Source: Candidatus Brocadiia bacterium
GTDB lineage: Bacteria; Planctomycetota; Uabimicrobiia; Uabimicrobiales; JABWCH01
Length of the DNA stretch: 64,000 nt
NCBI GenBank assembly: GCA_013359215.1
Contig: JABWCH010000001.1
Location: forward strand, 7,528-71,527
Direction of reading: 5' to 3'
The notes below the pieces were generated by a model, which did not search any database, was not told where the DNA came from, and saw only the letters and a list, made by a program, of their open reading frames with translations. Positions 1 to 64,000 of this stretch are shown here, piece by piece. Made by a program: the position numbers and the translations under genes. How positions within the stretch are numbered: position 1 is the first letter of the stretch; every line of letters begins with the position of its first letter.

Positions 1-1118
1 TGATTGATTTTGCTCGCTCCCCTATCAGCAAAGCCAAAGGTGGGGCTTTGAATTCTCTGACTCCTTTGGAAATTTCCGCTCAAGTTGTAAAAAAAATGAT
101 GCAGCGCAATCCCAATATCCCTTTGGAAAGAATCGAAATGCTGACAGCAGGCTGTGCTTTCCCAGAAGCAGAGCAAGGCTTTAACCTGGGGCGTTGCCTT
201 GCCATAAAGGCTGGTTTGCCTTCTTGCGTTGCAGGCATTACCGTTAACCAATTTTGCGCTTCTTCCCAGCAGGCAGTCATGATGGTTGCCGATGCACTTA
301 GCCTTGGTAAAGGAGATTTTGGTATAGCGGTTGGCGTGGAACACATGACACGCATTCCTATGGGTGGTTTCAATCCATTCTTTGATGCTGAATTGAAGGA
401 AAAGAATTTTTATATTTCAATGGGTGCGACAGCAGAAAATCTGTCTAAAGATCTCAACATCAGCAGGGAAGACCAGGAAGCTTTTTCTGCCCAAAGCCAT
501 GCCAAAGCAATCAAAGCCCAGGAAGAGAATGTTTTTAGCAAAGAAATCGTTCCGATTGATTTGCCCAATGGCAGCAAATGCGCACAAGATGAAAACCCCA
601 GATTGCCAGATTTAGAAAAGATGAAAAGCCTTAAGCCTGCCTTTGATGCACAGGGAACAATCACTCCTGCAACATCATCTCCTGTTACAACAGGTGCTTG
701 CGCTATGATTCTAGCGCGAGAAGATGTAGCCAGAGAATTGGGTCTGCTGTCCAGAGCCTATATCCTTAGCACAGCCGTTGCTGGGTGCGATTTCACCAGA
801 ATGGGCATGGGGCCATTACCAGCAGCAGAAAAAGCCTTAAAGAGAGCCAATCTGAAGATAGAAAACATGGACATCATCGAACTCAATGAAGCCTTTGCCG
901 CTCAATCCCTTTATGTCATTCGTAAAGGTGGCTGGAATATCGATAAAGTCAATATTCTGGGAGGTGCTATTGCTCTTGGTCATCCATTAGGAATGTCTGG
1001 GGCACGCATCATTGGAACAGCGATCACTGCATTGGAAAAAACAAATGGCAAGTATGCGCTGGCCACCTTGTGTGTTGGAGGAGGGCAGGGCGCGGCTACT
1101 ATCCTGGAAAGGAGGTAA
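1..1118 (+). CDS. 3-ketoacyl-CoA thiolase / acetyl-CoA C-acyltransferase (5' end outside window)
   Basis: The frame is open from base 3 (IDFARSPISKAKGGAL...), so the listed TTG at 48 is internal. Thiolase hallmarks are present: active-site Cys context VNQFCASSQQA, NEAFAAQ, GGAIALGHPLGMSGAR and CVGGGQG near the C-terminus. Confidence 0.9.
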   Translation, partial: IDFARSPISKAKGGALNSLTPLEISAQVVKKMMQRNPNIPLERIEMLTAGCAFPEAEQGFNLGRCLAIKAGLPSCVAGITVNQFCASSQQAVMMVADALSLGKGDFGIAVGVEHMTRIPMGGFNPFFDAELKEKNFYISMGATAENLSKDLNISREDQEAFSAQSHAKAIKAQEENVFSKEIVPIDLPNGSKCAQDENPRLPDLEKMKSLKPAFDAQGTITPATSSPVTTGACAMILAREDVARELGLLSRAYILSTAVAGCDFTRMGMGPLPAAEKALKRANLKIENMDIIELNEAFAAQSLYVIRKGGWNIDKVNILGGAIALGHPLGMSGARIIGTAITALEKTNGKYALATLCVGGGQGAATILERR

Positions 1119-1120
1119 GC

Positions 1121-3463
1121 ATGTACGAAATTAAACATGTGGCAGTAGTCGGTGGTGGAATCATGGGAGGCAATATTGCTGCTTTTTTTGCTAACCTTGG
1201 CATAACTTCCGATCTTTTCGATATTGATCCCAAAGTTCTGGAAAGCACAATGCAAAAGCTGGAAGATCCTAAAGCCAAGATTCCCATGCTGTATAGCACT
1301 CGTTTTATCAAAAAAATCCAGCCAAGACTATCCAGCGAAATGAACAAATATCTGCCCAAGGCGGATCTGATCGTAGAAGCTGTACCAGAAAAGATGTCTA
1401 TCAAAAAGACTGTTTTTCAGGAAGTAGACAAGCATAGAAAAGAGACTTCGATTGTTACCACAAACACCTCTGGACTTTCTGTTGCCCAGATGGTACAAGG
1501 GCTTTCTGAATCTATCCAAAAGCATTTTGTGGGAACTCACTATTTTAATCCTGTCCGTTTTATGCCTCTTGTGGAAATTATCCCCACAGCCAAAACAGAC
1601 CAGGAAATCGTTGCCTATTTGCTCGGCTTCTATAAAAAGATCGGCAAACAGCCCATTGTCTGCAAGGATACGCCTAACTTCGTAGCAAACCGCATTGGCG
1701 TTTTTGCCTTGATCAAAACCTTGGCTCTCATGAAAAAATACAATTTCGATGTAGAGACTATAGATATGATTACAGGCTCATGCCTGGGCAATCCCAGCAC
1801 AGCTACATTGCGTTTGAGCGACATGGTTGGAATCGATACCATTGGGCATGTCTCTATGAACGTATATGAGAACTGCCCTACAGATGAATTCCGCGATGTC
1901 TTCAAAGTTCCAGAACTCATGCAAAAGATGATCGAGGAAAAGAAGTTCGGAGAAAAAACAGGAAAAGGCTTCTATTGCAAAGGCCCCAACAAAGATATCC
2001 TTGCTCTGGACATGAATTCTTGGGAATATAAGCCTAAAAAAGAGGCAAGATGCGATGAAGTCAAGATAGCAAAAGGCTATGATGACATAAAAGAACGTAT
2101 TTATTATATGTGTCACGGCGATTCTGCGATCAACAAATTTTGCCGCGAACTTTTAATCAGCACCGCAGCCTATAGCCTTAATAGAGTAGGTGAAAGCGCA
2201 GACGATATTCTCACCATCGATAATGCCGTCAAATGGGGTTTCAAGAAAGAGATTGGCCCTATCGAAGTTCTGGATGTCTTTGGTATTCCCAAAGCAATAG
2301 AATACATGCAGCAGATGGGGATTGCCATCCCTAAATTGCTCCAGGAAATCCAGACAAAAGGAAACCATATCTATCCTTCCTGCTGCGGCAAGAGCAAAGT
2401 CTATGATCCTATATCCAAAGACTTTATCGAGATACCTGAACGCAAAGACGTAATCTATCTTGCTAAACTCAAAAAAGAAGGAAAGATCGTCCGCGAAAAT
2501 CTAAGCGCAAGAATGATAGACATAGGAGACGATGTTCTTCTCGTAGAACTCGACCATCGCATGGTTCCTACTGTCAACCTGGTAGATGACTTTGTGATTT
2601 CCATGCTTTGGAATGCACCCCAGGTGGTCAAAGAAAAGGGCTTCAAGGCTCTGGTGATTAGCAACCAGGCAACCAACTTTTCTTCAGGCGCACAGTTGCA
2701 GCTTCTTCTCGAAGTTTGCAAGGCAAAACAATGGAAAACCATTGAGGCACTCAGTGCTTCTCTGCAATATGCTAATATGAATCTTTATCATGCTGATTTC
2801 CCCGTAGTTGTTGCACCTCATGGAATGACTCTGGGCGGTGGTATGGAAATTACGCTGGCAGGCCAGAAGCGGGTTGCCTATTCTGAACTCTATGGCGGTC
2901 TTGTAGAAGTAGGCGTAGGTCTTCTCCCTGGTGGCGCAGGCTGTTTGCTTCTTTTGATGCAGTTTATGGATGTCATGGAAAAAAGAAACCCTGGCCCCAT
3001 GCCTCCTGCCATGAAATCCCTGGAACTCATTGCCTATGGCTCTGTCTCCAATTCTGCCCACGATGCTATAGACAAAGGCTATCTCCGCCCTGACGATGTT
3101 GTTGTTGTCAACAAAGACGAACTCATTTCCAAAGCCAAGGAAGTCGCGCTTTCGATGCTGCCCAACCATCAGCCAAAGCCCAAAAGAGAACTCTATCTTG
3201 CAGGAAACGGCGGCTATATGGTATTGGAAGCAGGTATTGACGATATGGTGGCGGCGGGAACGCTCACAAAACATGGAGCTGTCATTGCCAAAAAGCAAGC
3301 CTATGTTCTAACAGGCGGTTCTAAAGCTTCCCCCATTACCCCCATAACAGAAGACGAATTCCTTGCTATGGAACGAGAAGCCTTTGTTCAACTTTGCGCT
3401 GAACCCATGAGCCAGGCACGCATTGAATACATGCTCAAAAACAAAAAGCCGCTTATCAACTAA
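1121..3463 (+). CDS. Fused 3-hydroxyacyl-CoA dehydrogenase (N-terminal) / enoyl-CoA hydratase-like (C-terminal) beta-oxidation protein, FadN/FadB-type
   Basis: ATG at 1121 is preceded by GGAGG and lies 2 nt after the thiolase stop; the track start at 1070 overlaps the thiolase and is unlikely. It has a Rossmann motif VAVVGGGIMGGNIA, an HADH core (NTSGLS, GTHYFNPV) and a C-terminal crotonase-like segment (HGMTLGGGMEITLAG). Confidence 0.85.
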   Translation: MYEIKHVAVVGGGIMGGNIAAFFANLGITSDLFDIDPKVLESTMQKLEDPKAKIPMLYSTRFIKKIQPRLSSEMNKYLPKADLIVEAVPEKMSIKKTVFQEVDKHRKETSIVTTNTSGLSVAQMVQGLSESIQKHFVGTHYFNPVRFMPLVEIIPTAKTDQEIVAYLLGFYKKIGKQPIVCKDTPNFVANRIGVFALIKTLALMKKYNFDVETIDMITGSCLGNPSTATLRLSDMVGIDTIGHVSMNVYENCPTDEFRDVFKVPELMQKMIEEKKFGEKTGKGFYCKGPNKDILALDMNSWEYKPKKEARCDEVKIAKGYDDIKERIYYMCHGDSAINKFCRELLISTAAYSLNRVGESADDILTIDNAVKWGFKKEIGPIEVLDVFGIPKAIEYMQQMGIAIPKLLQEIQTKGNHIYPSCCGKSKVYDPISKDFIEIPERKDVIYLAKLKKEGKIVRENLSARMIDIGDDVLLVELDHRMVPTVNLVDDFVISMLWNAPQVVKEKGFKALVISNQATNFSSGAQLQLLLEVCKAKQWKTIEALSASLQYANMNLYHADFPVVVAPHGMTLGGGMEITLAGQKRVAYSELYGGLVEVGVGLLPGGAGCLLLLMQFMDVMEKRNPGPMPPAMKSLELIAYGSVSNSAHDAIDKGYLRPDDVVVVNKDELISKAKEVALSMLPNHQPKPKRELYLAGNGGYMVLEAGIDDMVAAGTLTKHGAVIAKKQAYVLTGGSKASPITPITEDEFLAMEREAFVQLCAEPMSQARIEYMLKNKKPLIN

Positions 3464-3471
3464 AGGCTTAA

Positions 3472-3508
3472 AATCAACAACCACAAACAGATCTGGTGGT
3501 TGTTGATT
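3472..3508. terminator. Hairpin between convergent genes (possible bidirectional terminator)
   Basis: A 13-bp perfect stem, aatcaacaaccac (3472-3484) / gtggttgttgatt (3496-3508), with an 11-nt loop. Only a short U-run follows, on the minus strand. Confidence 0.45.
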
Positions 3509-3528
3509 ATCCTCATCAAAATTCTAAG

Positions 3529-4185
3529 TTAATTCCTATCTGCATTCTTGTTTCTTTTTTTGGCAAAGCCAAGAATGAATCCTAGAACAACAGCAAGGAG
3601 GGCTGCTGTTACTACGCGAAATTCTGGTGGGAGTAGAAAGGTAAGGGTGTGGGCAGGTATCCAAAACCATAAGAAGGCAAATCCCACGATACGAAACATG
3701 CTTTTCCAGTCAATGCTCATGAAGGTATCTACGACCTTCCAGCAAGAAAAAAGTTCTCCTTTTTCGATCAGGGTATCAGTAAAGCGATGGAAGGACATCA
3801 TGGGAAAAGCAAAGATTATGTTCATGAAAAAAGATTTCCAAAAGGCAGAAAAAATTTCTGAATCCCCAGGCAGAAGACCTTGCTTTAAAAGTCCATCAAC
3901 TCCAAAAGAAAATAAAGGAAAAACAGCGGTAAAAACAAGGCCAAGGAAACCCCAGACCAGGACTCTTTGAGACAACCGAATCTCTGTCAATTTCCATTTC
4001 CCTGTAGCGATCTTTCTGCCCAAAAGCTCGCCCATAGTCCCTAAAATCGCGATTTTAAGAAAGCCCATGAAATAAGGATAGCTTCGTGTGTATTGTACAA
4101 AATATTCTCTGGTTTGGGAAAGAGATAAAATAACGACAACCATACCTAAAAGCAAACACCATAAAAAAGAAATGAATCTGTCCAC
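3529..4185 (-). CDS. Polytopic membrane protein, unknown function
   Basis: 218-aa ORF with about 6 hydrophobic segments and a basic C-terminal tail (KKRNKNADRN). No family recognised. Confidence 0.6.
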   Translation of the reverse strand: MDRFISFLWCLLLGMVVVILSLSQTREYFVQYTRSYPYFMGFLKIAILGTMGELLGRKIATGKWKLTEIRLSQRVLVWGFLGLVFTAVFPLFSFGVDGLLKQGLLPGDSEIFSAFWKSFFMNIIFAFPMMSFHRFTDTLIEKGELFSCWKVVDTFMSIDWKSMFRIVGFAFLWFWIPAHTLTFLLPPEFRVVTAALLAVVLGFILGFAKKRNKNADRN

Positions 4186-4199
4186 TGCTTATTCTCCAG

Positions 4200-6386
4200 C
4201 TATTGCCATCGTTTTGATCGTAAGAGAAAAAAATTCACGATAAGAGAGATCCACCATAAATCCTTTGCTTTGGAAATCCATTGAGAGAGGGACGACTGAA
4301 AAATTTCGCTCATGCCATAAGCACCTTGTACATTGGGTATCATCAACGCATCGATGATGTTGGTTGCCATGCCTTCTGTTTGATAGAGCATATAAACTAG
4401 AATCAAGGAAAAGAAAAACAGGCTCAATACAAAAGGCCCTGCTATAGACCATGGCTTTGCAGAACCAGGCAAAAGAAATTCTAAAGCCTGCCGCATTCTA
4501 TATACGATTTTATTATCGCAGCCACGGTCAGGTTTTGTAGGCAGAAATAAGGCTATAAATGCTAAAGAGCTAAATAAAATAATAAAAAAAAGAGCTATAT
4601 AACTAAATAAGATAAAACCTATATCTTTAGAATTGCCCTGGTCTAAATTTTCCATCAGGGAAAATATCTCTGGAAAGGTTAGCTCTTGAGAGCTTGCCAG
4701 CATGTTGCTCCATTGTAGACCTGTAGGAAGGGCCAAGAGTGGTATAGTAGCATTGTATTTTTGCATTTTTTCTATTCTAGGATGAACAACTCTTTTCCCC
4801 AAATTGAACGCAGCCACTTCCAAAGATGGATCTTTGTCCAAAGCCTTTTGAAAAAGAAGCCTGGCTGCCTCTCTGTCGCATCGATGATAGGCAATAACAC
4901 CGCGATTGTTCAAAGCTTGGGCTGAGTCTAGCTTCTGGTATATTTCGTCCGCTGCTTGTTCTTCTTGTGCCTTTTGTAAGGCAAAAGCATAGATAAATTC
5001 TTTGCTTTCTGTATTCCTTGCTTTCTGAATATACTCTATGGCATCAGGATGATTCAAAAAGCCATTGAGACAGGAAATAGGCATATTGGCTGCATACCTA
5101 ATTGCCTCTATGCCTAAAAGAAGGCCATAAAAAGTATAGCAGCCAATGGCAACCAAAATAAGAAAACCTGTTAGCTCCCCTTTTGTCCAAAATCGGAAAA
5201 AAAAGAGGTTGGCAAAACGATTTTGTTTGTTTTTGGGAATCCTTATGCCTTTAACAAAAAGTAAAAAAATCATTCCCATACTAATAGCACAAAGCAAGCT
5301 AAGGTAGTGTCCTGTATGTTCAGCATAAATATTCGCTCCGCCAAAAATGCGGAAAGGCGTTGCTGCGTCTTTTCTAGCTTTCCAAAGGTCGGCTTTCTGA
5401 TAGTCTCCTGCTTTTTGGTTTGCCACATATAAAGCATGAAACATATAGCAGCTTGCTTCTGCATAGGGAGAAAAAGTCCATATTCTTTCCCCTAGCTTGT
5501 TCATATACGATAAATCTTGCAGAATATCCTTCTTTTCTCTCAGTGGCCTGCCGTAGACAACCATGACAGAAATCAGGGCATTCATAAGCTCTGGTTCATA
5601 GCCTCGTGCCACTAAGAATTGCATTCCCTTTTCAAAAGCTTCATCGCCCAAAGTTATATTATAGTTGTCTAAAGTATGAACTATAGACAAAAGAGAGAGA
5701 TGATACTCAGCAGGGCTTTGCAAAACTTCTTGAAATTTTGCCAGAGATTCTGTCTTTTTCCCTAAATCCCCTAAAATAATCCCTTGCTGCATGATATACC
5801 ATAAATTCGAAGGATCTCGCTTTGAATGAGCATCTAAGGCTTCTATGGCTTTTTCTTGCAAATTTTGCAAAGAAAGGCTATCGGAATCTGCCTTATCTTT
5901 TATTTTACTTTTGCCTAATATTGTCTCACAAAGGGACTTTGCATCATTTCTGTCCATAGCCGACTGGGATAGATAGCTTGTCAAATAAAAAGGGACATCA
6001 TGGCTTTGGGGAGTGATGGTGTAGTTTTTTTTCCAAGAAAAATCCATGAGCAAAGAGCCTACCTCAACTCGAACACCCTCGTTTGCTTTTTCTATCTGCT
6101 TACAGTAGCCAGGCAAAACAATCCTTTTTTGGACAGCCCCTGTTTGGGCAGAAACTTCATACAAATAGCTTCCAATAGAATAATAGACAAAAGAGCCCGA
6201 TTGTACAGGCCCTGCTTTACCCTCTTTTTCTATTCGGTTCAGACGATCATGGACGTTTTCCCAAATCGTTTGTCCTTTTTCGGATGCGCGTACAACCCCT
6301 TTTTGCATAGTATATTCTATAGCATGTATTTCCAAAACAAACAAAAGAAGACAAAGATGCAAAAAAAGCTTTTTGATCTGCTTCAT
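4200..6386 (-). CDS. Signal-peptide membrane protein with TPR-like helical repeats
   Basis: 728-aa ORF. The N-terminal signal-like segment is KKLFLHLCLLLFVLEIHA. There are central and C-terminal TM clusters and TPR-like stretches (e.g. AARLLFQKALDKDPSLEVAAFNLG). Confidence 0.6.
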   Translation of the reverse strand: MKQIKKLFLHLCLLLFVLEIHAIEYTMQKGVVRASEKGQTIWENVHDRLNRIEKEGKAGPVQSGSFVYYSIGSYLYEVSAQTGAVQKRIVLPGYCKQIEKANEGVRVEVGSLLMDFSWKKNYTITPQSHDVPFYLTSYLSQSAMDRNDAKSLCETILGKSKIKDKADSDSLSLQNLQEKAIEALDAHSKRDPSNLWYIMQQGIILGDLGKKTESLAKFQEVLQSPAEYHLSLLSIVHTLDNYNITLGDEAFEKGMQFLVARGYEPELMNALISVMVVYGRPLREKKDILQDLSYMNKLGERIWTFSPYAEASCYMFHALYVANQKAGDYQKADLWKARKDAATPFRIFGGANIYAEHTGHYLSLLCAISMGMIFLLFVKGIRIPKNKQNRFANLFFFRFWTKGELTGFLILVAIGCYTFYGLLLGIEAIRYAANMPISCLNGFLNHPDAIEYIQKARNTESKEFIYAFALQKAQEEQAADEIYQKLDSAQALNNRGVIAYHRCDREAARLLFQKALDKDPSLEVAAFNLGKRVVHPRIEKMQKYNATIPLLALPTGLQWSNMLASSQELTFPEIFSLMENLDQGNSKDIGFILFSYIALFFIILFSSLAFIALFLPTKPDRGCDNKIVYRMRQALEFLLPGSAKPWSIAGPFVLSLFFFSLILVYMLYQTEGMATNIIDALMIPNVQGAYGMSEIFQSSLSQWISKAKDLWWISLIVNFFLLRSKRWQ

Positions 6387-6403
6387 AAAAATCCTTTCTG
6401 TTT

Positions 6404-6476
6404 CAAATTTCTGCTTGATGGAAGGTAGTTAGGTTGGTATTGTAGCTAGAAATGGAATTTTTGTCCAGGGATTTTA
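6404..6476. repeat. Left arm of 73-nt inverted repeat bounding a 3.4-kb islet
   Basis: The reverse complement of 9740-9812 matches 6404-6476 at 67/73 positions, e.g. ttggtattgtagctagaaat(g/a)gaatttttgtccagggatttta. Confidence 0.85.
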
Positions 6477-6585
6477 GCGTCTTTATCCTTTAGAGAAGTG
6501 TGCCAAAAGATTATTCAAATTCTAACCATCTTTCCCCCATTAGAAACTAAAAAGTTAGATGTTTGCCGAAAAAGCAAAGATTTTT

Positions 6586-6673
6586 ATCACGAATAAGACG
6601 AATGGCCGAATGACACAAATAGTTTTTATAAAAATTTCATTCGCGTAATTTGTATATTCGTCTCATTTGTGAT
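6586..6673. repeat. Imperfect hairpin built from degenerate ACGAAT/GACGAAT-type words
   Basis: The arms atcacgaataagacgaatggccgaatgacacaaat and atttcattcgcgtaatttgtatattcgtctcatttgtgat are imperfectly complementary. Confidence 0.55.
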
Positions 6674-6711
6674 TCATACCTTTTTGGTTTCGGCTTGTCC
6701 GAGATAGGTAA

Positions 6712-6890
6712 GTGTTCAAAAGTCTTTGTACAAAATATAAATTATTGACAAATATAATATTTAAAGAATACTCACCATGAAGAGTACGAAGAACACGAAA
6801 AAAAATGGTTTTGTATATTTCTTTTCGTGATCTTCGTGTTTTTTACTTTGCGTTCTTCGTGTTAAAAATTTTAGGACATAAACTTTTGCC
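6712..6890. repeat. MITE-like ~180-bp element with TGTTCAAAAGT-type inverted termini and an ACGAAGA-word hairpin core
   Basis: Left terminus is tgttcaaaagtctttgtac. Right terminus is ggacataaacttttgcc (rc ggcaaaagtttatgtcc). Core arms are acgaagaacacgaaaa (6786-6801) / ttttcgtgatcttcgt (6822-6837). Confidence 0.6.
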
Positions 6891-6934
6891 TAAACCCCAA
6901 CCTTCTTTTCCTGCTTAGAATGCCTGTATAACTG

Positions 6935-7852
6935 CTATTTTTGAAATTTTTTTATTAGAGATTTAATGATTCTTCCTAATGCAATTAGACCACCTATTAC
7001 GGGCATTTCTTCCAACACCTTTGTTCCATTTTTTATAACAGTTTTTTTTAATTCTGTATCCATAGACTTTTCTATACCTTGAATTAAATATTCATGTCTT
7101 GAAAACTGTTTACAAAGATTGATAATATGATATGCTGTGGCTTTTTCTATTGTCCAAGAGTTACCGTTAGGTTCTGTAATAGTAACTAAAGGTATATCTA
7201 CAATTACTTCAGTCCCTTCAGGCATCTTATTTATTTCTTGTTTTGTTCCAACCGTTACCAAAGGCTCTTCTGAAATATCTATCTCGTTGCTTTTTACTAA
7301 ACCCAACTCGACAAATAATGGCGTTAAAGGCAATAAATCATATTTATCCACTTCTGTATGTTTAAAGGAAGCCTTGGATAAAGTTTGAAATGGAATTCTA
7401 GCTGTAAAAATATCCATTATCCAATATCTTGTATTCGAATCTCCTGTTTTTTTGTCTGTTCCTAACACTGAAGTCAGATAAGTTTTTGGAACCGATTCCC
7501 CTTGTTTTTCTTCATCCATGATGCTTATAGTATTGGATGAAATTTTTGTTTCTTCGACTAATTCTCTTTTTGCAGCATCTAAAGTGCTTCTATCCAATCC
7601 TTGTTTTATTCCACCGCCAGGAAATACATATTTTCCAGCGTGGGAAATAGTGTTCGATCTCTTTGTCATTAGCACAGAGGGCCTACCTTTTATATCGAGA
7701 GTTAGAAGGCAAACAGACCCAGATTTTCTAAATAGATTTGGATATTTATCTAAAGATCCCTTAAGACTCGATAAATAATCTTGATAAGAAATTTTTTGTA
7801 AAGGGACATTCTCTTTTGGATCAGTATTTTTATCAATCGTAGAATATTCCAT
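6935..7852 (-). CDS. Nudix-fold protein with long C-terminal extension
   Basis: 305 aa with a Nudix-box-like segment PGGGIKQGLDRSTLDAAKRELVEETKI (REUXEE core present, other positions divergent). The C-terminal tail is amphipathic or hydrophobic (VIGGLIALGRIIKSLIKKF). Confidence 0.6.
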   Translation of the reverse strand: MEYSTIDKNTDPKENVPLQKISYQDYLSSLKGSLDKYPNLFRKSGSVCLLTLDIKGRPSVLMTKRSNTISHAGKYVFPGGGIKQGLDRSTLDAAKRELVEETKISSNTISIMDEEKQGESVPKTYLTSVLGTDKKTGDSNTRYWIMDIFTARIPFQTLSKASFKHTEVDKYDLLPLTPLFVELGLVKSNEIDISEEPLVTVGTKQEINKMPEGTEVIVDIPLVTITEPNGNSWTIEKATAYHIINLCKQFSRHEYLIQGIEKSMDTELKKTVIKNGTKVLEEMPVIGGLIALGRIIKSLIKKFQK

Positions 7853-7922
7853 CCCTAAAATCTCCTTTACTTATTGGCTAGAAGCTTCATCAAAAACAAC
7901 AAAAAAATATTTTATTAGGCAT

Positions 7923-8001
7923 TTGTTCAAAAGTTTATATCCTAAAATTTTTAACACGAAAAGCGCGAAACAAAAAACGCGAAGGTCACGAAAAGAAATA
8001 T
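7923..8001. repeat. Inverted copy of the right half of the 6712-6890 element
   Basis: The rc of 7928-8001 matches 6815-6888 at about 66/74 positions (atatttcttttcgtga..ttcgtgttaaaaattttagga.ataaacttttg). It starts with the terminus motif tttgttcaaaagttt. Confidence 0.8.
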
Positions 8002-8039
8002 AAATTCCAGCTTCTTTTCAAATTTTAGAATTGTTTTTT

Positions 8040-8069
8040 AATCTGCGTAATCTGTGCAATCTGCGGATT
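8040..8069. repeat. Orphan half-arm of the CTGCGTAAT-word hairpin family
   Basis: aatctgcgtaatctgtgcaatctgcggatt is three 9-nt degenerate words. It matches the right arm at 14494-14519 but has no local complementary partner. Confidence 0.55.
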
Positions 8070-8150
8070 TTTTATTTTTGGTCTTCTATATTATCGTGCA
8101 ACGCCCTCAGAGGGGCGTATGAGGAAAATTTATTTTAAAAAAAATAACCT

Positions 8151-8399
8151 TTATTCCATGCATTCATCCAGCCTTTTCTCGAAGGTTTCTATATCAGGAG
8201 CAGTTCGGACATCCTGGAAAATCTGTTTTAGCTTTTCCATATCCGATATTTGCTGAATCTGTTTCATTCTATGCAATCCTCTTGCCCCGAATCTCATTTC
8301 TAAAATGGACACTATTGCTTTGATTTCCCCTTTGATTTCCCCTTCGATTCTGCCTTCGATTCTACCTTCTTGTCTGATACGGTCTGCTGTGCTTATCAT
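8151..8399 (-). CDS. Small DUF4351-like protein (C-terminal module of Rpn/YhgA-type putative transposases)
   Basis: 82 aa. An EGRIEGRIEGEIKGEIK repeat is followed by ILEMRFG...QIQQISDMEKLKQI, the pattern I associate with DUF4351. The coding DNA contains 4 tandem 12-nt units at 8319-8366. Confidence 0.5.
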   Translation of the reverse strand: MISTADRIRQEGRIEGRIEGEIKGEIKAIVSILEMRFGARGLHRMKQIQQISDMEKLKQIFQDVRTAPDIETFEKRLDECME

Positions 8400-8447
8400 G
8401 AGCTGGTCTCCTTATCAAAACCTTCCTTTTATATTTATTTTTTTCTA

Positions 8448-8476
8448 TAGACAAAATCTAAATAATCATCTATAAT
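8448..8476 (+). promoter_or_regulatory. Candidate sigma70-type promoter for the Bro-N gene
   Basis: TAGACA (8448-8453), a 17-nt spacer, then TATAAT (8471-8476), about 145 nt upstream of the 8621 start. A small inverted repeat gcatgttt..aaacatgc follows at about 8497-8522. Promoter rules for this lineage are unknown. Confidence 0.3.
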
Positions 8477-8620
8477 ATTCTTTGTCAACAAAAAAAGCAT
8501 GTTTCCTTTTGGAAAACATGCCAAAAATTTAATCTTGCACGTGATTCTATAGGCTTTAGTCTCCTAAATCAAGGAGAAAATATATTTTGTTTCTTTTTAT
8601 AAACATTTTTTTTCAGGAGA

Positions 8621-9721
8621 ATGATCATGTTTCAAATCACAAAAACTTTCGTTCATGACACTGGTTTGCAGATTACCCCTTTTTTCATGCAAGGCACTGG
8701 CTTTGTTTTTTTGCCTAAGGAATTGGAAGGACAGCTTGGGTATGAGAATTTTGCACAGATTATCTTTAAAAGCGATTCTTTTAAAGAGGGCATTGAATAT
8801 ATTATTTTGCGTGATTCTAATCTGTTGGAATTTAAAAACTTACTGAGGTTAAGGAATACTATTCCTCAACCTCACGAAAGTGCTGATGAATCCTTAAAAT
8901 TTTCCCCATCGCTTCTTATCCTTACAGAATCAGGCTTATACACGGCTATGATCCTTTCCCGCAAACCCCAGGCAGAAACTTTTCGTCGGTGGATAACCTG
9001 CGAAGTTTTGCCTTCTATTCGTCAAAAAGGATTCTATCTCCATTCTGCACAAGGAGATACTGAGTTATCAACAATGCCACACGAAGGGGCGTTTTTAGAG
9101 CAAAAAAACACGATTATTTCTGCTATTGTGGATAAAGTTGTGGATAACCAGGAAAAACAAATGCAAAAATTTGCTCAAAGCATATCAACATTCTTTGGCA
9201 AACTCCAAGCCCAGATGAAATTTTTTGTTGAGGATACATGCCAGCGGTTGGATCAGGTAGAGGATGTTTTGTCCGAATGCAAGAAGCAGCATGATATTTT
9301 TGGCGGATGGAAGATGATCAAGATGCTGGTGGAGGATATGACACAACTGTATGATCTTTCGACCCAGGAACGCAGGAACTATTTCACCTCGCTTTGCCAG
9401 CAGTACGACATTTCCCTGCCAGAAAAGGCTTTTTCCGAATCCGAAAAGGCCCAATACGATGTCCAGGCCATTGCCCATAAGCTAGGGCTTTATACATCCA
9501 AGGGTGCGCTGCATACTTCTTTTGTCAAAGCTCTTCTCCATCATCTCCAACTCCAGAAGCTTTCTTCTTCCACTACAAAAAAAGCCTGCTATTCCCCTCA
9601 GACTGTTGTTTCTATACACAACTGGCTACAAGAACGCAAATTCCCTTCTACCCTTTCCCTTCCTTATGGTCAGGGTACTAAAATGCGTCACTTCGAGCTG
9701 GAATACCACAGGCTTAAATGA
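8621..9721 (+). CDS. Bro-N domain protein (phage antirepressor-like)
   Basis: The segment ESGLYTAMILSRKPQAETFRRWITCEVLPSIRQKGFY is the classic Bro-N signature. The C-terminal half is unassigned. Confidence 0.75.
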   Translation: MIMFQITKTFVHDTGLQITPFFMQGTGFVFLPKELEGQLGYENFAQIIFKSDSFKEGIEYIILRDSNLLEFKNLLRLRNTIPQPHESADESLKFSPSLLILTESGLYTAMILSRKPQAETFRRWITCEVLPSIRQKGFYLHSAQGDTELSTMPHEGAFLEQKNTIISAIVDKVVDNQEKQMQKFAQSISTFFGKLQAQMKFFVEDTCQRLDQVEDVLSECKKQHDIFGGWKMIKMLVEDMTQLYDLSTQERRNYFTSLCQQYDISLPEKAFSESEKAQYDVQAIAHKLGLYTSKGALHTSFVKALLHHLQLQKLSSSTTKKACYSPQTVVSIHNWLQERKFPSTLSLPYGQGTKMRHFELEYHRLK

Positions 9722-9739
9722 TTCTATTTCCTGAAACCG

Positions 9740-9812
9740 TAAAATCCCTGGACAAAAATTCTATTTCTAGCTACAATACCAAATGAAGTACCTTCCATCA
9801 AGCAAAAATTTG
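9740..9812. repeat. Right arm of 73-nt inverted repeat bounding the islet
   Basis: See 6404-6476; 67/73 identity in inverted orientation. It begins 19 nt after the Bro-N gene stop. Confidence 0.85.
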
Positions 9813-9836
9813 TAGCTTTTAAAAAAAGGGAGGTAT

Positions 9837-10022
9837 TTGTTCAAAAGTTTTTGTACCTATTGCAACATATTGATAAAAAATAATTAACCGCGGAGGCACA
9901 GAGGTCGCAGAGGAATTATATAGTTCTTTTTTTTCTTCTCTGCGTTCTCTGTGTCTCTGCGGTGAAATCTTATGTCTTGAGAAGTCCAAGATTAAAGATT
10001 AATACAAAGACTTTTGAGCAGT
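9837..10022. repeat. MITE-like ~185-bp element with the same termini but a GCAGAGG-word hairpin core
   Basis: Termini are tttgttcaaaagtttttgtacc and atacaaagacttttgagca (rc tgctcaaaagtctttgtat). Core arms are ccgcggaggcacagaggtcgcagagga (9888-9914) and tcttctctgcgttctctgtgtctctgcgg (9936-9962). Confidence 0.6.
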
Positions 10023-10300
10023 TACCTATATCTTCCTACACAAACAAATCGTTTAGATTTAGGACACTCTACTTCCTTAAATTGGCAGTGCTACCTGGCT
10101 GGAAATTAAAAAGCTGTAAAGTAGAAAAAAAAACCTTGCTTCACAATAAAATTCTAAGTAAAATGTTAGCCTGTTCTGTTTGTGTGGTGGTGGTCAAAAA
10201 AACATACAAATGGACGATGTGATCGGCTGAAATGAAAATAAATTTTTTAGCGTTCCAAATTTTCTATATTGGTCTTGTTTGAAATAGAATAGGATTGGGG

Positions 10301-11476
10301 ATGAACGAAAAAGTATTTAACCAAAGATATGTTACAAAAAAATTGCTTTCCAGCCAAGATGATTATTTCTTATGGATAGGCGAAGACAAGCAAACGCATT
10401 TGCCTGTTTGCATCAAAGAGTTTAATAAAAAGTCGCCCAACATTCCTTTAGCTGCAAAAGAATTTGCCAGAGAATGCTCTTTAGTGCAAAAGCTTGCCAG
10501 CATGAATTCTGAATACCTTGTAAAGATCTATTTTATTGATCCTCAATGTGCCTTTTACGTTATGGAGTACATACAAGGACAGAATGTTCAGGATTATATT
10601 GATGGCAAGAACAAAATTCCAGAGGCTAAATGCCTTGAAATTATAGTAAAGATTTCTCATGTTTTATCTAGGATCTACAATGAATTTAAAATCATCCATA
10701 GAAACATTGAGCCAAAGCATATTTTATTAAGACAATCGGATCTTGAGCCTAAGCTGACAGGCTTAGGGATTATTAAAGCCCAGGACTCCATGAATCTTAC
10801 CTTGGTAAATCAGGTAAAAGGTACATTTTTTTACCTTGCTCCTGAGCTGATTTACGCAGATTCCGACGCAGAAAGGGAATATTCTGTACAAAGCGACATT
10901 TATAGCTTGGGACTTACTTTTTATTTTATGGTCAGCGGCAGCAGCCTTTTTGAAAAGCCTGAAGAAATTATCCAGTTTGTACACAGCGGCAAGCTGCCCA
11001 ATAAATTTCGTGATTTTGGCAACAGAAACATTGCCAAGGCTATTTTTCAGATGATAGATAAAGACATTCTGAAAAGGCTATGCGACTATGAAGATGTAAT
11101 GAAGACTTTACAAGAGCTACAAAAATCTTTGGGATATCCTATAACTAAGATAGACAGCCCATCCATAGTAGCGGCAGTGCCTTCGCAAGAAAAAAGTCAA
11201 TCAGAGAAAAACATTCAAGAAATAGGGAATTTAAAAAAAGTTGTCAATGACTTGATTAAAGGGTTAAAAGACATCAAAGATTCTACATTGAGTTTAGAAT
11301 CCTTGAATCCAAAACCTGCTGCTGCCCCTGCTTCTAAAGAAGCCCAGAGTAAAGAAAAAGGCTATCAGGAAATTCAACTCTTAAAAAGAGATGTAAATAG
11401 CCTGATCAAAGTCATCAAGGATTTAAAAGAAAGAGTAACCCAGTTGGAGTCTATCCATTCCCAAAATTCTTTTTAG
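10301..11476 (+). CDS. Ser/Thr protein-kinase-fold protein, predicted catalytically dead (pseudokinase), with duplicated C-terminal coiled-coil motif
   Basis: Kinase landmarks kept: VCIKEF (VAIK Lys), LAPE, DIYSLG. Landmarks lost: no GxGxxG loop, HRD-loop reads HRNIEPKH, DFG reads TGLG. ATG 10301 is preferred over TTG 10295. Confidence 0.7.
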   Translation: MNEKVFNQRYVTKKLLSSQDDYFLWIGEDKQTHLPVCIKEFNKKSPNIPLAAKEFARECSLVQKLASMNSEYLVKIYFIDPQCAFYVMEYIQGQNVQDYIDGKNKIPEAKCLEIIVKISHVLSRIYNEFKIIHRNIEPKHILLRQSDLEPKLTGLGIIKAQDSMNLTLVNQVKGTFFYLAPELIYADSDAEREYSVQSDIYSLGLTFYFMVSGSSLFEKPEEIIQFVHSGKLPNKFRDFGNRNIAKAIFQMIDKDILKRLCDYEDVMKTLQELQKSLGYPITKIDSPSIVAAVPSQEKSQSEKNIQEIGNLKKVVNDLIKGLKDIKDSTLSLESLNPKPAAAPASKEAQSKEKGYQEIQLLKRDVNSLIKVIKDLKERVTQLESIHSQNSF

Positions 11477-11597
11477 CTTTGAATTGGATTTTTGAGAATC
11501 AAGAATTCTTGTAAAAAATATTCGTGATAATATTCTTTTCTTCCAAAATGAGTGTGTCCAAACAAGATCTGCTAGGTATTTATCCGAGGGTAAAACT

Positions 11598-14342
11598 ATG
11601 GATAATGTGGTAAAGGTTATCATTAAAGACAGGATCATAAATAAAACAGTAGCCTTAAAAGTAAAGGAAGAAACCCCAATCCAGCGTATTTTTGAAATTT
11701 TGGTAAAAAAATACGACCATCCTCAAAAAGGAAATATTCAAAATGTCCTGTTTACTTTTCAAGGGGAAGAGCTGCCTTTAGAAATGCCATTGAGTGAATT
11801 GATCGAAAAAAGAGGGTTCACAGAAGAAGACCGCATAGAGATTCAAGAGCGAACCAAAGCATCTAAACCTTTAACAACAGAAAAAAAAGACTTTGATTTT
11901 GTTAAGATGATGAGCAAGGGGGGCGCAGAATTCAGCAAGGCGATCATAGAAATCCTAATCAAAGGCCAGGTGCTTACAAGAGAAATTGCAGAATCCGCGC
12001 TATATTCTGCTAATCTGGAGAATCGTTCTGTTGTAACCAGTTTGATAGAGGGTGGATATATTAAAGAAAAAGATATTTTGGCAACAGTAAGCCGCCATTT
12101 AGAAATTTCTAGTGTGGACCTGGAAGGGATCACCATCTCTCCTGATATTCTGGATCTTATCCATAAAAATGAAGCAGAATACTATTGTATCCTGCCGATT
12201 CGCAAAACTGGCAAAAGGTTAGCCGTAGCGGTTGTGAATCCTTTTGATGCTGAAACGATGAATGAAATTAAAATGGTAACAGGAACAGAGATAGAGCCGC
12301 TTTTATCCACTGAATTGTCGATACGAGCTAAAATTAAATCTTTATACCAGAGAAAAAGCATACAAGAAGAAAAGCCAAACAGCATACCTGCTCCTATACC
12401 AATTATGGATTGGAATGAACAAAACGACGTTGAAAGTAACCCTTTTAGCTCAAAAATAAATGAAGAGAAAATTGTACCCTTCAAGACAGAAAAAAATAAG
12501 CTCATCATAAAAGATGGGCGCAAGATTGATGCCAAAGATTTTTCGCCAGAAGAATGCAATTTGCCTACAATCTGGGAAGATAAAAAACTTCCTGACCAAG
12601 ATGATTGGGAAGAAGAGAAAATGCAATGGAAAAAAACAGACACTTCTAGCAGAAAAGGGAAGCAAGAAAATACTAAAAAGGAAGAAAATATAGTAGAAGG
12701 CATAGATCTTTCTGATATAGGCTCTTTCCCTGAAGCTATTTCTTATGACATTCCTGCGGATATTGCTTTAGAAAATAACCAAAGCCCAGAAGCCAATTTC
12801 GAAGAATCCCCATCTTTGCCTGAAGGGATACCTGTTCTAGCAAATGCAGACTCTGATATACCCGATGCACTGGAAGTAGGGTCAACTCAGCAGGAAGAAA
12901 ATATGCCTTCCGAATCAGCTCCTTTTGAGGAAGGAAGCACAGATCAAAATCAGCAAGACAAAGACGATGAATGGCTGATTATTTCTGCGGACAAAGACCC
13001 CCACGCTATTTCAGATACATTAAAAACGCTGCCTTTTTCCGTGCCAGATAAAGTTCATCTGGAATCTTCTCCTTTTGTCATGACAGAAGAAGAAAAAGAG
13101 CTGGAAAATTTGCTTCGCAATGACATTCCAAAGAATGAACCAGGCGAACTATCAATACCAGAAGGAAAAGCAGATCTCGATATACCAGATTCCTTTAGCT
13201 TGAACTTTGGCGGAACAGAAGAAGAGGAAGACAATATTGTTTCCAGCGATTTGGTACAAACACAAAAAGTAGCATCATTCCAAAGAGATAAAACCCCATT
13301 GCCTTCTCCAGCGTTTACGGATAATGAAGATTTACTAGATACCATCATCGAAAGGCAAAAAGAAGTTTCTGTAAAAAAAGAAGGTATAGAAGAAAATATT
13401 GCGAGCGTAGAGCCTGGCAAAGAAATTCTCCTGGACAGCAGAAAACCAGAATTGCAGCGCGATGTTGAATCTGAAAAAATAGCTCCAGAAAAGCCAAAAA
13501 AGCAAACAGAAAATTTTGAGGCAAAGTCTAAGAAAGAAATCAGCGATGTCCAGCCCATAGAAGAAGATTTAAAAAAAGAAAAACCTGCAAAAAAAGAAAA
13601 AACAGTGGGCATAGTACGAGAAGAGGCCATAGATAGAATAGCCGATAAACCTAAGCCAGCAGCCGAGGATGCTATTCCCAAAAAAGAAACTTCTGCGGTT
13701 GTATTGCCTCCTTCTAAAATATCGCGGGAGGTCACTGTCCGATACTATAAAATCATGAATCCCTTGCGCAACTATCCCCTGGTGGTTTTATTTTCTCGAA
13801 AAAAACTACAAAAAATGGTACAAGATGCAAACGAAGAAATAGCCCAGAACACAGGAACATCGATGCAGGTAGACGCAAACAAGCCTATTGTTAAAATCGT
13901 ACCTTATTTACCTGGCTGCCTGAGTACACCTCAAGATGTTCCTTTGGACATAAGCCCTGAAGAATCCTATGCAAAAATATGGATTACCCCACTATGCAGC
14001 GGAAAAATAGAAGATGCAAAAATACAACTTTGGTATCAGGGGAAATGTATGCAAAGCATTCCTCTTGCTATCAAAGTAGTCCAACAAAGAGCTGTCAAAA
14101 TAGCAGCATTTATAGGCTTTTTCTTACCTTTAATTACTTTTATATATGAAATTTTTGAGATTAATCTGCCCAAACAATATGCCTTTTTAGAAAATATCAA
14201 AAAAATCATAGAATTTTCTGGTGGAGTTGCAAACTTTGGATTCATCCTTGGTGCTGTTTGCATCCTGATGGCTTTTGTCTTTTATGGATTCAAAAAGCCC
14301 AAGCAAGCAAAGCCTATTGTTGATATGGTCGATTTTACTTAA
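11598..14342 (+). CDS. GspE_N/MshEN-domain protein with long acidic low-complexity region and C-terminal TM segments
   Basis: Residues about 105-250 (ILIKGQVLTREIAESALYSA...YYCILPIRKTGKRLAVAVVNPFDAETMNEIKMVTGTEIEPLLST) match the T2SS protein E N-terminal domain. About 400 aa are rich in E/D/K/P. Two hydrophobic helices lie near the C-terminus. Confidence 0.65.
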   Translation: MDNVVKVIIKDRIINKTVALKVKEETPIQRIFEILVKKYDHPQKGNIQNVLFTFQGEELPLEMPLSELIEKRGFTEEDRIEIQERTKASKPLTTEKKDFDFVKMMSKGGAEFSKAIIEILIKGQVLTREIAESALYSANLENRSVVTSLIEGGYIKEKDILATVSRHLEISSVDLEGITISPDILDLIHKNEAEYYCILPIRKTGKRLAVAVVNPFDAETMNEIKMVTGTEIEPLLSTELSIRAKIKSLYQRKSIQEEKPNSIPAPIPIMDWNEQNDVESNPFSSKINEEKIVPFKTEKNKLIIKDGRKIDAKDFSPEECNLPTIWEDKKLPDQDDWEEEKMQWKKTDTSSRKGKQENTKKEENIVEGIDLSDIGSFPEAISYDIPADIALENNQSPEANFEESPSLPEGIPVLANADSDIPDALEVGSTQQEENMPSESAPFEEGSTDQNQQDKDDEWLIISADKDPHAISDTLKTLPFSVPDKVHLESSPFVMTEEEKELENLLRNDIPKNEPGELSIPEGKADLDIPDSFSLNFGGTEEEEDNIVSSDLVQTQKVASFQRDKTPLPSPAFTDNEDLLDTIIERQKEVSVKKEGIEENIASVEPGKEILLDSRKPELQRDVESEKIAPEKPKKQTENFEAKSKKEISDVQPIEEDLKKEKPAKKEKTVGIVREEAIDRIADKPKPAAEDAIPKKETSAVVLPPSKISREVTVRYYKIMNPLRNYPLVVLFSRKKLQKMVQDANEEIAQNTGTSMQVDANKPIVKIVPYLPGCLSTPQDVPLDISPEESYAKIWITPLCSGKIEDAKIQLWYQGKCMQSIPLAIKVVQQRAVKIAAFIGFFLPLITFIYEIFEINLPKQYAFLENIKKIIEFSGGVANFGFILGAVCILMAFVFYGFKKPKQAKPIVDMVDFT

Positions 14343-14453
14343 ACAAGGGCGTTAATAACACACTGTAGGGGTTTAACAGAGCAACCCATGTGTTGATTAC
14401 AGCAATTCTCACTTGCGATGCATACAGAGTATACATCGGATTCAAAGAAATTT

Positions 14454-14520
14454 ATCCATAGATTACGCAGATTACACAGATTTTCAAAGCCTTTATCTGC
14501 GTAATCTGTGTAATCTGCGG
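14454..14520. repeat. Hairpin of the GATTACGCAG/CTGCGTAATC word family
   Basis: ccatagattacgcagattacacagat (14454-14479) pairs with atctgcgtaatctgtgtaatctgcgg (14494-14519) at about 22/26. The listed ORF 14339-14554 (...NLCNLRNLWI...) is just its translation. Confidence 0.7.
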
Positions 14521-14623
14521 AATATTTTATAGGCGATTTTTGTATGCAATACAACTGAGAAATGCTGTATTGTAAAATAAGTTGTACAAATGTATCATTT
14601 ACTCGATATAAGGAGAAATATAT

Positions 14624-15100
14624 ATGAGACGATCCAATAAAGGTATGTCTTTAATTGAACTTATGGTAGCTATCGCTATCATAGCACTCATCGCTGCTGT
14701 AGCAATCCCTGGTCTTCTTTCTTCCAAAAGAGCTTCTAACGCTACAGCCGCTTTTGCAAACCTTAAAAGCTTTTCTACTTCAATGTCTGCCTATATTGAA
14801 AAACAAAGCGATCAATCTTATCCTGAAGAGATTGACAACATAGGCGACTATTACACACATCTGCCTAAAAAAGGTGGATACAATTATTATTATTTATCTG
14901 ATGTAACTCGTTTTATTTATTATGCTTATCCAGATAGTTTAAGCAATGGCACAAAAATCTTTTTCGTAGATGAATCAAGCCATCTTTTTGAAGCTGGTGT
15001 AGACACTGAAAACTATTTAATACCACCTACTGTAAATCTTTTTACAACTTCAGAAAATAGAATTATAGAACCCAATTTAACCTGGGAAAAGAAATCTTAA
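14624..15100 (+). CDS. Prepilin-type N-terminal cleavage/methylation domain protein (type IV pilin / T2SS pseudopilin-like)
   Basis: N-terminus KGMSLIELMVAIAIIALIAAVAIPGLL is the class III signal plus a hydrophobic helix with Glu+5. An AGGAG RBS lies upstream. Confidence 0.85.
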   Translation: MRRSNKGMSLIELMVAIAIIALIAAVAIPGLLSSKRASNATAAFANLKSFSTSMSAYIEKQSDQSYPEEIDNIGDYYTHLPKKGGYNYYYLSDVTRFIYYAYPDSLSNGTKIFFVDESSHLFEAGVDTENYLIPPTVNLFTTSENRIIEPNLTWEKKS

Positions 15101-15140
15101 TGTATTTTTCACTATCGCATAGAGAGAGGAAGGAGTTTTT

Positions 15141-17375
15141 ATGCGAAAATTTTTTCTTGTTTTTTTAGCTTTCTGTCTGCCTATTATGGCACAATTTTTC
15201 GACATTCAATCGGATTTTAGCGATGAGACAAGATATGGCGCACATATCGACAGCAATGGATGGGTACATTTTGTTGTTTATTCGCCTCATGCTGACCAGG
15301 TTTCTCTTCTGCTTTTCTCAGGCGCAAACGACCTGAAACCAGCCAGTGCAATCCCTATGGAAAAAAGCGGCAATGACTGGAAGATCAAAATCCAGGGATC
15401 TGGCGTTGGTCATGGGACTTACTATATGTATTCCAGCAGAGGAAGAAAAGAAGTTTCCACAACAAAACAATTTGGACTGATGTTCAACGAAAACTACTTT
15501 CTCAATGATCCCTATTCTTACAAAAACCAAAACGTCAAATATTCTTCTTTCTTTAAAGATCTTCCTTACGTAGATCGCAATGAAAGCATATATGCTGGCG
15601 GCGGCAAAAGCGTTGTTTATAATCATAACACAGACAGCCATCCAGGCTATGTCAAGATTGCCCCTAAAGACTTGGTTGTCTATGAAATGCACGTCCAGGA
15701 CTATACAGCCAGAATCCAAAATCTGGATGCCTCCAAAAGAGGAACATACTTAGGTCTGGCACAAAGTGGCTTAAAAACCGCTGGTGGCTTGTCCGCTGGA
15801 ATCGATCATCTTGTTGAATTAGGTGTCAATGCAGTAGAGCTTATGCCCATCATGGAATATGACGAAGAAACAGGAAACATGGAAGGCAGATACAACCATT
15901 GGGGTTACATGACTTCCAACTTTTTTGCTCCCGAAGCAAGATATGCCTCCCGTCCAGGCAATGAAATTATAGAACTCAAACAACTCATCAAAGCTTTCCA
16001 TCAAAAGAATATTGCCGTATTCATGGATGTGGTTTTCAACCATACAGCCGAACAAAGTCCATGGATAAGCAATAAAAAGCTGGCTGCCAAGTTCTACAAT
16101 ACCATGGGTCTTCACAATACGTGCTTCTATCGTCCTACTTCCGACCAAAACTGGTATTACAACAACACTGGTACAGGAAACGATGTTACTTTCATGGGCG
16201 GGGATTCTATGTATACAAAACGTTTTACAAACGACTCCCTTGCTCTTTGGTATCAAGCTTATGGAATCGATGGATTCCGCTTTGATCTGGCCCGCATTCT
16301 TGCCGATGGCTCGCACAATGCTGCTGATTGGGTAGACAACGATTCCCGCTTTAAAGGTGCTCATCTCCATGCTGAACCATGGGATATGGGAGGCCAATGG
16401 TGGGATTTCATGGACAGCGGCAACTGGAATCATAGCAACAACCGATGGACAAAATGGCTTGGACGCTACAGAGACAATATCCGCAAGTTTTCTGCTTCTG
16501 GCTTAAAAGATCTCCGTATGTTCAAACAACTGGTTGAAGGCTTTGGCTCTACTTCCGATGGTACCCCTGCTTCTAGCAAGCCATGGCGTTCTATCAACAT
16601 GATTACTTGCCATGATGGCTATACCATGAGAGACGTTGTATATTACAATGATGGCGATGGATCTCACAACTGCTGGGACAGCAATGGCGATGAAAACCTC
16701 AGAAGAGAAAGACAAAAATTGATGATGGGTGTTCTGCTGACATCCCAAGGTGTTCCTATGATTCTCCAAGGCGATGAATTTGGAAGAACACAAGCTTCTG
16801 CTTTAAGCCAGGGAGATGCCCACAATACATACAACTACGAATCCAGCAAGGGCGACAACAAAATCAATAATGTCAACTGGATAGACTGGAAGCTAAAAGA
16901 TGGCGATAATACCGAAAGCAAACATGGCCCTCAGTATGGTAAAGAGCTTTTCTATTGGACTAAAAATCTTATTGGACTACGCAAACAGTGGAGTCATTTC
17001 AGACAAGAACACTTTGTTTCCTACGTAGATCAGGCATGGAATGGCGGATCAAATGCAGGAAATAAAAATGATGGCAAATTTTCCTATATATGGCAGAATT
17101 CTGACTCTGGTTCTCCTACACAACTCGCCGTGATTTGGTGGGGCAAATCAGGTGAACCTGACATTATGGTTATATACAACGAGCATTGGAACGATTTTAC
17201 CATCAATAACCTGGGCAATTTTTCCCAAGGTAACTGGAAAGTTCTGGCACGTTCCTGGTATGGAGAAAAACAGGATTTTGGCAGCCTTTCCAACTGGACA
17301 TCTTGCCCTGATGCTGGCAATGCCATGACTCTAAAAGGTCGTTCTATGGCTATTTTAATCAGTGACAACAACTAA
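15141..17375 (+). CDS. Secreted GH13 alpha-glucan debranching enzyme (GlgX/isoamylase/pullulanase-like)
   Basis: Signal peptide MRKFFLVFLAFCLPIMAQ. GH13 regions are I DVVFNHT, II GIDGFRFDLA, III HAEPWD and IV ITCHDGYT. Confidence 0.85.
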   Translation: MRKFFLVFLAFCLPIMAQFFDIQSDFSDETRYGAHIDSNGWVHFVVYSPHADQVSLLLFSGANDLKPASAIPMEKSGNDWKIKIQGSGVGHGTYYMYSSRGRKEVSTTKQFGLMFNENYFLNDPYSYKNQNVKYSSFFKDLPYVDRNESIYAGGGKSVVYNHNTDSHPGYVKIAPKDLVVYEMHVQDYTARIQNLDASKRGTYLGLAQSGLKTAGGLSAGIDHLVELGVNAVELMPIMEYDEETGNMEGRYNHWGYMTSNFFAPEARYASRPGNEIIELKQLIKAFHQKNIAVFMDVVFNHTAEQSPWISNKKLAAKFYNTMGLHNTCFYRPTSDQNWYYNNTGTGNDVTFMGGDSMYTKRFTNDSLALWYQAYGIDGFRFDLARILADGSHNAADWVDNDSRFKGAHLHAEPWDMGGQWWDFMDSGNWNHSNNRWTKWLGRYRDNIRKFSASGLKDLRMFKQLVEGFGSTSDGTPASSKPWRSINMITCHDGYTMRDVVYYNDGDGSHNCWDSNGDENLRRERQKLMMGVLLTSQGVPMILQGDEFGRTQASALSQGDAHNTYNYESSKGDNKINNVNWIDWKLKDGDNTESKHGPQYGKELFYWTKNLIGLRKQWSHFRQEHFVSYVDQAWNGGSNAGNKNDGKFSYIWQNSDSGSPTQLAVIWWGKSGEPDIMVIYNEHWNDFTINNLGNFSQGNWKVLARSWYGEKQDFGSLSNWTSCPDAGNAMTLKGRSMAILISDNN

Positions 17376-17426
17376 TCATATACCCAGTGCATTGCCCTGG
17401 GCAACGCCCTGGGTCAAGGAATCTGC

Positions 17427-18164
17427 ATGGAATTATTTCTGGAAACAAGAAATCTTGTAAAAGTATACAACAAAAGAATGGTTGTAGATCATGTCTCGCT
17501 TGTAATCAAGCAAGGAGAAATCGTAGGCATCCTGGGCCCTAACGGTGCAGGAAAAACAACCACTTTCCGCATGGTCGCTGGCCTGATTCATTCCGATGAA
17601 GGAGAGATTTACTTCAATGGCAAAGAAATCAGCAAACTTCCCATGTATGCAAGATCCCGCATAGGGATTGGATATTTGCCTCAAGAGCCTACTATATTCT
17701 CACAGCTTACAGTACAGGAAAATCTCATGATTATCCTGGAATATATGGACATAAGCAAAAAAGAAAGAAAAGAACGCATGGAATCTTTGCTCCATGAAAT
17801 GAATCTCATCCATCTAAGCAAATCCAAAGCAGGAACGCTTTCTGGCGGAGAGCGCAGACGACTGGAAGTCACAAGATCCTTGATTTCCTGCCCTTCTTTT
17901 TTGATGCTAGATGAACCCTTTGCAGCCATTGACCCTAAAGTAGTAGAAGGTCTTCAAGAAATCATCCTGAATCTTAAGAAAAGAAATATTGGCATTTTAA
18001 TCACAGACCATAAGCCCAGAGAAACCCTGAGCATCACAGACCACACCTATATCATCCACAAAGGCAAAATTTTAAGGCATGGAAATACCCAGGAGCTTGT
18101 CAATGATGAAAGCGTAAAAAAGCTCTATCTGGGGGAAAAGTTTATCATGCCTGAATATAGCTAA
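17427..18164 (+). CDS. lptB: LPS export ABC transporter ATP-binding protein LptB
   Basis: 245 aa with Walker A GPNGAGKTT, the LptB-typical YLPQEPTIFSQLTVQENL, signature LSGGERRRLE and Walker B FLMLDEPF. Confidence 0.85.
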   Translation: MELFLETRNLVKVYNKRMVVDHVSLVIKQGEIVGILGPNGAGKTTTFRMVAGLIHSDEGEIYFNGKEISKLPMYARSRIGIGYLPQEPTIFSQLTVQENLMIILEYMDISKKERKERMESLLHEMNLIHLSKSKAGTLSGGERRRLEVTRSLISCPSFLMLDEPFAAIDPKVVEGLQEIILNLKKRNIGILITDHKPRETLSITDHTYIIHKGKILRHGNTQELVNDESVKKLYLGEKFIMPEYS

Positions 18165-18178
18165 AACAGGAGTCCCCA

Positions 18179-18523
18179 ATGGCAGAGAATGTATGGGTTA
18201 AAGAATTCCCAGGAGCGGTCACAGTATGCGACACAAACGGAACTATCCTGGAAATGAATGATAAAGCATCCAAAACCTTTGCAAAAGATGGAAAAAGCTT
18301 GATTGGCAGCAATGTCCTGGATTGCCATCCTGAGCCATCCAAAACAAAATTAAAAAGCCTTATGGAAACCCAACAAAAAAACGTTTATACTATTGAAAAG
18401 AAGGGGATAAAAAAGCTGATTTACCAGACACCCTGGTATTGTGATGGGAAATACTGCGGATTTGTAGAACTTTCTTTGGAAATCCCATTTGAAATGCCTC
18501 ATTTCATAAGAAAAGAGACATAA
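18179..18523 (+). CDS. Stand-alone PAS-domain protein
   Basis: 114 aa. The pattern AVTVCDTNGTILEMNDKASKTF...GSNVLDCHPE...IYQTPWYCDGKYCGFVEL fits a single PAS fold. Confidence 0.6.
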   Translation: MAENVWVKEFPGAVTVCDTNGTILEMNDKASKTFAKDGKSLIGSNVLDCHPEPSKTKLKSLMETQQKNVYTIEKKGIKKLIYQTPWYCDGKYCGFVELSLEIPFEMPHFIRKET

Positions 18524-18561
18524 GTTATTGATAGAAATCATGCAAAGAGATTTTTATTTTT

Positions 18562-18607
18562 AGGGAAAATTTTTGTAAAAATTTTCCCCCAAACCACCTT
18601 TAAAAAC
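18562..18607. repeat. Palindrome-containing 46-nt element (copy 1)
   Basis: agggaaaatttttgtaaaaattttcccccaaaccacctttaaaaac. The core GGGAAAATTTTTGTAAAAATTTTCCC is a perfect palindrome. An inverted copy lies at 21272-21319. Confidence 0.8.
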
Positions 18608-18640
18608 TTTTATATATTTATTTCCAAATAGGGAAAATTT

Positions 18641-20173
18641 ATGTTTTTGAAATTTTTTATATTTCTCTTGGTACTTTTAACTCTGTATGCGCAGGAAAAT
18701 AAAGATTTGGTTCTGCCTGCATCACAAGAGGAAGGGCTAAAAGACATTGGCCGATATGTGGAACTTTTTGCTTCCAAAAATGCTCTTGTTTCCTTGAGCA
18801 GCTTGGATTATATAGCCTATTTTGGGAAAGATGCACTGCCCTTTTTAATCCAGGGGCTTAACCACGCCAACCAGCAAGTCCGATGCTTTTCAGCGATTGC
18901 CTTGAGCCGTATCCCAGACAAAAGTGCTGTTGCTCCTTTGATTGCAGCGATTTCAGAACCTGGGGTCATAGATTTGCAAGTGCTTTCGGATGATGGTTTA
19001 AAAATCCATCCTGCCTATGATATGTCTTTTAAAAATGCTTTGCAGGAAAACGCGCTTCGCACCCTCCAAAGCATCACAGGGGTTTCCTTTGGTGCTATCT
19101 CTGATGATTCAAAGAAAAAAGAAATTGTCGAAAAATGGCAAGAATGGTGGCAAAAAGAAGAAAAGACCTTTATCTTGCCTCAAAAACTAGAACTTACCAA
19201 TTTGCTATCCGAAGAGGCAAGGTATCCTATCCCAGGCTACTCTATATATTTAAAAGGCATTACCGTTTGCCTTGACCCTGGTCATGGAGGAGAATCGGAA
19301 AAGATAGGTTATAAAAGAGGCCCTTCTGGTAACCAGGAAGCCGAATCTAACCTGAGATTGAGCCGCTATCTTAGGGATTTTCTCACAAAATGCGGGGCAA
19401 AGGTTTTGATGACGAGAGACAGCGACCGATTTATTTCCCTCAAAGACAGAACCCAGGTCGCCAATTTGCACAAAGCAGACCTTTTTATTTCCATCCACCA
19501 TAACTGGTCGTATCGATACACAGCACAGGCCACTACAATATGGTATCACAGAACCCAGGACTATAAACCAGCAGCCATAGATTTAGCACGCTATATCTTC
19601 CAGGAATTTACAGACAAAGTCCCCATGAGAGAGCTAGACAGTGCCATGGGTCTTAAATCCGATAATTTGATCTACCAAAGCGGCTTTGGCGTTCTCCGCG
19701 ATTTAAGCCCAGAGATCCCAGGCATTTTATGCGAACTCGCCTTTTTTTCCAATCTCGAAACAGAGCTAAAAATGAGAGATCCTGAATTTTTACGCCAAGA
19801 AGCCTATGGTATCTTTTTGGGTGTAGCTCGCTATCTATATGCTGGCATACCTTCCTACTCTGTCTTAGAGCCAAAAGAACGAATCCTTTCTGAAAAGCAG
19901 CCATTGTTCGTGATCCAGATCCATGATGGACTCCAAGACCGCAATTCCTGGGATAAAAAAGCCAAAATCTTTGCTAAACAAATTGTGGTAGAATTGGATG
20001 GGATTTCTGTTCCTTATCAGTACAACCCTTCAACATCATTCATAGAGTTCCAGCCTCCCAAACCTCTAAGCCCAGGAGATCATACGCTCCAGGTTTTCAT
20101 AATGAACTTAAACAAAAATCACAACTGGGGTAAAGTCTATTGCTTTTCTATCCAGGAAAAAGAAAAAAAATGA
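18641..20173 (+). CDS. N-acetylmuramoyl-L-alanine amidase (Amidase_3) with N-terminal HEAT-like repeats
   Basis: Signal peptide, then a HEAT-like region (LIQGLNHANQQVRCFSAIALSRI), then amidase motifs VCLDPGHGGE, DLFISIHHN and CELAFFSN. Confidence 0.8.
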   Translation: MFLKFFIFLLVLLTLYAQENKDLVLPASQEEGLKDIGRYVELFASKNALVSLSSLDYIAYFGKDALPFLIQGLNHANQQVRCFSAIALSRIPDKSAVAPLIAAISEPGVIDLQVLSDDGLKIHPAYDMSFKNALQENALRTLQSITGVSFGAISDDSKKKEIVEKWQEWWQKEEKTFILPQKLELTNLLSEEARYPIPGYSIYLKGITVCLDPGHGGESEKIGYKRGPSGNQEAESNLRLSRYLRDFLTKCGAKVLMTRDSDRFISLKDRTQVANLHKADLFISIHHNWSYRYTAQATTIWYHRTQDYKPAAIDLARYIFQEFTDKVPMRELDSAMGLKSDNLIYQSGFGVLRDLSPEIPGILCELAFFSNLETELKMRDPEFLRQEAYGIFLGVARYLYAGIPSYSVLEPKERILSEKQPLFVIQIHDGLQDRNSWDKKAKIFAKQIVVELDGISVPYQYNPSTSFIEFQPPKPLSPGDHTLQVFIMNLNKNHNWGKVYCFSIQEKEKK

Positions 20174-21264
20174 TTCCCTTTTTTTGCAACTTAATCGCCC
20201 TGGCAGCTCTTTCCCTCTTCCTGGTAGGCTGCACAAGGCATGAACCTACTTTGGATAGTCTTTTTGGTGGGATAGAAGAGCGGATACAAAATGTACCAGA
20301 GAAAAGAGAGGATTCTGCTATCGAGGCTTTAGAAGAAAACCTGGAGGCCATTCTATCCCATTCTGAATTCCCAAGCCTTCCCCAAAAAAAAATAGACCTT
20401 CTGCTCCAGGCCATAGAAGGATTTCAAATAGGCTATTTTATCCATCCCACTATTCCCAGGCTGCAACGATTGCAAGAATGCTATCTTATTTTCGATAAAG
20501 CCATCTGGGATAAAAAAGCAAATTACCAAGAGTTCTCTCGGCTGAGAAGCATGATTGAGCTTATTGTACAAAGAAGCCAGATAGCAAAAGAATCGATTCC
20601 TTCTTTGCTCGAATATTGGGCGAAAAACCCTGAGAACAGAGACAATCTTATCCAGGAAATTCAACAAAGATGGGAAGTCGGAGGCATTTGCCTCAAAAAG
20701 AATTCCCATTCCTGGGAAATCGTCTGCCTGGAAGATCAAGAAAATAAAAAAAACAAACAATATGTAGCAGAATTCAAAAAAAACCAGTTCCAAAACCTGC
20801 CGATTCTGGAACAAAGATTTTTGAATCGCCTTGAATTGAGGAAAATCAAAGCCGATAGCCAGACAATAGCCTATAGCAATGTGATTATAAACAAGACAAA
20901 AGAAAAATTTGCCTTGATCCGCGCCCTGGCGCAAAAAGATTCTCTGACCGAAACAGAAAGAGAAATATTAGAAAAGGCGAAAAAAAAGCTATACTTCTTT
21001 GGCCTGGAAAAAATGCTGATTCGTCACAGCTATTTTTTAGATGTGCCAAAATATCTATATAACAAAGAACTTGTATTTTTTTTCCACACTCATCCCCATG
21101 ACCCCAGAATTTTCTATCCCAAAAAGCCCTCTGGACAAGACAAAGCCACAAGCTTTCGCAGCGGGCCTATGCTTGTTTTCGATATACAAAAAGATCACCT
21201 GGATGTCTACAGCGTGATACTAGGGGAAACAGAAAAAATCCAAACTTTTTATTTTGAAAAATAA
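20170..21264 (+). CDS. Lipoprotein with C-terminal JAB/MPN (JAMM)-like motif
   Basis: ATG 20170 overlaps the amidase stop (ATGA). There is a lipobox LFLVGC. The C-terminus FFFHTHPHDPRIFYPKKPSGQD resembles the JAMM H-x-H...S-x-x-D metal site. Confidence 0.5.
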   Translation: MIPFFCNLIALAALSLFLVGCTRHEPTLDSLFGGIEERIQNVPEKREDSAIEALEENLEAILSHSEFPSLPQKKIDLLLQAIEGFQIGYFIHPTIPRLQRLQECYLIFDKAIWDKKANYQEFSRLRSMIELIVQRSQIAKESIPSLLEYWAKNPENRDNLIQEIQQRWEVGGICLKKNSHSWEIVCLEDQENKKNKQYVAEFKKNQFQNLPILEQRFLNRLELRKIKADSQTIAYSNVIINKTKEKFALIRALAQKDSLTETEREILEKAKKKLYFFGLEKMLIRHSYFLDVPKYLYNKELVFFFHTHPHDPRIFYPKKPSGQDKATSFRSGPMLVFDIQKDHLDVYSVILGETEKIQTFYFEK

Positions 21265-21271
21265 ATATATA

Positions 21272-21319
21272 GTTTTTAAAGGGGGTTTGGGGGAAAATTT
21301 TTACAAAAATTTTCCCCCC
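21272..21319. repeat. Palindrome-containing element (copy 2, inverted)
   Basis: The rc reads ggggggaaaatttttgtaaaaattttcccccaaaccccctttaaaaac, near-identical to 18562-18607. Confidence 0.8.
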
Positions 21320-21446
21320 AAAAAAAAATATCTTTGGTAAATCCTATTCAAATAAAGAATTGCATCGAAAAGCTAACACTCATGACGTAGACAATGCATT
21401 CTTTACCATCCTTATTTCCATCTATAGTTTTATTTAAGGAAAATTC

Positions 21447-22787
21447 ATGATCGTAATGAAATTCGGAGGAAGCTCCATTTCCAATGCAGACAGAATCAAA
21501 TCCATTGCTAAAATCATCCAAATGTCTCTAAACCGCAAACCTTTCATAGTAACTTCAGCCATGGGCAAAACAACCGACAACCTTTTACAGGCAGGAGAAA
21601 ATGCACTGCATGGCACAGTAAACCTGGAAGAAATCAAAACATTACACTATGATACACTCAAAGAACTTGGGTTAAAAAAAGAAAAAGAAAAAATAGAAGA
21701 TATATTCAAAGAATTAGCTAATCTTTTATGGGGCATATATTTACTTAAAGAACTCTCTCCCAGAACCAAAGACTACCTTGTTTCCTTTGGAGAAAGGCTT
21801 TCCGCTAAAATACTGGCGGCCTATTTAAGCAAAGTCAAAATTCCTGCACAGTCTTTTGATGCTTGGGATATAGGATTTACCAGCAATTCCGATTTCACCA
21901 ATGGAGAAGTTCTGGACGAAAGCTATGAAAAGATCAGCCAGTCTTTAGGCAAGCTAAAGTCAGACTACAGCTATACACCTGTTATAACAGGCTTTATCGC
22001 CAAAGACAAATCTGGGAACATAACGACTTTAGGCAGAGGCGGCAGCGACCTCACAGCCTCTGTTTTAGGAGCGGCTTTGGATGTAGAAGAAATCGAGGTA
22101 TGGAAAGACGTAGATGGCATTTTAACAACAGATCCCAGAATTGTGAAACACGCACGGCCCGTTCAGGCCATTTCCTTTGAAGAAGCCTCTGAACTCGCCT
22201 ATTTTGGGGCAAAGGTTCTGCATCCCAGATCCATCATCCCTGCCATGCTCAAAAATATCCCTGTAAGAGTAAAGAACTTCTACGACTTCGACCATCCAGG
22301 CACGGTCATTCTAAAAGACTTTAAAGACGAAAAAAGCCTCTTGCGCGTTATCACATTCAAACGCAACGTAACTTTGATCGATGTCGTTTCCACCCGAATG
22401 CTCGGACAATATGGCTTTATGTCCAAAGTTTTCCAAATTTTCAATGATGAAAAAATCTCCGTAGATATGGTAGCAACAAGCGAAATCAGCATTTCTATGA
22501 CACTAAATGACTATAGAGAGAATCTGGATACTTTAAAAAAAGAGCTAGAAAAAATTGCGAATATCGAGATCAAAAAAGGAAAATCCATAATCACCATGAT
22601 CGGCAATGTAAAGCATTCCTCCGAAATTCTGGAGCAGGTGTTCAATGCCTTAAAAGCCAAAGGAATCAATGTACAGATGATTTCCCAAGGTGCGTCCAAA
22701 GTAAATATCAGCTTCATTGTAGATGACAGGGAAATGGAAACATGCGTGAAGGATCTACATAAAATTTTTTTTGAGGAAACAACATGA
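21447..22787 (+). CDS. lysC: Aspartate kinase
   Basis: N-terminus MIVMKFGGSSISNADRI, the motif LGRGGSDLTASVLGAAL, and C-terminal tandem ACT-like regions. Confidence 0.9.
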   Translation: MIVMKFGGSSISNADRIKSIAKIIQMSLNRKPFIVTSAMGKTTDNLLQAGENALHGTVNLEEIKTLHYDTLKELGLKKEKEKIEDIFKELANLLWGIYLLKELSPRTKDYLVSFGERLSAKILAAYLSKVKIPAQSFDAWDIGFTSNSDFTNGEVLDESYEKISQSLGKLKSDYSYTPVITGFIAKDKSGNITTLGRGGSDLTASVLGAALDVEEIEVWKDVDGILTTDPRIVKHARPVQAISFEEASELAYFGAKVLHPRSIIPAMLKNIPVRVKNFYDFDHPGTVILKDFKDEKSLLRVITFKRNVTLIDVVSTRMLGQYGFMSKVFQIFNDEKISVDMVATSEISISMTLNDYRENLDTLKKELEKIANIEIKKGKSIITMIGNVKHSSEILEQVFNALKAKGINVQMISQGASKVNISFIVDDREMETCVKDLHKIFFEETT

Positions 22788-23524
22788 AAATCGCTTTGAT
22801 AGGCTACGGCCAGATGGGGCATATTTTAGAAATGGTCGCCCAAAAAAGACAACATACAATTGTAGCCAAAATAGACCCATACGTACCTGATGCCACACAC
22901 AAAGAAATTTCAGAAATTTCAGTCAAAGAAGCCCAGGTTTGTATTGATTTCAGCCACCCTGAAGCCTTTTGGGAAAACCTAAAGAAGCTACTTTCTTTAG
23001 AAAAAAACATCGTTGCAGGAACAACAGGTTGGTATGACCGAGCTGAGGAAGCCAAAAACCTTATTGGAAATAAAATTGGCTTTGTTTATGGCTCAAACTT
23101 TTCCCTAGGCGTGAACCTCTTCTACCGAATCGTAGAAAAAGCCGCTGATACCATGAAAGCCTTTGCAGGCTACGATGTTGCTGGCGTTGAATACCATCAT
23201 AACAAAAAAGCAGACAGCCCCTCTGGAACAGCCAAAAGCCTTGCCCAGATCATAAAAACCCAAATCCCCAGAAAAGAATCCATTGTCTACGATGCTGTCA
23301 ACAGAAAGATTCTCCCCCAAGAACTCCATTTTGCAAGCCTGAGATGCGGATCTATCCCAGGCACACACAAAATTTTCTTCGATTCTGACGCAGATACCAT
23401 CGAACTCTCCCATACAGCAAGAAACCGAGAGGGCTTTGCCCTAGGTGCTATCCTCGCAGCAGAATGGATCATAGAGAAAAAAGGCTTCTTTACAGTACAA
23501 GACTTCTTTAAGGAAATCTTGTAA
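22784..23524 (+). CDS. dapB: 4-hydroxy-tetrahydrodipicolinate reductase
   Basis: ATGA overlap with lysC. It has MKIALIGYGQMG (NAD(P) binding) and the DapB signature EYHHNKKADSPSGTA. Confidence 0.9.
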   Translation: MKIALIGYGQMGHILEMVAQKRQHTIVAKIDPYVPDATHKEISEISVKEAQVCIDFSHPEAFWENLKKLLSLEKNIVAGTTGWYDRAEEAKNLIGNKIGFVYGSNFSLGVNLFYRIVEKAADTMKAFAGYDVAGVEYHHNKKADSPSGTAKSLAQIIKTQIPRKESIVYDAVNRKILPQELHFASLRCGSIPGTHKIFFDSDADTIELSHTARNREGFALGAILAAEWIIEKKGFFTVQDFFKEIL

Positions 23525-23638
23525 ACCAAGAATATGATTAAGTCTATGAACTCTTTTTAATACAAACTGCTCAGTCTTAAGCCAACAACTGTGGAATCAA
23601 TCCCCAGTTGTTATTTCTGAGCTGTTGTTTAGCAAAAA

Positions 23639-23910
23639 GGCTTGTATGAAACTTCAAGCAGCAAGCGGGTTCTATCAAAAGAAAAATAGCTTTATTTGAA
23701 TCGTTCGCTTCGTGTAAGCCTTCTTGCAGGAATCAAAAAAACAGGTATCACCATTTTTTTTGTGCCAGCCTCAAGAGTCGAATAAAATTTTTTGATTTGC
23801 CATCTGGTACTGTTTTTGATTCCTTACAGAAGGCTTACACTACGCTCTGCTTATCCCTAAAGTTTCATCGTGAAAAAAGTTACGCAAAGCGTAAAATAGT
23901 GGCTTGTATG
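23639..23910. repeat. ~250-bp structured/MITE-like element flanked by 10-bp direct repeat GGCTTGTATG
   Basis: The direct repeats lie at 23639-23648 and 23901-23910. A long internal inverted repeat pairs gtgtaagccttcttgcaggaatcaaaaa..cagg (23712-23746) with ctgtttttgattccttacagaaggcttacac (23810-23840). An outer pairing is atgaaactt/aagtttcat. Confidence 0.5.
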
Positions 23911-23968
23911 TAAATATCGAATCCAAAAACGGCTAATGCTAATACAATAAATAAAATTTTTATAAATC

Positions 23969-25048
23969 CTATTTATTGAAAGAATTTTCAAATAAGATCA
24001 AATCGGCTGTAATTTTTTTTAAAATTGCCAAAAAATTCTTCTCTTGTACTATAAAATAGATAAATATATTTAAAAAGATCAATACTAACAATAGCAGAAT
24101 AGATAAAAACAAAGAATGTACAAAACGAAATTTTAATTTGTTATAGACTCTTGGTATTAGGGATGATGTTCGTTTCCAAAAATAAAATTTTGTTTTGAAA
24201 ACCAATTTTTTTTGTAAAACTTTGTTAAGTATTTTATAGATAACATCTTCTTTTCCAAGAGATGTATTATAGAATTGTTTGATGATCTTTTCCGCTATCT
24301 CGCGAAGATTTATTCTATCCTCTTTCTCATATGGAAAAAAGCTTGATACACCATAAAGAAAAAACCAAAAAAATGGATCATGATCAGTATTGTTTATTTC
24401 CTGATTTTGTAAATAGCCAAGAATCCGCTGCCACAATATTCTTTTCTTGGGAATGATTATTTCCCTAAGGGCGGTTTTAATTGGCATTTCACTTCTAAAA
24501 GTGCCAAGAAGAAGAGTCCATAGGTTTTCAACCAAAAAAAAGCGTATATCTTCTAAACTTTCTATATTTTCAAAAATCACCCTTGAAGATTTTAATCCTG
24601 CCCTTTTAAATAAAGCAGGCATAACATAGAAAAAAAGATGGTTTTCAGGTCTGTTGTTAAGCTGAAGTTCTTCAAGAGATTTAGAAATAAAAAGAGTTTT
24701 TTTTGTAAGTTCTACTAGTCCGGAATTCCCTATACCTTGAAATTCAAACTTAGGGAAGTAGAATCCAACATTTTTGTAAACCAGTGTCCAAAGTTGCCAA
24801 TAGCAATAAAAAATTTCCCAATTCATAGAAAGAAAATTGTCTATCCTTTCAAATTCTCCTTCTGCTGTATTCCAAAGACAAATTTTGGAAATATTTCTAA
24901 ATTCAAAGGCGAGTTCCTCTCTATTGGAATTTTCTTGAATGCAATATAGCATACTGTAAAATCTGTTTTTGTATGCCTTGCTATCTAAAATAATAGGTTT
25001 ACGATCCCATGTACCTAAAGTTTTCCAAAAGGAATGAAATCTGTGCAT
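23969..25048 (-). CDS. Unknown-function protein, C-terminal TM anchor; paralog of 52569-53657
   Basis: Blocks shared with the 362-aa ORF: M(H/F)RFH(S/T), NWEI(F/L)YC(Y)W, NHL(F/L)F.VMP.L.KR, (V/I)(R/Q)FFL(V/I)(E/Q)(N/K)LW.LL, DPFFWFF.YG. Both also have a C-terminal hydrophobic helix (SLFLSILLLLVLIFLNIFIYFIV). Confidence 0.6.
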   Translation of the reverse strand: MHRFHSFWKTLGTWDRKPIILDSKAYKNRFYSMLYCIQENSNREELAFEFRNISKICLWNTAEGEFERIDNFLSMNWEIFYCYWQLWTLVYKNVGFYFPKFEFQGIGNSGLVELTKKTLFISKSLEELQLNNRPENHLFFYVMPALFKRAGLKSSRVIFENIESLEDIRFFLVENLWTLLLGTFRSEMPIKTALREIIIPKKRILWQRILGYLQNQEINNTDHDPFFWFFLYGVSSFFPYEKEDRINLREIAEKIIKQFYNTSLGKEDVIYKILNKVLQKKLVFKTKFYFWKRTSSLIPRVYNKLKFRFVHSLFLSILLLLVLIFLNIFIYFIVQEKNFLAILKKITADLILFENSFNK

Positions 25049-25107
25049 ATAAATTTTATTTTTATTCTTTCAAGATTTAAGAAGGTTTTACTATGAATTG
25101 CCTGAAC

Positions 25108-25578
25108 CTACCCTTTTTCCTGTGCTATGATAGAAAGAGGGGCAATAAAACCGCCCCCCGCCACATAGGAAATGCTTTCCAATACTATTTCTCCTCGAAG
25201 GGGTAATTCTTGAATTTGTTCTATAGTGAACCACCTGGCTTCCAAAGATTCTTCATCGGGGCGGGATTTAGGTGGAGTATCATCCGTAGGGTTGGCTACG
25301 AAAATCACACGAACTCTCGTGTATTCAGGTAAAGGCGAATGCTCAAATCTTAAAATCCCTTCAAATTCAATCGGTATGCCCGCCTCTTCTAAAGTCTCCC
25401 GCTTTGCTGCTGTAGTAAAATCTTCGCCTGGCTCTACTCTGCCCGCAGGGAGATACCACAGTTGTCCATGTTTTTGTTCATGAACAAGCAAAAAACGATC
25501 TTCTTTCTTTACTACAACAAGCACAAAAAAAATAAGTTTGTATTGGTTCCCTTGGCATATGACTTCCTCTTTTGACAT
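25108..25578 (-). CDS. NUDIX hydrolase
   Basis: 156 aa with a canonical Nudix box LPAGRVEPGEDFTTAAKRETLEEAGI. It starts 13 nt downstream of the vgrG-like stop. Confidence 0.85.
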   Translation of the reverse strand: MSKEEVICQGNQYKLIFFVLVVVKKEDRFLLVHEQKHGQLWYLPAGRVEPGEDFTTAAKRETLEEAGIPIEFEGILRFEHSPLPEYTRVRVIFVANPTDDTPPKSRPDEESLEARWFTIEQIQELPLRGEIVLESISYVAGGGFIAPLSIIAQEKG

Positions 25579-25591
25579 AAATTATTTTAAT

Positions 25592-27382
25592 CTAAGATTT
25601 TTTAAATTCAGCCTGGTTATTGCTGAACACTAAGGATACTCCATTCGGTATTCCTATGTTAGAATTTTTTGAAGCTTCTATATGAATTTCCTCTGCCAAA
25701 ATATCTACTTTCCCTGCTTGTACTTTAAAAATACCATTGCCCTGGTCGCTTATTTCTATTTTACATTTTTCGGACTCTATGATAGCATTTTTTGTAACAG
25801 AATCTAGCATAAAAGATATTGTTGAATTTCCATTACGCAATACTAAGGAAAAATTTTGATCTTCTTCTTTTTGTAGCAAGGATAGTTCCATGCTTTTTTT
25901 ATTGTTTTTTTTGAGAGAAATGCTCAATTCTCCTGATGGACAAAGAAAAATTTCTATTTGTCCCAGTTGGAAAAGCAATTGTCTCTCCTCTATTTTTTGC
26001 GCTTTTTCTAGGCTACTAGACTGGTGGTGCGTCAGCGTGCCTAAAACAATCGGCATAGATTCAAAATGATCTGGAAATGCGAGCAATACTTCTGTTTCCT
26101 TTTCAGGAAACCAGGTATAAAGGTCTTCCTTTCCAGCAAAAGGGCGCAATACTCTTGCAAAAACAGTTCTTCTATCAGCGCATAGCAATTCCACTTTAAC
26201 CCAGTCTACAAAATGCAATGGATCATCATCACTTTTAGTAATGCCTTTTTCTTTTACTTTTCCGATCATAAACCGAATGCTATTTTTTGTATCCTCATGT
26301 ACCACCTTTTGATAGCTATTTTCTAAATTTGCAAGCAACAGATCTTTTAAATTTTGTAACCTTTTTTTCTGTATTGTCTCTAGTGGCATTAGCTTAGCCA
26401 ATTGAATTTTTTTCAAGCAATGTTGCTCCCAATTCGTTAGATCATCCCATTGCCCTGTAATAAAAATAGCTTTTACAGATAGATTTTGATTCCAATATAG
26501 GCTAAAACCTAAGTTGATAAACTCTCGATAGTTCAATCCTGATAAAACATTGACTTTTTGGCCTAATTGCAAATCATCGGGAAAATAGTCTATAAAAATA
26601 GAAGTCCCTTGGAATACTTTTTTTAATCTGTCTATTGTATTTCTTTGGTAGATATCTAAAATTTCTTTTGTGGAAGAAGCATTCCAGTATTTTTGATAAG
26701 GAAAAGCAGATTGAACTTTTCTGATTTCCTGTTTTTGTAAAACAGGGTGATAGCCAATAGCCGACGATATGGGAACAAAATTTTGAGGCAAATGGCTTTC
26801 TTGATGCTTTAGAAGAAGAATATATTGGGGATCTATAGCTATTTCTTTTTGGCAGAGGAAAGAATTTGTATCCCAAATGCTTACTTTTTTGGATGATGCA
26901 GTATACTCAAAAAAAAATCCACTTTGTTCAGCAAGGTATTTCAAAAAATCATAGCTTGTTTTGTATGTTTGCAAAAATTGTATGCTTTGAAGCTCTAATA
27001 ATTTTTGATTTTGTACTTGTATATCCATCTCTAAATGGAATATACCCAAAAGCTCCTCCAATACAGAATGAATATTTTTGCCACGATAGTGTACGCTGAG
27101 AGGAGTAAGAGATAAAAAATACAAAGGATCTACAGCAACAATGGTCTTGCCTTGGTGAAGTAAAGAAATTTCTTCTGTAATATTTATAATAAAACCCTGA
27201 AAGATTATATTATTATCTAGTTTAATGATGACATCTTTTTCTTCTTCCAAAAAGAATTCATTCGACAAGGTTATAGTACAGGTACTCCAGCGATTCACCT
27301 CATGAATAAGGCAAATACTTATTAAGTCTCTGTCTGTAACAAATAAAGCACGATTTCCCAAACAACATTGAATTGTCGCCAT
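25592..27382 (-). CDS. vgrG: VgrG / phage late-control-D-like spike protein (gp27-like + gp5 OB-fold)
   Basis: The N-terminal gp27/gpD pattern is present (FQGFIINI..., VAVDPLYFLSLTPLSVHYRGKNIHSVLEELL, YDFLKYLAEQSGFFFEY). The gp5-OB pattern is also present (MIGKVKEK...VKVELLCADRRTVFARVLRPFAGKEDLYTWFPEKETEVLLAFPDHFESMPIVLGTL). The C-terminal beta-region is short. Confidence 0.8.
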   Translation of the reverse strand: MATIQCCLGNRALFVTDRDLISICLIHEVNRWSTCTITLSNEFFLEEEKDVIIKLDNNIIFQGFIINITEEISLLHQGKTIVAVDPLYFLSLTPLSVHYRGKNIHSVLEELLGIFHLEMDIQVQNQKLLELQSIQFLQTYKTSYDFLKYLAEQSGFFFEYTASSKKVSIWDTNSFLCQKEIAIDPQYILLLKHQESHLPQNFVPISSAIGYHPVLQKQEIRKVQSAFPYQKYWNASSTKEILDIYQRNTIDRLKKVFQGTSIFIDYFPDDLQLGQKVNVLSGLNYREFINLGFSLYWNQNLSVKAIFITGQWDDLTNWEQHCLKKIQLAKLMPLETIQKKRLQNLKDLLLANLENSYQKVVHEDTKNSIRFMIGKVKEKGITKSDDDPLHFVDWVKVELLCADRRTVFARVLRPFAGKEDLYTWFPEKETEVLLAFPDHFESMPIVLGTLTHHQSSSLEKAQKIEERQLLFQLGQIEIFLCPSGELSISLKKNNKKSMELSLLQKEEDQNFSLVLRNGNSTISFMLDSVTKNAIIESEKCKIEISDQGNGIFKVQAGKVDILAEEIHIEASKNSNIGIPNGVSLVFSNNQAEFKKS

Positions 27383-27477
27383 CTTTTATCCCTATCTTAC
27401 AAAAGGAAATCTTTCCATACCTATTCTCTATAACGAATAGGTGCGCTAAGAAATTAACACACCTATTCGTTAACTTT

Positions 27478-27900
27478 TTAAGAAGCCTTTACTTCAATTT
27501 CTTTCGGTGCTACTTCTAAGCATTCTAAAATATGCTTATCTTCTTTATTAAGCTCTATAAACCATTTTATAGGAGCGGAACTTTTTAATATGATCTGTTG
27601 TATAACCCTCTGACCACCAGTTATATCGTCCTTCACTTCTAATGTTATATCAGCAACAGATCCTTTTAAAAACCATTCCCATAAAACTTTAGGAGCCAGT
27701 GTTGTATTTTGTAATTTACGTTTTATGGTAACAAGCTGAAATTCCAGAGAACCATGCCTTTTATAAGAGGTCATACATTTGCTTTTATTTTCAGCCTTCT
27801 CATAACCATAGCATCCGCAAATACCATCAATACTGTAGATTTCATCGCTCGATATTTTCATATTAGCATCAAACATGACATCTATTGTCGCCACTTTCAT
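27478..27900 (-). CDS. Hcp / tail-tube-like protein
   Basis: 140 aa. The size, position next to vgrG and alternating beta pattern (DVMFDANMKISSDEIYSIDGI..., LEFQLVTIKRKLQNTTLAPKVLWEWFLKG, ITLEV...QQIILKSSAPIKWFIEL..ECLEVAPKEIEV) resemble Hcp and gp19-type tube proteins. Confidence 0.5.
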   Translation of the reverse strand: MKVATIDVMFDANMKISSDEIYSIDGICGCYGYEKAENKSKCMTSYKRHGSLEFQLVTIKRKLQNTTLAPKVLWEWFLKGSVADITLEVKDDITGGQRVIQQIILKSSAPIKWFIELNKEDKHILECLEVAPKEIEVKAS

Positions 27901-29380
27901 TCTCCTTAAAAAAATATAAAACTTTAGGACTATTTTTGATAAAGGGACCTTTTCTACTTGTTATAAAAGCATTTACATTACCTAAATTCCAGGTATCTGT
28001 ATGAATATCTAATAAATCATAAGAAATATTCTTTTCTATCCATGATTTTACATCTTCTTCTGTAGACAGGTTTGTTTCGCTAAAGACAGGAAGAATAGAA
28101 CTTTCTATTACAGGAATCACTATAATTTCTGGCAAGCCAACTTGAGCATCAATGCCATAAGGCAAATACTGGGATAAAAGAACATTCATTTCACGTGCCA
28201 GTTTATGGCTTTGCTCGATCCATTCCAATAACGTGGACTGCTTCTTGGACATTATATAAATCTGGACTTTTGGAGAGCCAGAGTTCGACAACGAAGGCTT
28301 TATCTGCAGCCATTCTATTTTAGAAGCGTAATGCTCGTATAGCAAATTTTTAATATCTATCTCAGAAATACAGGCACGATAGCTTTTTAACTTTCCTTGC
28401 ATTCTATGCAGAAACTCCTGGTTGCTTTCTTTTTTTTTCTCTCCTTCCAAGGAAGAAAGTGGAAATAGCTCAATGCTATCGGCACGAGAATATGCTTCCA
28501 GTATATCGTCTTTATTCATGCTATAATCAATATCTTGTGCTTTTAATAGAAAAGCATTCAAGTATACTGATAGTTCTGTTTTCAAATTTATAGATATATT
28601 TTGTGTTTTAGGAAGCAGCATTCTTAAAGTATAAAAATCTTCTTCTAGCTTCCATCCTGTAGGATAAGGTAAAGAAAAAAAATACACATTTCCTGAGTTT
28701 AACCAATAAAAATAAGTTTTTTCTGTTTCATATTCTGAAAATTCTGGCGGAGTAAGCCTAATTCCAACATCACTTAACGTACTCCAAGAATTCCCTGTCC
28801 GATATTGCCATTCTAGATTTTCTATATTTTGAAGATAGCCTAAAGGTGAAAATACAAGCGCAAAGGACAGCCTGGGCATATCATTGGGAGGAATTTTCCC
28901 TTTAAAATAGAATTGGATAGAGGATGCCTTCCATTGCTTTGGTTGCTCCAGAAAAAAAAGATTGTTTGTGCTTTTCTGAAAAGGAAAAGAATCCCTATCT
29001 GAGTGCAATGTAATTTTTGAAGTTTCTAAAGGATAGATTCTTGTGCCAGTGATAATGGAATAATGTTCTTCCTTGCTATTTTCTTCTTTTTTCTCGAATT
29101 TTTCCTTTGCTGAAAGCCTGGCCTGGATTTTGTTTGGACAATAAGCCAATAGCCATGGTGTTACAGAAAAAGCAGGCTTTTCGCCTAATTCTTCCCACAA
29201 TGATAGCAGATAGTTTTCAAATTTTTGATGGAATTCTATCTTCAATTCTGAGGCTAAAAGAGCAACAGCCTCGTTAATCATAGCTATGGTATCATCTGAT
29301 TCCCATAAACCTGATTTGCTTTGTAGCTTTTCTAAAAGTTCTTTGGCTATTTTTTTTTGTTCTTCATGAATTGGTTTCAT
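27869..29380 (-). CDS. Baseplate J / gp6 / TssF-like wedge protein (tentative)
   Basis: 503 aa immediately downstream of, and overlapping, the gp25-like gene (the conserved W-J order of P2-like baseplates). The N-terminal pattern DDTIAMINEAVALLASEL...LLSLWEELGEKPAFSVTPWLLAY resembles the Baseplate_J N-terminus. The assignment rests mostly on context. Confidence 0.45.
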   Translation of the reverse strand: MKPIHEEQKKIAKELLEKLQSKSGLWESDDTIAMINEAVALLASELKIEFHQKFENYLLSLWEELGEKPAFSVTPWLLAYCPNKIQARLSAKEKFEKKEENSKEEHYSIITGTRIYPLETSKITLHSDRDSFPFQKSTNNLFFLEQPKQWKASSIQFYFKGKIPPNDMPRLSFALVFSPLGYLQNIENLEWQYRTGNSWSTLSDVGIRLTPPEFSEYETEKTYFYWLNSGNVYFFSLPYPTGWKLEEDFYTLRMLLPKTQNISINLKTELSVYLNAFLLKAQDIDYSMNKDDILEAYSRADSIELFPLSSLEGEKKKESNQEFLHRMQGKLKSYRACISEIDIKNLLYEHYASKIEWLQIKPSLSNSGSPKVQIYIMSKKQSTLLEWIEQSHKLAREMNVLLSQYLPYGIDAQVGLPEIIVIPVIESSILPVFSETNLSTEEDVKSWIEKNISYDLLDIHTDTWNLGNVNAFITSRKGPFIKNSPKVLYFFKENESGDNRCHV

Positions 29381-29786
29381 TTTTTATCTCAGGATGAAAA
29401 ATAGGAAAACGATGTAATGCTATTGGTACTATAACCCAAATAGATTTGCTATTAGAAGAATCGGTTACAGAAAAAAGCATAGCAATCTCAACATAATGGA
29501 TATCTTTCTTGATTAGAGAAAATTTTAAACTTGCCAACTCTATTTGAATTTCCAGGTTATCCATTATCTCTGGTAAAATTTTATTTTTTAAAAATTTTTC
29601 AAATTTTTCTTCTGGATTACAGCATCCAGCAAACTGGCTGCGAAAGGGTGTTCCGTAATCTGGGGAAAGGTATCTTTCCCCAAGCTCGCAATTTAGGCGA
29701 TGAAAAATTTTTTGCTGGAAAATTTCCAGCTTGTCTGTTGTGGTTCGGATCTTATTTTTTGACTTTTCTAAAGGCCAGTAAATCAT
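29364..29786 (-). CDS. tssE: gp25/GPW-like baseplate wedge protein (TssE-like)
   Basis: 140 aa. The motif IFHRLNCELGERYLSPDYGTPFRSQF matches the GPW/gp25 signature (T..GER...P.fG). Confidence 0.65.
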   Translation of the reverse strand: MIYWPLEKSKNKIRTTTDKLEIFQQKIFHRLNCELGERYLSPDYGTPFRSQFAGCCNPEEKFEKFLKNKILPEIMDNLEIQIELASLKFSLIKKDIHYVEIAMLFSVTDSSNSKSIWVIVPIALHRFPIFHPEIKNETNS

Positions 29787-29797
29787 TTGGGTACCTG

Positions 29798-31591
29798 TTA
29801 TGTATTGGTTGCATCAAAATCTTCTAAGTGATGCTCCAAAGAAATATTAAAAGATTTAAAAACTTTCAATAACTGATATTTTATAGTTATATTGAGCTTA
29901 CCAGGTCTAGGGCTATCCAATATAACCTGAAAGTTCGTCATCAGCTTTTGATCTATCAATTGCTTAAAAACATCTTCTTCTAAAACTTTTTTGACAGATT
30001 CTTCTGAATCAATAGCCTTTCCCTGCCATTGTTGTCTCACATAAAATTGCACTAAATATTCCAGATTAGCGCGGATTCTTTCATAAAATAGCAATTCTCT
30101 ATCAGGGGAAGAGGATAAAGTACACATAGGCTCAATGATATATTGTTCTCTGGGATTAGGCCATGTGCTATCTTTAGAAATAGTATTGACTCCATTGCTA
30201 TGTAGCTTTTCTAAAAGATTGGTATTGATATACTTTTCTCCAAAAATTTCTTCTATATCTTCCAAAACACCTATGTTTTGTGGGTATTGACGATTTGCCA
30301 GGTTATAGCCTAATGCTGTCCTGGACATTATCGCCGCCATTCCAAAGGTAGGGCTTATAAATGTTTTAATCTTGTGATTTTTTTCTTTGCCTGCGCCTTG
30401 CAAAGAAACCTGGACAGGAGGAAATACAGTAGCCATACGAGCATGGTGTCTTTCTGCTCCTTTAAAGCTAATATTCCCCTTTGCCAGATTTTCCAGAAAA
30501 CTTTCAGGGTTTTTGTATCCTTGCGATGGGATCCTGATCATATCTGTAATAACAATATAAGAATGGTTCTTTTGTTCCAGCCATGCTTCTATAATTTGCG
30601 AAGAACTTTTATCGCATACAGCAGGAATGACCACAGTGCCAAACATTTCACCGCATTGTTCAATTCGTTTTAGGATTCTGGGCAAATCTTCTGATAGGTT
30701 TTCTGAATACCATAAATATGCTTTAGGTGTATGGCATTTGGCCTCACCTTTAGGATAAGCCATGGCAAAAAACATTTCCAGCCCAAGTCTCCATTGCAAA
30801 TAAGTCCCCAATTTATTCTCTACCTGCTCTGCTATATTCTCTAAAAAAGTGTCTACAGAGTTTAGCTTTGCTCTATATATTTCTTTAAGTTCACAAGCTG
30901 GCTTGACAAGAGCATATTCACCAAGCTCTTTCATATATTCCAGTAAATCTCTGTTTATTTTTATCTGTTCTTCTTCTACCGCAGCATATTGTAGTAAACG
31001 TTCTGGTATTATCTTGGTAGCAAAAGGATAGTAAGCACTACCAAGCTTTTCTGATAGATCATAGCTTAAGGGTTCTGTTGGGATTTCTTTCTGGGAATAT
31101 TCCTGACAACAGGCATCTAAAATTTTTTTAGTTTCCAATCTTTTTTCATCATAGTCTTTGCAAAAATTGTTTTTTTCAAAGTTTTCCAAAATTTTTGCTG
31201 TTTCTTCTTTGAGAGGAAGCAAAAGCTTGGTTACATCAGCACTTTCATAGACTTTTTCTCCATAAGAATCTTTAGACCTCATGTCCAGGTTTACTTTCAC
31301 TACTTCCGATTTAGCAATTGGCAAACTTTCGGGAGAAGGAAGCTCTAGCGTAGTACGGTAGCAAAGTGCTCCAGGCGTAAACTTTTGTCCATCTTTGTGT
31401 CCAAATAGTTTGTTAGCTACTATCCCTTTTTCTAATATATCCCTCACTTCATCGTTTATATGACTGGCTGGACAAAACTTTCCAATAAAATGCGTTGGCC
31501 CAGGCTTTAGCTGAAATTCTCCCAACACCCCGCCTATATGTTTTAACACGGCTTCTAATAAAGCTATACCAGGATAACTTCCCTCAGACAT
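29798..31591 (-). CDS. Single-chain phage-type contractile sheath protein
   Basis: ATG 31591 (MSEGSYPGIALLE) follows AGGAG; the track start 31615 overlaps the upstream gene. Sheath-like blocks: SYPGI..E at the N-terminus, VVIPAV...YIVITD, ARMATVFPPVQV, ISPTFGMAAIMSRTALGYNLANRQ, LHSNGVNTI, and a C-terminal LLFYERIRANLEYLVQFYV...LNITIKY. Confidence 0.65.
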   Translation of the reverse strand: MSEGSYPGIALLEAVLKHIGGVLGEFQLKPGPTHFIGKFCPASHINDEVRDILEKGIVANKLFGHKDGQKFTPGALCYRTTLELPSPESLPIAKSEVVKVNLDMRSKDSYGEKVYESADVTKLLLPLKEETAKILENFEKNNFCKDYDEKRLETKKILDACCQEYSQKEIPTEPLSYDLSEKLGSAYYPFATKIIPERLLQYAAVEEEQIKINRDLLEYMKELGEYALVKPACELKEIYRAKLNSVDTFLENIAEQVENKLGTYLQWRLGLEMFFAMAYPKGEAKCHTPKAYLWYSENLSEDLPRILKRIEQCGEMFGTVVIPAVCDKSSSQIIEAWLEQKNHSYIVITDMIRIPSQGYKNPESFLENLAKGNISFKGAERHHARMATVFPPVQVSLQGAGKEKNHKIKTFISPTFGMAAIMSRTALGYNLANRQYPQNIGVLEDIEEIFGEKYINTNLLEKLHSNGVNTISKDSTWPNPREQYIIEPMCTLSSSPDRELLFYERIRANLEYLVQFYVRQQWQGKAIDSEESVKKVLEEDVFKQLIDQKLMTNFQVILDSPRPGKLNITIKYQLLKVFKSFNISLEHHLEDFDATNT

Positions 31592-31601
31592 ATCTTTCTC
31601 C

Positions 31602-32237
31602 TTATATAACAACACAATGGCCTAAAATATCTTCGCCCAATACAAAATTTTTACTATAGTACATACATTGGCACTCCCACTGTATGTAGGCTGGCATTTC
31701 TTCTTGCAAAAAGCCATATAACCTTTGCATACATGGTTTATCAAAAACTTCTTGGAAAGCAAGACGATCTTTCAGAAATAAAAGAATTCTGCAAAAAACT
31801 GCCTCTTTTGGTTCGCCTAAAAGTGCTTCTCCTAATAAAGATTTACCTAGAATAAAATTTCCATGACAGCAATCAGAAATTTCTATTTGAACATCGGCTA
31901 AAAGATTCTTCCACAACAAAGACAACCAAAGAGAAATGCTTTTCAAATTTCCTCTTGATCTTAACAAATAAGGAAGCTGATTCAGGATATCATTAGGGCA
32001 AGCACTATACTCATCGCTTTTTATTATATTCGATGAAAAATGGAAACCAGTATACTCTAAAATTTCTATAAGCATTTTTTTTTCATTGATACAACCAATA
32101 TCAGGTAAAGATTGATCTAACGTATTGCTTAAAACATCAGAATATACTTCCAGCAATGCTGTTAGTAAGACATTTTGAGATACTGCATGAGTCCAGTATT
32201 CTGGCAAATAGTTTAAGAGCTTTTGTATATTGTCCAT
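31602..32237 (-). CDS. P2 gpI-like / phage-tail-domain baseplate protein (possible TssG analogue)
   Basis: 211 aa. LPYLLRSRGNLKSISLWLSLLW resembles the gpI motif (R.kGT..al). The repeated F(I/V)LG(K/E)(S/D)(L/I)LG endings are typical of eCIS/phage-tail baseplate proteins. Confidence 0.45.
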   Translation of the reverse strand: MDNIQKLLNYLPEYWTHAVSQNVLLTALLEVYSDVLSNTLDQSLPDIGCINEKKMLIEILEYTGFHFSSNIIKSDEYSACPNDILNQLPYLLRSRGNLKSISLWLSLLWKNLLADVQIEISDCCHGNFILGKSLLGEALLGEPKEAVFCRILLFLKDRLAFQEVFDKPCMQRLYGFLQEEMPAYIQWECQCMYYSKNFVLGEDILGHCVVI

Positions 32238-32255
32238 ATTTGAAAATACCTGGTT

Positions 32256-34259
32256 TTATAAACTTTTTTCTATCATCCATTGGAATAGAGGATAGACTCC
32301 ATAAGGTTCAATGGGTTTCTTAGGCACATAGTCTATGGAAGATTCTCCTGTCATCTCATCTCTATGTTCTTTTCTCTCTGTTTTTCCTAAAGCAGAAACG
32401 AAAAAAATTTCCACCTCAGCCCTGCTCCAAAGAATGCTAAGATGCATCTGCAATGTTGTAAGCATGATTTCTATGCTCCTAGCCCATTCCAGATTATAAC
32501 AGGGATGCTTATGATTCTTATACCTTGCAATCAACCTGTCTATCAGCTTTGGCATGGAATCATTCCAGACATAATGACCGTTAATAAGCTGATAGTAGAA
32601 CTGAGGAGACATATTCTTCCTATATAGGCATCTCATATTAGAAACATGATTGGAAAAACCAGGGATAGTATCGCTTTTGGTAATCAATAAGCAAAATCGT
32701 TTTTTGCCTTTCATTTTCATAAGCTCATCACTAATGCTTTGCAAGCTACCCAGTATATCTTCCTCTAAATTTCGTAGCCTTTTGGCATAATTTTGAATCT
32801 GTTTCTTGCTTTGAAAAGGAATCAAATCAGGGAAAACCTCCGCAGGAAGCAGAAATAAGATAATGTTTGTTTGGTTCAGAAGGTTGAAAAATTTTTGAGA
32901 CTCTTCCATTCTCTCATTTTTTTCTCTTAAAATAGAGATAATGCCAGGATAATCCTGTGTCCGTAATTCTATCTTTTTCTTCAAAAACCCCCATTTATAA
33001 GTAAGATCAAATTGTAGATCCATCCTATCGTCTGTTCCTGGAGCTTTTTGTAGTTTGCTTTGATCAATGCTATTGAAGCATCCTTGCAAATATGCCTTTA
33101 AATCTTCATTCTCGCTGATAGTATCAATTTCATAAATGTTCCCAAATTCTGGAGCGATATTGTGTTCCTGCAATGTTTCGTAGTGCGCTTTCCATGACGA
33201 TGCAACTGCCATCAAACTTGTTTTTCCTGATGCTGTATCTCCCACCAGCATAAAGAATGACTTTACGTTCCATATCAGGCATTCTTTCAAAAAATGCCAG
33301 ATGTTTTTACAGGACTTTCTGAGGAAAAAAGGAATATAAAATAAAAAGCGTTTCAAATTATAAAAAAATAAAGATATGTGTTTTTTCTTTTCAAAAAGGA
33401 CATTCTTCGCTGTTTTGGTTTCAAGAATATATAGTAATAAAGGGTCATAAAGATGCTTACCTCTGAGTGGAATTAAAATATTTTTTTCTGCAATGGCAAT
33501 CCCAAAATATTCTAAATATTTTTCCCTGCTATTGTTTGTATCAGGAATACTATTAGAGAAAAAAAACCATATCCAGGGATTTGTCAAACTACATTGGTCT
33601 ATGTGAATGCAGTTTTGCCAAAAGTGGTCTAGCAAATGCTCTGGGGATTGATCCACAAAGTATTCCTTCCAGAACGGCAGCAAAAATTGCCAGGCAATTT
33701 GTAGCCAGGTAGAGGCAAGCTCTATATATTCTTTGGATTTGCTTTGGAAATCCAGCTTAAAAAGCTCAGGCACCATGTAGCCCATAATGTAATTAGCTGG
33801 AGAATGTATACCGCCTGAAAATAAAAAATTCCAGTAATCTGAAGGGTTTTGGATTTCCAGACGATTTTGTTCTGGATGCAAAGTAATCCATTTTAAATAG
33901 GCAAGACCCCAATACAAAAAAAATATCTTATCTTTACCTTGTCCATCAGGAAGAGTTGAAAGTATTTTTTTTCTTGTTTCTTCTGTATATTCTGTATATT
34001 CTTTATCTTCTTCTTTAATTTTAACAACACCCAGGCTTAAACCCTGTGTAATAATCTTGTCGCTTATTTCTTCTTTTTCCGCTGCTTCTGTTTGATGATT
34101 CATGGTATCCATACCATGAAAAAAATCTATCCATTTTTTTCTATATTCTATAGAAGGAAAACCCTTTCTTGAATAGGGTGATTCTTTCCATAAATCTTGC
34201 CAATCCATAATAATTTTAGCATAGACAGACGCATGCCAGGACATCAAGATTCCTTTCAA
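32256..34259 (-). CDS. Fusion protein: N-terminal domain related to the 359/362-aa family + C-terminal TRAFAC-type GTPase domain
   Basis: G1 is MLVGDTASGKTS (residues 338-348, DNA about 33216-33248). G3 is QDYPG, G4 is ITKSD and G5 is FFVSALG. The C-terminal half aligns with the N-terminus of the 2343-aa ORF (see findings). Confidence 0.7.
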   Translation of the reverse strand: MKGILMSWHASVYAKIIMDWQDLWKESPYSRKGFPSIEYRKKWIDFFHGMDTMNHQTEAAEKEEISDKIITQGLSLGVVKIKEEDKEYTEYTEETRKKILSTLPDGQGKDKIFFLYWGLAYLKWITLHPEQNRLEIQNPSDYWNFLFSGGIHSPANYIMGYMVPELFKLDFQSKSKEYIELASTWLQIAWQFLLPFWKEYFVDQSPEHLLDHFWQNCIHIDQCSLTNPWIWFFFSNSIPDTNNSREKYLEYFGIAIAEKNILIPLRGKHLYDPLLLYILETKTAKNVLFEKKKHISLFFYNLKRFLFYIPFFLRKSCKNIWHFLKECLIWNVKSFFMLVGDTASGKTSLMAVASSWKAHYETLQEHNIAPEFGNIYEIDTISENEDLKAYLQGCFNSIDQSKLQKAPGTDDRMDLQFDLTYKWGFLKKKIELRTQDYPGIISILREKNERMEESQKFFNLLNQTNIILFLLPAEVFPDLIPFQSKKQIQNYAKRLRNLEEDILGSLQSISDELMKMKGKKRFCLLITKSDTIPGFSNHVSNMRCLYRKNMSPQFYYQLINGHYVWNDSMPKLIDRLIARYKNHKHPCYNLEWARSIEIMLTTLQMHLSILWSRAEVEIFFVSALGKTERKEHRDEMTGESSIDYVPKKPIEPYGVYPLFQWMIEKSL

Positions 34260-34262
34260 AAA

Positions 34263-35642
34263 CTATTTTATTTTTTTAGCTATTCGTATTTTTATGGGGA
34301 GCTTACTATCCAGATGATTTGCGGAATAAATTCCTAAAAAATTCGTTGGGCTTAAAAACGCGTTAATGTAAATATCTTCAGGAAGATTGCTGTCCTGCTT
34401 AAAGTCTTTAGGGTTCAAAGCACAACGCCCTCTAAGAATCAACAATTCATCTCCTGCAATCTTTTTTGTAAAGAAAATCATTTTTGTTTCTTTGAAATTT
34501 TTAAGAGGCAATAAAACCAAATGTTCTTTTTCCTCAAAAACCCCTTCAATGGAAAGGACATAGCGATTTTCTCCATAGGATTCAAAAAGACAGTCTTTAT
34601 CTGGCAGATATTCCCATAAGGTATGATCCGATAATTCTAAAATGGACTTTGTTGCTTTTTCTACGGTCTTGTGTTCTGATAAAGTTTTTTGCCATAAATC
34701 ATAAAATTCCTGAATTTTCTGTAAATACTCCCCTAAATTTTTAGAGATTAAAAAGGATAAATCCTTTTCCCACCCGGCAGGAAAAATTTTATAAAAAGAA
34801 TCCAGTCCAGTACCCTCTCTTTTTTTAGGATAGCAAAGTTCAGGCAATTCTGCGTTAAGACGGTGTATATAAAGTTCCATGCCTAGTCTTTTCATTTTGT
34901 TGATAAGCCAACGAAGCAAAAAAAGGGAAGAATGCTTCGTTGCTTCCTGGGAAATCGTCAGAATGTCTTCCTGGAAAGTATAGTATAGTATCTTTAAGTA
35001 GCTCGCTACACTAACATCTTCCAGCCTCTGATAGCTTTGATACCATATCTGGTATATCGAATTGTAAAGTTGCTGCCATTTTTCCAATACATTTTTGTGT
35101 CCTTCTATCTGTAAGCACGCTGGCAGATAGCTCCGATCTTCTCTCCATCCATAAGAAGTATAGTCTATTTTGCCAAGAATCAATTCATCCCGAATAGAAG
35201 AACCTAAAGCCATTTCCAAATCTATAGCCTGTAGACTATATGCAGGATGGCAGTATGGTATTTCATCATGAAAATTGTATAACTCTTCTTTTTTTTGATA
35301 TACCTTTTTTACGGAAATCAGCAAAGTTTCTCGATTTTTGTATTCTATTAAAGATAATGGCTGACACCATGAGCTCTCTGGAATTAGAAAGTATGTTCCA
35401 TTCTGGCTCATACCTGCTAAACAGCTATGAAGCTTCAACTCTAGCTTGCCATTGGATTCTTGTAAAGAATATTGGCAAGGAGTTTCATAAAAAGCCACAA
35501 GCCCATAATCTCCTTTTAAAAATATCTTAGCAATAAGTCTTTGATTCAATTCATAATACATCTCATATATATCAATATCCTCTTTCCTAAAAGGAACTCC
35601 ATTTTTTAAGCTTGGCAAAGAAGGAATTTCCATACAATACAC
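34263..35642 (-). CDS. tssK: TssK-like baseplate protein
   Basis: 459 aa, a typical TssK size. The N-terminal shoulder pattern is GVPFRKEDIDIYEMYY...GDYGLVAF...NGKLELKLHSCLAGMSQNGTYFLIP. The middle segment is WREDRSYLPACLQIEGHKNVLEKWQQLYNSI. Both parallel EAEC TssK as I recall it. Confidence 0.6.
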   Translation of the reverse strand: MYCMEIPSLPSLKNGVPFRKEDIDIYEMYYELNQRLIAKIFLKGDYGLVAFYETPCQYSLQESNGKLELKLHSCLAGMSQNGTYFLIPESSWCQPLSLIEYKNRETLLISVKKVYQKKEELYNFHDEIPYCHPAYSLQAIDLEMALGSSIRDELILGKIDYTSYGWREDRSYLPACLQIEGHKNVLEKWQQLYNSIYQIWYQSYQRLEDVSVASYLKILYYTFQEDILTISQEATKHSSLFLLRWLINKMKRLGMELYIHRLNAELPELCYPKKREGTGLDSFYKIFPAGWEKDLSFLISKNLGEYLQKIQEFYDLWQKTLSEHKTVEKATKSILELSDHTLWEYLPDKDCLFESYGENRYVLSIEGVFEEKEHLVLLPLKNFKETKMIFFTKKIAGDELLILRGRCALNPKDFKQDSNLPEDIYINAFLSPTNFLGIYSANHLDSKLPIKIRIAKKIK

Positions 35643-35649
35643 TCCTGAA

Positions 35650-38600
35650 CTAAATATTTTGTCTTTTCTTCCAATCCATAATGCAATTCATCAATCGCTG
35701 TTTTTCTTCTCCTAGCTTTGCAAACCATATATCTACATCTTGTTCTGAAATTTGCTTTTTAAGCAAATAGTAAGGAGTAGCCTGGAGTTTGTACCAAAGA
35801 TCCCTGCCTTCTTTTGTAAAAAGATTTGCAAAAGAAAAAGAATAAAATCGCTCCGACATTTCTTTCCAATCTGGCAGAGCAAGAGAATTTTCGTCAAAAT
35901 CTTTCTTACTATCGTCAAATAAAGAAAAATAAACTATGCCTCTTATCGTCGTATCATCAATGTCTATTTTTATCTTATTTTGATCTTGCTTTTGGAGAAA
36001 AATTTTTTCTCCTCCCATACAGAAAAAACCTGCCAGTGCATAGCGATCTGCAATATTATATTGAATCCCTATATCTGATTTTACTGGTTGCACAGCATAT
36101 ACAAGAAGCAGATTCTGCCACGTTTTTTTTTCCTCTAAAGAAAGATTGTGGATATTCCATAATCCTGTAAGCAAAGCAGGCCAATACGCTTCTTTTTTAT
36201 AATGCTCCATAGCATATCCTTTAAGTTGATAAAGCATACTCTCGCATTTACAAGGATGCAAGCATGCTATTTGATAAGGATAGGGGAAAAAATACCCCTG
36301 GTTTATCCAAAAAGAAACAGCATCAGCATATATGTTTTCAGGTTGCTCCATAGTATGAAATAGGCCCCCCAGTATCCAGGAAATATTGCTATGTTGCTTT
36401 CCATCAGAATACATCCCTAACAATACAGACAAAATGTCTTGAGAAAGATTTTCAGGCAATGCATGTTGCCAGAACATATAATAAAGATTCGATGAATTCT
36501 GTGGAAAATTTCCCAAAATAGATCGGGTCATCTGTGTTTTTTCTGAAATAATCCTCGCTACCTGCATTCTTTCTGGTGAATCTAATATAAATACCCAATA
36601 GGGAAATAAAGAAATATAAAGTTCCTGCATTTCTTGTGATCTTATAGGAATCTCTCTAGGAACGTTGTTAGCTATAATACGATATGTTGTTTTAGAAATA
36701 GCCAGCCTTTCCCACCAATTCATGGTTGGAATTGTTTTAGAAAGAAGTTGCCAGAGAATTCTTTTTTGGTCTAATTTTTTTAAAAGCGATTTGACTATAT
36801 TCCAGGACTCTGGAAGGGATTGGTACTGCAATAGCTTTTTAAAATAGACATATTTGCAGTCGTTTTCTTCCTTTTCCAGATAATACACCATAGCATCAAC
36901 AAGCTTTTCGATGTTCTTAATGCTATTGCTGATTTCATCAGGATAAGCATCCTCTAAAAGAAGGCGATTTAGCTTAACCAAACTCCTTCCTTTTAAATCT
37001 TTTTGTAATAAAAGTGCTTGTGTGTCCTCTGACAACTTTACTTGAGAAAACACATCTTCTTTATAAAAAGAAGTATCCAGGAGATGGTTCAATGCTTTTG
37101 TAATTTTATTCAAAAGATCCGAAGGCACAGCATCTTCTGTTTTATAAGAATTCAAAGGATTCTTCAATCCTTTAGAAAACCTATTTTTAATATAGAAAGA
37201 CACTGGGTCAATGGCATCTCTGAGCTTAACAATAAATTTGGCAGGTTCTTTAAAGTCCTGTATAGTTAAAAATGAGATGCCATCCTGTGTTGCCCATCTA
37301 AGAAGCAAAGACAAATCCCAATCTGGTTCATGAAAGCAGAATTCTACATCATCCAGCTTGTCTAGAAATTTTTGATCGCATAGCAATGTTTGATGAATGA
37401 TTTGCCCAAGATATGCATCTGGCTCTATATATTCTTGAAATAAGGGATATATATCCACAGGGCAGTAGATAAGAATATCTTTCAGCAAAATTTCTATTCG
37501 CCTATCAAGATGATGAAATTCCAGCCAATGTTTTATGAGAGATATTGCCTGCTCTTTCATTATTTCTTTTTGGTTGTTGACTTCTAAATCCAGAAAAGGA
37601 AAATCAGAACAAGATATAGCCAGAACTTTTTTCAACAATGAAGCTGTATTGTTTTCTTCCTGCTCTTGTAAGCGATGTCGAATTCCTAAAAAACTGGAAG
37701 ATTTTGAGAGCATTTTCTGGATTTCTCCTTGCAAAATTTCTTTGCGCATAGAAAAAGAAATACAAGGCAATCTTTCTAAATCTTGATTTTCTAATCCAGG
37801 ATATATTCCTTTGAATATTTTTAAAAAATTTTCATCCAAAGGATTTTCAACATGAGAAAAATCAGGCAACGGAATGGCTACTGCGTTTTCTTTTTCTTCT
37901 GTTACCGCTATCAAAGCATCTATAAATTCTTCTAACATTAGAGAAAGATAGAACTTGAGCTTCATTAAAAAAGAAGGCAAGTCTTTATAAGAAATCCCTT
38001 GCAAAGAATTCCAAAGCTCTCTTAAATCAGAGGGTGTCATATCTGCAAGAAAACGCAATTGCTCGACATATACATTTTGCCCTGCAACATAAGGAAAAAT
38101 TTCCAGTATTGTTCTTTTTTTGAGTTCAAGAGTAGAACCCTTTCTATACCATTCGCCCCAGGCTTTTATAGCTTTTTCTAAAGAAGAAAAAGAAAAATCC
38201 TTCCACATAGAAACCGTTGCATAGATAGAGATTGCTTTGTCTTTTGGATCAGGCCAATTCTGTAAAGAAGAATAAAACATTTCTAATGCACTGTCTGCTA
38301 TAAAGCTTGAGCAAGACTTTGCCTGGATTGTCTTTTGAAAAAAATCCAGATATAAAAGACACGTTTTCTCTAGCCAAAATGGCTGTTCCTCTGTACAAGA
38401 TTTTTTAGCGAGAGAAAAGGCCAGAGCAGGAGAAACCAACTCAGAAGTCCAGGCAAAATTTTCTCTCAGGCTTTGCCAGAACCATTTGCTCTCCCAAAAC
38501 CTTAAATAAGATTTCGACATACTTTGAAACAACGATGCCTGCCAGAAGCCATTCCATGCTACTTGGTTTCTAAAAGAAACAGCCCATTTATTTTGCTTCA

Positions 38601-40245
38601 GAAATCTTGCCAGATTATCTGGAATGCTATGGAATTTTTCTATACTCTGGCTCAGGTTTTGTATACTGTCTTGATATTCTTCCCAAATAACAGAATGCTC
38701 TTTTTTTAGGTTTCTTGCGATCATTTCTATGGCTTGCCATATATTTTGAGGGTTTTCCATGCTTCTCTGAATATAAGGTAAATACTGCATCAAATAGGGA
38801 TTTTCTGCAATAGAATCTTTCCATTCATCTGAAATATTCATTGCTTGCAATTTCTGCTGAAAGATTTCTTTTTTAAGGGGCTTCAGCTCTTTGAGCAGGC
38901 AAGTATGAACATAAAATTTTTTTAAGATTTCGTCTTCTGGCAATGTACAAAAAGTAAAACCAAAATGAATCCCACAAAAAGGCGATTGCAAATATAAGGA
39001 AACCGCCATAAGAAGATTGGCAACCCAAGGTTTTGTTTGCATAGGGAGATGATCCCATACAACCAGTAAGGAATATTTTTTTGTTTGCTCTTGCCTGTTC
39101 TCTGTCTGGTATATTTCTCTTCCTATTTCACCAAGAGCTTCACCATAAGTTTTTATACAATCTATCAGAGATTTTGGGTTATCCAGTCTTGTAAAAATTT
39201 CCTTGATTTTTTCTCTATAGTCTTTTACAAAATAGTGTGTCATATCCTTTTGGGGAATCAAGCTTTTGCAATATATGCATTCCAGAAATTTTTGCCCTTC
39301 GGTTTCGCCCCTTTTCAGATTATCTGTTTCTTCCTTTTCATAGATTCTGTTACAAACAGGGCATTTATACTCTCGCCTGGGGAAATAGGTATAAAGGGAA
39401 TCCAAAAGATTCTTACGCAAAAATAAAAAAATATCTTCTGGACTTTCTATACTTCTTGCATCCACCATCAAAACAACAGTAGACAAAGGAAGACGATCAT
39501 AAAATGCTTTCCAAAAAGATGTTTTTCCAACGCCAGAAGTACCATACAAAATCAAGCATCTTGGCTTGAAGGAAAGCCCTTGCCATTCTTCAAGGCATTG
39601 TGTTAGATAAGCCATATCTTCTTCTCTGCCTAGTACATCTGCTTTTGCTTCTTTCAGTTGAACAAAGGCAGTCCTAGATTTTTCTGTAAAATTGCCATAG
39701 AATCTTACAGATTCCAATAAAACAGCAAGCTTCTCTCTTAACTCTATACGATCTAGCTGTCCCTTAACAATACTTATGCAAGTCTCCAGCGTTTTATGGA
39801 TTTGCTGAAATTGGATTTCATCCCATCCTAGAGATAAAAGAATTTGCTCCAGTCTTGCCATAGCTTCTACAACAGGAATATCTTTCTGCATGATAATAGG
39901 CTGGAGAGTTATGGGAATCCTATCCAGGGAATCCAGCACTATCTGGCAAAATTGTCTTTTCCAATATTGTTCTTCTTTTGTTGGGAATTCGCCCTGAAAG
40001 GTCAGAATTTCATACAATCTATCCAAAACCTTTTGCCTGGAATCTCCTTTCTTGATTAAAGAAACTAGACTATATTCTGTCTCTTCTAAAAGCTGTTCTT
40101 TCCCAAAAGTCATTGCTAAAATCGCTTCTAAATAAAGCTGTTCTAGCATCATTTTTGTCGTCTGAGACGTATTCACTAGATACTCCTTTTTCGTCAATTT
40201 CCAAAAGTAGGGAAAGGATTCGAGATAAATCGTATAGCAAACCAA
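35650..40245 (-). CDS. STAND / AAA_16-type P-loop ATPase with inserted zinc ribbon and ~1100-aa helical-repeat C-terminus
   Basis: The motif VLGREEDMAYLTQCLEEWQGLSFKPRCLILYGTSGVGKTSFWKAF carries Walker A (DNA about 39512-39556). Walker B-like is YSLLVVWDHL. The zinc ribbon is CPVCNRIY...CIYCKSL. The start is uncertain: 40245 overlaps the upstream gene by 52 nt, and the MMLEQ start at about 40152 is equally plausible. Confidence 0.7.
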   Translation of the reverse strand: MVCYTIYLESFPYFWKLTKKEYLVNTSQTTKMMLEQLYLEAILAMTFGKEQLLEETEYSLVSLIKKGDSRQKVLDRLYEILTFQGEFPTKEEQYWKRQFCQIVLDSLDRIPITLQPIIMQKDIPVVEAMARLEQILLSLGWDEIQFQQIHKTLETCISIVKGQLDRIELREKLAVLLESVRFYGNFTEKSRTAFVQLKEAKADVLGREEDMAYLTQCLEEWQGLSFKPRCLILYGTSGVGKTSFWKAFYDRLPLSTVVLMVDARSIESPEDIFLFLRKNLLDSLYTYFPRREYKCPVCNRIYEKEETDNLKRGETEGQKFLECIYCKSLIPQKDMTHYFVKDYREKIKEIFTRLDNPKSLIDCIKTYGEALGEIGREIYQTENRQEQTKKYSLLVVWDHLPMQTKPWVANLLMAVSLYLQSPFCGIHFGFTFCTLPEDEILKKFYVHTCLLKELKPLKKEIFQQKLQAMNISDEWKDSIAENPYLMQYLPYIQRSMENPQNIWQAIEMIARNLKKEHSVIWEEYQDSIQNLSQSIEKFHSIPDNLARFLKQNKWAVSFRNQVAWNGFWQASLFQSMSKSYLRFWESKWFWQSLRENFAWTSELVSPALAFSLAKKSCTEEQPFWLEKTCLLYLDFFQKTIQAKSCSSFIADSALEMFYSSLQNWPDPKDKAISIYATVSMWKDFSFSSLEKAIKAWGEWYRKGSTLELKKRTILEIFPYVAGQNVYVEQLRFLADMTPSDLRELWNSLQGISYKDLPSFLMKLKFYLSLMLEEFIDALIAVTEEKENAVAIPLPDFSHVENPLDENFLKIFKGIYPGLENQDLERLPCISFSMRKEILQGEIQKMLSKSSSFLGIRHRLQEQEENNTASLLKKVLAISCSDFPFLDLEVNNQKEIMKEQAISLIKHWLEFHHLDRRIEILLKDILIYCPVDIYPLFQEYIEPDAYLGQIIHQTLLCDQKFLDKLDDVEFCFHEPDWDLSLLLRWATQDGISFLTIQDFKEPAKFIVKLRDAIDPVSFYIKNRFSKGLKNPLNSYKTEDAVPSDLLNKITKALNHLLDTSFYKEDVFSQVKLSEDTQALLLQKDLKGRSLVKLNRLLLEDAYPDEISNSIKNIEKLVDAMVYYLEKEENDCKYVYFKKLLQYQSLPESWNIVKSLLKKLDQKRILWQLLSKTIPTMNWWERLAISKTTYRIIANNVPREIPIRSQEMQELYISLFPYWVFILDSPERMQVARIISEKTQMTRSILGNFPQNSSNLYYMFWQHALPENLSQDILSVLLGMYSDGKQHSNISWILGGLFHTMEQPENIYADAVSFWINQGYFFPYPYQIACLHPCKCESMLYQLKGYAMEHYKKEAYWPALLTGLWNIHNLSLEEKKTWQNLLLVYAVQPVKSDIGIQYNIADRYALAGFFCMGGEKIFLQKQDQNKIKIDIDDTTIRGIVYFSLFDDSKKDFDENSLALPDWKEMSERFYSFSFANLFTKEGRDLWYKLQATPYYLLKKQISEQDVDIWFAKLGEEKQRLMNCIMDWKKRQNI

Positions 40246-43200
40246 AGAGAGACTTGATGGTTGTATGATAACGGCAATGTTTTGCTTGGTATATTATGTC
40301 CCCAATTCTTTTTGACAGAATGTGTAGTCACATCCCATTCTTCCTTATAATCATAAGGTAATTCATGGGATATATTTTTCTTAGATGAGGATTTTTCTAT
40401 TTCTTTTTGCCATGTACTTCCAATGGTTATTTCCTTCATTCTAACAATATCAGATTCTGAGCTACTCTTGTAATTGTTATGTTCTGGTCTATTATGTTTA
40501 CAGGCTATTTCTATGATAATTTTATCCTCATCATCTGGAATGCCTGTGGTAATTGTACCTAATAGTATTTGCTGGTATTCTTCAGCACAATTGAAAAAAA
40601 ATGCTTTCTTTTTTTTCATTGTATCTTTCCCAAATTGCACATTTCCTGATAGGCTGGCTATTCTATCGTTTCCCTTTCTATCAAAGTATATCTTTATCTC
40701 AAAAACACACGATTCCAAAAACGTCTTGTACTGCGTTTCCATGCGCTTTGCATGTAATGAAGACTGGCAATACAGCTTTATCTCTTGCCTCATTTCTGAA
40801 ATCTTACCATTATCGAAATAATTTCGGATATTTTCATGCCATTTTTTATCGTATTTTTGCTTTTCGTTAATATCGTTTATAAGCTTATCGAAATAGTAAT
40901 TGCTATACTCTATCCTATGTTTTTCTGGAAGAGCCTGTATTTTTTCTTTTATATTTGCTATCTTGCCGAGTGTATCTTGGTATCCGTTCTTTTTTAGCTT
41001 TTCATCGCTATAGACATAAGAGAATTTTTCGATTCCAATATTTTCTAAATCCATTTTTATATTTTTTATGATAGGCTCTATTCTCATCCTCTCTTGATTT
41101 TCTTTTTTTTCTTGTTCTTCTTTCTTCTTCTTTAAATTCTGTAGAGTCTGTAGATTTTGATTCATAGTGTTCGATAGTTCTCTACGATGCGATTCTGTCA
41201 ATAATTCCTTAGATATCTTAGAACTGAGTAACGAAAGCTTTTCTATCTTGGGAGCAAATTCCTCTGTATTGCTGCGTATAATTTCTTCAAGATTTGTTTT
41301 CAGCCTTCCATAGTTCTCTTCTTTTCTTTGCTCCTGCTCTTGTTTCTGATTCTTTAAGTTTTGCAAGGCTGCTTCGATACTATTCAGTAGCTCTGTTCGA
41401 TTCTCTTCCTTAAGGGATTCTTCAGGAATATCCGATTTTATTTTAGAAAGCTTGGTTATCTTGCTATCGAATTCCTCTGCATTGTTGCCTAGTATTTCTT
41501 CAAGATTTGTTTTCAGCCTTCCATAGTTCTTTTCTTTTTTTTGTTCCTGCTCTAGTTTCTTGTTCCTTAAGTTTTGCAAGGTCGCTTCGATACTATTCAA
41601 TAGCTCTGTCTTGAGTAATTCTTTAGGAAGATTCACTTTAATTTGAGAAATCTTTTCTATCTTGAGATCAAATTCCTCTGTATTGTTGTCCAGGATTTCT
41701 TCAATCTCCTTTTTAAAAGTTTTATAATTTTTTGCCTGTGTAGAAATTTGTAGCAGATTTTCTTTAAAAGTCTTCAACTCTTTCGATAATTCTGTAAAAT
41801 TTTGTTCTTTTAATAAAAACTCTTGGAGAAGCTTAGATTCTATTTGAGAACGCTCTGTTTCTGTGCTTCCCAATTCCTCTTCAGAGACTTTTGCTATTAT
41901 ATTCTCGAATTTGTTTATTTTTGATTGAATGGCTTCAATATGTTTTTTATAGTTCTGATATCTTTCTTTTTGTTGTTCCCCCAAATTTTTAATTGTATCT
42001 TTTATATTGTTTTCTAAATCGCTTTTTTTTGTGATAAGGTTTTGATAGCTTTTATTTTTTAATCTTGTCTCTATAATATTTAGACTATTTATAGAATTAA
42101 GTAACTCTTCTAAATCTTTTTCTAAAAAGTCAAAATATTTTATATCTTTCTTGGCTTTTATAATGTCCTGTTGCAAAATATTTTTTAGCTTTTTAAATTC
42201 ATTTGATTTTTCTTCAAGCTGTTGGGTTATCTCTTTGGAATATTGTTTATCCATCTCCTCTAATGTATTTTTTTTTAATGATAAAGAATCCTTTAATTCT
42301 TTACACTCCATTGAAAGTTCATTTCTTTGTTCCAAGGTGAGATTAATATTGTTTTGCCAGATAGCTGCATAGATTTCGTCTGATCTTTTTTCCATGCCAG
42401 AGATATTTACAATTTGTTGATCAAAAAAATGCTCCTCACTTTCACTTTTCATGATTTGGATTTCTGAATTTATAGTCTCTATACTTTTTTTTATATTTTC
42501 ATAATTTTTATTTTTTTCTAATATATCGTCTCGTTTTTTTGTTAAACCTTTCTCCTTTGTATCTATCTTTTTTTCAAGATTTTCTAAATTTTCCGATAAA
42601 ATTTTAGATTTGTTTAAGTCTAATTTGCCATTTTCCAATTTCTTGTTTATTTCGTCTAAAATTGTTTTGGATTCTTGAGCCATTTCCTTCAATTTTTTCA
42701 AATCTTTTTCCAACTCATTCAGACTACCAGATATTGTAATTGCATCAACGTCCTTTTGAAGGGTTACTATTTTTCTATCTAACTCTTGGAAATTTTTTTC
42801 TTTCTCTTTTTCTTTCTCTTCGATGCTATTTTTCTTGCTCTCTAGCTCTATTTTTTTTGTATCTATACTTTTTTGAACATCGCCTGAACTTTTTGATAAT
42901 AAGAAAATTTTATCTTCTTCTATCTCTCTTTTTTTATGCTTTACTTCTTTTGAAATCTTTTGATATCTTATTGTTATATCAGACAAGTTTGCTAAATTTT
43001 TTTCCAGATCATTCAGGTTGTCAGGTATTATGATTTTAGCAATGTCAGTTTGAAGGGCTGCTATTTCTCCGTCTAGCTTTTGAAAATTTTTCTCTTTCTC
43101 TTGTATACTCTTTTTCTTCTTTTCTATCTCTGTTTTTTTTGCATCTATATTTTTTTGAACATCGCTTAACCTTTTTTCTAACTCTATTTTTTTCTGCTTT

Positions 43201-45503
43201 GCTTCTTCTGAAACCTTTTGATATCTTATTGTTATAATAGACAAGTTTGCTAATTTTTTTTCCAGATCATTCAGAATATCAGGTATTGTGATTGCATCAA
43301 TGTCCATTTGAAGTGTTGTTAATTCTCCATCTAACTTTAGAAAATTTTTATCTTTCTCTTCAATGCTCTTTTTCTTGCTCTCTAGCTTTGTTGTTTTTAT
43401 ATCTATATTTTTTTGAACCTCGCTTAACCTTTTTTCTAACTCTATTTTTTTTTGCTTTGCTTCTTCTGAAATCTTTTGAAATCTTATTGTTATAATAGAC
43501 AAGTTTGCTAAATTTTTTTCCAGATCATTCAGAGTATCAGGTATTGTGATTGCATCAATATCCGTTTGAAGGGCTGCTATTTTTCCATCTAACTCTCGAA
43601 AATTTTTCTCTTTCTCTTCGATGCTCTTTTTTTTGTTCTCTAGTTCTGTTTCTTTTTCATCTATCTTTCTTTGAACATCGCCTAATTTGGATGATAATAG
43701 ACTTACTTTGGCTTCCTCTATTTCTTTCTTTTTATGGTTGGTTTCTTCTGAAATACTTTTAAAAGTTTTTCTTATTTCGGAAAATCCATCCAGATTTTTA
43801 TTTAGCTCATTTAGATTATCCGATATTGAGATTTTCTCTACTTCCTTTTGCAAGGCTGTTATTTTAGTATCCATGTTCTGAAAGTTTTTCTCTTGCTCCT
43901 GCTTATTTTGAAAAAAAACGAAACAAACAACCAAGAAAAGCAAAAAACATAATGATGCACCGAAAAACACCCTTTGTCTCTTGTTTATTTTTGTACATAG
44001 AGAAGCAATCTTTTTTTTGCAATCCAAAGCTTTTTCTTTGTATTCTGACAGTGAATCTTTGCTAAAAAAAAGAGAAAGCCTTTCTTTAGCCTTTGCAAGG
44101 GAATCTTTTTTCAAAAAATCCACAATCTTTTCTTTGCAATCTGATAAAAAATTTCCTGATTCTGTTATATCCGTATCTGTTTTTATGGGAGCAGAGATGT
44201 TTTTTTCTTTTTGCTTGATTTCCTGAAGAAAAACTAAAATCTCTTTCGCTTCTTTTCGGGTACTTTCGTCATAGTGTTTTTCTGCAACCTCAAAGAAAAT
44301 GTCCCAAAAATCTGCTGCTGTAAAAAGCAGAGAATTTTTAGATCCTTGTTCCTGAAGTGACTTCAAATCAGAAGATATATCTCTACTGTTATAGAGAATG
44401 CCCTGCAAAATTTCTTTCTTTTCTTGTTCTTTTATTTCTGTAGAAAGAATCTCCTGGTTTTGTATATTGATACTATATTTAGGATAAAAGGCACTAAAAA
44501 GAGAAAAGGCATAGTTTCTTATCTCTTTATCATTCGACTGCATATAAAGAAATAAAACAGAAAGCCCAAAAGGATTTCCTATACCAGCTATGCCTTGTAA
44601 AAAATCCACTTTGGCAGAGGAAGCATATTTATTAGAAAAAGCATTTGCTTTAGGAATGCTTTCTGTTCTCTTTTTGAGAGACTCTACTTTAGGCATGCTT
44701 TCCGTTCTCTTCTTAGCAGAGTCCAAAACCAAAGGACACTCATAGTCTTTTAAAGACTCAAGCTTTTCCTGGCTTTGATTTCCTGGCACACCCACTATCT
44801 TAAAAAACAGGTTGAGTTTTTGTTTGCTTTCCAAAGGATGAAATTTAGTAAGACTGACAAAGGAAAGTTTTCTTTTTTGATTTTCTGGTAAATGAGAACA
44901 AATACATTCTAAAAGGCCAAGAGCCTGCGACCACTGGCTATAGCCATAAGGTAGCACCATAGAACTCTGCATTCCTTCGAATAAAAACTGCATTTCTTCT
45001 ATTGTTTTTTTTATCTTTTCAGGAACTTCTGGCATTTTTTGCGATTCAGGAAGAGCAAGTGCCTTTGCTCTAGATATATTTCTTTCTGCTGGTTGATCGG
45101 GAAGACAAGACTGCCACATTTTCTCTAAAAAACCACTGCGTACCAAAGAGAAGGGATGGTATTGGTATTTTTGAGAATATATTTCTTCTGGTATTGCAAT
45201 AAAAAAAATTCTGAATGCTGGCCGTCCTGTAGTATCGCGGAAAGATTTAAGGTAACCAATCACATAGTAGGGTTCTGTGTACTGCAATTGTTCAGGTGTC
45301 CATACCAAAAGGCTAGGAACACGAAAAATTTCTTCCTTGACCAGGGTTTTGATATCCTGGTAAATCTTTCCTGCAGGGCATTGAAATAAAGCCTGAAGCT
45401 TTTTGGGGAAACCAGGGGAAAAAGAATCCCACCAATCCCAATCTTTGTCCATCTCTTCCTGGGTGTATTTCCCAAAAACCCCATAGTGGTATTTTTCTAT
45501 CAT
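40194..45503 (-). CDS. Giant (1769 aa) single-TM protein: ~500-aa N-terminal globular region, TM helix, ~1000-aa tandem-repeat coiled coil, C-terminal beta-rich domain
   Basis: The ORF is continuous. The TM helix is VFFGASLCFLLFLVVCFVFF (DNA about 43900-43960). The heptad-rich region is K/E/L/I/N-rich and contains two internal repeat families. Confidence 0.75.
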   Translation of the reverse strand: MIEKYHYGVFGKYTQEEMDKDWDWWDSFSPGFPKKLQALFQCPAGKIYQDIKTLVKEEIFRVPSLLVWTPEQLQYTEPYYVIGYLKSFRDTTGRPAFRIFFIAIPEEIYSQKYQYHPFSLVRSGFLEKMWQSCLPDQPAERNISRAKALALPESQKMPEVPEKIKKTIEEMQFLFEGMQSSMVLPYGYSQWSQALGLLECICSHLPENQKRKLSFVSLTKFHPLESKQKLNLFFKIVGVPGNQSQEKLESLKDYECPLVLDSAKKRTESMPKVESLKKRTESIPKANAFSNKYASSAKVDFLQGIAGIGNPFGLSVLFLYMQSNDKEIRNYAFSLFSAFYPKYSINIQNQEILSTEIKEQEKKEILQGILYNSRDISSDLKSLQEQGSKNSLLFTAADFWDIFFEVAEKHYDESTRKEAKEILVFLQEIKQKEKNISAPIKTDTDITESGNFLSDCKEKIVDFLKKDSLAKAKERLSLFFSKDSLSEYKEKALDCKKKIASLCTKINKRQRVFFGASLCFLLFLVVCFVFFQNKQEQEKNFQNMDTKITALQKEVEKISISDNLNELNKNLDGFSEIRKTFKSISEETNHKKKEIEEAKVSLLSSKLGDVQRKIDEKETELENKKKSIEEKEKNFRELDGKIAALQTDIDAITIPDTLNDLEKNLANLSIITIRFQKISEEAKQKKIELEKRLSEVQKNIDIKTTKLESKKKSIEEKDKNFLKLDGELTTLQMDIDAITIPDILNDLEKKLANLSIITIRYQKVSEEAKQKKIELEKRLSDVQKNIDAKKTEIEKKKKSIQEKEKNFQKLDGEIAALQTDIAKIIIPDNLNDLEKNLANLSDITIRYQKISKEVKHKKREIEEDKIFLLSKSSGDVQKSIDTKKIELESKKNSIEEKEKEKEKNFQELDRKIVTLQKDVDAITISGSLNELEKDLKKLKEMAQESKTILDEINKKLENGKLDLNKSKILSENLENLEKKIDTKEKGLTKKRDDILEKNKNYENIKKSIETINSEIQIMKSESEEHFFDQQIVNISGMEKRSDEIYAAIWQNNINLTLEQRNELSMECKELKDSLSLKKNTLEEMDKQYSKEITQQLEEKSNEFKKLKNILQQDIIKAKKDIKYFDFLEKDLEELLNSINSLNIIETRLKNKSYQNLITKKSDLENNIKDTIKNLGEQQKERYQNYKKHIEAIQSKINKFENIIAKVSEEELGSTETERSQIESKLLQEFLLKEQNFTELSKELKTFKENLLQISTQAKNYKTFKKEIEEILDNNTEEFDLKIEKISQIKVNLPKELLKTELLNSIEATLQNLRNKKLEQEQKKEKNYGRLKTNLEEILGNNAEEFDSKITKLSKIKSDIPEESLKEENRTELLNSIEAALQNLKNQKQEQEQRKEENYGRLKTNLEEIIRSNTEEFAPKIEKLSLLSSKISKELLTESHRRELSNTMNQNLQTLQNLKKKKEEQEKKENQERMRIEPIIKNIKMDLENIGIEKFSYVYSDEKLKKNGYQDTLGKIANIKEKIQALPEKHRIEYSNYYFDKLINDINEKQKYDKKWHENIRNYFDNGKISEMRQEIKLYCQSSLHAKRMETQYKTFLESCVFEIKIYFDRKGNDRIASLSGNVQFGKDTMKKKKAFFFNCAEEYQQILLGTITTGIPDDEDKIIIEIACKHNRPEHNNYKSSSESDIVRMKEITIGSTWQKEIEKSSSKKNISHELPYDYKEEWDVTTHSVKKNWGHNIPSKTLPLSYNHQVSLWFAIRFISNPFPTFGN
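41100..41720. repeat. ~225-bp in-frame tandem repeat (about 2.5-3 copies) inside the 1769-aa gene
   Basis: The unit encodes EEF(D/A).KI.KLS.I....P.E.L....ELLNSIEA.LQNL.N.K.EQEQ.KE.NYGRLKTNLEEI. The DNA blocks at 41218-41400 and 41440-41620 are near-identical. Confidence 0.8.
42500..43900. repeat. ~256-295-bp in-frame tandem repeat (5 copies) inside the 1769-aa gene
   Basis: The unit starts (KNF.(K/E)LD...) lie at about 43893, 43611, 43350, 43094 and 42799. The unit encodes KNF..LDG.I..LQ.DIDAITIPD.LNDLEKNLANLS.ITIR(Y/F)QKISEEAKQKKIELE....VQK.ID.K..ELE.KKKSIEEKE. Confidence 0.85.
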
Positions 45504-45553
45504 TGTTTTTCTCCTTGTCTGGTTGTGGTTGTATCACCACAACCAGAATACTC

Positions 45554-48500
45554 TTATCTTATGGAAGAAGATACGGTGAAATTATATGTCGCTTGTTTGG
45601 GAATAGAAAAATGGCTTCCTTTTACCAATTTCCAGAAATTGGTTATAGAAAAAGATTCGTTATGTTGGGGCAACTCGCATACCAATACAACAGGAATACT
45701 ATTTCCTGCACTATGGCTGGACATATTCCATTCTAGCTCCACTTCTTCTTCTGGCCTTTTATTGCCTTTCACTTTCACGTCAATATTAGCAGGACGTTGA
45801 TGATTTCTGGTTTCATGGTGTGTTCTCCTAAAAGGCCAGATACCTGTTTTCCATGTATGTTCTGTTGCCCATCTAACTACGAAGTCATGGCTTACACGAA
45901 CAACCAGCCTGATTTTATAAGTTTGCCCAAATTCCTTTTGGAAATTTTGCAACCTTTGAGACCATTGGAAACATTCCTGATCATAGCTTTCTTTAGCTGC
46001 GGTTAATGCAGTAATTTCGCTATGGAAATTCTGGCTCACTTCTTTCCAGGAATCATGAGGAAGACCTAGCTTTTCTTGAATATCACGGGCATGGTTTTGA
46101 AATTGCCCTATGGTATCTTTGCTTATTTTTGCACTTTCCGCCCGTATTTGATTTTGTTCGAGTTTTTCTTTTTCTCCTCGTAGGTTTTGGATATATGGTG
46201 CTATATCTGTTTCATAGCCTGGTTGAAGCATTGTTGATTTTAGGTTTTCTATGCTATTGAAACCATTGCCAAATATAGTAAAATACTCCCTTGTCGCATT
46301 TGCCAGACGATTTTTTTCTTCTGTCACTTTCGCTGCTGTCTGCGCCAGACTGTCGAGAAGACCTTGTTTAGTTTGAGTGCATAGTTGTATAAATTGGCTT
46401 AAATCTTGTTGTAAGACAACAGCTTGATTTTGTTTTACTCTCATATCTTGTAAAATTTTATCGATTTCTCCTTTTTTTTGTTTTATAATCCCTTTTTTCG
46501 CTAAAAGCTCTCTGGTTTTTTCTCGATATTGTTTAGATGAGAGTCTTTTAGAAAGACCTTCGAACTCATCTTTCAAATCTTGTAGATGTACAGGGTTAAG
46601 TGCTTGAAGCCTATCATTTATAATGCGTTGCAAATGTTCAACATCATTGTTACAGGCTTTTTCTATATCTTTCCCCTGATTATCCATTCTTTCTAATCTT
46701 ACTGCATGAGGAGATAAATCTGTTTGCCATTGCTGCAATTTTTTTTCTATGCTTTCTTTGCTCGCTACTATTTTGGCATCTAAAGCCCCTGCGCTGCGAA
46801 GTTTTTCATCCACAGGGTAAACAGACTGCGAAAGTACTACCCTTTCCTGGTTGTAGGAAGCAAGAGTTGCTTCCACATCTTTGATGGTGCTGTTATAAAC
46901 AGGCTGTAAAGTATAAAGCCCTTCGGTTATATGCAGATCATCATTCAAATCTTTTTGCTGTTTGTCCAAGGCTTCTTCTATTTTTACGAATTGCTTGTTT
47001 TGGTTTAAATATTCCTTGTAAAATTCGTTCCATTCCTGTTCATTCTTCAAAAAAATTTCCAAAGATTCTTTGATAATACCTGCTGCTTTTTTTATTTTTT
47101 CCCCTTCTAAAGGGAAGATATTTTTTTCTAATTGCCTATTTCCCTCTGCTATTCTATTGTTAGCTTTGTAAGAATAGAGGGTTTCTTTTTCAAACTGCAT
47201 ATAAAAATATAGGACAATTTCATTCATCCGTTGATGGATATGAATATTCCCCAAAGAAAAAGTTTTGGAAGAAATACTAGAAACAAGAGAATCAAGCTTT
47301 TCAAAAGTCCTTTCTGCCTCTATGTCTTGCAAGGAAAGATTAAGGTAGAACTGACACATATCCAGTATATTTTTCCTTGGAGTATCCAGAGAAGGCATCC
47401 AGGCTTTTTTCAGAGCATTTTCAGGAAAAGCAGCCATAGAAGGAGGAGTCTTAGTCCCCAACATCTCTAAATAGCTTGTCCATGCTTTTTTACTATGCTT
47501 TTTAAAGCTCTCAAAGCTTTCTTTGGAATTGTTTTCTGCAAAGCCCAAAATAGGATTGGTAGAGCTCATGGTATAGTCTAAAAAATAAGAAGATACCATT
47601 TTGCTCCAATTTTCCTGATACTTTTGACGGCATAGGGCTATTCCTTTAGCACTGATTTCTTTTCCATAGCTGTTTAATTCCTGATTGCCCTGCTCTGTTT
47701 TAGGCCATAAAGCTAAAGCCATTTGCATAGTTTTCGAGAACAAGGAATCCAACTCTGTTATTTTTCTATCCAAAGGTGCTTTTTCTTGGCGAAAGCTAGT
47801 CCAGTTGCTTTCTATTGCCTTGAATGTAGACTCAACCAACATTTTTTGTTCGCCTGTTTCCAAAAGCATAAATATATGATTGATAAGGGGCTTTAAATAA
47901 CCAAATCTTTCCACATCTTTTGACATTGCTTGCATCTCTTGGAGAATGCGTTTTCTGTCTTCAGGATTGAGCTGATTGTTGTTAGTCCATGTCTTGATTT
48001 TATCCAATATTCCAGAATTCCTAAAATTCTGAATACAAGATTTGTAAAATTCCTGGCTTTTTTTATAAAAAGCTATTTGTGCCTTGACTTCGCTATCTAT
48101 ATCTTTGGATTCTAGCCTGGGCATTTCCTGGATAATGTTTTGGAAATCAAGATATTCTTTTTCTATATTTTCTAGATATGTCATATTGCCTGCAATGATA
48201 TTTTTTTCTAGCTTACCTAAATCGCCATCGATAGATGTGTCTAAGGTGATCTTACGTCTCTCGGAAGAATCCTGTGTTATAGCTAAATCGGGGCCTAGCC
48301 CCTTAAAATCAAAATTTTTTTCACATTCAAAGGAAAAGTTAATCAACATGGCATTTCTGTTATTCAAAGAATCTAGCTTTTCGTAAATATCCTTTGCTAG
48401 AATTTCATAGCACAACAGTTCTTTTTCATAAATTTCTTTGTTGAGAATAATAAGTTGTATCTTTTTTCTCAACTCCTGCATTTCTTTGAATCTTTGCAAA

Positions 48501-51500
48501 GCCGATTTCTTGGGGAGTTCAGAAGCAAGTTTTTTCCATTCTTCCTGCCATAGATTCTTGAGAAGATTTTCCAAACCCTGAGTATCTTGCTTTGCTTCTT
48601 GCAGCCACATTTTGATGGAAAGTAAAGAATCCAATCGCTGATTCCATCCGACTAAGTCTGTGGCAAGTTCCAGACGTATGTGCCAATTTAATCCAGTTGC
48701 CCAGTTTTGAAACCAGCTGTCTCTTATAGTATTCTTGCTTTTCTGACTATAGTCTTTTATTTTTCCCTTCTTTTCTAAAGAAAGCCCGTATTCCATGAGA
48801 GCAACTTTTTCTAAATCCCAGAAAATTTCCAACCGCTTTGTGTATTCTTCATTTTTAGAGAAAACCAAAGCAATATCTTTACTTAAAGCATTTCCTTCTA
48901 TCTCATAAAATTTACTTTCTATTTCAGCAAAAGGAGCATAGCAAATTTCACTATATTTTTCACCATATACACTTTGAAGTGCTTCCGCACTTGCTAAAAA
49001 GTAAGCTACAGCCTCTTTTTGCTCTGGGTGAGTGCTTAGAAGCGAAACGCCTTGTTTGAGATACTCTTCTAATAGAACGTTTTTCGGACTATCCACATTC
49101 TCTTTTTCCAGGGATTTCACAATTTGTTTTTGATAGAACTCCCAAACCTGGTCAAAAAGAGAACCTTTTTTGAGGTCTTCTATTTTCAGATGCGATTGAA
49201 GATAGCTTAGAAGAAGTTTTTTCCCCTCTTCCTCGAACAAATTTTGCAGGAGTTTTTCAAAAGCATGAGTATCTTGCATACCCTTTTTTATCGAAAGGAA
49301 GACAGCAAAGGTTTGTTTCCATTGTGTTAAGCCAGAACCGAGCTGCAACTTCATCTGATTCCTTAGTGCTATTGCCCAGGATTTAAACCAATTGTTTCTT
49401 ATAACAATTTTATCTTCCTGGCTATCGCTTTTTATCTTATCCTTTTTTTCTAAAGAAAGCCCGTATTCAATGAGGCGCACTTTTTCTAAATCCCAAAATC
49501 GCTGTAATCTCTTCATGTACTCGTCCGTTTTAGAAAAAGCTGAAGCAATATCCTTTGTTAAGGAAACTCCTTCTGTTTCATAAAATGCAGTTTCTATGGT
49601 TGCAAAAGGACTATAGATTTCCTTGTATTTTTCCCCATATAGCCCTTGAAGTGCTTCTGCGCTCGCCAAAAAATAGGATACAGCCTCTTTTTGCTCTGGG
49701 TGAGAACTGAGTAGCGAAACACCTTTCTTTAAGTACTTTTCTAACAATGTATTTTTAGGTGTGTCAACCTTTTCTCTTTCCAAAGAAGTCACAACTTGTT
49801 TTTGGTAGAAATTCCAAACCTGATCAAAAGAAGAACCCTTTTTAAGGTCGTCTATCTTCAAATGATCTTGAATATAGATTATAAGAAATCTTTTCCCCTC
49901 TTCCTCAAATAAATCCTGGAGGAGATTTTCAATATCCTTGCTGCCTGGCATAGAGTTTTTTATCGCAATTAAGGAAGCATAAGTTGGCTTCCAATGCACA
50001 AGGTCTGTATTAAACTGCGAACGCAGATGATTCCTTAGTGCCTCTTTCCAGTCTCCAAACCATTCACTTCTTATGGTGCTTTTTTGTTCTGAGCTATATT
50101 GTTTTAGTATATCTTGCTTTTCTAAAGAAAGCCCATATTGTGAAAGACGGACTTTTTCTATATTCCAAAAAGCTTGTAAGCGTTTTGCATATTCTTCATT
50201 TTTAGAAAAAAGCAAACCCAAATCGCTCTTTAAAACACTTCCTTCGCTTTTATAAAAGGCACTCTCTAGTTTGACAAAATGAGGATAGCAAATTTCATTA
50301 TATGTCTGACTTTTCGTTATTTCTTTAGAGTAAACATCTTCCAATAATAAGCGGTTACATTGGATCAATTGATTTTGGCTATGATTTTGTTTCAATAATA
50401 GTCGTTTCGATTCTACGGACAATTGTATATTTGCAAATTTCTTTTCTTCATAAATATTTCCAGCCCGAATAATCTCGTTCATTGCCTTTACTAAAGCTTC
50501 TTCTTCTATTTCCTCATTATTGGTCAATTTTTGTTGTATTTCAGCGGGTAATTTACCTTTTATCCATAAACAAAGCGAATCATCAGGCTTTTTAAGGCTG
50601 GCAACGAGCAAGCTTCCCTTTTCTTTAAAATCGCCCACATTAAATAGTAAAGAGCGATATTTTATGCCGTATATATTTTGAAGCGTTTCTACTGCTGTTA
50701 AAAAATAGGATATAGCATCTTTTTGCTCTGGTTGAGAGCTGAGTAAGTCGACTCCTTTTTTCAGATAAACTTCTAATACATCATTTTTAGATGTATCGAA
50801 TATTTCTTTTTCCAGATATTTTATGACCTGTTTTTGATAGAATTCCCATGCCTCCGCAAATTGAGAACCTTTTTTAAGATCGTCTATTTTAAGGTGTTGT
50901 TCAATATATCTTATAAGATTGCTTTCCATACACACTAGAATAGTCTTCAAAAAACCTTTCCATAATGCAAAAAATTCGCTTGGTGAAAACTTTTCGCTCT
51001 TTTCTAAATCGTGAAGGCTTTTTAAAATTTTGCTGGCTTCTGTTGCTTCTTTTTGGCCTGACGCTTCCAGAATAATAAGCCCTAAAAAATTTCTCAATCC
51101 TTGTATTCTTTCCTGCAAACCTGCAACAGTTGAAAGTTTTTCCATCTGAAGAGCTATATCAGGCCAGAGATAATGATAATAAAAAGGTGGCTTCATTTTG
51201 GCCAGCAGGCTATAATCATTCTTTTGTGATGTAAAAGAAATCTTTTCAACCTCTTGATGCGTTTCATACAAGGGATACAGAACGATCCCTGCCACTATAG
51301 TAAAAAAGAACAATACCATCGCAGCAAACTGAGATGCTTTAATCATCTTGCTTCTATAGCCTGAAACAAGCTTTTTTTCGTCCAGCCAGCGAGCTACCTG
51401 ATAGAACATGGCATGTATACCACGAGGCTGTAGTGGCTTTTTAGGAATATTAACTAAAGTTTCTTTTCCTGTCATGGGATCTGTCTCCACGACCTTCTCC

Positions 51501-52585
51501 ACTGCTCCTACTGCCGATGTAAAAAAAACGTCCAGATTCATGGTAATCTTGCGAAGCTTGAGGACAATCTCTTCCATTTGGTTCATGATCATTTCAACCG
51601 ATTTGCCCCACTCTGGGTTATAGTAGGCATTTTTAGGATCAAAGTAAGGGGCTATTGTCCTGGCAACCAAAACTGGATAGGGTAGCCCTAAAAAGATATC
51701 TTTTCCTCTAAAGATTTGGTAGGCTTCTTGCAAAGCATGGGGAGGCCATCGTTTTTTACCGTATTTTTTATAGACAGCCTCTACATGGCGATTAAAGCCA
51801 GGGATCTCGTCTGCTTTTGTTATGTTTAAACCAAAATTGATCTTTTCCAAAGGCGCATTGCTGTCCTTGATTGCCTGCAAAATAGAATGGAATGCATTCA
51901 AAGCATCTGTTTTGCAGGGATAATGAGGAATCAGCCCTGGAATAGAAAAAGGGTCCAAGAGATATAAAACAACATCGCTTGTGGCAAAAAAATTGAAAAT
52001 TTCAGAAATAGCCTGCAATTTTTTTTCACCCTGAAGCCCATCCAGATTAGCCCAGGCACCCTTAAAGTCTTTTGTTATGATCGAGTTTGAATCACAATTT
52101 CCATTTTCATCAATGCAGTGCAATTCAAATCGCAAATCTGTTGTAAACTCCGTACCTGATATAAATTGAGGTTTTTCGCCATTGAGAGTAGCAAATGCCC
52201 GTTTCAGATATTCGATCTGCTCTAACAAGGCAGCCAGATTGTTTTCTTGAATCTTCTCTTCTCTCGTAGCCAGACTATTCTTAGTTGTTGAAACTATAGC
52301 TAAAGAAGTGGATGGAGAATCGGCCTTGTCATCGCTCTTTTTTTCTTTGACTTCCTCTTTTTGCTCACTCTTTTTTGCTTTATCTTCTTGTCCTGCTTCT
52401 TTACTAATATGCAGGCGATCTACAAGCCTTATGCCATTGTATTCTCCCATAGTAGCCATTTGTGGATAGGCTGCTCCCCAATATTTGATAACGGAAAATT
52501 GGACAGTCTTCCCCATTCCAGTAATTCCAATTACACCAAGTCTAAACTCTTTCTTGTCTTTCATAAATCTACTTATCCTTTCCAA
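45554..52585 (-). CDS. Giant (2343 aa) protein: N-terminal TRAFAC-type GTPase, TM helix, three ~224-aa tandem repeats, long helical region, C-terminal beta-rich domain
   Basis: G1 is VIGITGMGKT, G3 is KDFKG, G4 is ITKAD and G5 is FFTSAVG. The TM helix is ASQFAAMVLFFFTIVAGIVLYPLY (DNA about 51270-51340). The ORF is continuous over 7 kb. Confidence 0.75.
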   Translation of the reverse strand: MERISRFMKDKKEFRLGVIGITGMGKTVQFSVIKYWGAAYPQMATMGEYNGIRLVDRLHISKEAGQEDKAKKSEQKEEVKEKKSDDKADSPSTSLAIVSTTKNSLATREEKIQENNLAALLEQIEYLKRAFATLNGEKPQFISGTEFTTDLRFELHCIDENGNCDSNSIITKDFKGAWANLDGLQGEKKLQAISEIFNFFATSDVVLYLLDPFSIPGLIPHYPCKTDALNAFHSILQAIKDSNAPLEKINFGLNITKADEIPGFNRHVEAVYKKYGKKRWPPHALQEAYQIFRGKDIFLGLPYPVLVARTIAPYFDPKNAYYNPEWGKSVEMIMNQMEEIVLKLRKITMNLDVFFTSAVGAVEKVVETDPMTGKETLVNIPKKPLQPRGIHAMFYQVARWLDEKKLVSGYRSKMIKASQFAAMVLFFFTIVAGIVLYPLYETHQEVEKISFTSQKNDYSLLAKMKPPFYYHYLWPDIALQMEKLSTVAGLQERIQGLRNFLGLIILEASGQKEATEASKILKSLHDLEKSEKFSPSEFFALWKGFLKTILVCMESNLIRYIEQHLKIDDLKKGSQFAEAWEFYQKQVIKYLEKEIFDTSKNDVLEVYLKKGVDLLSSQPEQKDAISYFLTAVETLQNIYGIKYRSLLFNVGDFKEKGSLLVASLKKPDDSLCLWIKGKLPAEIQQKLTNNEEIEEEALVKAMNEIIRAGNIYEEKKFANIQLSVESKRLLLKQNHSQNQLIQCNRLLLEDVYSKEITKSQTYNEICYPHFVKLESAFYKSEGSVLKSDLGLLFSKNEEYAKRLQAFWNIEKVRLSQYGLSLEKQDILKQYSSEQKSTIRSEWFGDWKEALRNHLRSQFNTDLVHWKPTYASLIAIKNSMPGSKDIENLLQDLFEEEGKRFLIIYIQDHLKIDDLKKGSSFDQVWNFYQKQVVTSLEREKVDTPKNTLLEKYLKKGVSLLSSHPEQKEAVSYFLASAEALQGLYGEKYKEIYSPFATIETAFYETEGVSLTKDIASAFSKTDEYMKRLQRFWDLEKVRLIEYGLSLEKKDKIKSDSQEDKIVIRNNWFKSWAIALRNQMKLQLGSGLTQWKQTFAVFLSIKKGMQDTHAFEKLLQNLFEEEGKKLLLSYLQSHLKIEDLKKGSLFDQVWEFYQKQIVKSLEKENVDSPKNVLLEEYLKQGVSLLSTHPEQKEAVAYFLASAEALQSVYGEKYSEICYAPFAEIESKFYEIEGNALSKDIALVFSKNEEYTKRLEIFWDLEKVALMEYGLSLEKKGKIKDYSQKSKNTIRDSWFQNWATGLNWHIRLELATDLVGWNQRLDSLLSIKMWLQEAKQDTQGLENLLKNLWQEEWKKLASELPKKSALQRFKEMQELRKKIQLIILNKEIYEKELLCYEILAKDIYEKLDSLNNRNAMLINFSFECEKNFDFKGLGPDLAITQDSSERRKITLDTSIDGDLGKLEKNIIAGNMTYLENIEKEYLDFQNIIQEMPRLESKDIDSEVKAQIAFYKKSQEFYKSCIQNFRNSGILDKIKTWTNNNQLNPEDRKRILQEMQAMSKDVERFGYLKPLINHIFMLLETGEQKMLVESTFKAIESNWTSFRQEKAPLDRKITELDSLFSKTMQMALALWPKTEQGNQELNSYGKEISAKGIALCRQKYQENWSKMVSSYFLDYTMSSTNPILGFAENNSKESFESFKKHSKKAWTSYLEMLGTKTPPSMAAFPENALKKAWMPSLDTPRKNILDMCQFYLNLSLQDIEAERTFEKLDSLVSSISSKTFSLGNIHIHQRMNEIVLYFYMQFEKETLYSYKANNRIAEGNRQLEKNIFPLEGEKIKKAAGIIKESLEIFLKNEQEWNEFYKEYLNQNKQFVKIEEALDKQQKDLNDDLHITEGLYTLQPVYNSTIKDVEATLASYNQERVVLSQSVYPVDEKLRSAGALDAKIVASKESIEKKLQQWQTDLSPHAVRLERMDNQGKDIEKACNNDVEHLQRIINDRLQALNPVHLQDLKDEFEGLSKRLSSKQYREKTRELLAKKGIIKQKKGEIDKILQDMRVKQNQAVVLQQDLSQFIQLCTQTKQGLLDSLAQTAAKVTEEKNRLANATREYFTIFGNGFNSIENLKSTMLQPGYETDIAPYIQNLRGEKEKLEQNQIRAESAKISKDTIGQFQNHARDIQEKLGLPHDSWKEVSQNFHSEITALTAAKESYDQECFQWSQRLQNFQKEFGQTYKIRLVVRVSHDFVVRWATEHTWKTGIWPFRRTHHETRNHQRPANIDVKVKGNKRPEEEVELEWNMSSHSAGNSIPVVLVCELPQHNESFSITNFWKLVKGSHFSIPKQATYNFTVSSSIR
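48520..50910. repeat. Three ~675-bp in-frame tandem repeats inside the 2343-aa gene (first copy carries a ~340-bp insertion)
   Basis: The unit starts HLKI(D/E)DLKKGS.F..(A/V)W.FYQKQ lie at about 50898, 49866 and 49194. The conserved blocks include SLLS.HPEQKEAV.YFLASAEALQ..YGEKY and RL..FWDLEKV.L.EYGLSLEKK. Confidence 0.85.
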
Positions 52586-53657
52586 TGATTGGATTACTCA
52601 TCTCAGATTCTGAGAAGATGGACATAGTTTTTGTCGTGTCACGCAATTTCGCCATCCCTGCCTTTTGATATTGCCATGCTGCTTCTAAAATAGCACATAC
52701 TAACAGGAAAATGGTTATCAAAAGCAACACCGATAAAGAAAGGGAATGATTAAAACGAAAGTGGATTTTTTTCCATAGTCTGGGAATAAAGCTTATCACC
52801 CGTTTAAAAAAATAGCTCTCATGGCACTCTATAAGCTTTTTCTCTATGCTGTCCTCGATAATTTTTTTCAATAAAGGCGATTTTTGGACAAACCAGTATT
52901 CTTTTTTGAGAATCCTGCCTGATGAAAACATAGACTTGATGTATATATCTTGAGGATTCCAGGCATTAGACAATTTACTCCCATAGAAAAAAAACCAAAA
53001 AAAAGGATCTTTTTCACTTCCCCCTTCTTCTGGATTTTCTAAATCCATGTATTGCGTTGGAGAAACATGTAAGAGTTCCAGGCTAGGAGAAAGAAGATTC
53101 CAAAGCTTTTGGATTAAAAAAAACTGCACTTGTGCTATATTTTCTGGATTAGCAAATTTTATACGGCCAGATTCTAATGAGCCTCTCTTCATAAGAGTGG
53201 GCATCACGGAAAACAGGAGGTGGTTCTCTATCTTTTTGGGCAATGGTTCTTCTTTAGAAGAAGAGCAGATCACCTCTGTTTGGTCCGTTAAATAAATCCA
53301 TTGGAATTTTTCTGGTATCACCAATCTTCCATCTTTTGGAGAAACGACAATCTCTTCTTGTGTATTGCTAAACTTTAAGTCTGGCAAATCAAGAATGGTT
53401 GCGCTTTCCATAGTAGATGTTTTCCAACAATAGTAAAGTATCTCCCAATTTATAGCCCAGAAAGCATCTATACGAAAAAATTTTCCTTCTTTATTCCAGA
53501 TGCCTTGTTCCATAGTTTGTATCAGGGCATCCATAAGCCTGGGGTTATTCGCATGATCTTTTATACAAAAGATGGTGTCTTCAAAAGCCTTCTTGTATTG
53601 TACTACATCTAGCACAGGAAGGCTCAACTGGTGGAAAAGGGTATGAAATCTAAACAT
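52569..53657 (-). CDS. Unknown-function protein, C-terminal TM anchor; paralog of 23969-25048; overlaps the giant GTPase gene start by 17 nt
   Basis: See 23969-25048 for the shared blocks. The stop lies inside the first codons of the 2343-aa ORF, which suggests translational coupling. Confidence 0.6.
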   Translation of the reverse strand: MFRFHTLFHQLSLPVLDVVQYKKAFEDTIFCIKDHANNPRLMDALIQTMEQGIWNKEGKFFRIDAFWAINWEILYYCWKTSTMESATILDLPDLKFSNTQEEIVVSPKDGRLVIPEKFQWIYLTDQTEVICSSSKEEPLPKKIENHLLFSVMPTLMKRGSLESGRIKFANPENIAQVQFFLIQKLWNLLSPSLELLHVSPTQYMDLENPEEGGSEKDPFFWFFFYGSKLSNAWNPQDIYIKSMFSSGRILKKEYWFVQKSPLLKKIIEDSIEKKLIECHESYFFKRVISFIPRLWKKIHFRFNHSLSLSVLLLITIFLLVCAILEAAWQYQKAGMAKLRDTTKTMSIFSESEMSNPIIGKDK

Positions 53658-53745
53658 TCATTTTCTCCCTGTTAATATTATTTAAAGAAAGAATCCTATT
53701 CTCTATAACCTATATCCGATGGAAAAGGAAAAAAAGTTTCGACAT

Positions 53746-53802
53746 AAAAAAAAAGATGAAACAAAATCTGACTATGATGAAGAAAGCAGATTTTGTTTCA
53801 TC
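53746..53802 (-). terminator. Rho-independent terminator of the upstream (63.3->55.4 kb) operon
   Basis: A perfect 16-bp stem, gatgaaacaaaatctg (53755-53770) / cagattttgtttcatc (53787-53802), with a 16-nt loop. On the minus strand it is followed by a run of 9 T (53746-53754). Confidence 0.75.
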
Positions 53803-53814
53803 TCAAATCCAATA

Positions 53815-55399
53815 GGGTGCAATCCAGTTATTTCGGAAACTAAAATCAAGCGGCTCTCCTTACCAAATGTGAAATAGAGCTAGAATTTTGTCGAGAAAGA
53901 AAATTCATCATATATCTCCAACGATTGGCAAGGAAAAGTCCCCGAAGAAAAATAAGTTTTTCAACATTTTCTTCTTTCCAAAACGTACTTGGAGATTTAT
54001 AACGCAAATTTATCAGACGGCGGACAGCAGATTCAACAATTCCACTGCCACATGGAAGCTTGTGATCCTTGAGTACGGGATAGTTCATACGGTGTTCGTG
54101 TTTTTGAAAATATTTAAGAGCATCAAGAATATCTTTGCATCTGTGATGGCTGCGGGCTATGGATTTCACCTTGGCAATAATTCGATGAACCTTGCCATTT
54201 TTCAAAGATTTCTTTAGAGTGACAAAAAGGTTCTCTCGTTCTTTCTTTTTCCATATCTGTGGATAAATGAGCTGAACAAGCTTTGAAAGATGCTCGACTG
54301 CATGGTAGAAGTCAATAGTTTCATGAATTATCTCTTCTGGAACACCCAATTTTACAAGGGTATTTTTGGCTCGATTCCAAATCCATTCTGCTCCGTCAGC
54401 AATAAATAAAACCTCTTTTGCTTTTTCGATCTGCAACTCTTGTAGATATTGTGATAAAAGTTCAAAACATTCATCAGCTTTTTGCTCTCCAATTACTAAA
54501 TCATACACAGGAAGTTCGGTCTTTGAAATTTTTCCATTCTCGCCAATAACATGGATGACAAATAATTTAGGTTCCTTCCAAGGAGTATCAAATGGAGTCC
54601 TTTTTCTTTTATTTTTTTTGCTTTTATTTTTTTCTGGATTTTCTTCTCTGATTCGAGTTCGTCCTCCGTCAACACTTATTATTACACGTTTTCCTACCAA
54701 GTTTTCTCCAGGTTTCAGGGCTGCTTGAATTCGATTTGACATGCTTTTACTTCCCACAGCATAAGCAATATCTCGAACTCTTTTGTAGGTTGCTTCGATT
54801 TGTTGATGCTCCAAGACTTGTACAACAATTTCAAAAGAAGGGCAAAGCACAGAAAGTTGAGTTACTAATGAATAGTATGAGGGCGTAGCCTGCTTGATAC
54901 AACCCCAATAATAAAGAAGAAGGTGACATCCTGATCCATTCGGTCCACGTTTTTTCTTTCTTTTAGACTTGCTTTCCACCGCAAACCAGGAAAAAATTCG
55001 AATCGTATTTCCTGTTTTTAGTTGTATATCTACCTCTTCTTTACGCACCTCGCCGAGACCTTTTTTTTGTGCAATAGTCCTTGCTATATCTTCTAGCTCT
55101 TTTGATTTTGCTGCTTCTAGGATGAATACAAATGGCAAATTTTTATATAATTCCGTGATGGCTTTGTATAAATCTTCTTCAAAATCTAGAAGATTTCCCT
55201 GAAGCAAATAATTATAAATTTTAGAGGTGATTTCTTTGACTTTTTCTTCAAATTGGTCAATAATAGGAGGAATTAGTTCTAATAGCATCTTTCTTTCCTT
55301 TAATAAGGTTTTATTAACTAAAAGATGCTATTTTACTACTTCCTTCAGAAAGCAACACAAAAAAATCCAAATCACTTCCGAAATTATTGGATTGCGCCC
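53815..55399 (-). mobile_element. 1585-bp insertion sequence, ISKra4/ISLre2-like, with 24-bp terminal inverted repeats and 9-bp target-site duplication
   Basis: IRL is gggtgcaatccagttatttcggaa (53815-53838). The rc of IRR is gggcgcaatccaataatttcggaa (55376-55399); 21/24 positions match. The flanking direct repeat AATCCAATA lies at 53806-53814 and 55400-55408. Confidence 0.85.
53846..55288 (-). CDS. DDE transposase (ISKra4/ISLre2-like)
   Basis: 480 aa. The blocks ISVDGGRTRIRE, LFIADGAEWIWNRA and DFYHAVEHL match transposases of these families as I recall them. The family call is from memory of ISfinder traits (GGG ends, 9-bp DR, ~1.5 kb). Confidence 0.75.
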   Translation of the reverse strand: MLLELIPPIIDQFEEKVKEITSKIYNYLLQGNLLDFEEDLYKAITELYKNLPFVFILEAAKSKELEDIARTIAQKKGLGEVRKEEVDIQLKTGNTIRIFSWFAVESKSKRKKKRGPNGSGCHLLLYYWGCIKQATPSYYSLVTQLSVLCPSFEIVVQVLEHQQIEATYKRVRDIAYAVGSKSMSNRIQAALKPGENLVGKRVIISVDGGRTRIREENPEKNKSKKNKRKRTPFDTPWKEPKLFVIHVIGENGKISKTELPVYDLVIGEQKADECFELLSQYLQELQIEKAKEVLFIADGAEWIWNRAKNTLVKLGVPEEIIHETIDFYHAVEHLSKLVQLIYPQIWKKKERENLFVTLKKSLKNGKVHRIIAKVKSIARSHHRCKDILDALKYFQKHEHRMNYPVLKDHKLPCGSGIVESAVRRLINLRYKSPSTFWKEENVEKLIFLRGLFLANRWRYMMNFLSRQNSSSISHLVRRAA

Positions 55400-55411
55400 A
55401 ATCCAATATTG

Positions 55412-63968: not shown

Positions 63969-64000
63969 TTCCCATGTTTCATTTTTTTGGTGATCTTGCA

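Follow-up and report, generated by a model that had tools for sequence, protein, structure and literature searches.

Among described systems, one point of comparison is offered by the DO-GTPases with their GAP1 and GASH partners (Kaur, Burroughs, Iyer and Aravind 2020; PF19993, DO-GTPase2, and PF19975, DO-GTPase1). These GTPases usually occur as paired paralogs, with the partner protein encoded adjacently or fused to the GTPase, and they carry a conserved glutamate in the Walker B motif (PMC7159879). Another is the pair TssL (DotU) and TssM (IcmF), a small all-alpha cytoplasmic protein with one C-terminal transmembrane (TM) helix, encoded beside a large membrane protein that combines a cytoplasmic P-loop NTPase domain with a big region beyond the membrane. 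Bacteroidota provide a precedent for a membrane complex made of non-homologous parts: according to PMC10781749, a T6SS that lacks homologs of TssJLM relies on lineage-specific membrane proteins, TssN/O/P/Q/R, which are unrelated to these and encoded in its cluster. The complex as set out there contains no GTPase component, and no sequence relationship to it is to be expected of the proteins considered here.

Those proteins are encoded in 64,000 nucleotides from a Candidatus Brocadiia bacterium (contig JABWCH010000001.1, positions 7,528 to 71,527), called the window below, and the pertinent features are given in Table 1. The minus-strand block that contains them is followed, 75 nt downstream of W359, by a terminator-like hairpin, and it is interrupted just upstream of W362 by the IS element. 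A sequence-only reading of the window had taken the family of W362 and W359 to bracket the locus, with the 359-aa copy closing the array at its 3' end. W359 does end the block, though with no GTPase gene beside it; the bracketing fails because same-strand genes continue upstream past the IS element, at 55412-63343.

Table 1. Features of the window. Names are W followed by protein length; parts of a protein are listed beneath it.
Feature	Coordinates (nt)	Strand	Residues	Description
W359	23969-25048	-	359 aa	Second stand-alone member of the helical family; final gene of the minus-strand block
W359 TM helix	24041-24115		312-336	
W596	25592-27382	-		VgrG-like spike protein (PF04717, 26.0 bits; cut-off 23.8)
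W667	32256-34259	-	667 aa	Soluble fused paralog, directly downstream of the TssK-like gene
W667 GTPase domain	32259-33269		331-667	
W667 family domain	33309-34208		~18-317	
W459	34263-35642	-		Weakly TssK-like baseplate protein (TIGR03353, E 1.1e-3, below cut-off); immediately upstream of W667
W1531	35650-40245	-		Large protein with a P-loop; AAA_16/STAND-like at sub-threshold level; fourth module gene
W1769	40194-45503	-		Third membrane protein of the conserved module; TM residues 512-530
W2343	45554-52585	-	2343 aa	Giant protein with TRAFAC-type GTPase head
W2343 TM helix	51263-51331		419-441	
W2343 GTPase head	51356-52585		~410 aa	
W362	52569-53657	-	362 aa	Stand-alone member of the helical family; ORF confirmed
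W362 TM helix	52677-52751		303-327	
IS element	53812-55402	-		27-nt terminal inverted repeats; ISKra4-family transposase

The paralogy of W362 and W359, surmised in the earlier reading, is borne out by BLASTP (2e-42, 31% identity across 331 aa). W362 is laid out as a cytoplasmic domain (residues ~1-300), the TM helix and a 35-aa tail. A single C-terminal TM helix, which that reading had also remarked upon, is found by hydropathy in all five stand-alone members: these two and three homologs from outside the window, P0004, P0005 and P0006. The helix follows an amphipathic IPR..RK..FRF.HS segment and is missing in both fused members, W667 and a 712-aa protein of locus L002, in which the P-loop strand of the GTPase starts where the helix would be. 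A positive-inside bias, examined in W362 and W2343, fits the predicted membrane topology of the pair. Three collinear motif blocks (W-E/G-I/L-x-Y-x-x-W, P-x-N-H/Y-...-P-x-L-F/M-K and D/N-P-F/W-x-W-F/I-F/W) occur, together with significant profile similarity, in all five stand-alone proteins and in the N-terminal domains of both fused ones, and 11 residues are invariant across all six aligned family sequences.

The N-terminus of W667 had been assigned tentatively to the same family at the outset. Pairwise BLASTP against W362 and W359 misses the relationship (E 0.16 and 0.077, not significant), but a profile of five family sequences detects it across residues 18-317 (250 collinear columns; hhalign P 1.1e-6, probability 91%), and a profile-profile comparison with the second fused ortholog added gives E 1.2e-7 and 94%. 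Perhaps the likeness is convergent or compositional, arising from aromatic-rich helical segments, which would leave the family with only two members here and no fusion. The BLASTP result would fit that explanation, as would hhalign probabilities of 91-94% rather than above 99% and an HMMER score of only 12.6 bits with high bias; since an antisense ORF within the transposase scored equally well by chance, HMMER alone was dropped as a test of W667 membership. Convergence is nevertheless very improbable. The hhalign score of the real domain is 52.2, compared with at most 23.1 in 200 shuffles (mean 15.0, sd 2.6) and at most 21.5 among 56 natural segments taken from other window proteins as controls, that is, about 14 sd above the shuffles and more than twice the best natural control. 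Moreover, the alignments are collinear over 190-250 columns with the three motif blocks in the same order, significance improves rather than declines when the second fused ortholog is added, P0006 matches the W667 domain directly (tblastn E 5.6e-4), and the domain is placed with respect to the GTPase just as in the split genes. By these comparisons, the 362- and 359-aa proteins and the first ~320 aa of W667 are a new, previously undescribed family of predicted all-alpha domains. The domain has no match in Pfam, NCBIfam, PADLOC or PDB. An AlphaFold2 model of W362 from a 6-row alignment was too poor to use (pLDDT 63), and a Foldseek comparison of this low-confidence model with PDB gave nothing below E 2.

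The GTPase domain that the earlier reading saw in both the 667-aa and the 2343-aa ORFs is indeed common to them (W667 residues 341-667, W2343 residues 86-406; BLASTP 4e-31). An alignment of eight sequences retains the motifs G1 GxxxxGK[ST], DxxG, [TS][KQ]xD-IPGF and S[AS], with G..GK, D..G and D-IPGF as invariant columns. Weak matches to G-alpha, MMR_HSR1 and Dynamin_N fit the TRAFAC class, and the matches from profile searches of PDB, to P-loops of G-alpha and FeoB type, were all below threshold. Neither the W2343 head nor the W667 C-terminus reaches any Pfam threshold, and neither has a hit to PF19993 or PF19975. The gathering threshold of PF19993 (27 bits) is passed by the distantly related GTPases of loci L006 (29.2) and L007 (32.1), while that of L005 stays below it (21.2). 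tblastn connects L006 and L007 to the W2343 head, and L007 to W667, at 1e-10 to 1e-13, and L006 to W667 at 1e-4. The Walker B motif reads DY[KS]GE in L006 and L007 and DxxG followed by A, G or I in the window copies and their close relatives; the window copies thus do not have the glutamate reported for DO-GTPases (PMC7159879). Going by its sequence relationships, the domain is a divergent relative of Pfam DO-GTPase2 within the TRAFAC class. An AlphaFold2 model of it (2 rows, pLDDT 40) was too poor to use.

In W2343 the single TM helix, like that of the other giants, comes right after the GTPase; ~1900 aa of helical repeats follow. The 362-aa gene had been said to overlap the start of W2343, and as called it does, by 17 nt, but only if translation begins at a TTG, which is doubtful. 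The starts of the homologs are better matched by an ATG that lies 4 nt past the W362 stop and is preceded by AAGGA; the true start of W2343 is likely this ATG, at 52564.

An exhaustive HMMER search for the helical family in 1.84 billion cluster representatives yielded only P0004, P0005 and P0006, plus fragments of the window's own two copies. Word-indexed searches, for which W362, W667 and the GTPase alignment served as queries, led back to the window's own proteins alone, as copies or fragments, and nothing was found in two scans of a species-representative genome collection or in a scan of viral contigs. In the loci of the three homologs (L002/L003, L004 and L005), a GTPase-headed giant of 1299-1512 aa lies directly downstream in every case, beginning -23 to +12 nt after the stand-alone gene, and its first ~400 aa align with the W2343 head (1e-83 to 4e-54). 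The 712-aa protein of L002 is a fused ortholog (3e-57). The helical domain precedes the GTPase in split and fused forms alike. Judging from matrices of bit scores, split and fused forms make up separate ortholog groups that correspond between the two domains; across the groups, helical domains score 17-33 bits and GTPases 63-115 bits. Both genomes with the fused form have the split pair and the fused gene side by side, giving two paralogous GTPase copies per system: in the window, the W2343 head and W667, and in L002, the proteins of 1512 and 712 aa.

These arrangements bear on two claims of the sequence-only reading. One was a Rosetta-stone argument that the helical and GTPase domains work together. 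This is strengthened: all three stand-alone homologs outside the window adjoin a GTPase-headed giant rather than occurring unlinked to one, the fusion recurs in a second genome with the same domain order, and the ortholog groups of the two domains mirror each other. Constant adjacency or fusion argues that the two domains work as a pair. The other claim, that W362 and the head of W2343 are the split version of the 667-aa gene, is not supported as worded. The two forms coexist in two genomes as old paralogs, and W667 is not simply two parts joined, for it contains neither of the TM helices nor the ~1900-aa C-terminal extension. On the alignments at hand, the split and fused forms are ancient coexisting paralogs, not alternative states of one gene.

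The surroundings point to an injection apparatus. VgrG-like W596 identifies the block as a locus of T6SS or contractile-injection type; weak matches are a PAAR-like DUF4280 match among the genes at 55412-63343 and a gp25-like gene. In L007, from a distant high-GC bacterium, TssG (7.8e-17) and a TssK-like gene are followed directly by the genes of a 328-aa protein with a C-terminal TM anchor and of a GTPase-headed TM protein, and in the window it is W667 that follows a TssK-like gene. No tssK neighborhood and no structural genes of an injection apparatus were found within the retrieved stretches of L002, L004 and L005, so either the module can be encoded away from such genes or the contigs were followed too short a way. 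Collar-domain proteins are encoded upstream in L004 and L005. The fragment upstream in L006 has no similarity to TssK-like proteins, and homology of the upstream TM proteins of L006 and L007 to the window's helical family was not detected. As to the two giants downstream of W2343, W1769 has ~1240 aa of K/E-rich coiled-coil repeats past its TM helix and an N-terminal part conserved in L002, L004 and L005, and W1531 is conserved in L002 and weakly in L004.

A small gene tightly upstream of a very large one is the typical arrangement of a T6SS effector and its adaptor. Might the GTPase-headed giant be a secreted effector or cargo destined for a host membrane, with the 362-aa family as its adaptor, chaperone or immunity protein? 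The gene pairing, the VgrG- and PAAR-like genes of the locus and the fast divergence of the giants' C-termini (W2343 aligns to the L002 giant only over the first ~640 aa) would all be expected. Yet the adaptor-like protein is itself TM-anchored in every stand-alone member, a soluble fusion of the same domain pair lies beside the TssK-like gene, and W359 has no cargo gene. Furthermore, the pair keeps its position by tssG/tssK in so distant a bacterium as that of L007, as would be expected of a core component more than of an effector. The effector explanation is quite unlikely.

The comparison with DO-GTPase systems leads to a different alternative, that the four genes (helical protein, GTPase giant, coiled-coil TM giant and STAND-like giant) form a self-contained system centered on the GTPase, with a function in conflict or regulation like those that Kaur et al. 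2020 describe, with the helical domain in the role of GAP1 or GASH, and that the module merely neighbors or gates injection genes. Much is shared: a GTPase from one superfamily with DO-GTPase2 and DO-GTPase1 and related to both families, two paralogous copies, a non-enzymatic partner adjacent or fused, TM parts, and the variable STAND NTPases and repeat proteins typical of those systems (PMC7159879). The modules of L002, L004 and L005 also lie among unrelated genes, none of them for an injection apparatus in the stretches retrieved. However, Pfam finds neither GAP1 (N, M or C domains) nor GASH in any module protein, and there is no PADLOC match. The partner here is a different all-alpha domain, upstream of or N-terminal to the GTPase rather than downstream, and the GTPase heads a TM protein of 1300-2300 aa in a T6SS- or contractile-injection-like gene block. 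The window's fused copy is interleaved with baseplate-type genes, and the L007 pair directly follows tssG and a tssK-like gene. An independent conflict system is, on balance, unlikely.

It is the resemblance to TssL and TssM that suggests a role at the envelope. The small protein with its C-terminal helix, the large one with its cytoplasmic NTPase domain, and the nearness to tssK-type genes (of the pair in L007, of the fused copy in the window) are as in that system. L004, L006 and L007 show weak, sub-threshold matches to PF14331, IcmF-related_N, over 20-34 residues around G4, the TKxD-IPGF motif (12-15 bits, E 0.01-0.1, cut-off 25). The differences are that the large protein has one TM helix instead of three and the NTPase at its extreme N-terminus, that no TssJ was seen, and that the soluble fused paralog has no counterpart. 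No DotU match in Pfam or NCBIfam appears at E up to 10 in any of nine sequences, and the giants have no Pfam matches to the ImcF-related and IcmF_C domains. By analogy, the pair could have a TssL/TssM-like role as membrane anchor or switch. The fullest version, a new envelope anchor of a very divergent T6SS-like machine in which the pair replaces TssL/TssM, the soluble fusion docks the baseplate onto the anchor as the two kinds of GTPase domain pair in a GTP-dependent manner, and a G-protein switch gates assembly or firing, is conceivable but doubtful. A helical or coiled-coil region of 1200-1900 aa beyond the membrane fits the periplasm poorly and counts against an anchor.

The helical domain is probably a dedicated partner of a divergent DO-type GTPase, present in a membrane and a soluble form, with a suggested role as envelope anchor or switch. 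The membrane form would consist of a tail-anchored helical protein whose N-terminal domain is cytoplasmic and of the giant encoded immediately after it, which has an N-terminal GTPase predicted to lie in the cytoplasm, a single TM helix and 900-1900 aa beyond the membrane. The soluble form, in which the helical domain is joined straight to the GTPase P-loop, would do without both TM helices and the long extension. In each, the helical domain may bind and regulate its cognate GTPase. The membrane pair and the next two giants might then serve as envelope anchor or assembly switch of a T6SS- or contractile-injection-like apparatus, to which the soluble paralog, beside the TssK-like gene, could link the baseplate, plausibly if the paralogous GTPase domains pair with each other in a GTP-dependent way. 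Several observations weigh against this explanation: W359 has no neighboring GTPase gene, the window GTPases fall below Pfam thresholds and depart from the Walker B consensus in the glutamate, the upstream TM proteins of L006 and L007 are not detectably homologous to the window family, the retrieved stretches of L002, L004 and L005 are without apparatus genes, similarity to DotU/TssL is not significant, and the IcmF-related_N matches are sub-threshold.

The helical domain has only a handful of relatives among 1.84 billion representatives, yet its link to the GTPase is kept both as adjacency and as fusion. It therefore offers a well-defined protein pair for experiments, in a lineage in whose injection machinery genes for a membrane complex are not recognizable. 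Were the pair to anchor or gate the apparatus, a G-protein switch would be built into a T6SS-like system, and the DO-GTPase family would reach beyond the conflict systems in which it was first defined. If instead the module is an independent GTPase-centered system, the DO-GTPase family would still gain a partner domain and a membrane-anchored architecture that are both new to it.

The four reading frames described from sequence alone are all present: the 362- and 359-aa stand-alone proteins of an all-alpha family (W362 and W359), the 667-aa protein (W667), and the 2343-aa giant with a GTPase head (W2343). W362 and W359 are paralogs, as had been claimed (BLASTP 2e-42, 31% identity over 331 residues). 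The further claim, that this family also includes the first ~330 residues of W667, gained no support from pairwise BLASTP against W362 and W359 (E 0.16 and 0.077) nor from a profile of those two sequences (P 0.021). The discovery of outside homologs opened it to testing. Word-indexed searches yielded nothing outside the window itself; an exhaustive HMMER search with the W362+W359 profile, run on 1.84 billion cluster representatives, returned five proteins, two of them fragments of the window's own genes and three of them true homologs (P0004, P0005, and P0006; 348-370 aa, E 1e-30 to 1e-14). Against a five-sequence profile, residues 18-317 of W667 align by hhalign over 250 collinear columns (P 1.1e-6, probability 91%). 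The score is 52.2, versus 15.0 ± 2.6 (maximum 23.1) for 200 shuffles of the segment, 14.9 for the reversed segment, and at best 21.5 for 56 natural segments (~335 aa) cut from every other window protein. The metagenomic contig L002 carries a fused ortholog (712 aa, tblastn 3e-57), and with the two fused N-domains taken together as a profile, the match to the stand-alone profile improves (E 1.2e-7, probability 94%). Also, P0006 matches the W667 N-domain directly by tblastn (E 5.6e-4), and eleven residues are invariant in the joint six-sequence alignment. N145 and R286 belong to the invariant positions.

The HMMER score of W667 (12.6 bits) is equalled by chance by an ORF antisense to a transposase gene, which in a window-only search matches the pre-transmembrane segment of the family HMM (E 1.2e-4) and was judged a chance hydrophobic/basic match rather than a family member. 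HMMER alone is therefore indecisive, and it is the calibrated profile comparison that carries the call. Homology is well supported by it, though not beyond doubt; that the likeness is not homologous, as the failed pairwise searches might suggest, seems quite improbable beside the scores of the shuffled, reversed, and natural controls.

One domain recurs in the C-terminal half of W667 and at the head of W2343 (first ~410 residues; 4e-31), and its motifs (Walker A, DxxG, [TS][KQ]xD-IPGF, and S[AS]) are those of a TRAFAC-class GTPase. The copies in the window match no Pfam family at threshold. Two distant GTPase-headed proteins from JGI metagenomes, on contigs L006 (51% G+C) and L007 (65% G+C), match the head of W2343 by tblastn at about 1e-13 and W667 at 1e-4 and 1e-10, respectively; both reach the PF19993 (DO-GTPase2) gathering threshold and match PF19975 more weakly. 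DO-GTPases, a TRAFAC family defined by Kaur et al. (PMC7159879), often come as two paralogs per system, with dimerisation predicted; they have a conserved partner, GAP1, adjacent or fused; membrane association is common, and STAND NTPases and repeat proteins occur alongside. The module in the window likewise has two paralogous GTPases, an adjacent or fused partner, transmembrane (TM) anchoring, and an AAA_16-type giant (W1531). However, no GAP1 or GASH domain was found in it, its partner gene lies upstream, and the window group of GTPases is missing the Walker-B glutamate. PADLOC gave no match to the module.

On every contig with an outside helical homolog (L002/L003, L004, and L005), the next gene downstream encodes a giant protein (1512, 1299, or 1481 aa), the two genes overlapping by as much as 23 nt or standing up to 12 nt apart, and the first ~400 residues of these giants match the head of W2343 (1e-83, 4e-60, and 4e-54). 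The related contigs have the accessions ERZ27284382:k139_80239, ERZ21862124:contig_66, and ERZ21831094:contig_247. The sequence-only reading had named, as what would tell against it, homologs mostly unlinked to the GTPase; linkage was seen for every one of the three outside stand-alone homologs, and its own test is thereby answered. That the helical and GTPase domains are functionally coupled is well supported.

The wording of gene fission/fusion in the sequence-only reading needs correction. L002 resembles the window in carrying both the fused gene and a split pair (355 aa + 1512 aa in L002), and bit-score matrices sort each domain into two ortholog groups that correspond between the domains. 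GTPase domains score 180-299 bits within the split group, 160 within the fused group, and 63-115 between the two; for helical domains the figures are 58-168, 56, and 17-33. As these matching groups show, the split and fused forms are old paralogs that diverged in parallel rather than alternative versions of a single gene. No outside homolog is as close to W362 or W359 as these two are to one another, which makes W359 a later, lineage-specific duplicate. No GTPase gene adjoins it. Between the fused gene and the split pair of L002, and divergent from the pair, lies a gene for a 578-aa protein with sub-threshold matches to protein kinases and sigma-70 region 4.

Features referred to in the text (window positions unless a contig is named)
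Feature	Position	Strand	Remarks
W359	23969-25048	minus	stand-alone helical-family member
NUDIX hydrolase gene	25108-25578		PHROG 6.6e-19; between VgrG-like gene and W359
596-aa protein	25592-27382	minus	Phage_base_V/VgrG domain just over threshold; weak VgrG matches
140-aa protein	29364-29786	minus	weakly gp25-like baseplate-wedge match, E 4.5e-4
W667	32256-34259	minus	putative helical domain fused to GTPase
459-aa protein	34263-35642	minus	weakly TssK-like
W1531	35650-40245	minus	giant
W1769	40194-45503	minus	giant
W2343	45554-52585	minus	giant; part after TM helix 45554-51260
W362	52569-53657	minus	stand-alone helical-family member
Perfect 17-nt hairpin	53754-53803		between IS end and W362 start
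IS element	53812-55402		27-nt terminal inverted repeats, 53812-53838 and 55376-55402
ISKra4-family transposase gene	53846-55288	minus	inside IS element
Antisense ORF	53873-54214	plus	in transposase gene
184-aa protein	60600-61154	minus	weak DUF4280/PAAR-like match, E 0.024
187-aa ORF	63405-63968	plus, as listed	HELLH zinc-peptidase-like motif
578-aa protein	L002 8113-9849	minus	
Collar-domain protein	L004 9166-9849		
Collar-domain protein	L005 9202-9888		

By hydropathy, each stand-alone member has exactly one TM helix, near its C-terminus, and each giant exactly one, directly after the GTPase domain; W667 has none. The fused proteins retain the amphipathic pre-TM segment, and at the position of the TM helix they go over into the P-loop strand of the GTPase. 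In all TM-bearing proteins examined, the N-terminal flank of the helix carries the basic residues, which predicts, as a heuristic and not a measurement, a cytoplasmic location for both the helical domain and the GTPase; by the same heuristic, only tails of 21-48 aa and extensions of 900-1900 aa would lie beyond the membrane. At the W362/W2343 junction, an ATG at 52564, 4 nt past the TAG stop of W362 and with AAGGA upstream, fits the N-termini of the homologs better than the upstream TTG at 52585, and it is probably the start of W2343. If so, the two genes are tightly coupled and abut, probably without the overlap that had been read there. A gene caller likewise starts W667 further in, at Met6 (662 aa, P0002). 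The AlphaFold2 model of W362 is all-alpha at low confidence (pLDDT 63), and no structure in the PDB matches it; modelling of the GTPase failed, at pLDDT 40. W1769 has a single TM helix (residues 512-530), after which K/E-rich coiled-coil units of roughly 95 aa repeat in tandem for ~1240 aa, and within its gene, at 42-44 kb, G+C goes down to 0.28 with an AT skew of -0.35. After the TM helix of W2343, three repeats roughly 300 aa apart can be read from the translation, each opening HLKI(D/E)DLKKGS.F..W.FYQKQ; in a BLAST self-comparison nothing but the full-length self-match was listed.

Ordinary metabolic and cell-wall genes occupy the left part of the window, and the right-hand two thirds have ~35% G+C. 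A single long minus-strand gene block, few of whose genes match known families, runs from 23969 to at least 63343, so the statement that the helical family brackets the locus needs rewording. The VgrG-, TssK-, gp25-, and PAAR-like genes together mark it out as a very divergent T6SS or contractile-injection-type locus. Between the 140-aa and 184-aa genes, the 605-, 503-, and 211-aa proteins have no family match. The IS element is inserted between a 986-aa gene and W362, and the NUDIX hydrolase gene is an odd passenger. The strand or coordinates listed for the 187-aa ORF are inconsistent, as the plus-strand translation has six stop codons.

Within the block, a four-gene run headed by the split pair (W362, W2343, W1769, and W1531) is followed directly by the TssK-like gene, then by W667, and then by baseplate and spike genes. 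L002 conserves the N-terminal parts of all four module proteins, and L004 and L005 do so in part. Counting against a link to injection, the window's structural genes have zero matches in the retrieved parts of these three contigs. L007 encodes a bona fide TssG (7.8e-17) and a TssK-like protein directly upstream of a two-gene TM pair, a 328-aa protein with a C-terminal TM helix and then the GTPase-headed TM protein. The 328-aa protein and its L006 counterpart are mutual homologs (5e-14) with no detectable homology to the window family, and so they are treated as positional analogs only. Directly upstream of the family gene in L004 and L005 lies a gene for a phage-tail Collar-domain protein of ~228 aa (PF07484; 31.7 bits versus a cut-off of 24 in L004, a weak precomputed match in L005), which has no counterpart in the window.

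A small tail-anchored helical protein adjoining a large membrane protein, beside tssK, recalls TssL and TssM, and like TssM the large protein has a cytoplasmic P-loop domain and a big region across the membrane. By sequence, membership in those families fails for DotU, which has no match in the family proteins, and the IcmF-related_N matches are sub-threshold only. On this layout, the helical protein and the GTPase giant are proposed to work like TssL/TssM without being TssL/TssM. T6SS lineages of Bacteroidota are described as able to use unrelated membrane complexes (PMC10781749). The soluble fused paralog W667, encoded beside the TssK-like gene, may connect the baseplate to the membrane pair, with the two GTPase domains pairing as the link, a suggestion drawn from the DO-GTPase dimer idea and gene position. 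Perhaps the module is instead an independent GTPase-centred system, as the lack of structural-gene matches on the other contigs might hint, or perhaps the pair, encoded in a block with spike genes, acts as effector and adaptor. Both are possibilities but neither is favoured, set beside the TssL/TssM-type layout and the TssG and TssK-like neighbours in L007. The favoured reading is that the pair anchors the injection apparatus in the membrane or acts as its switch.
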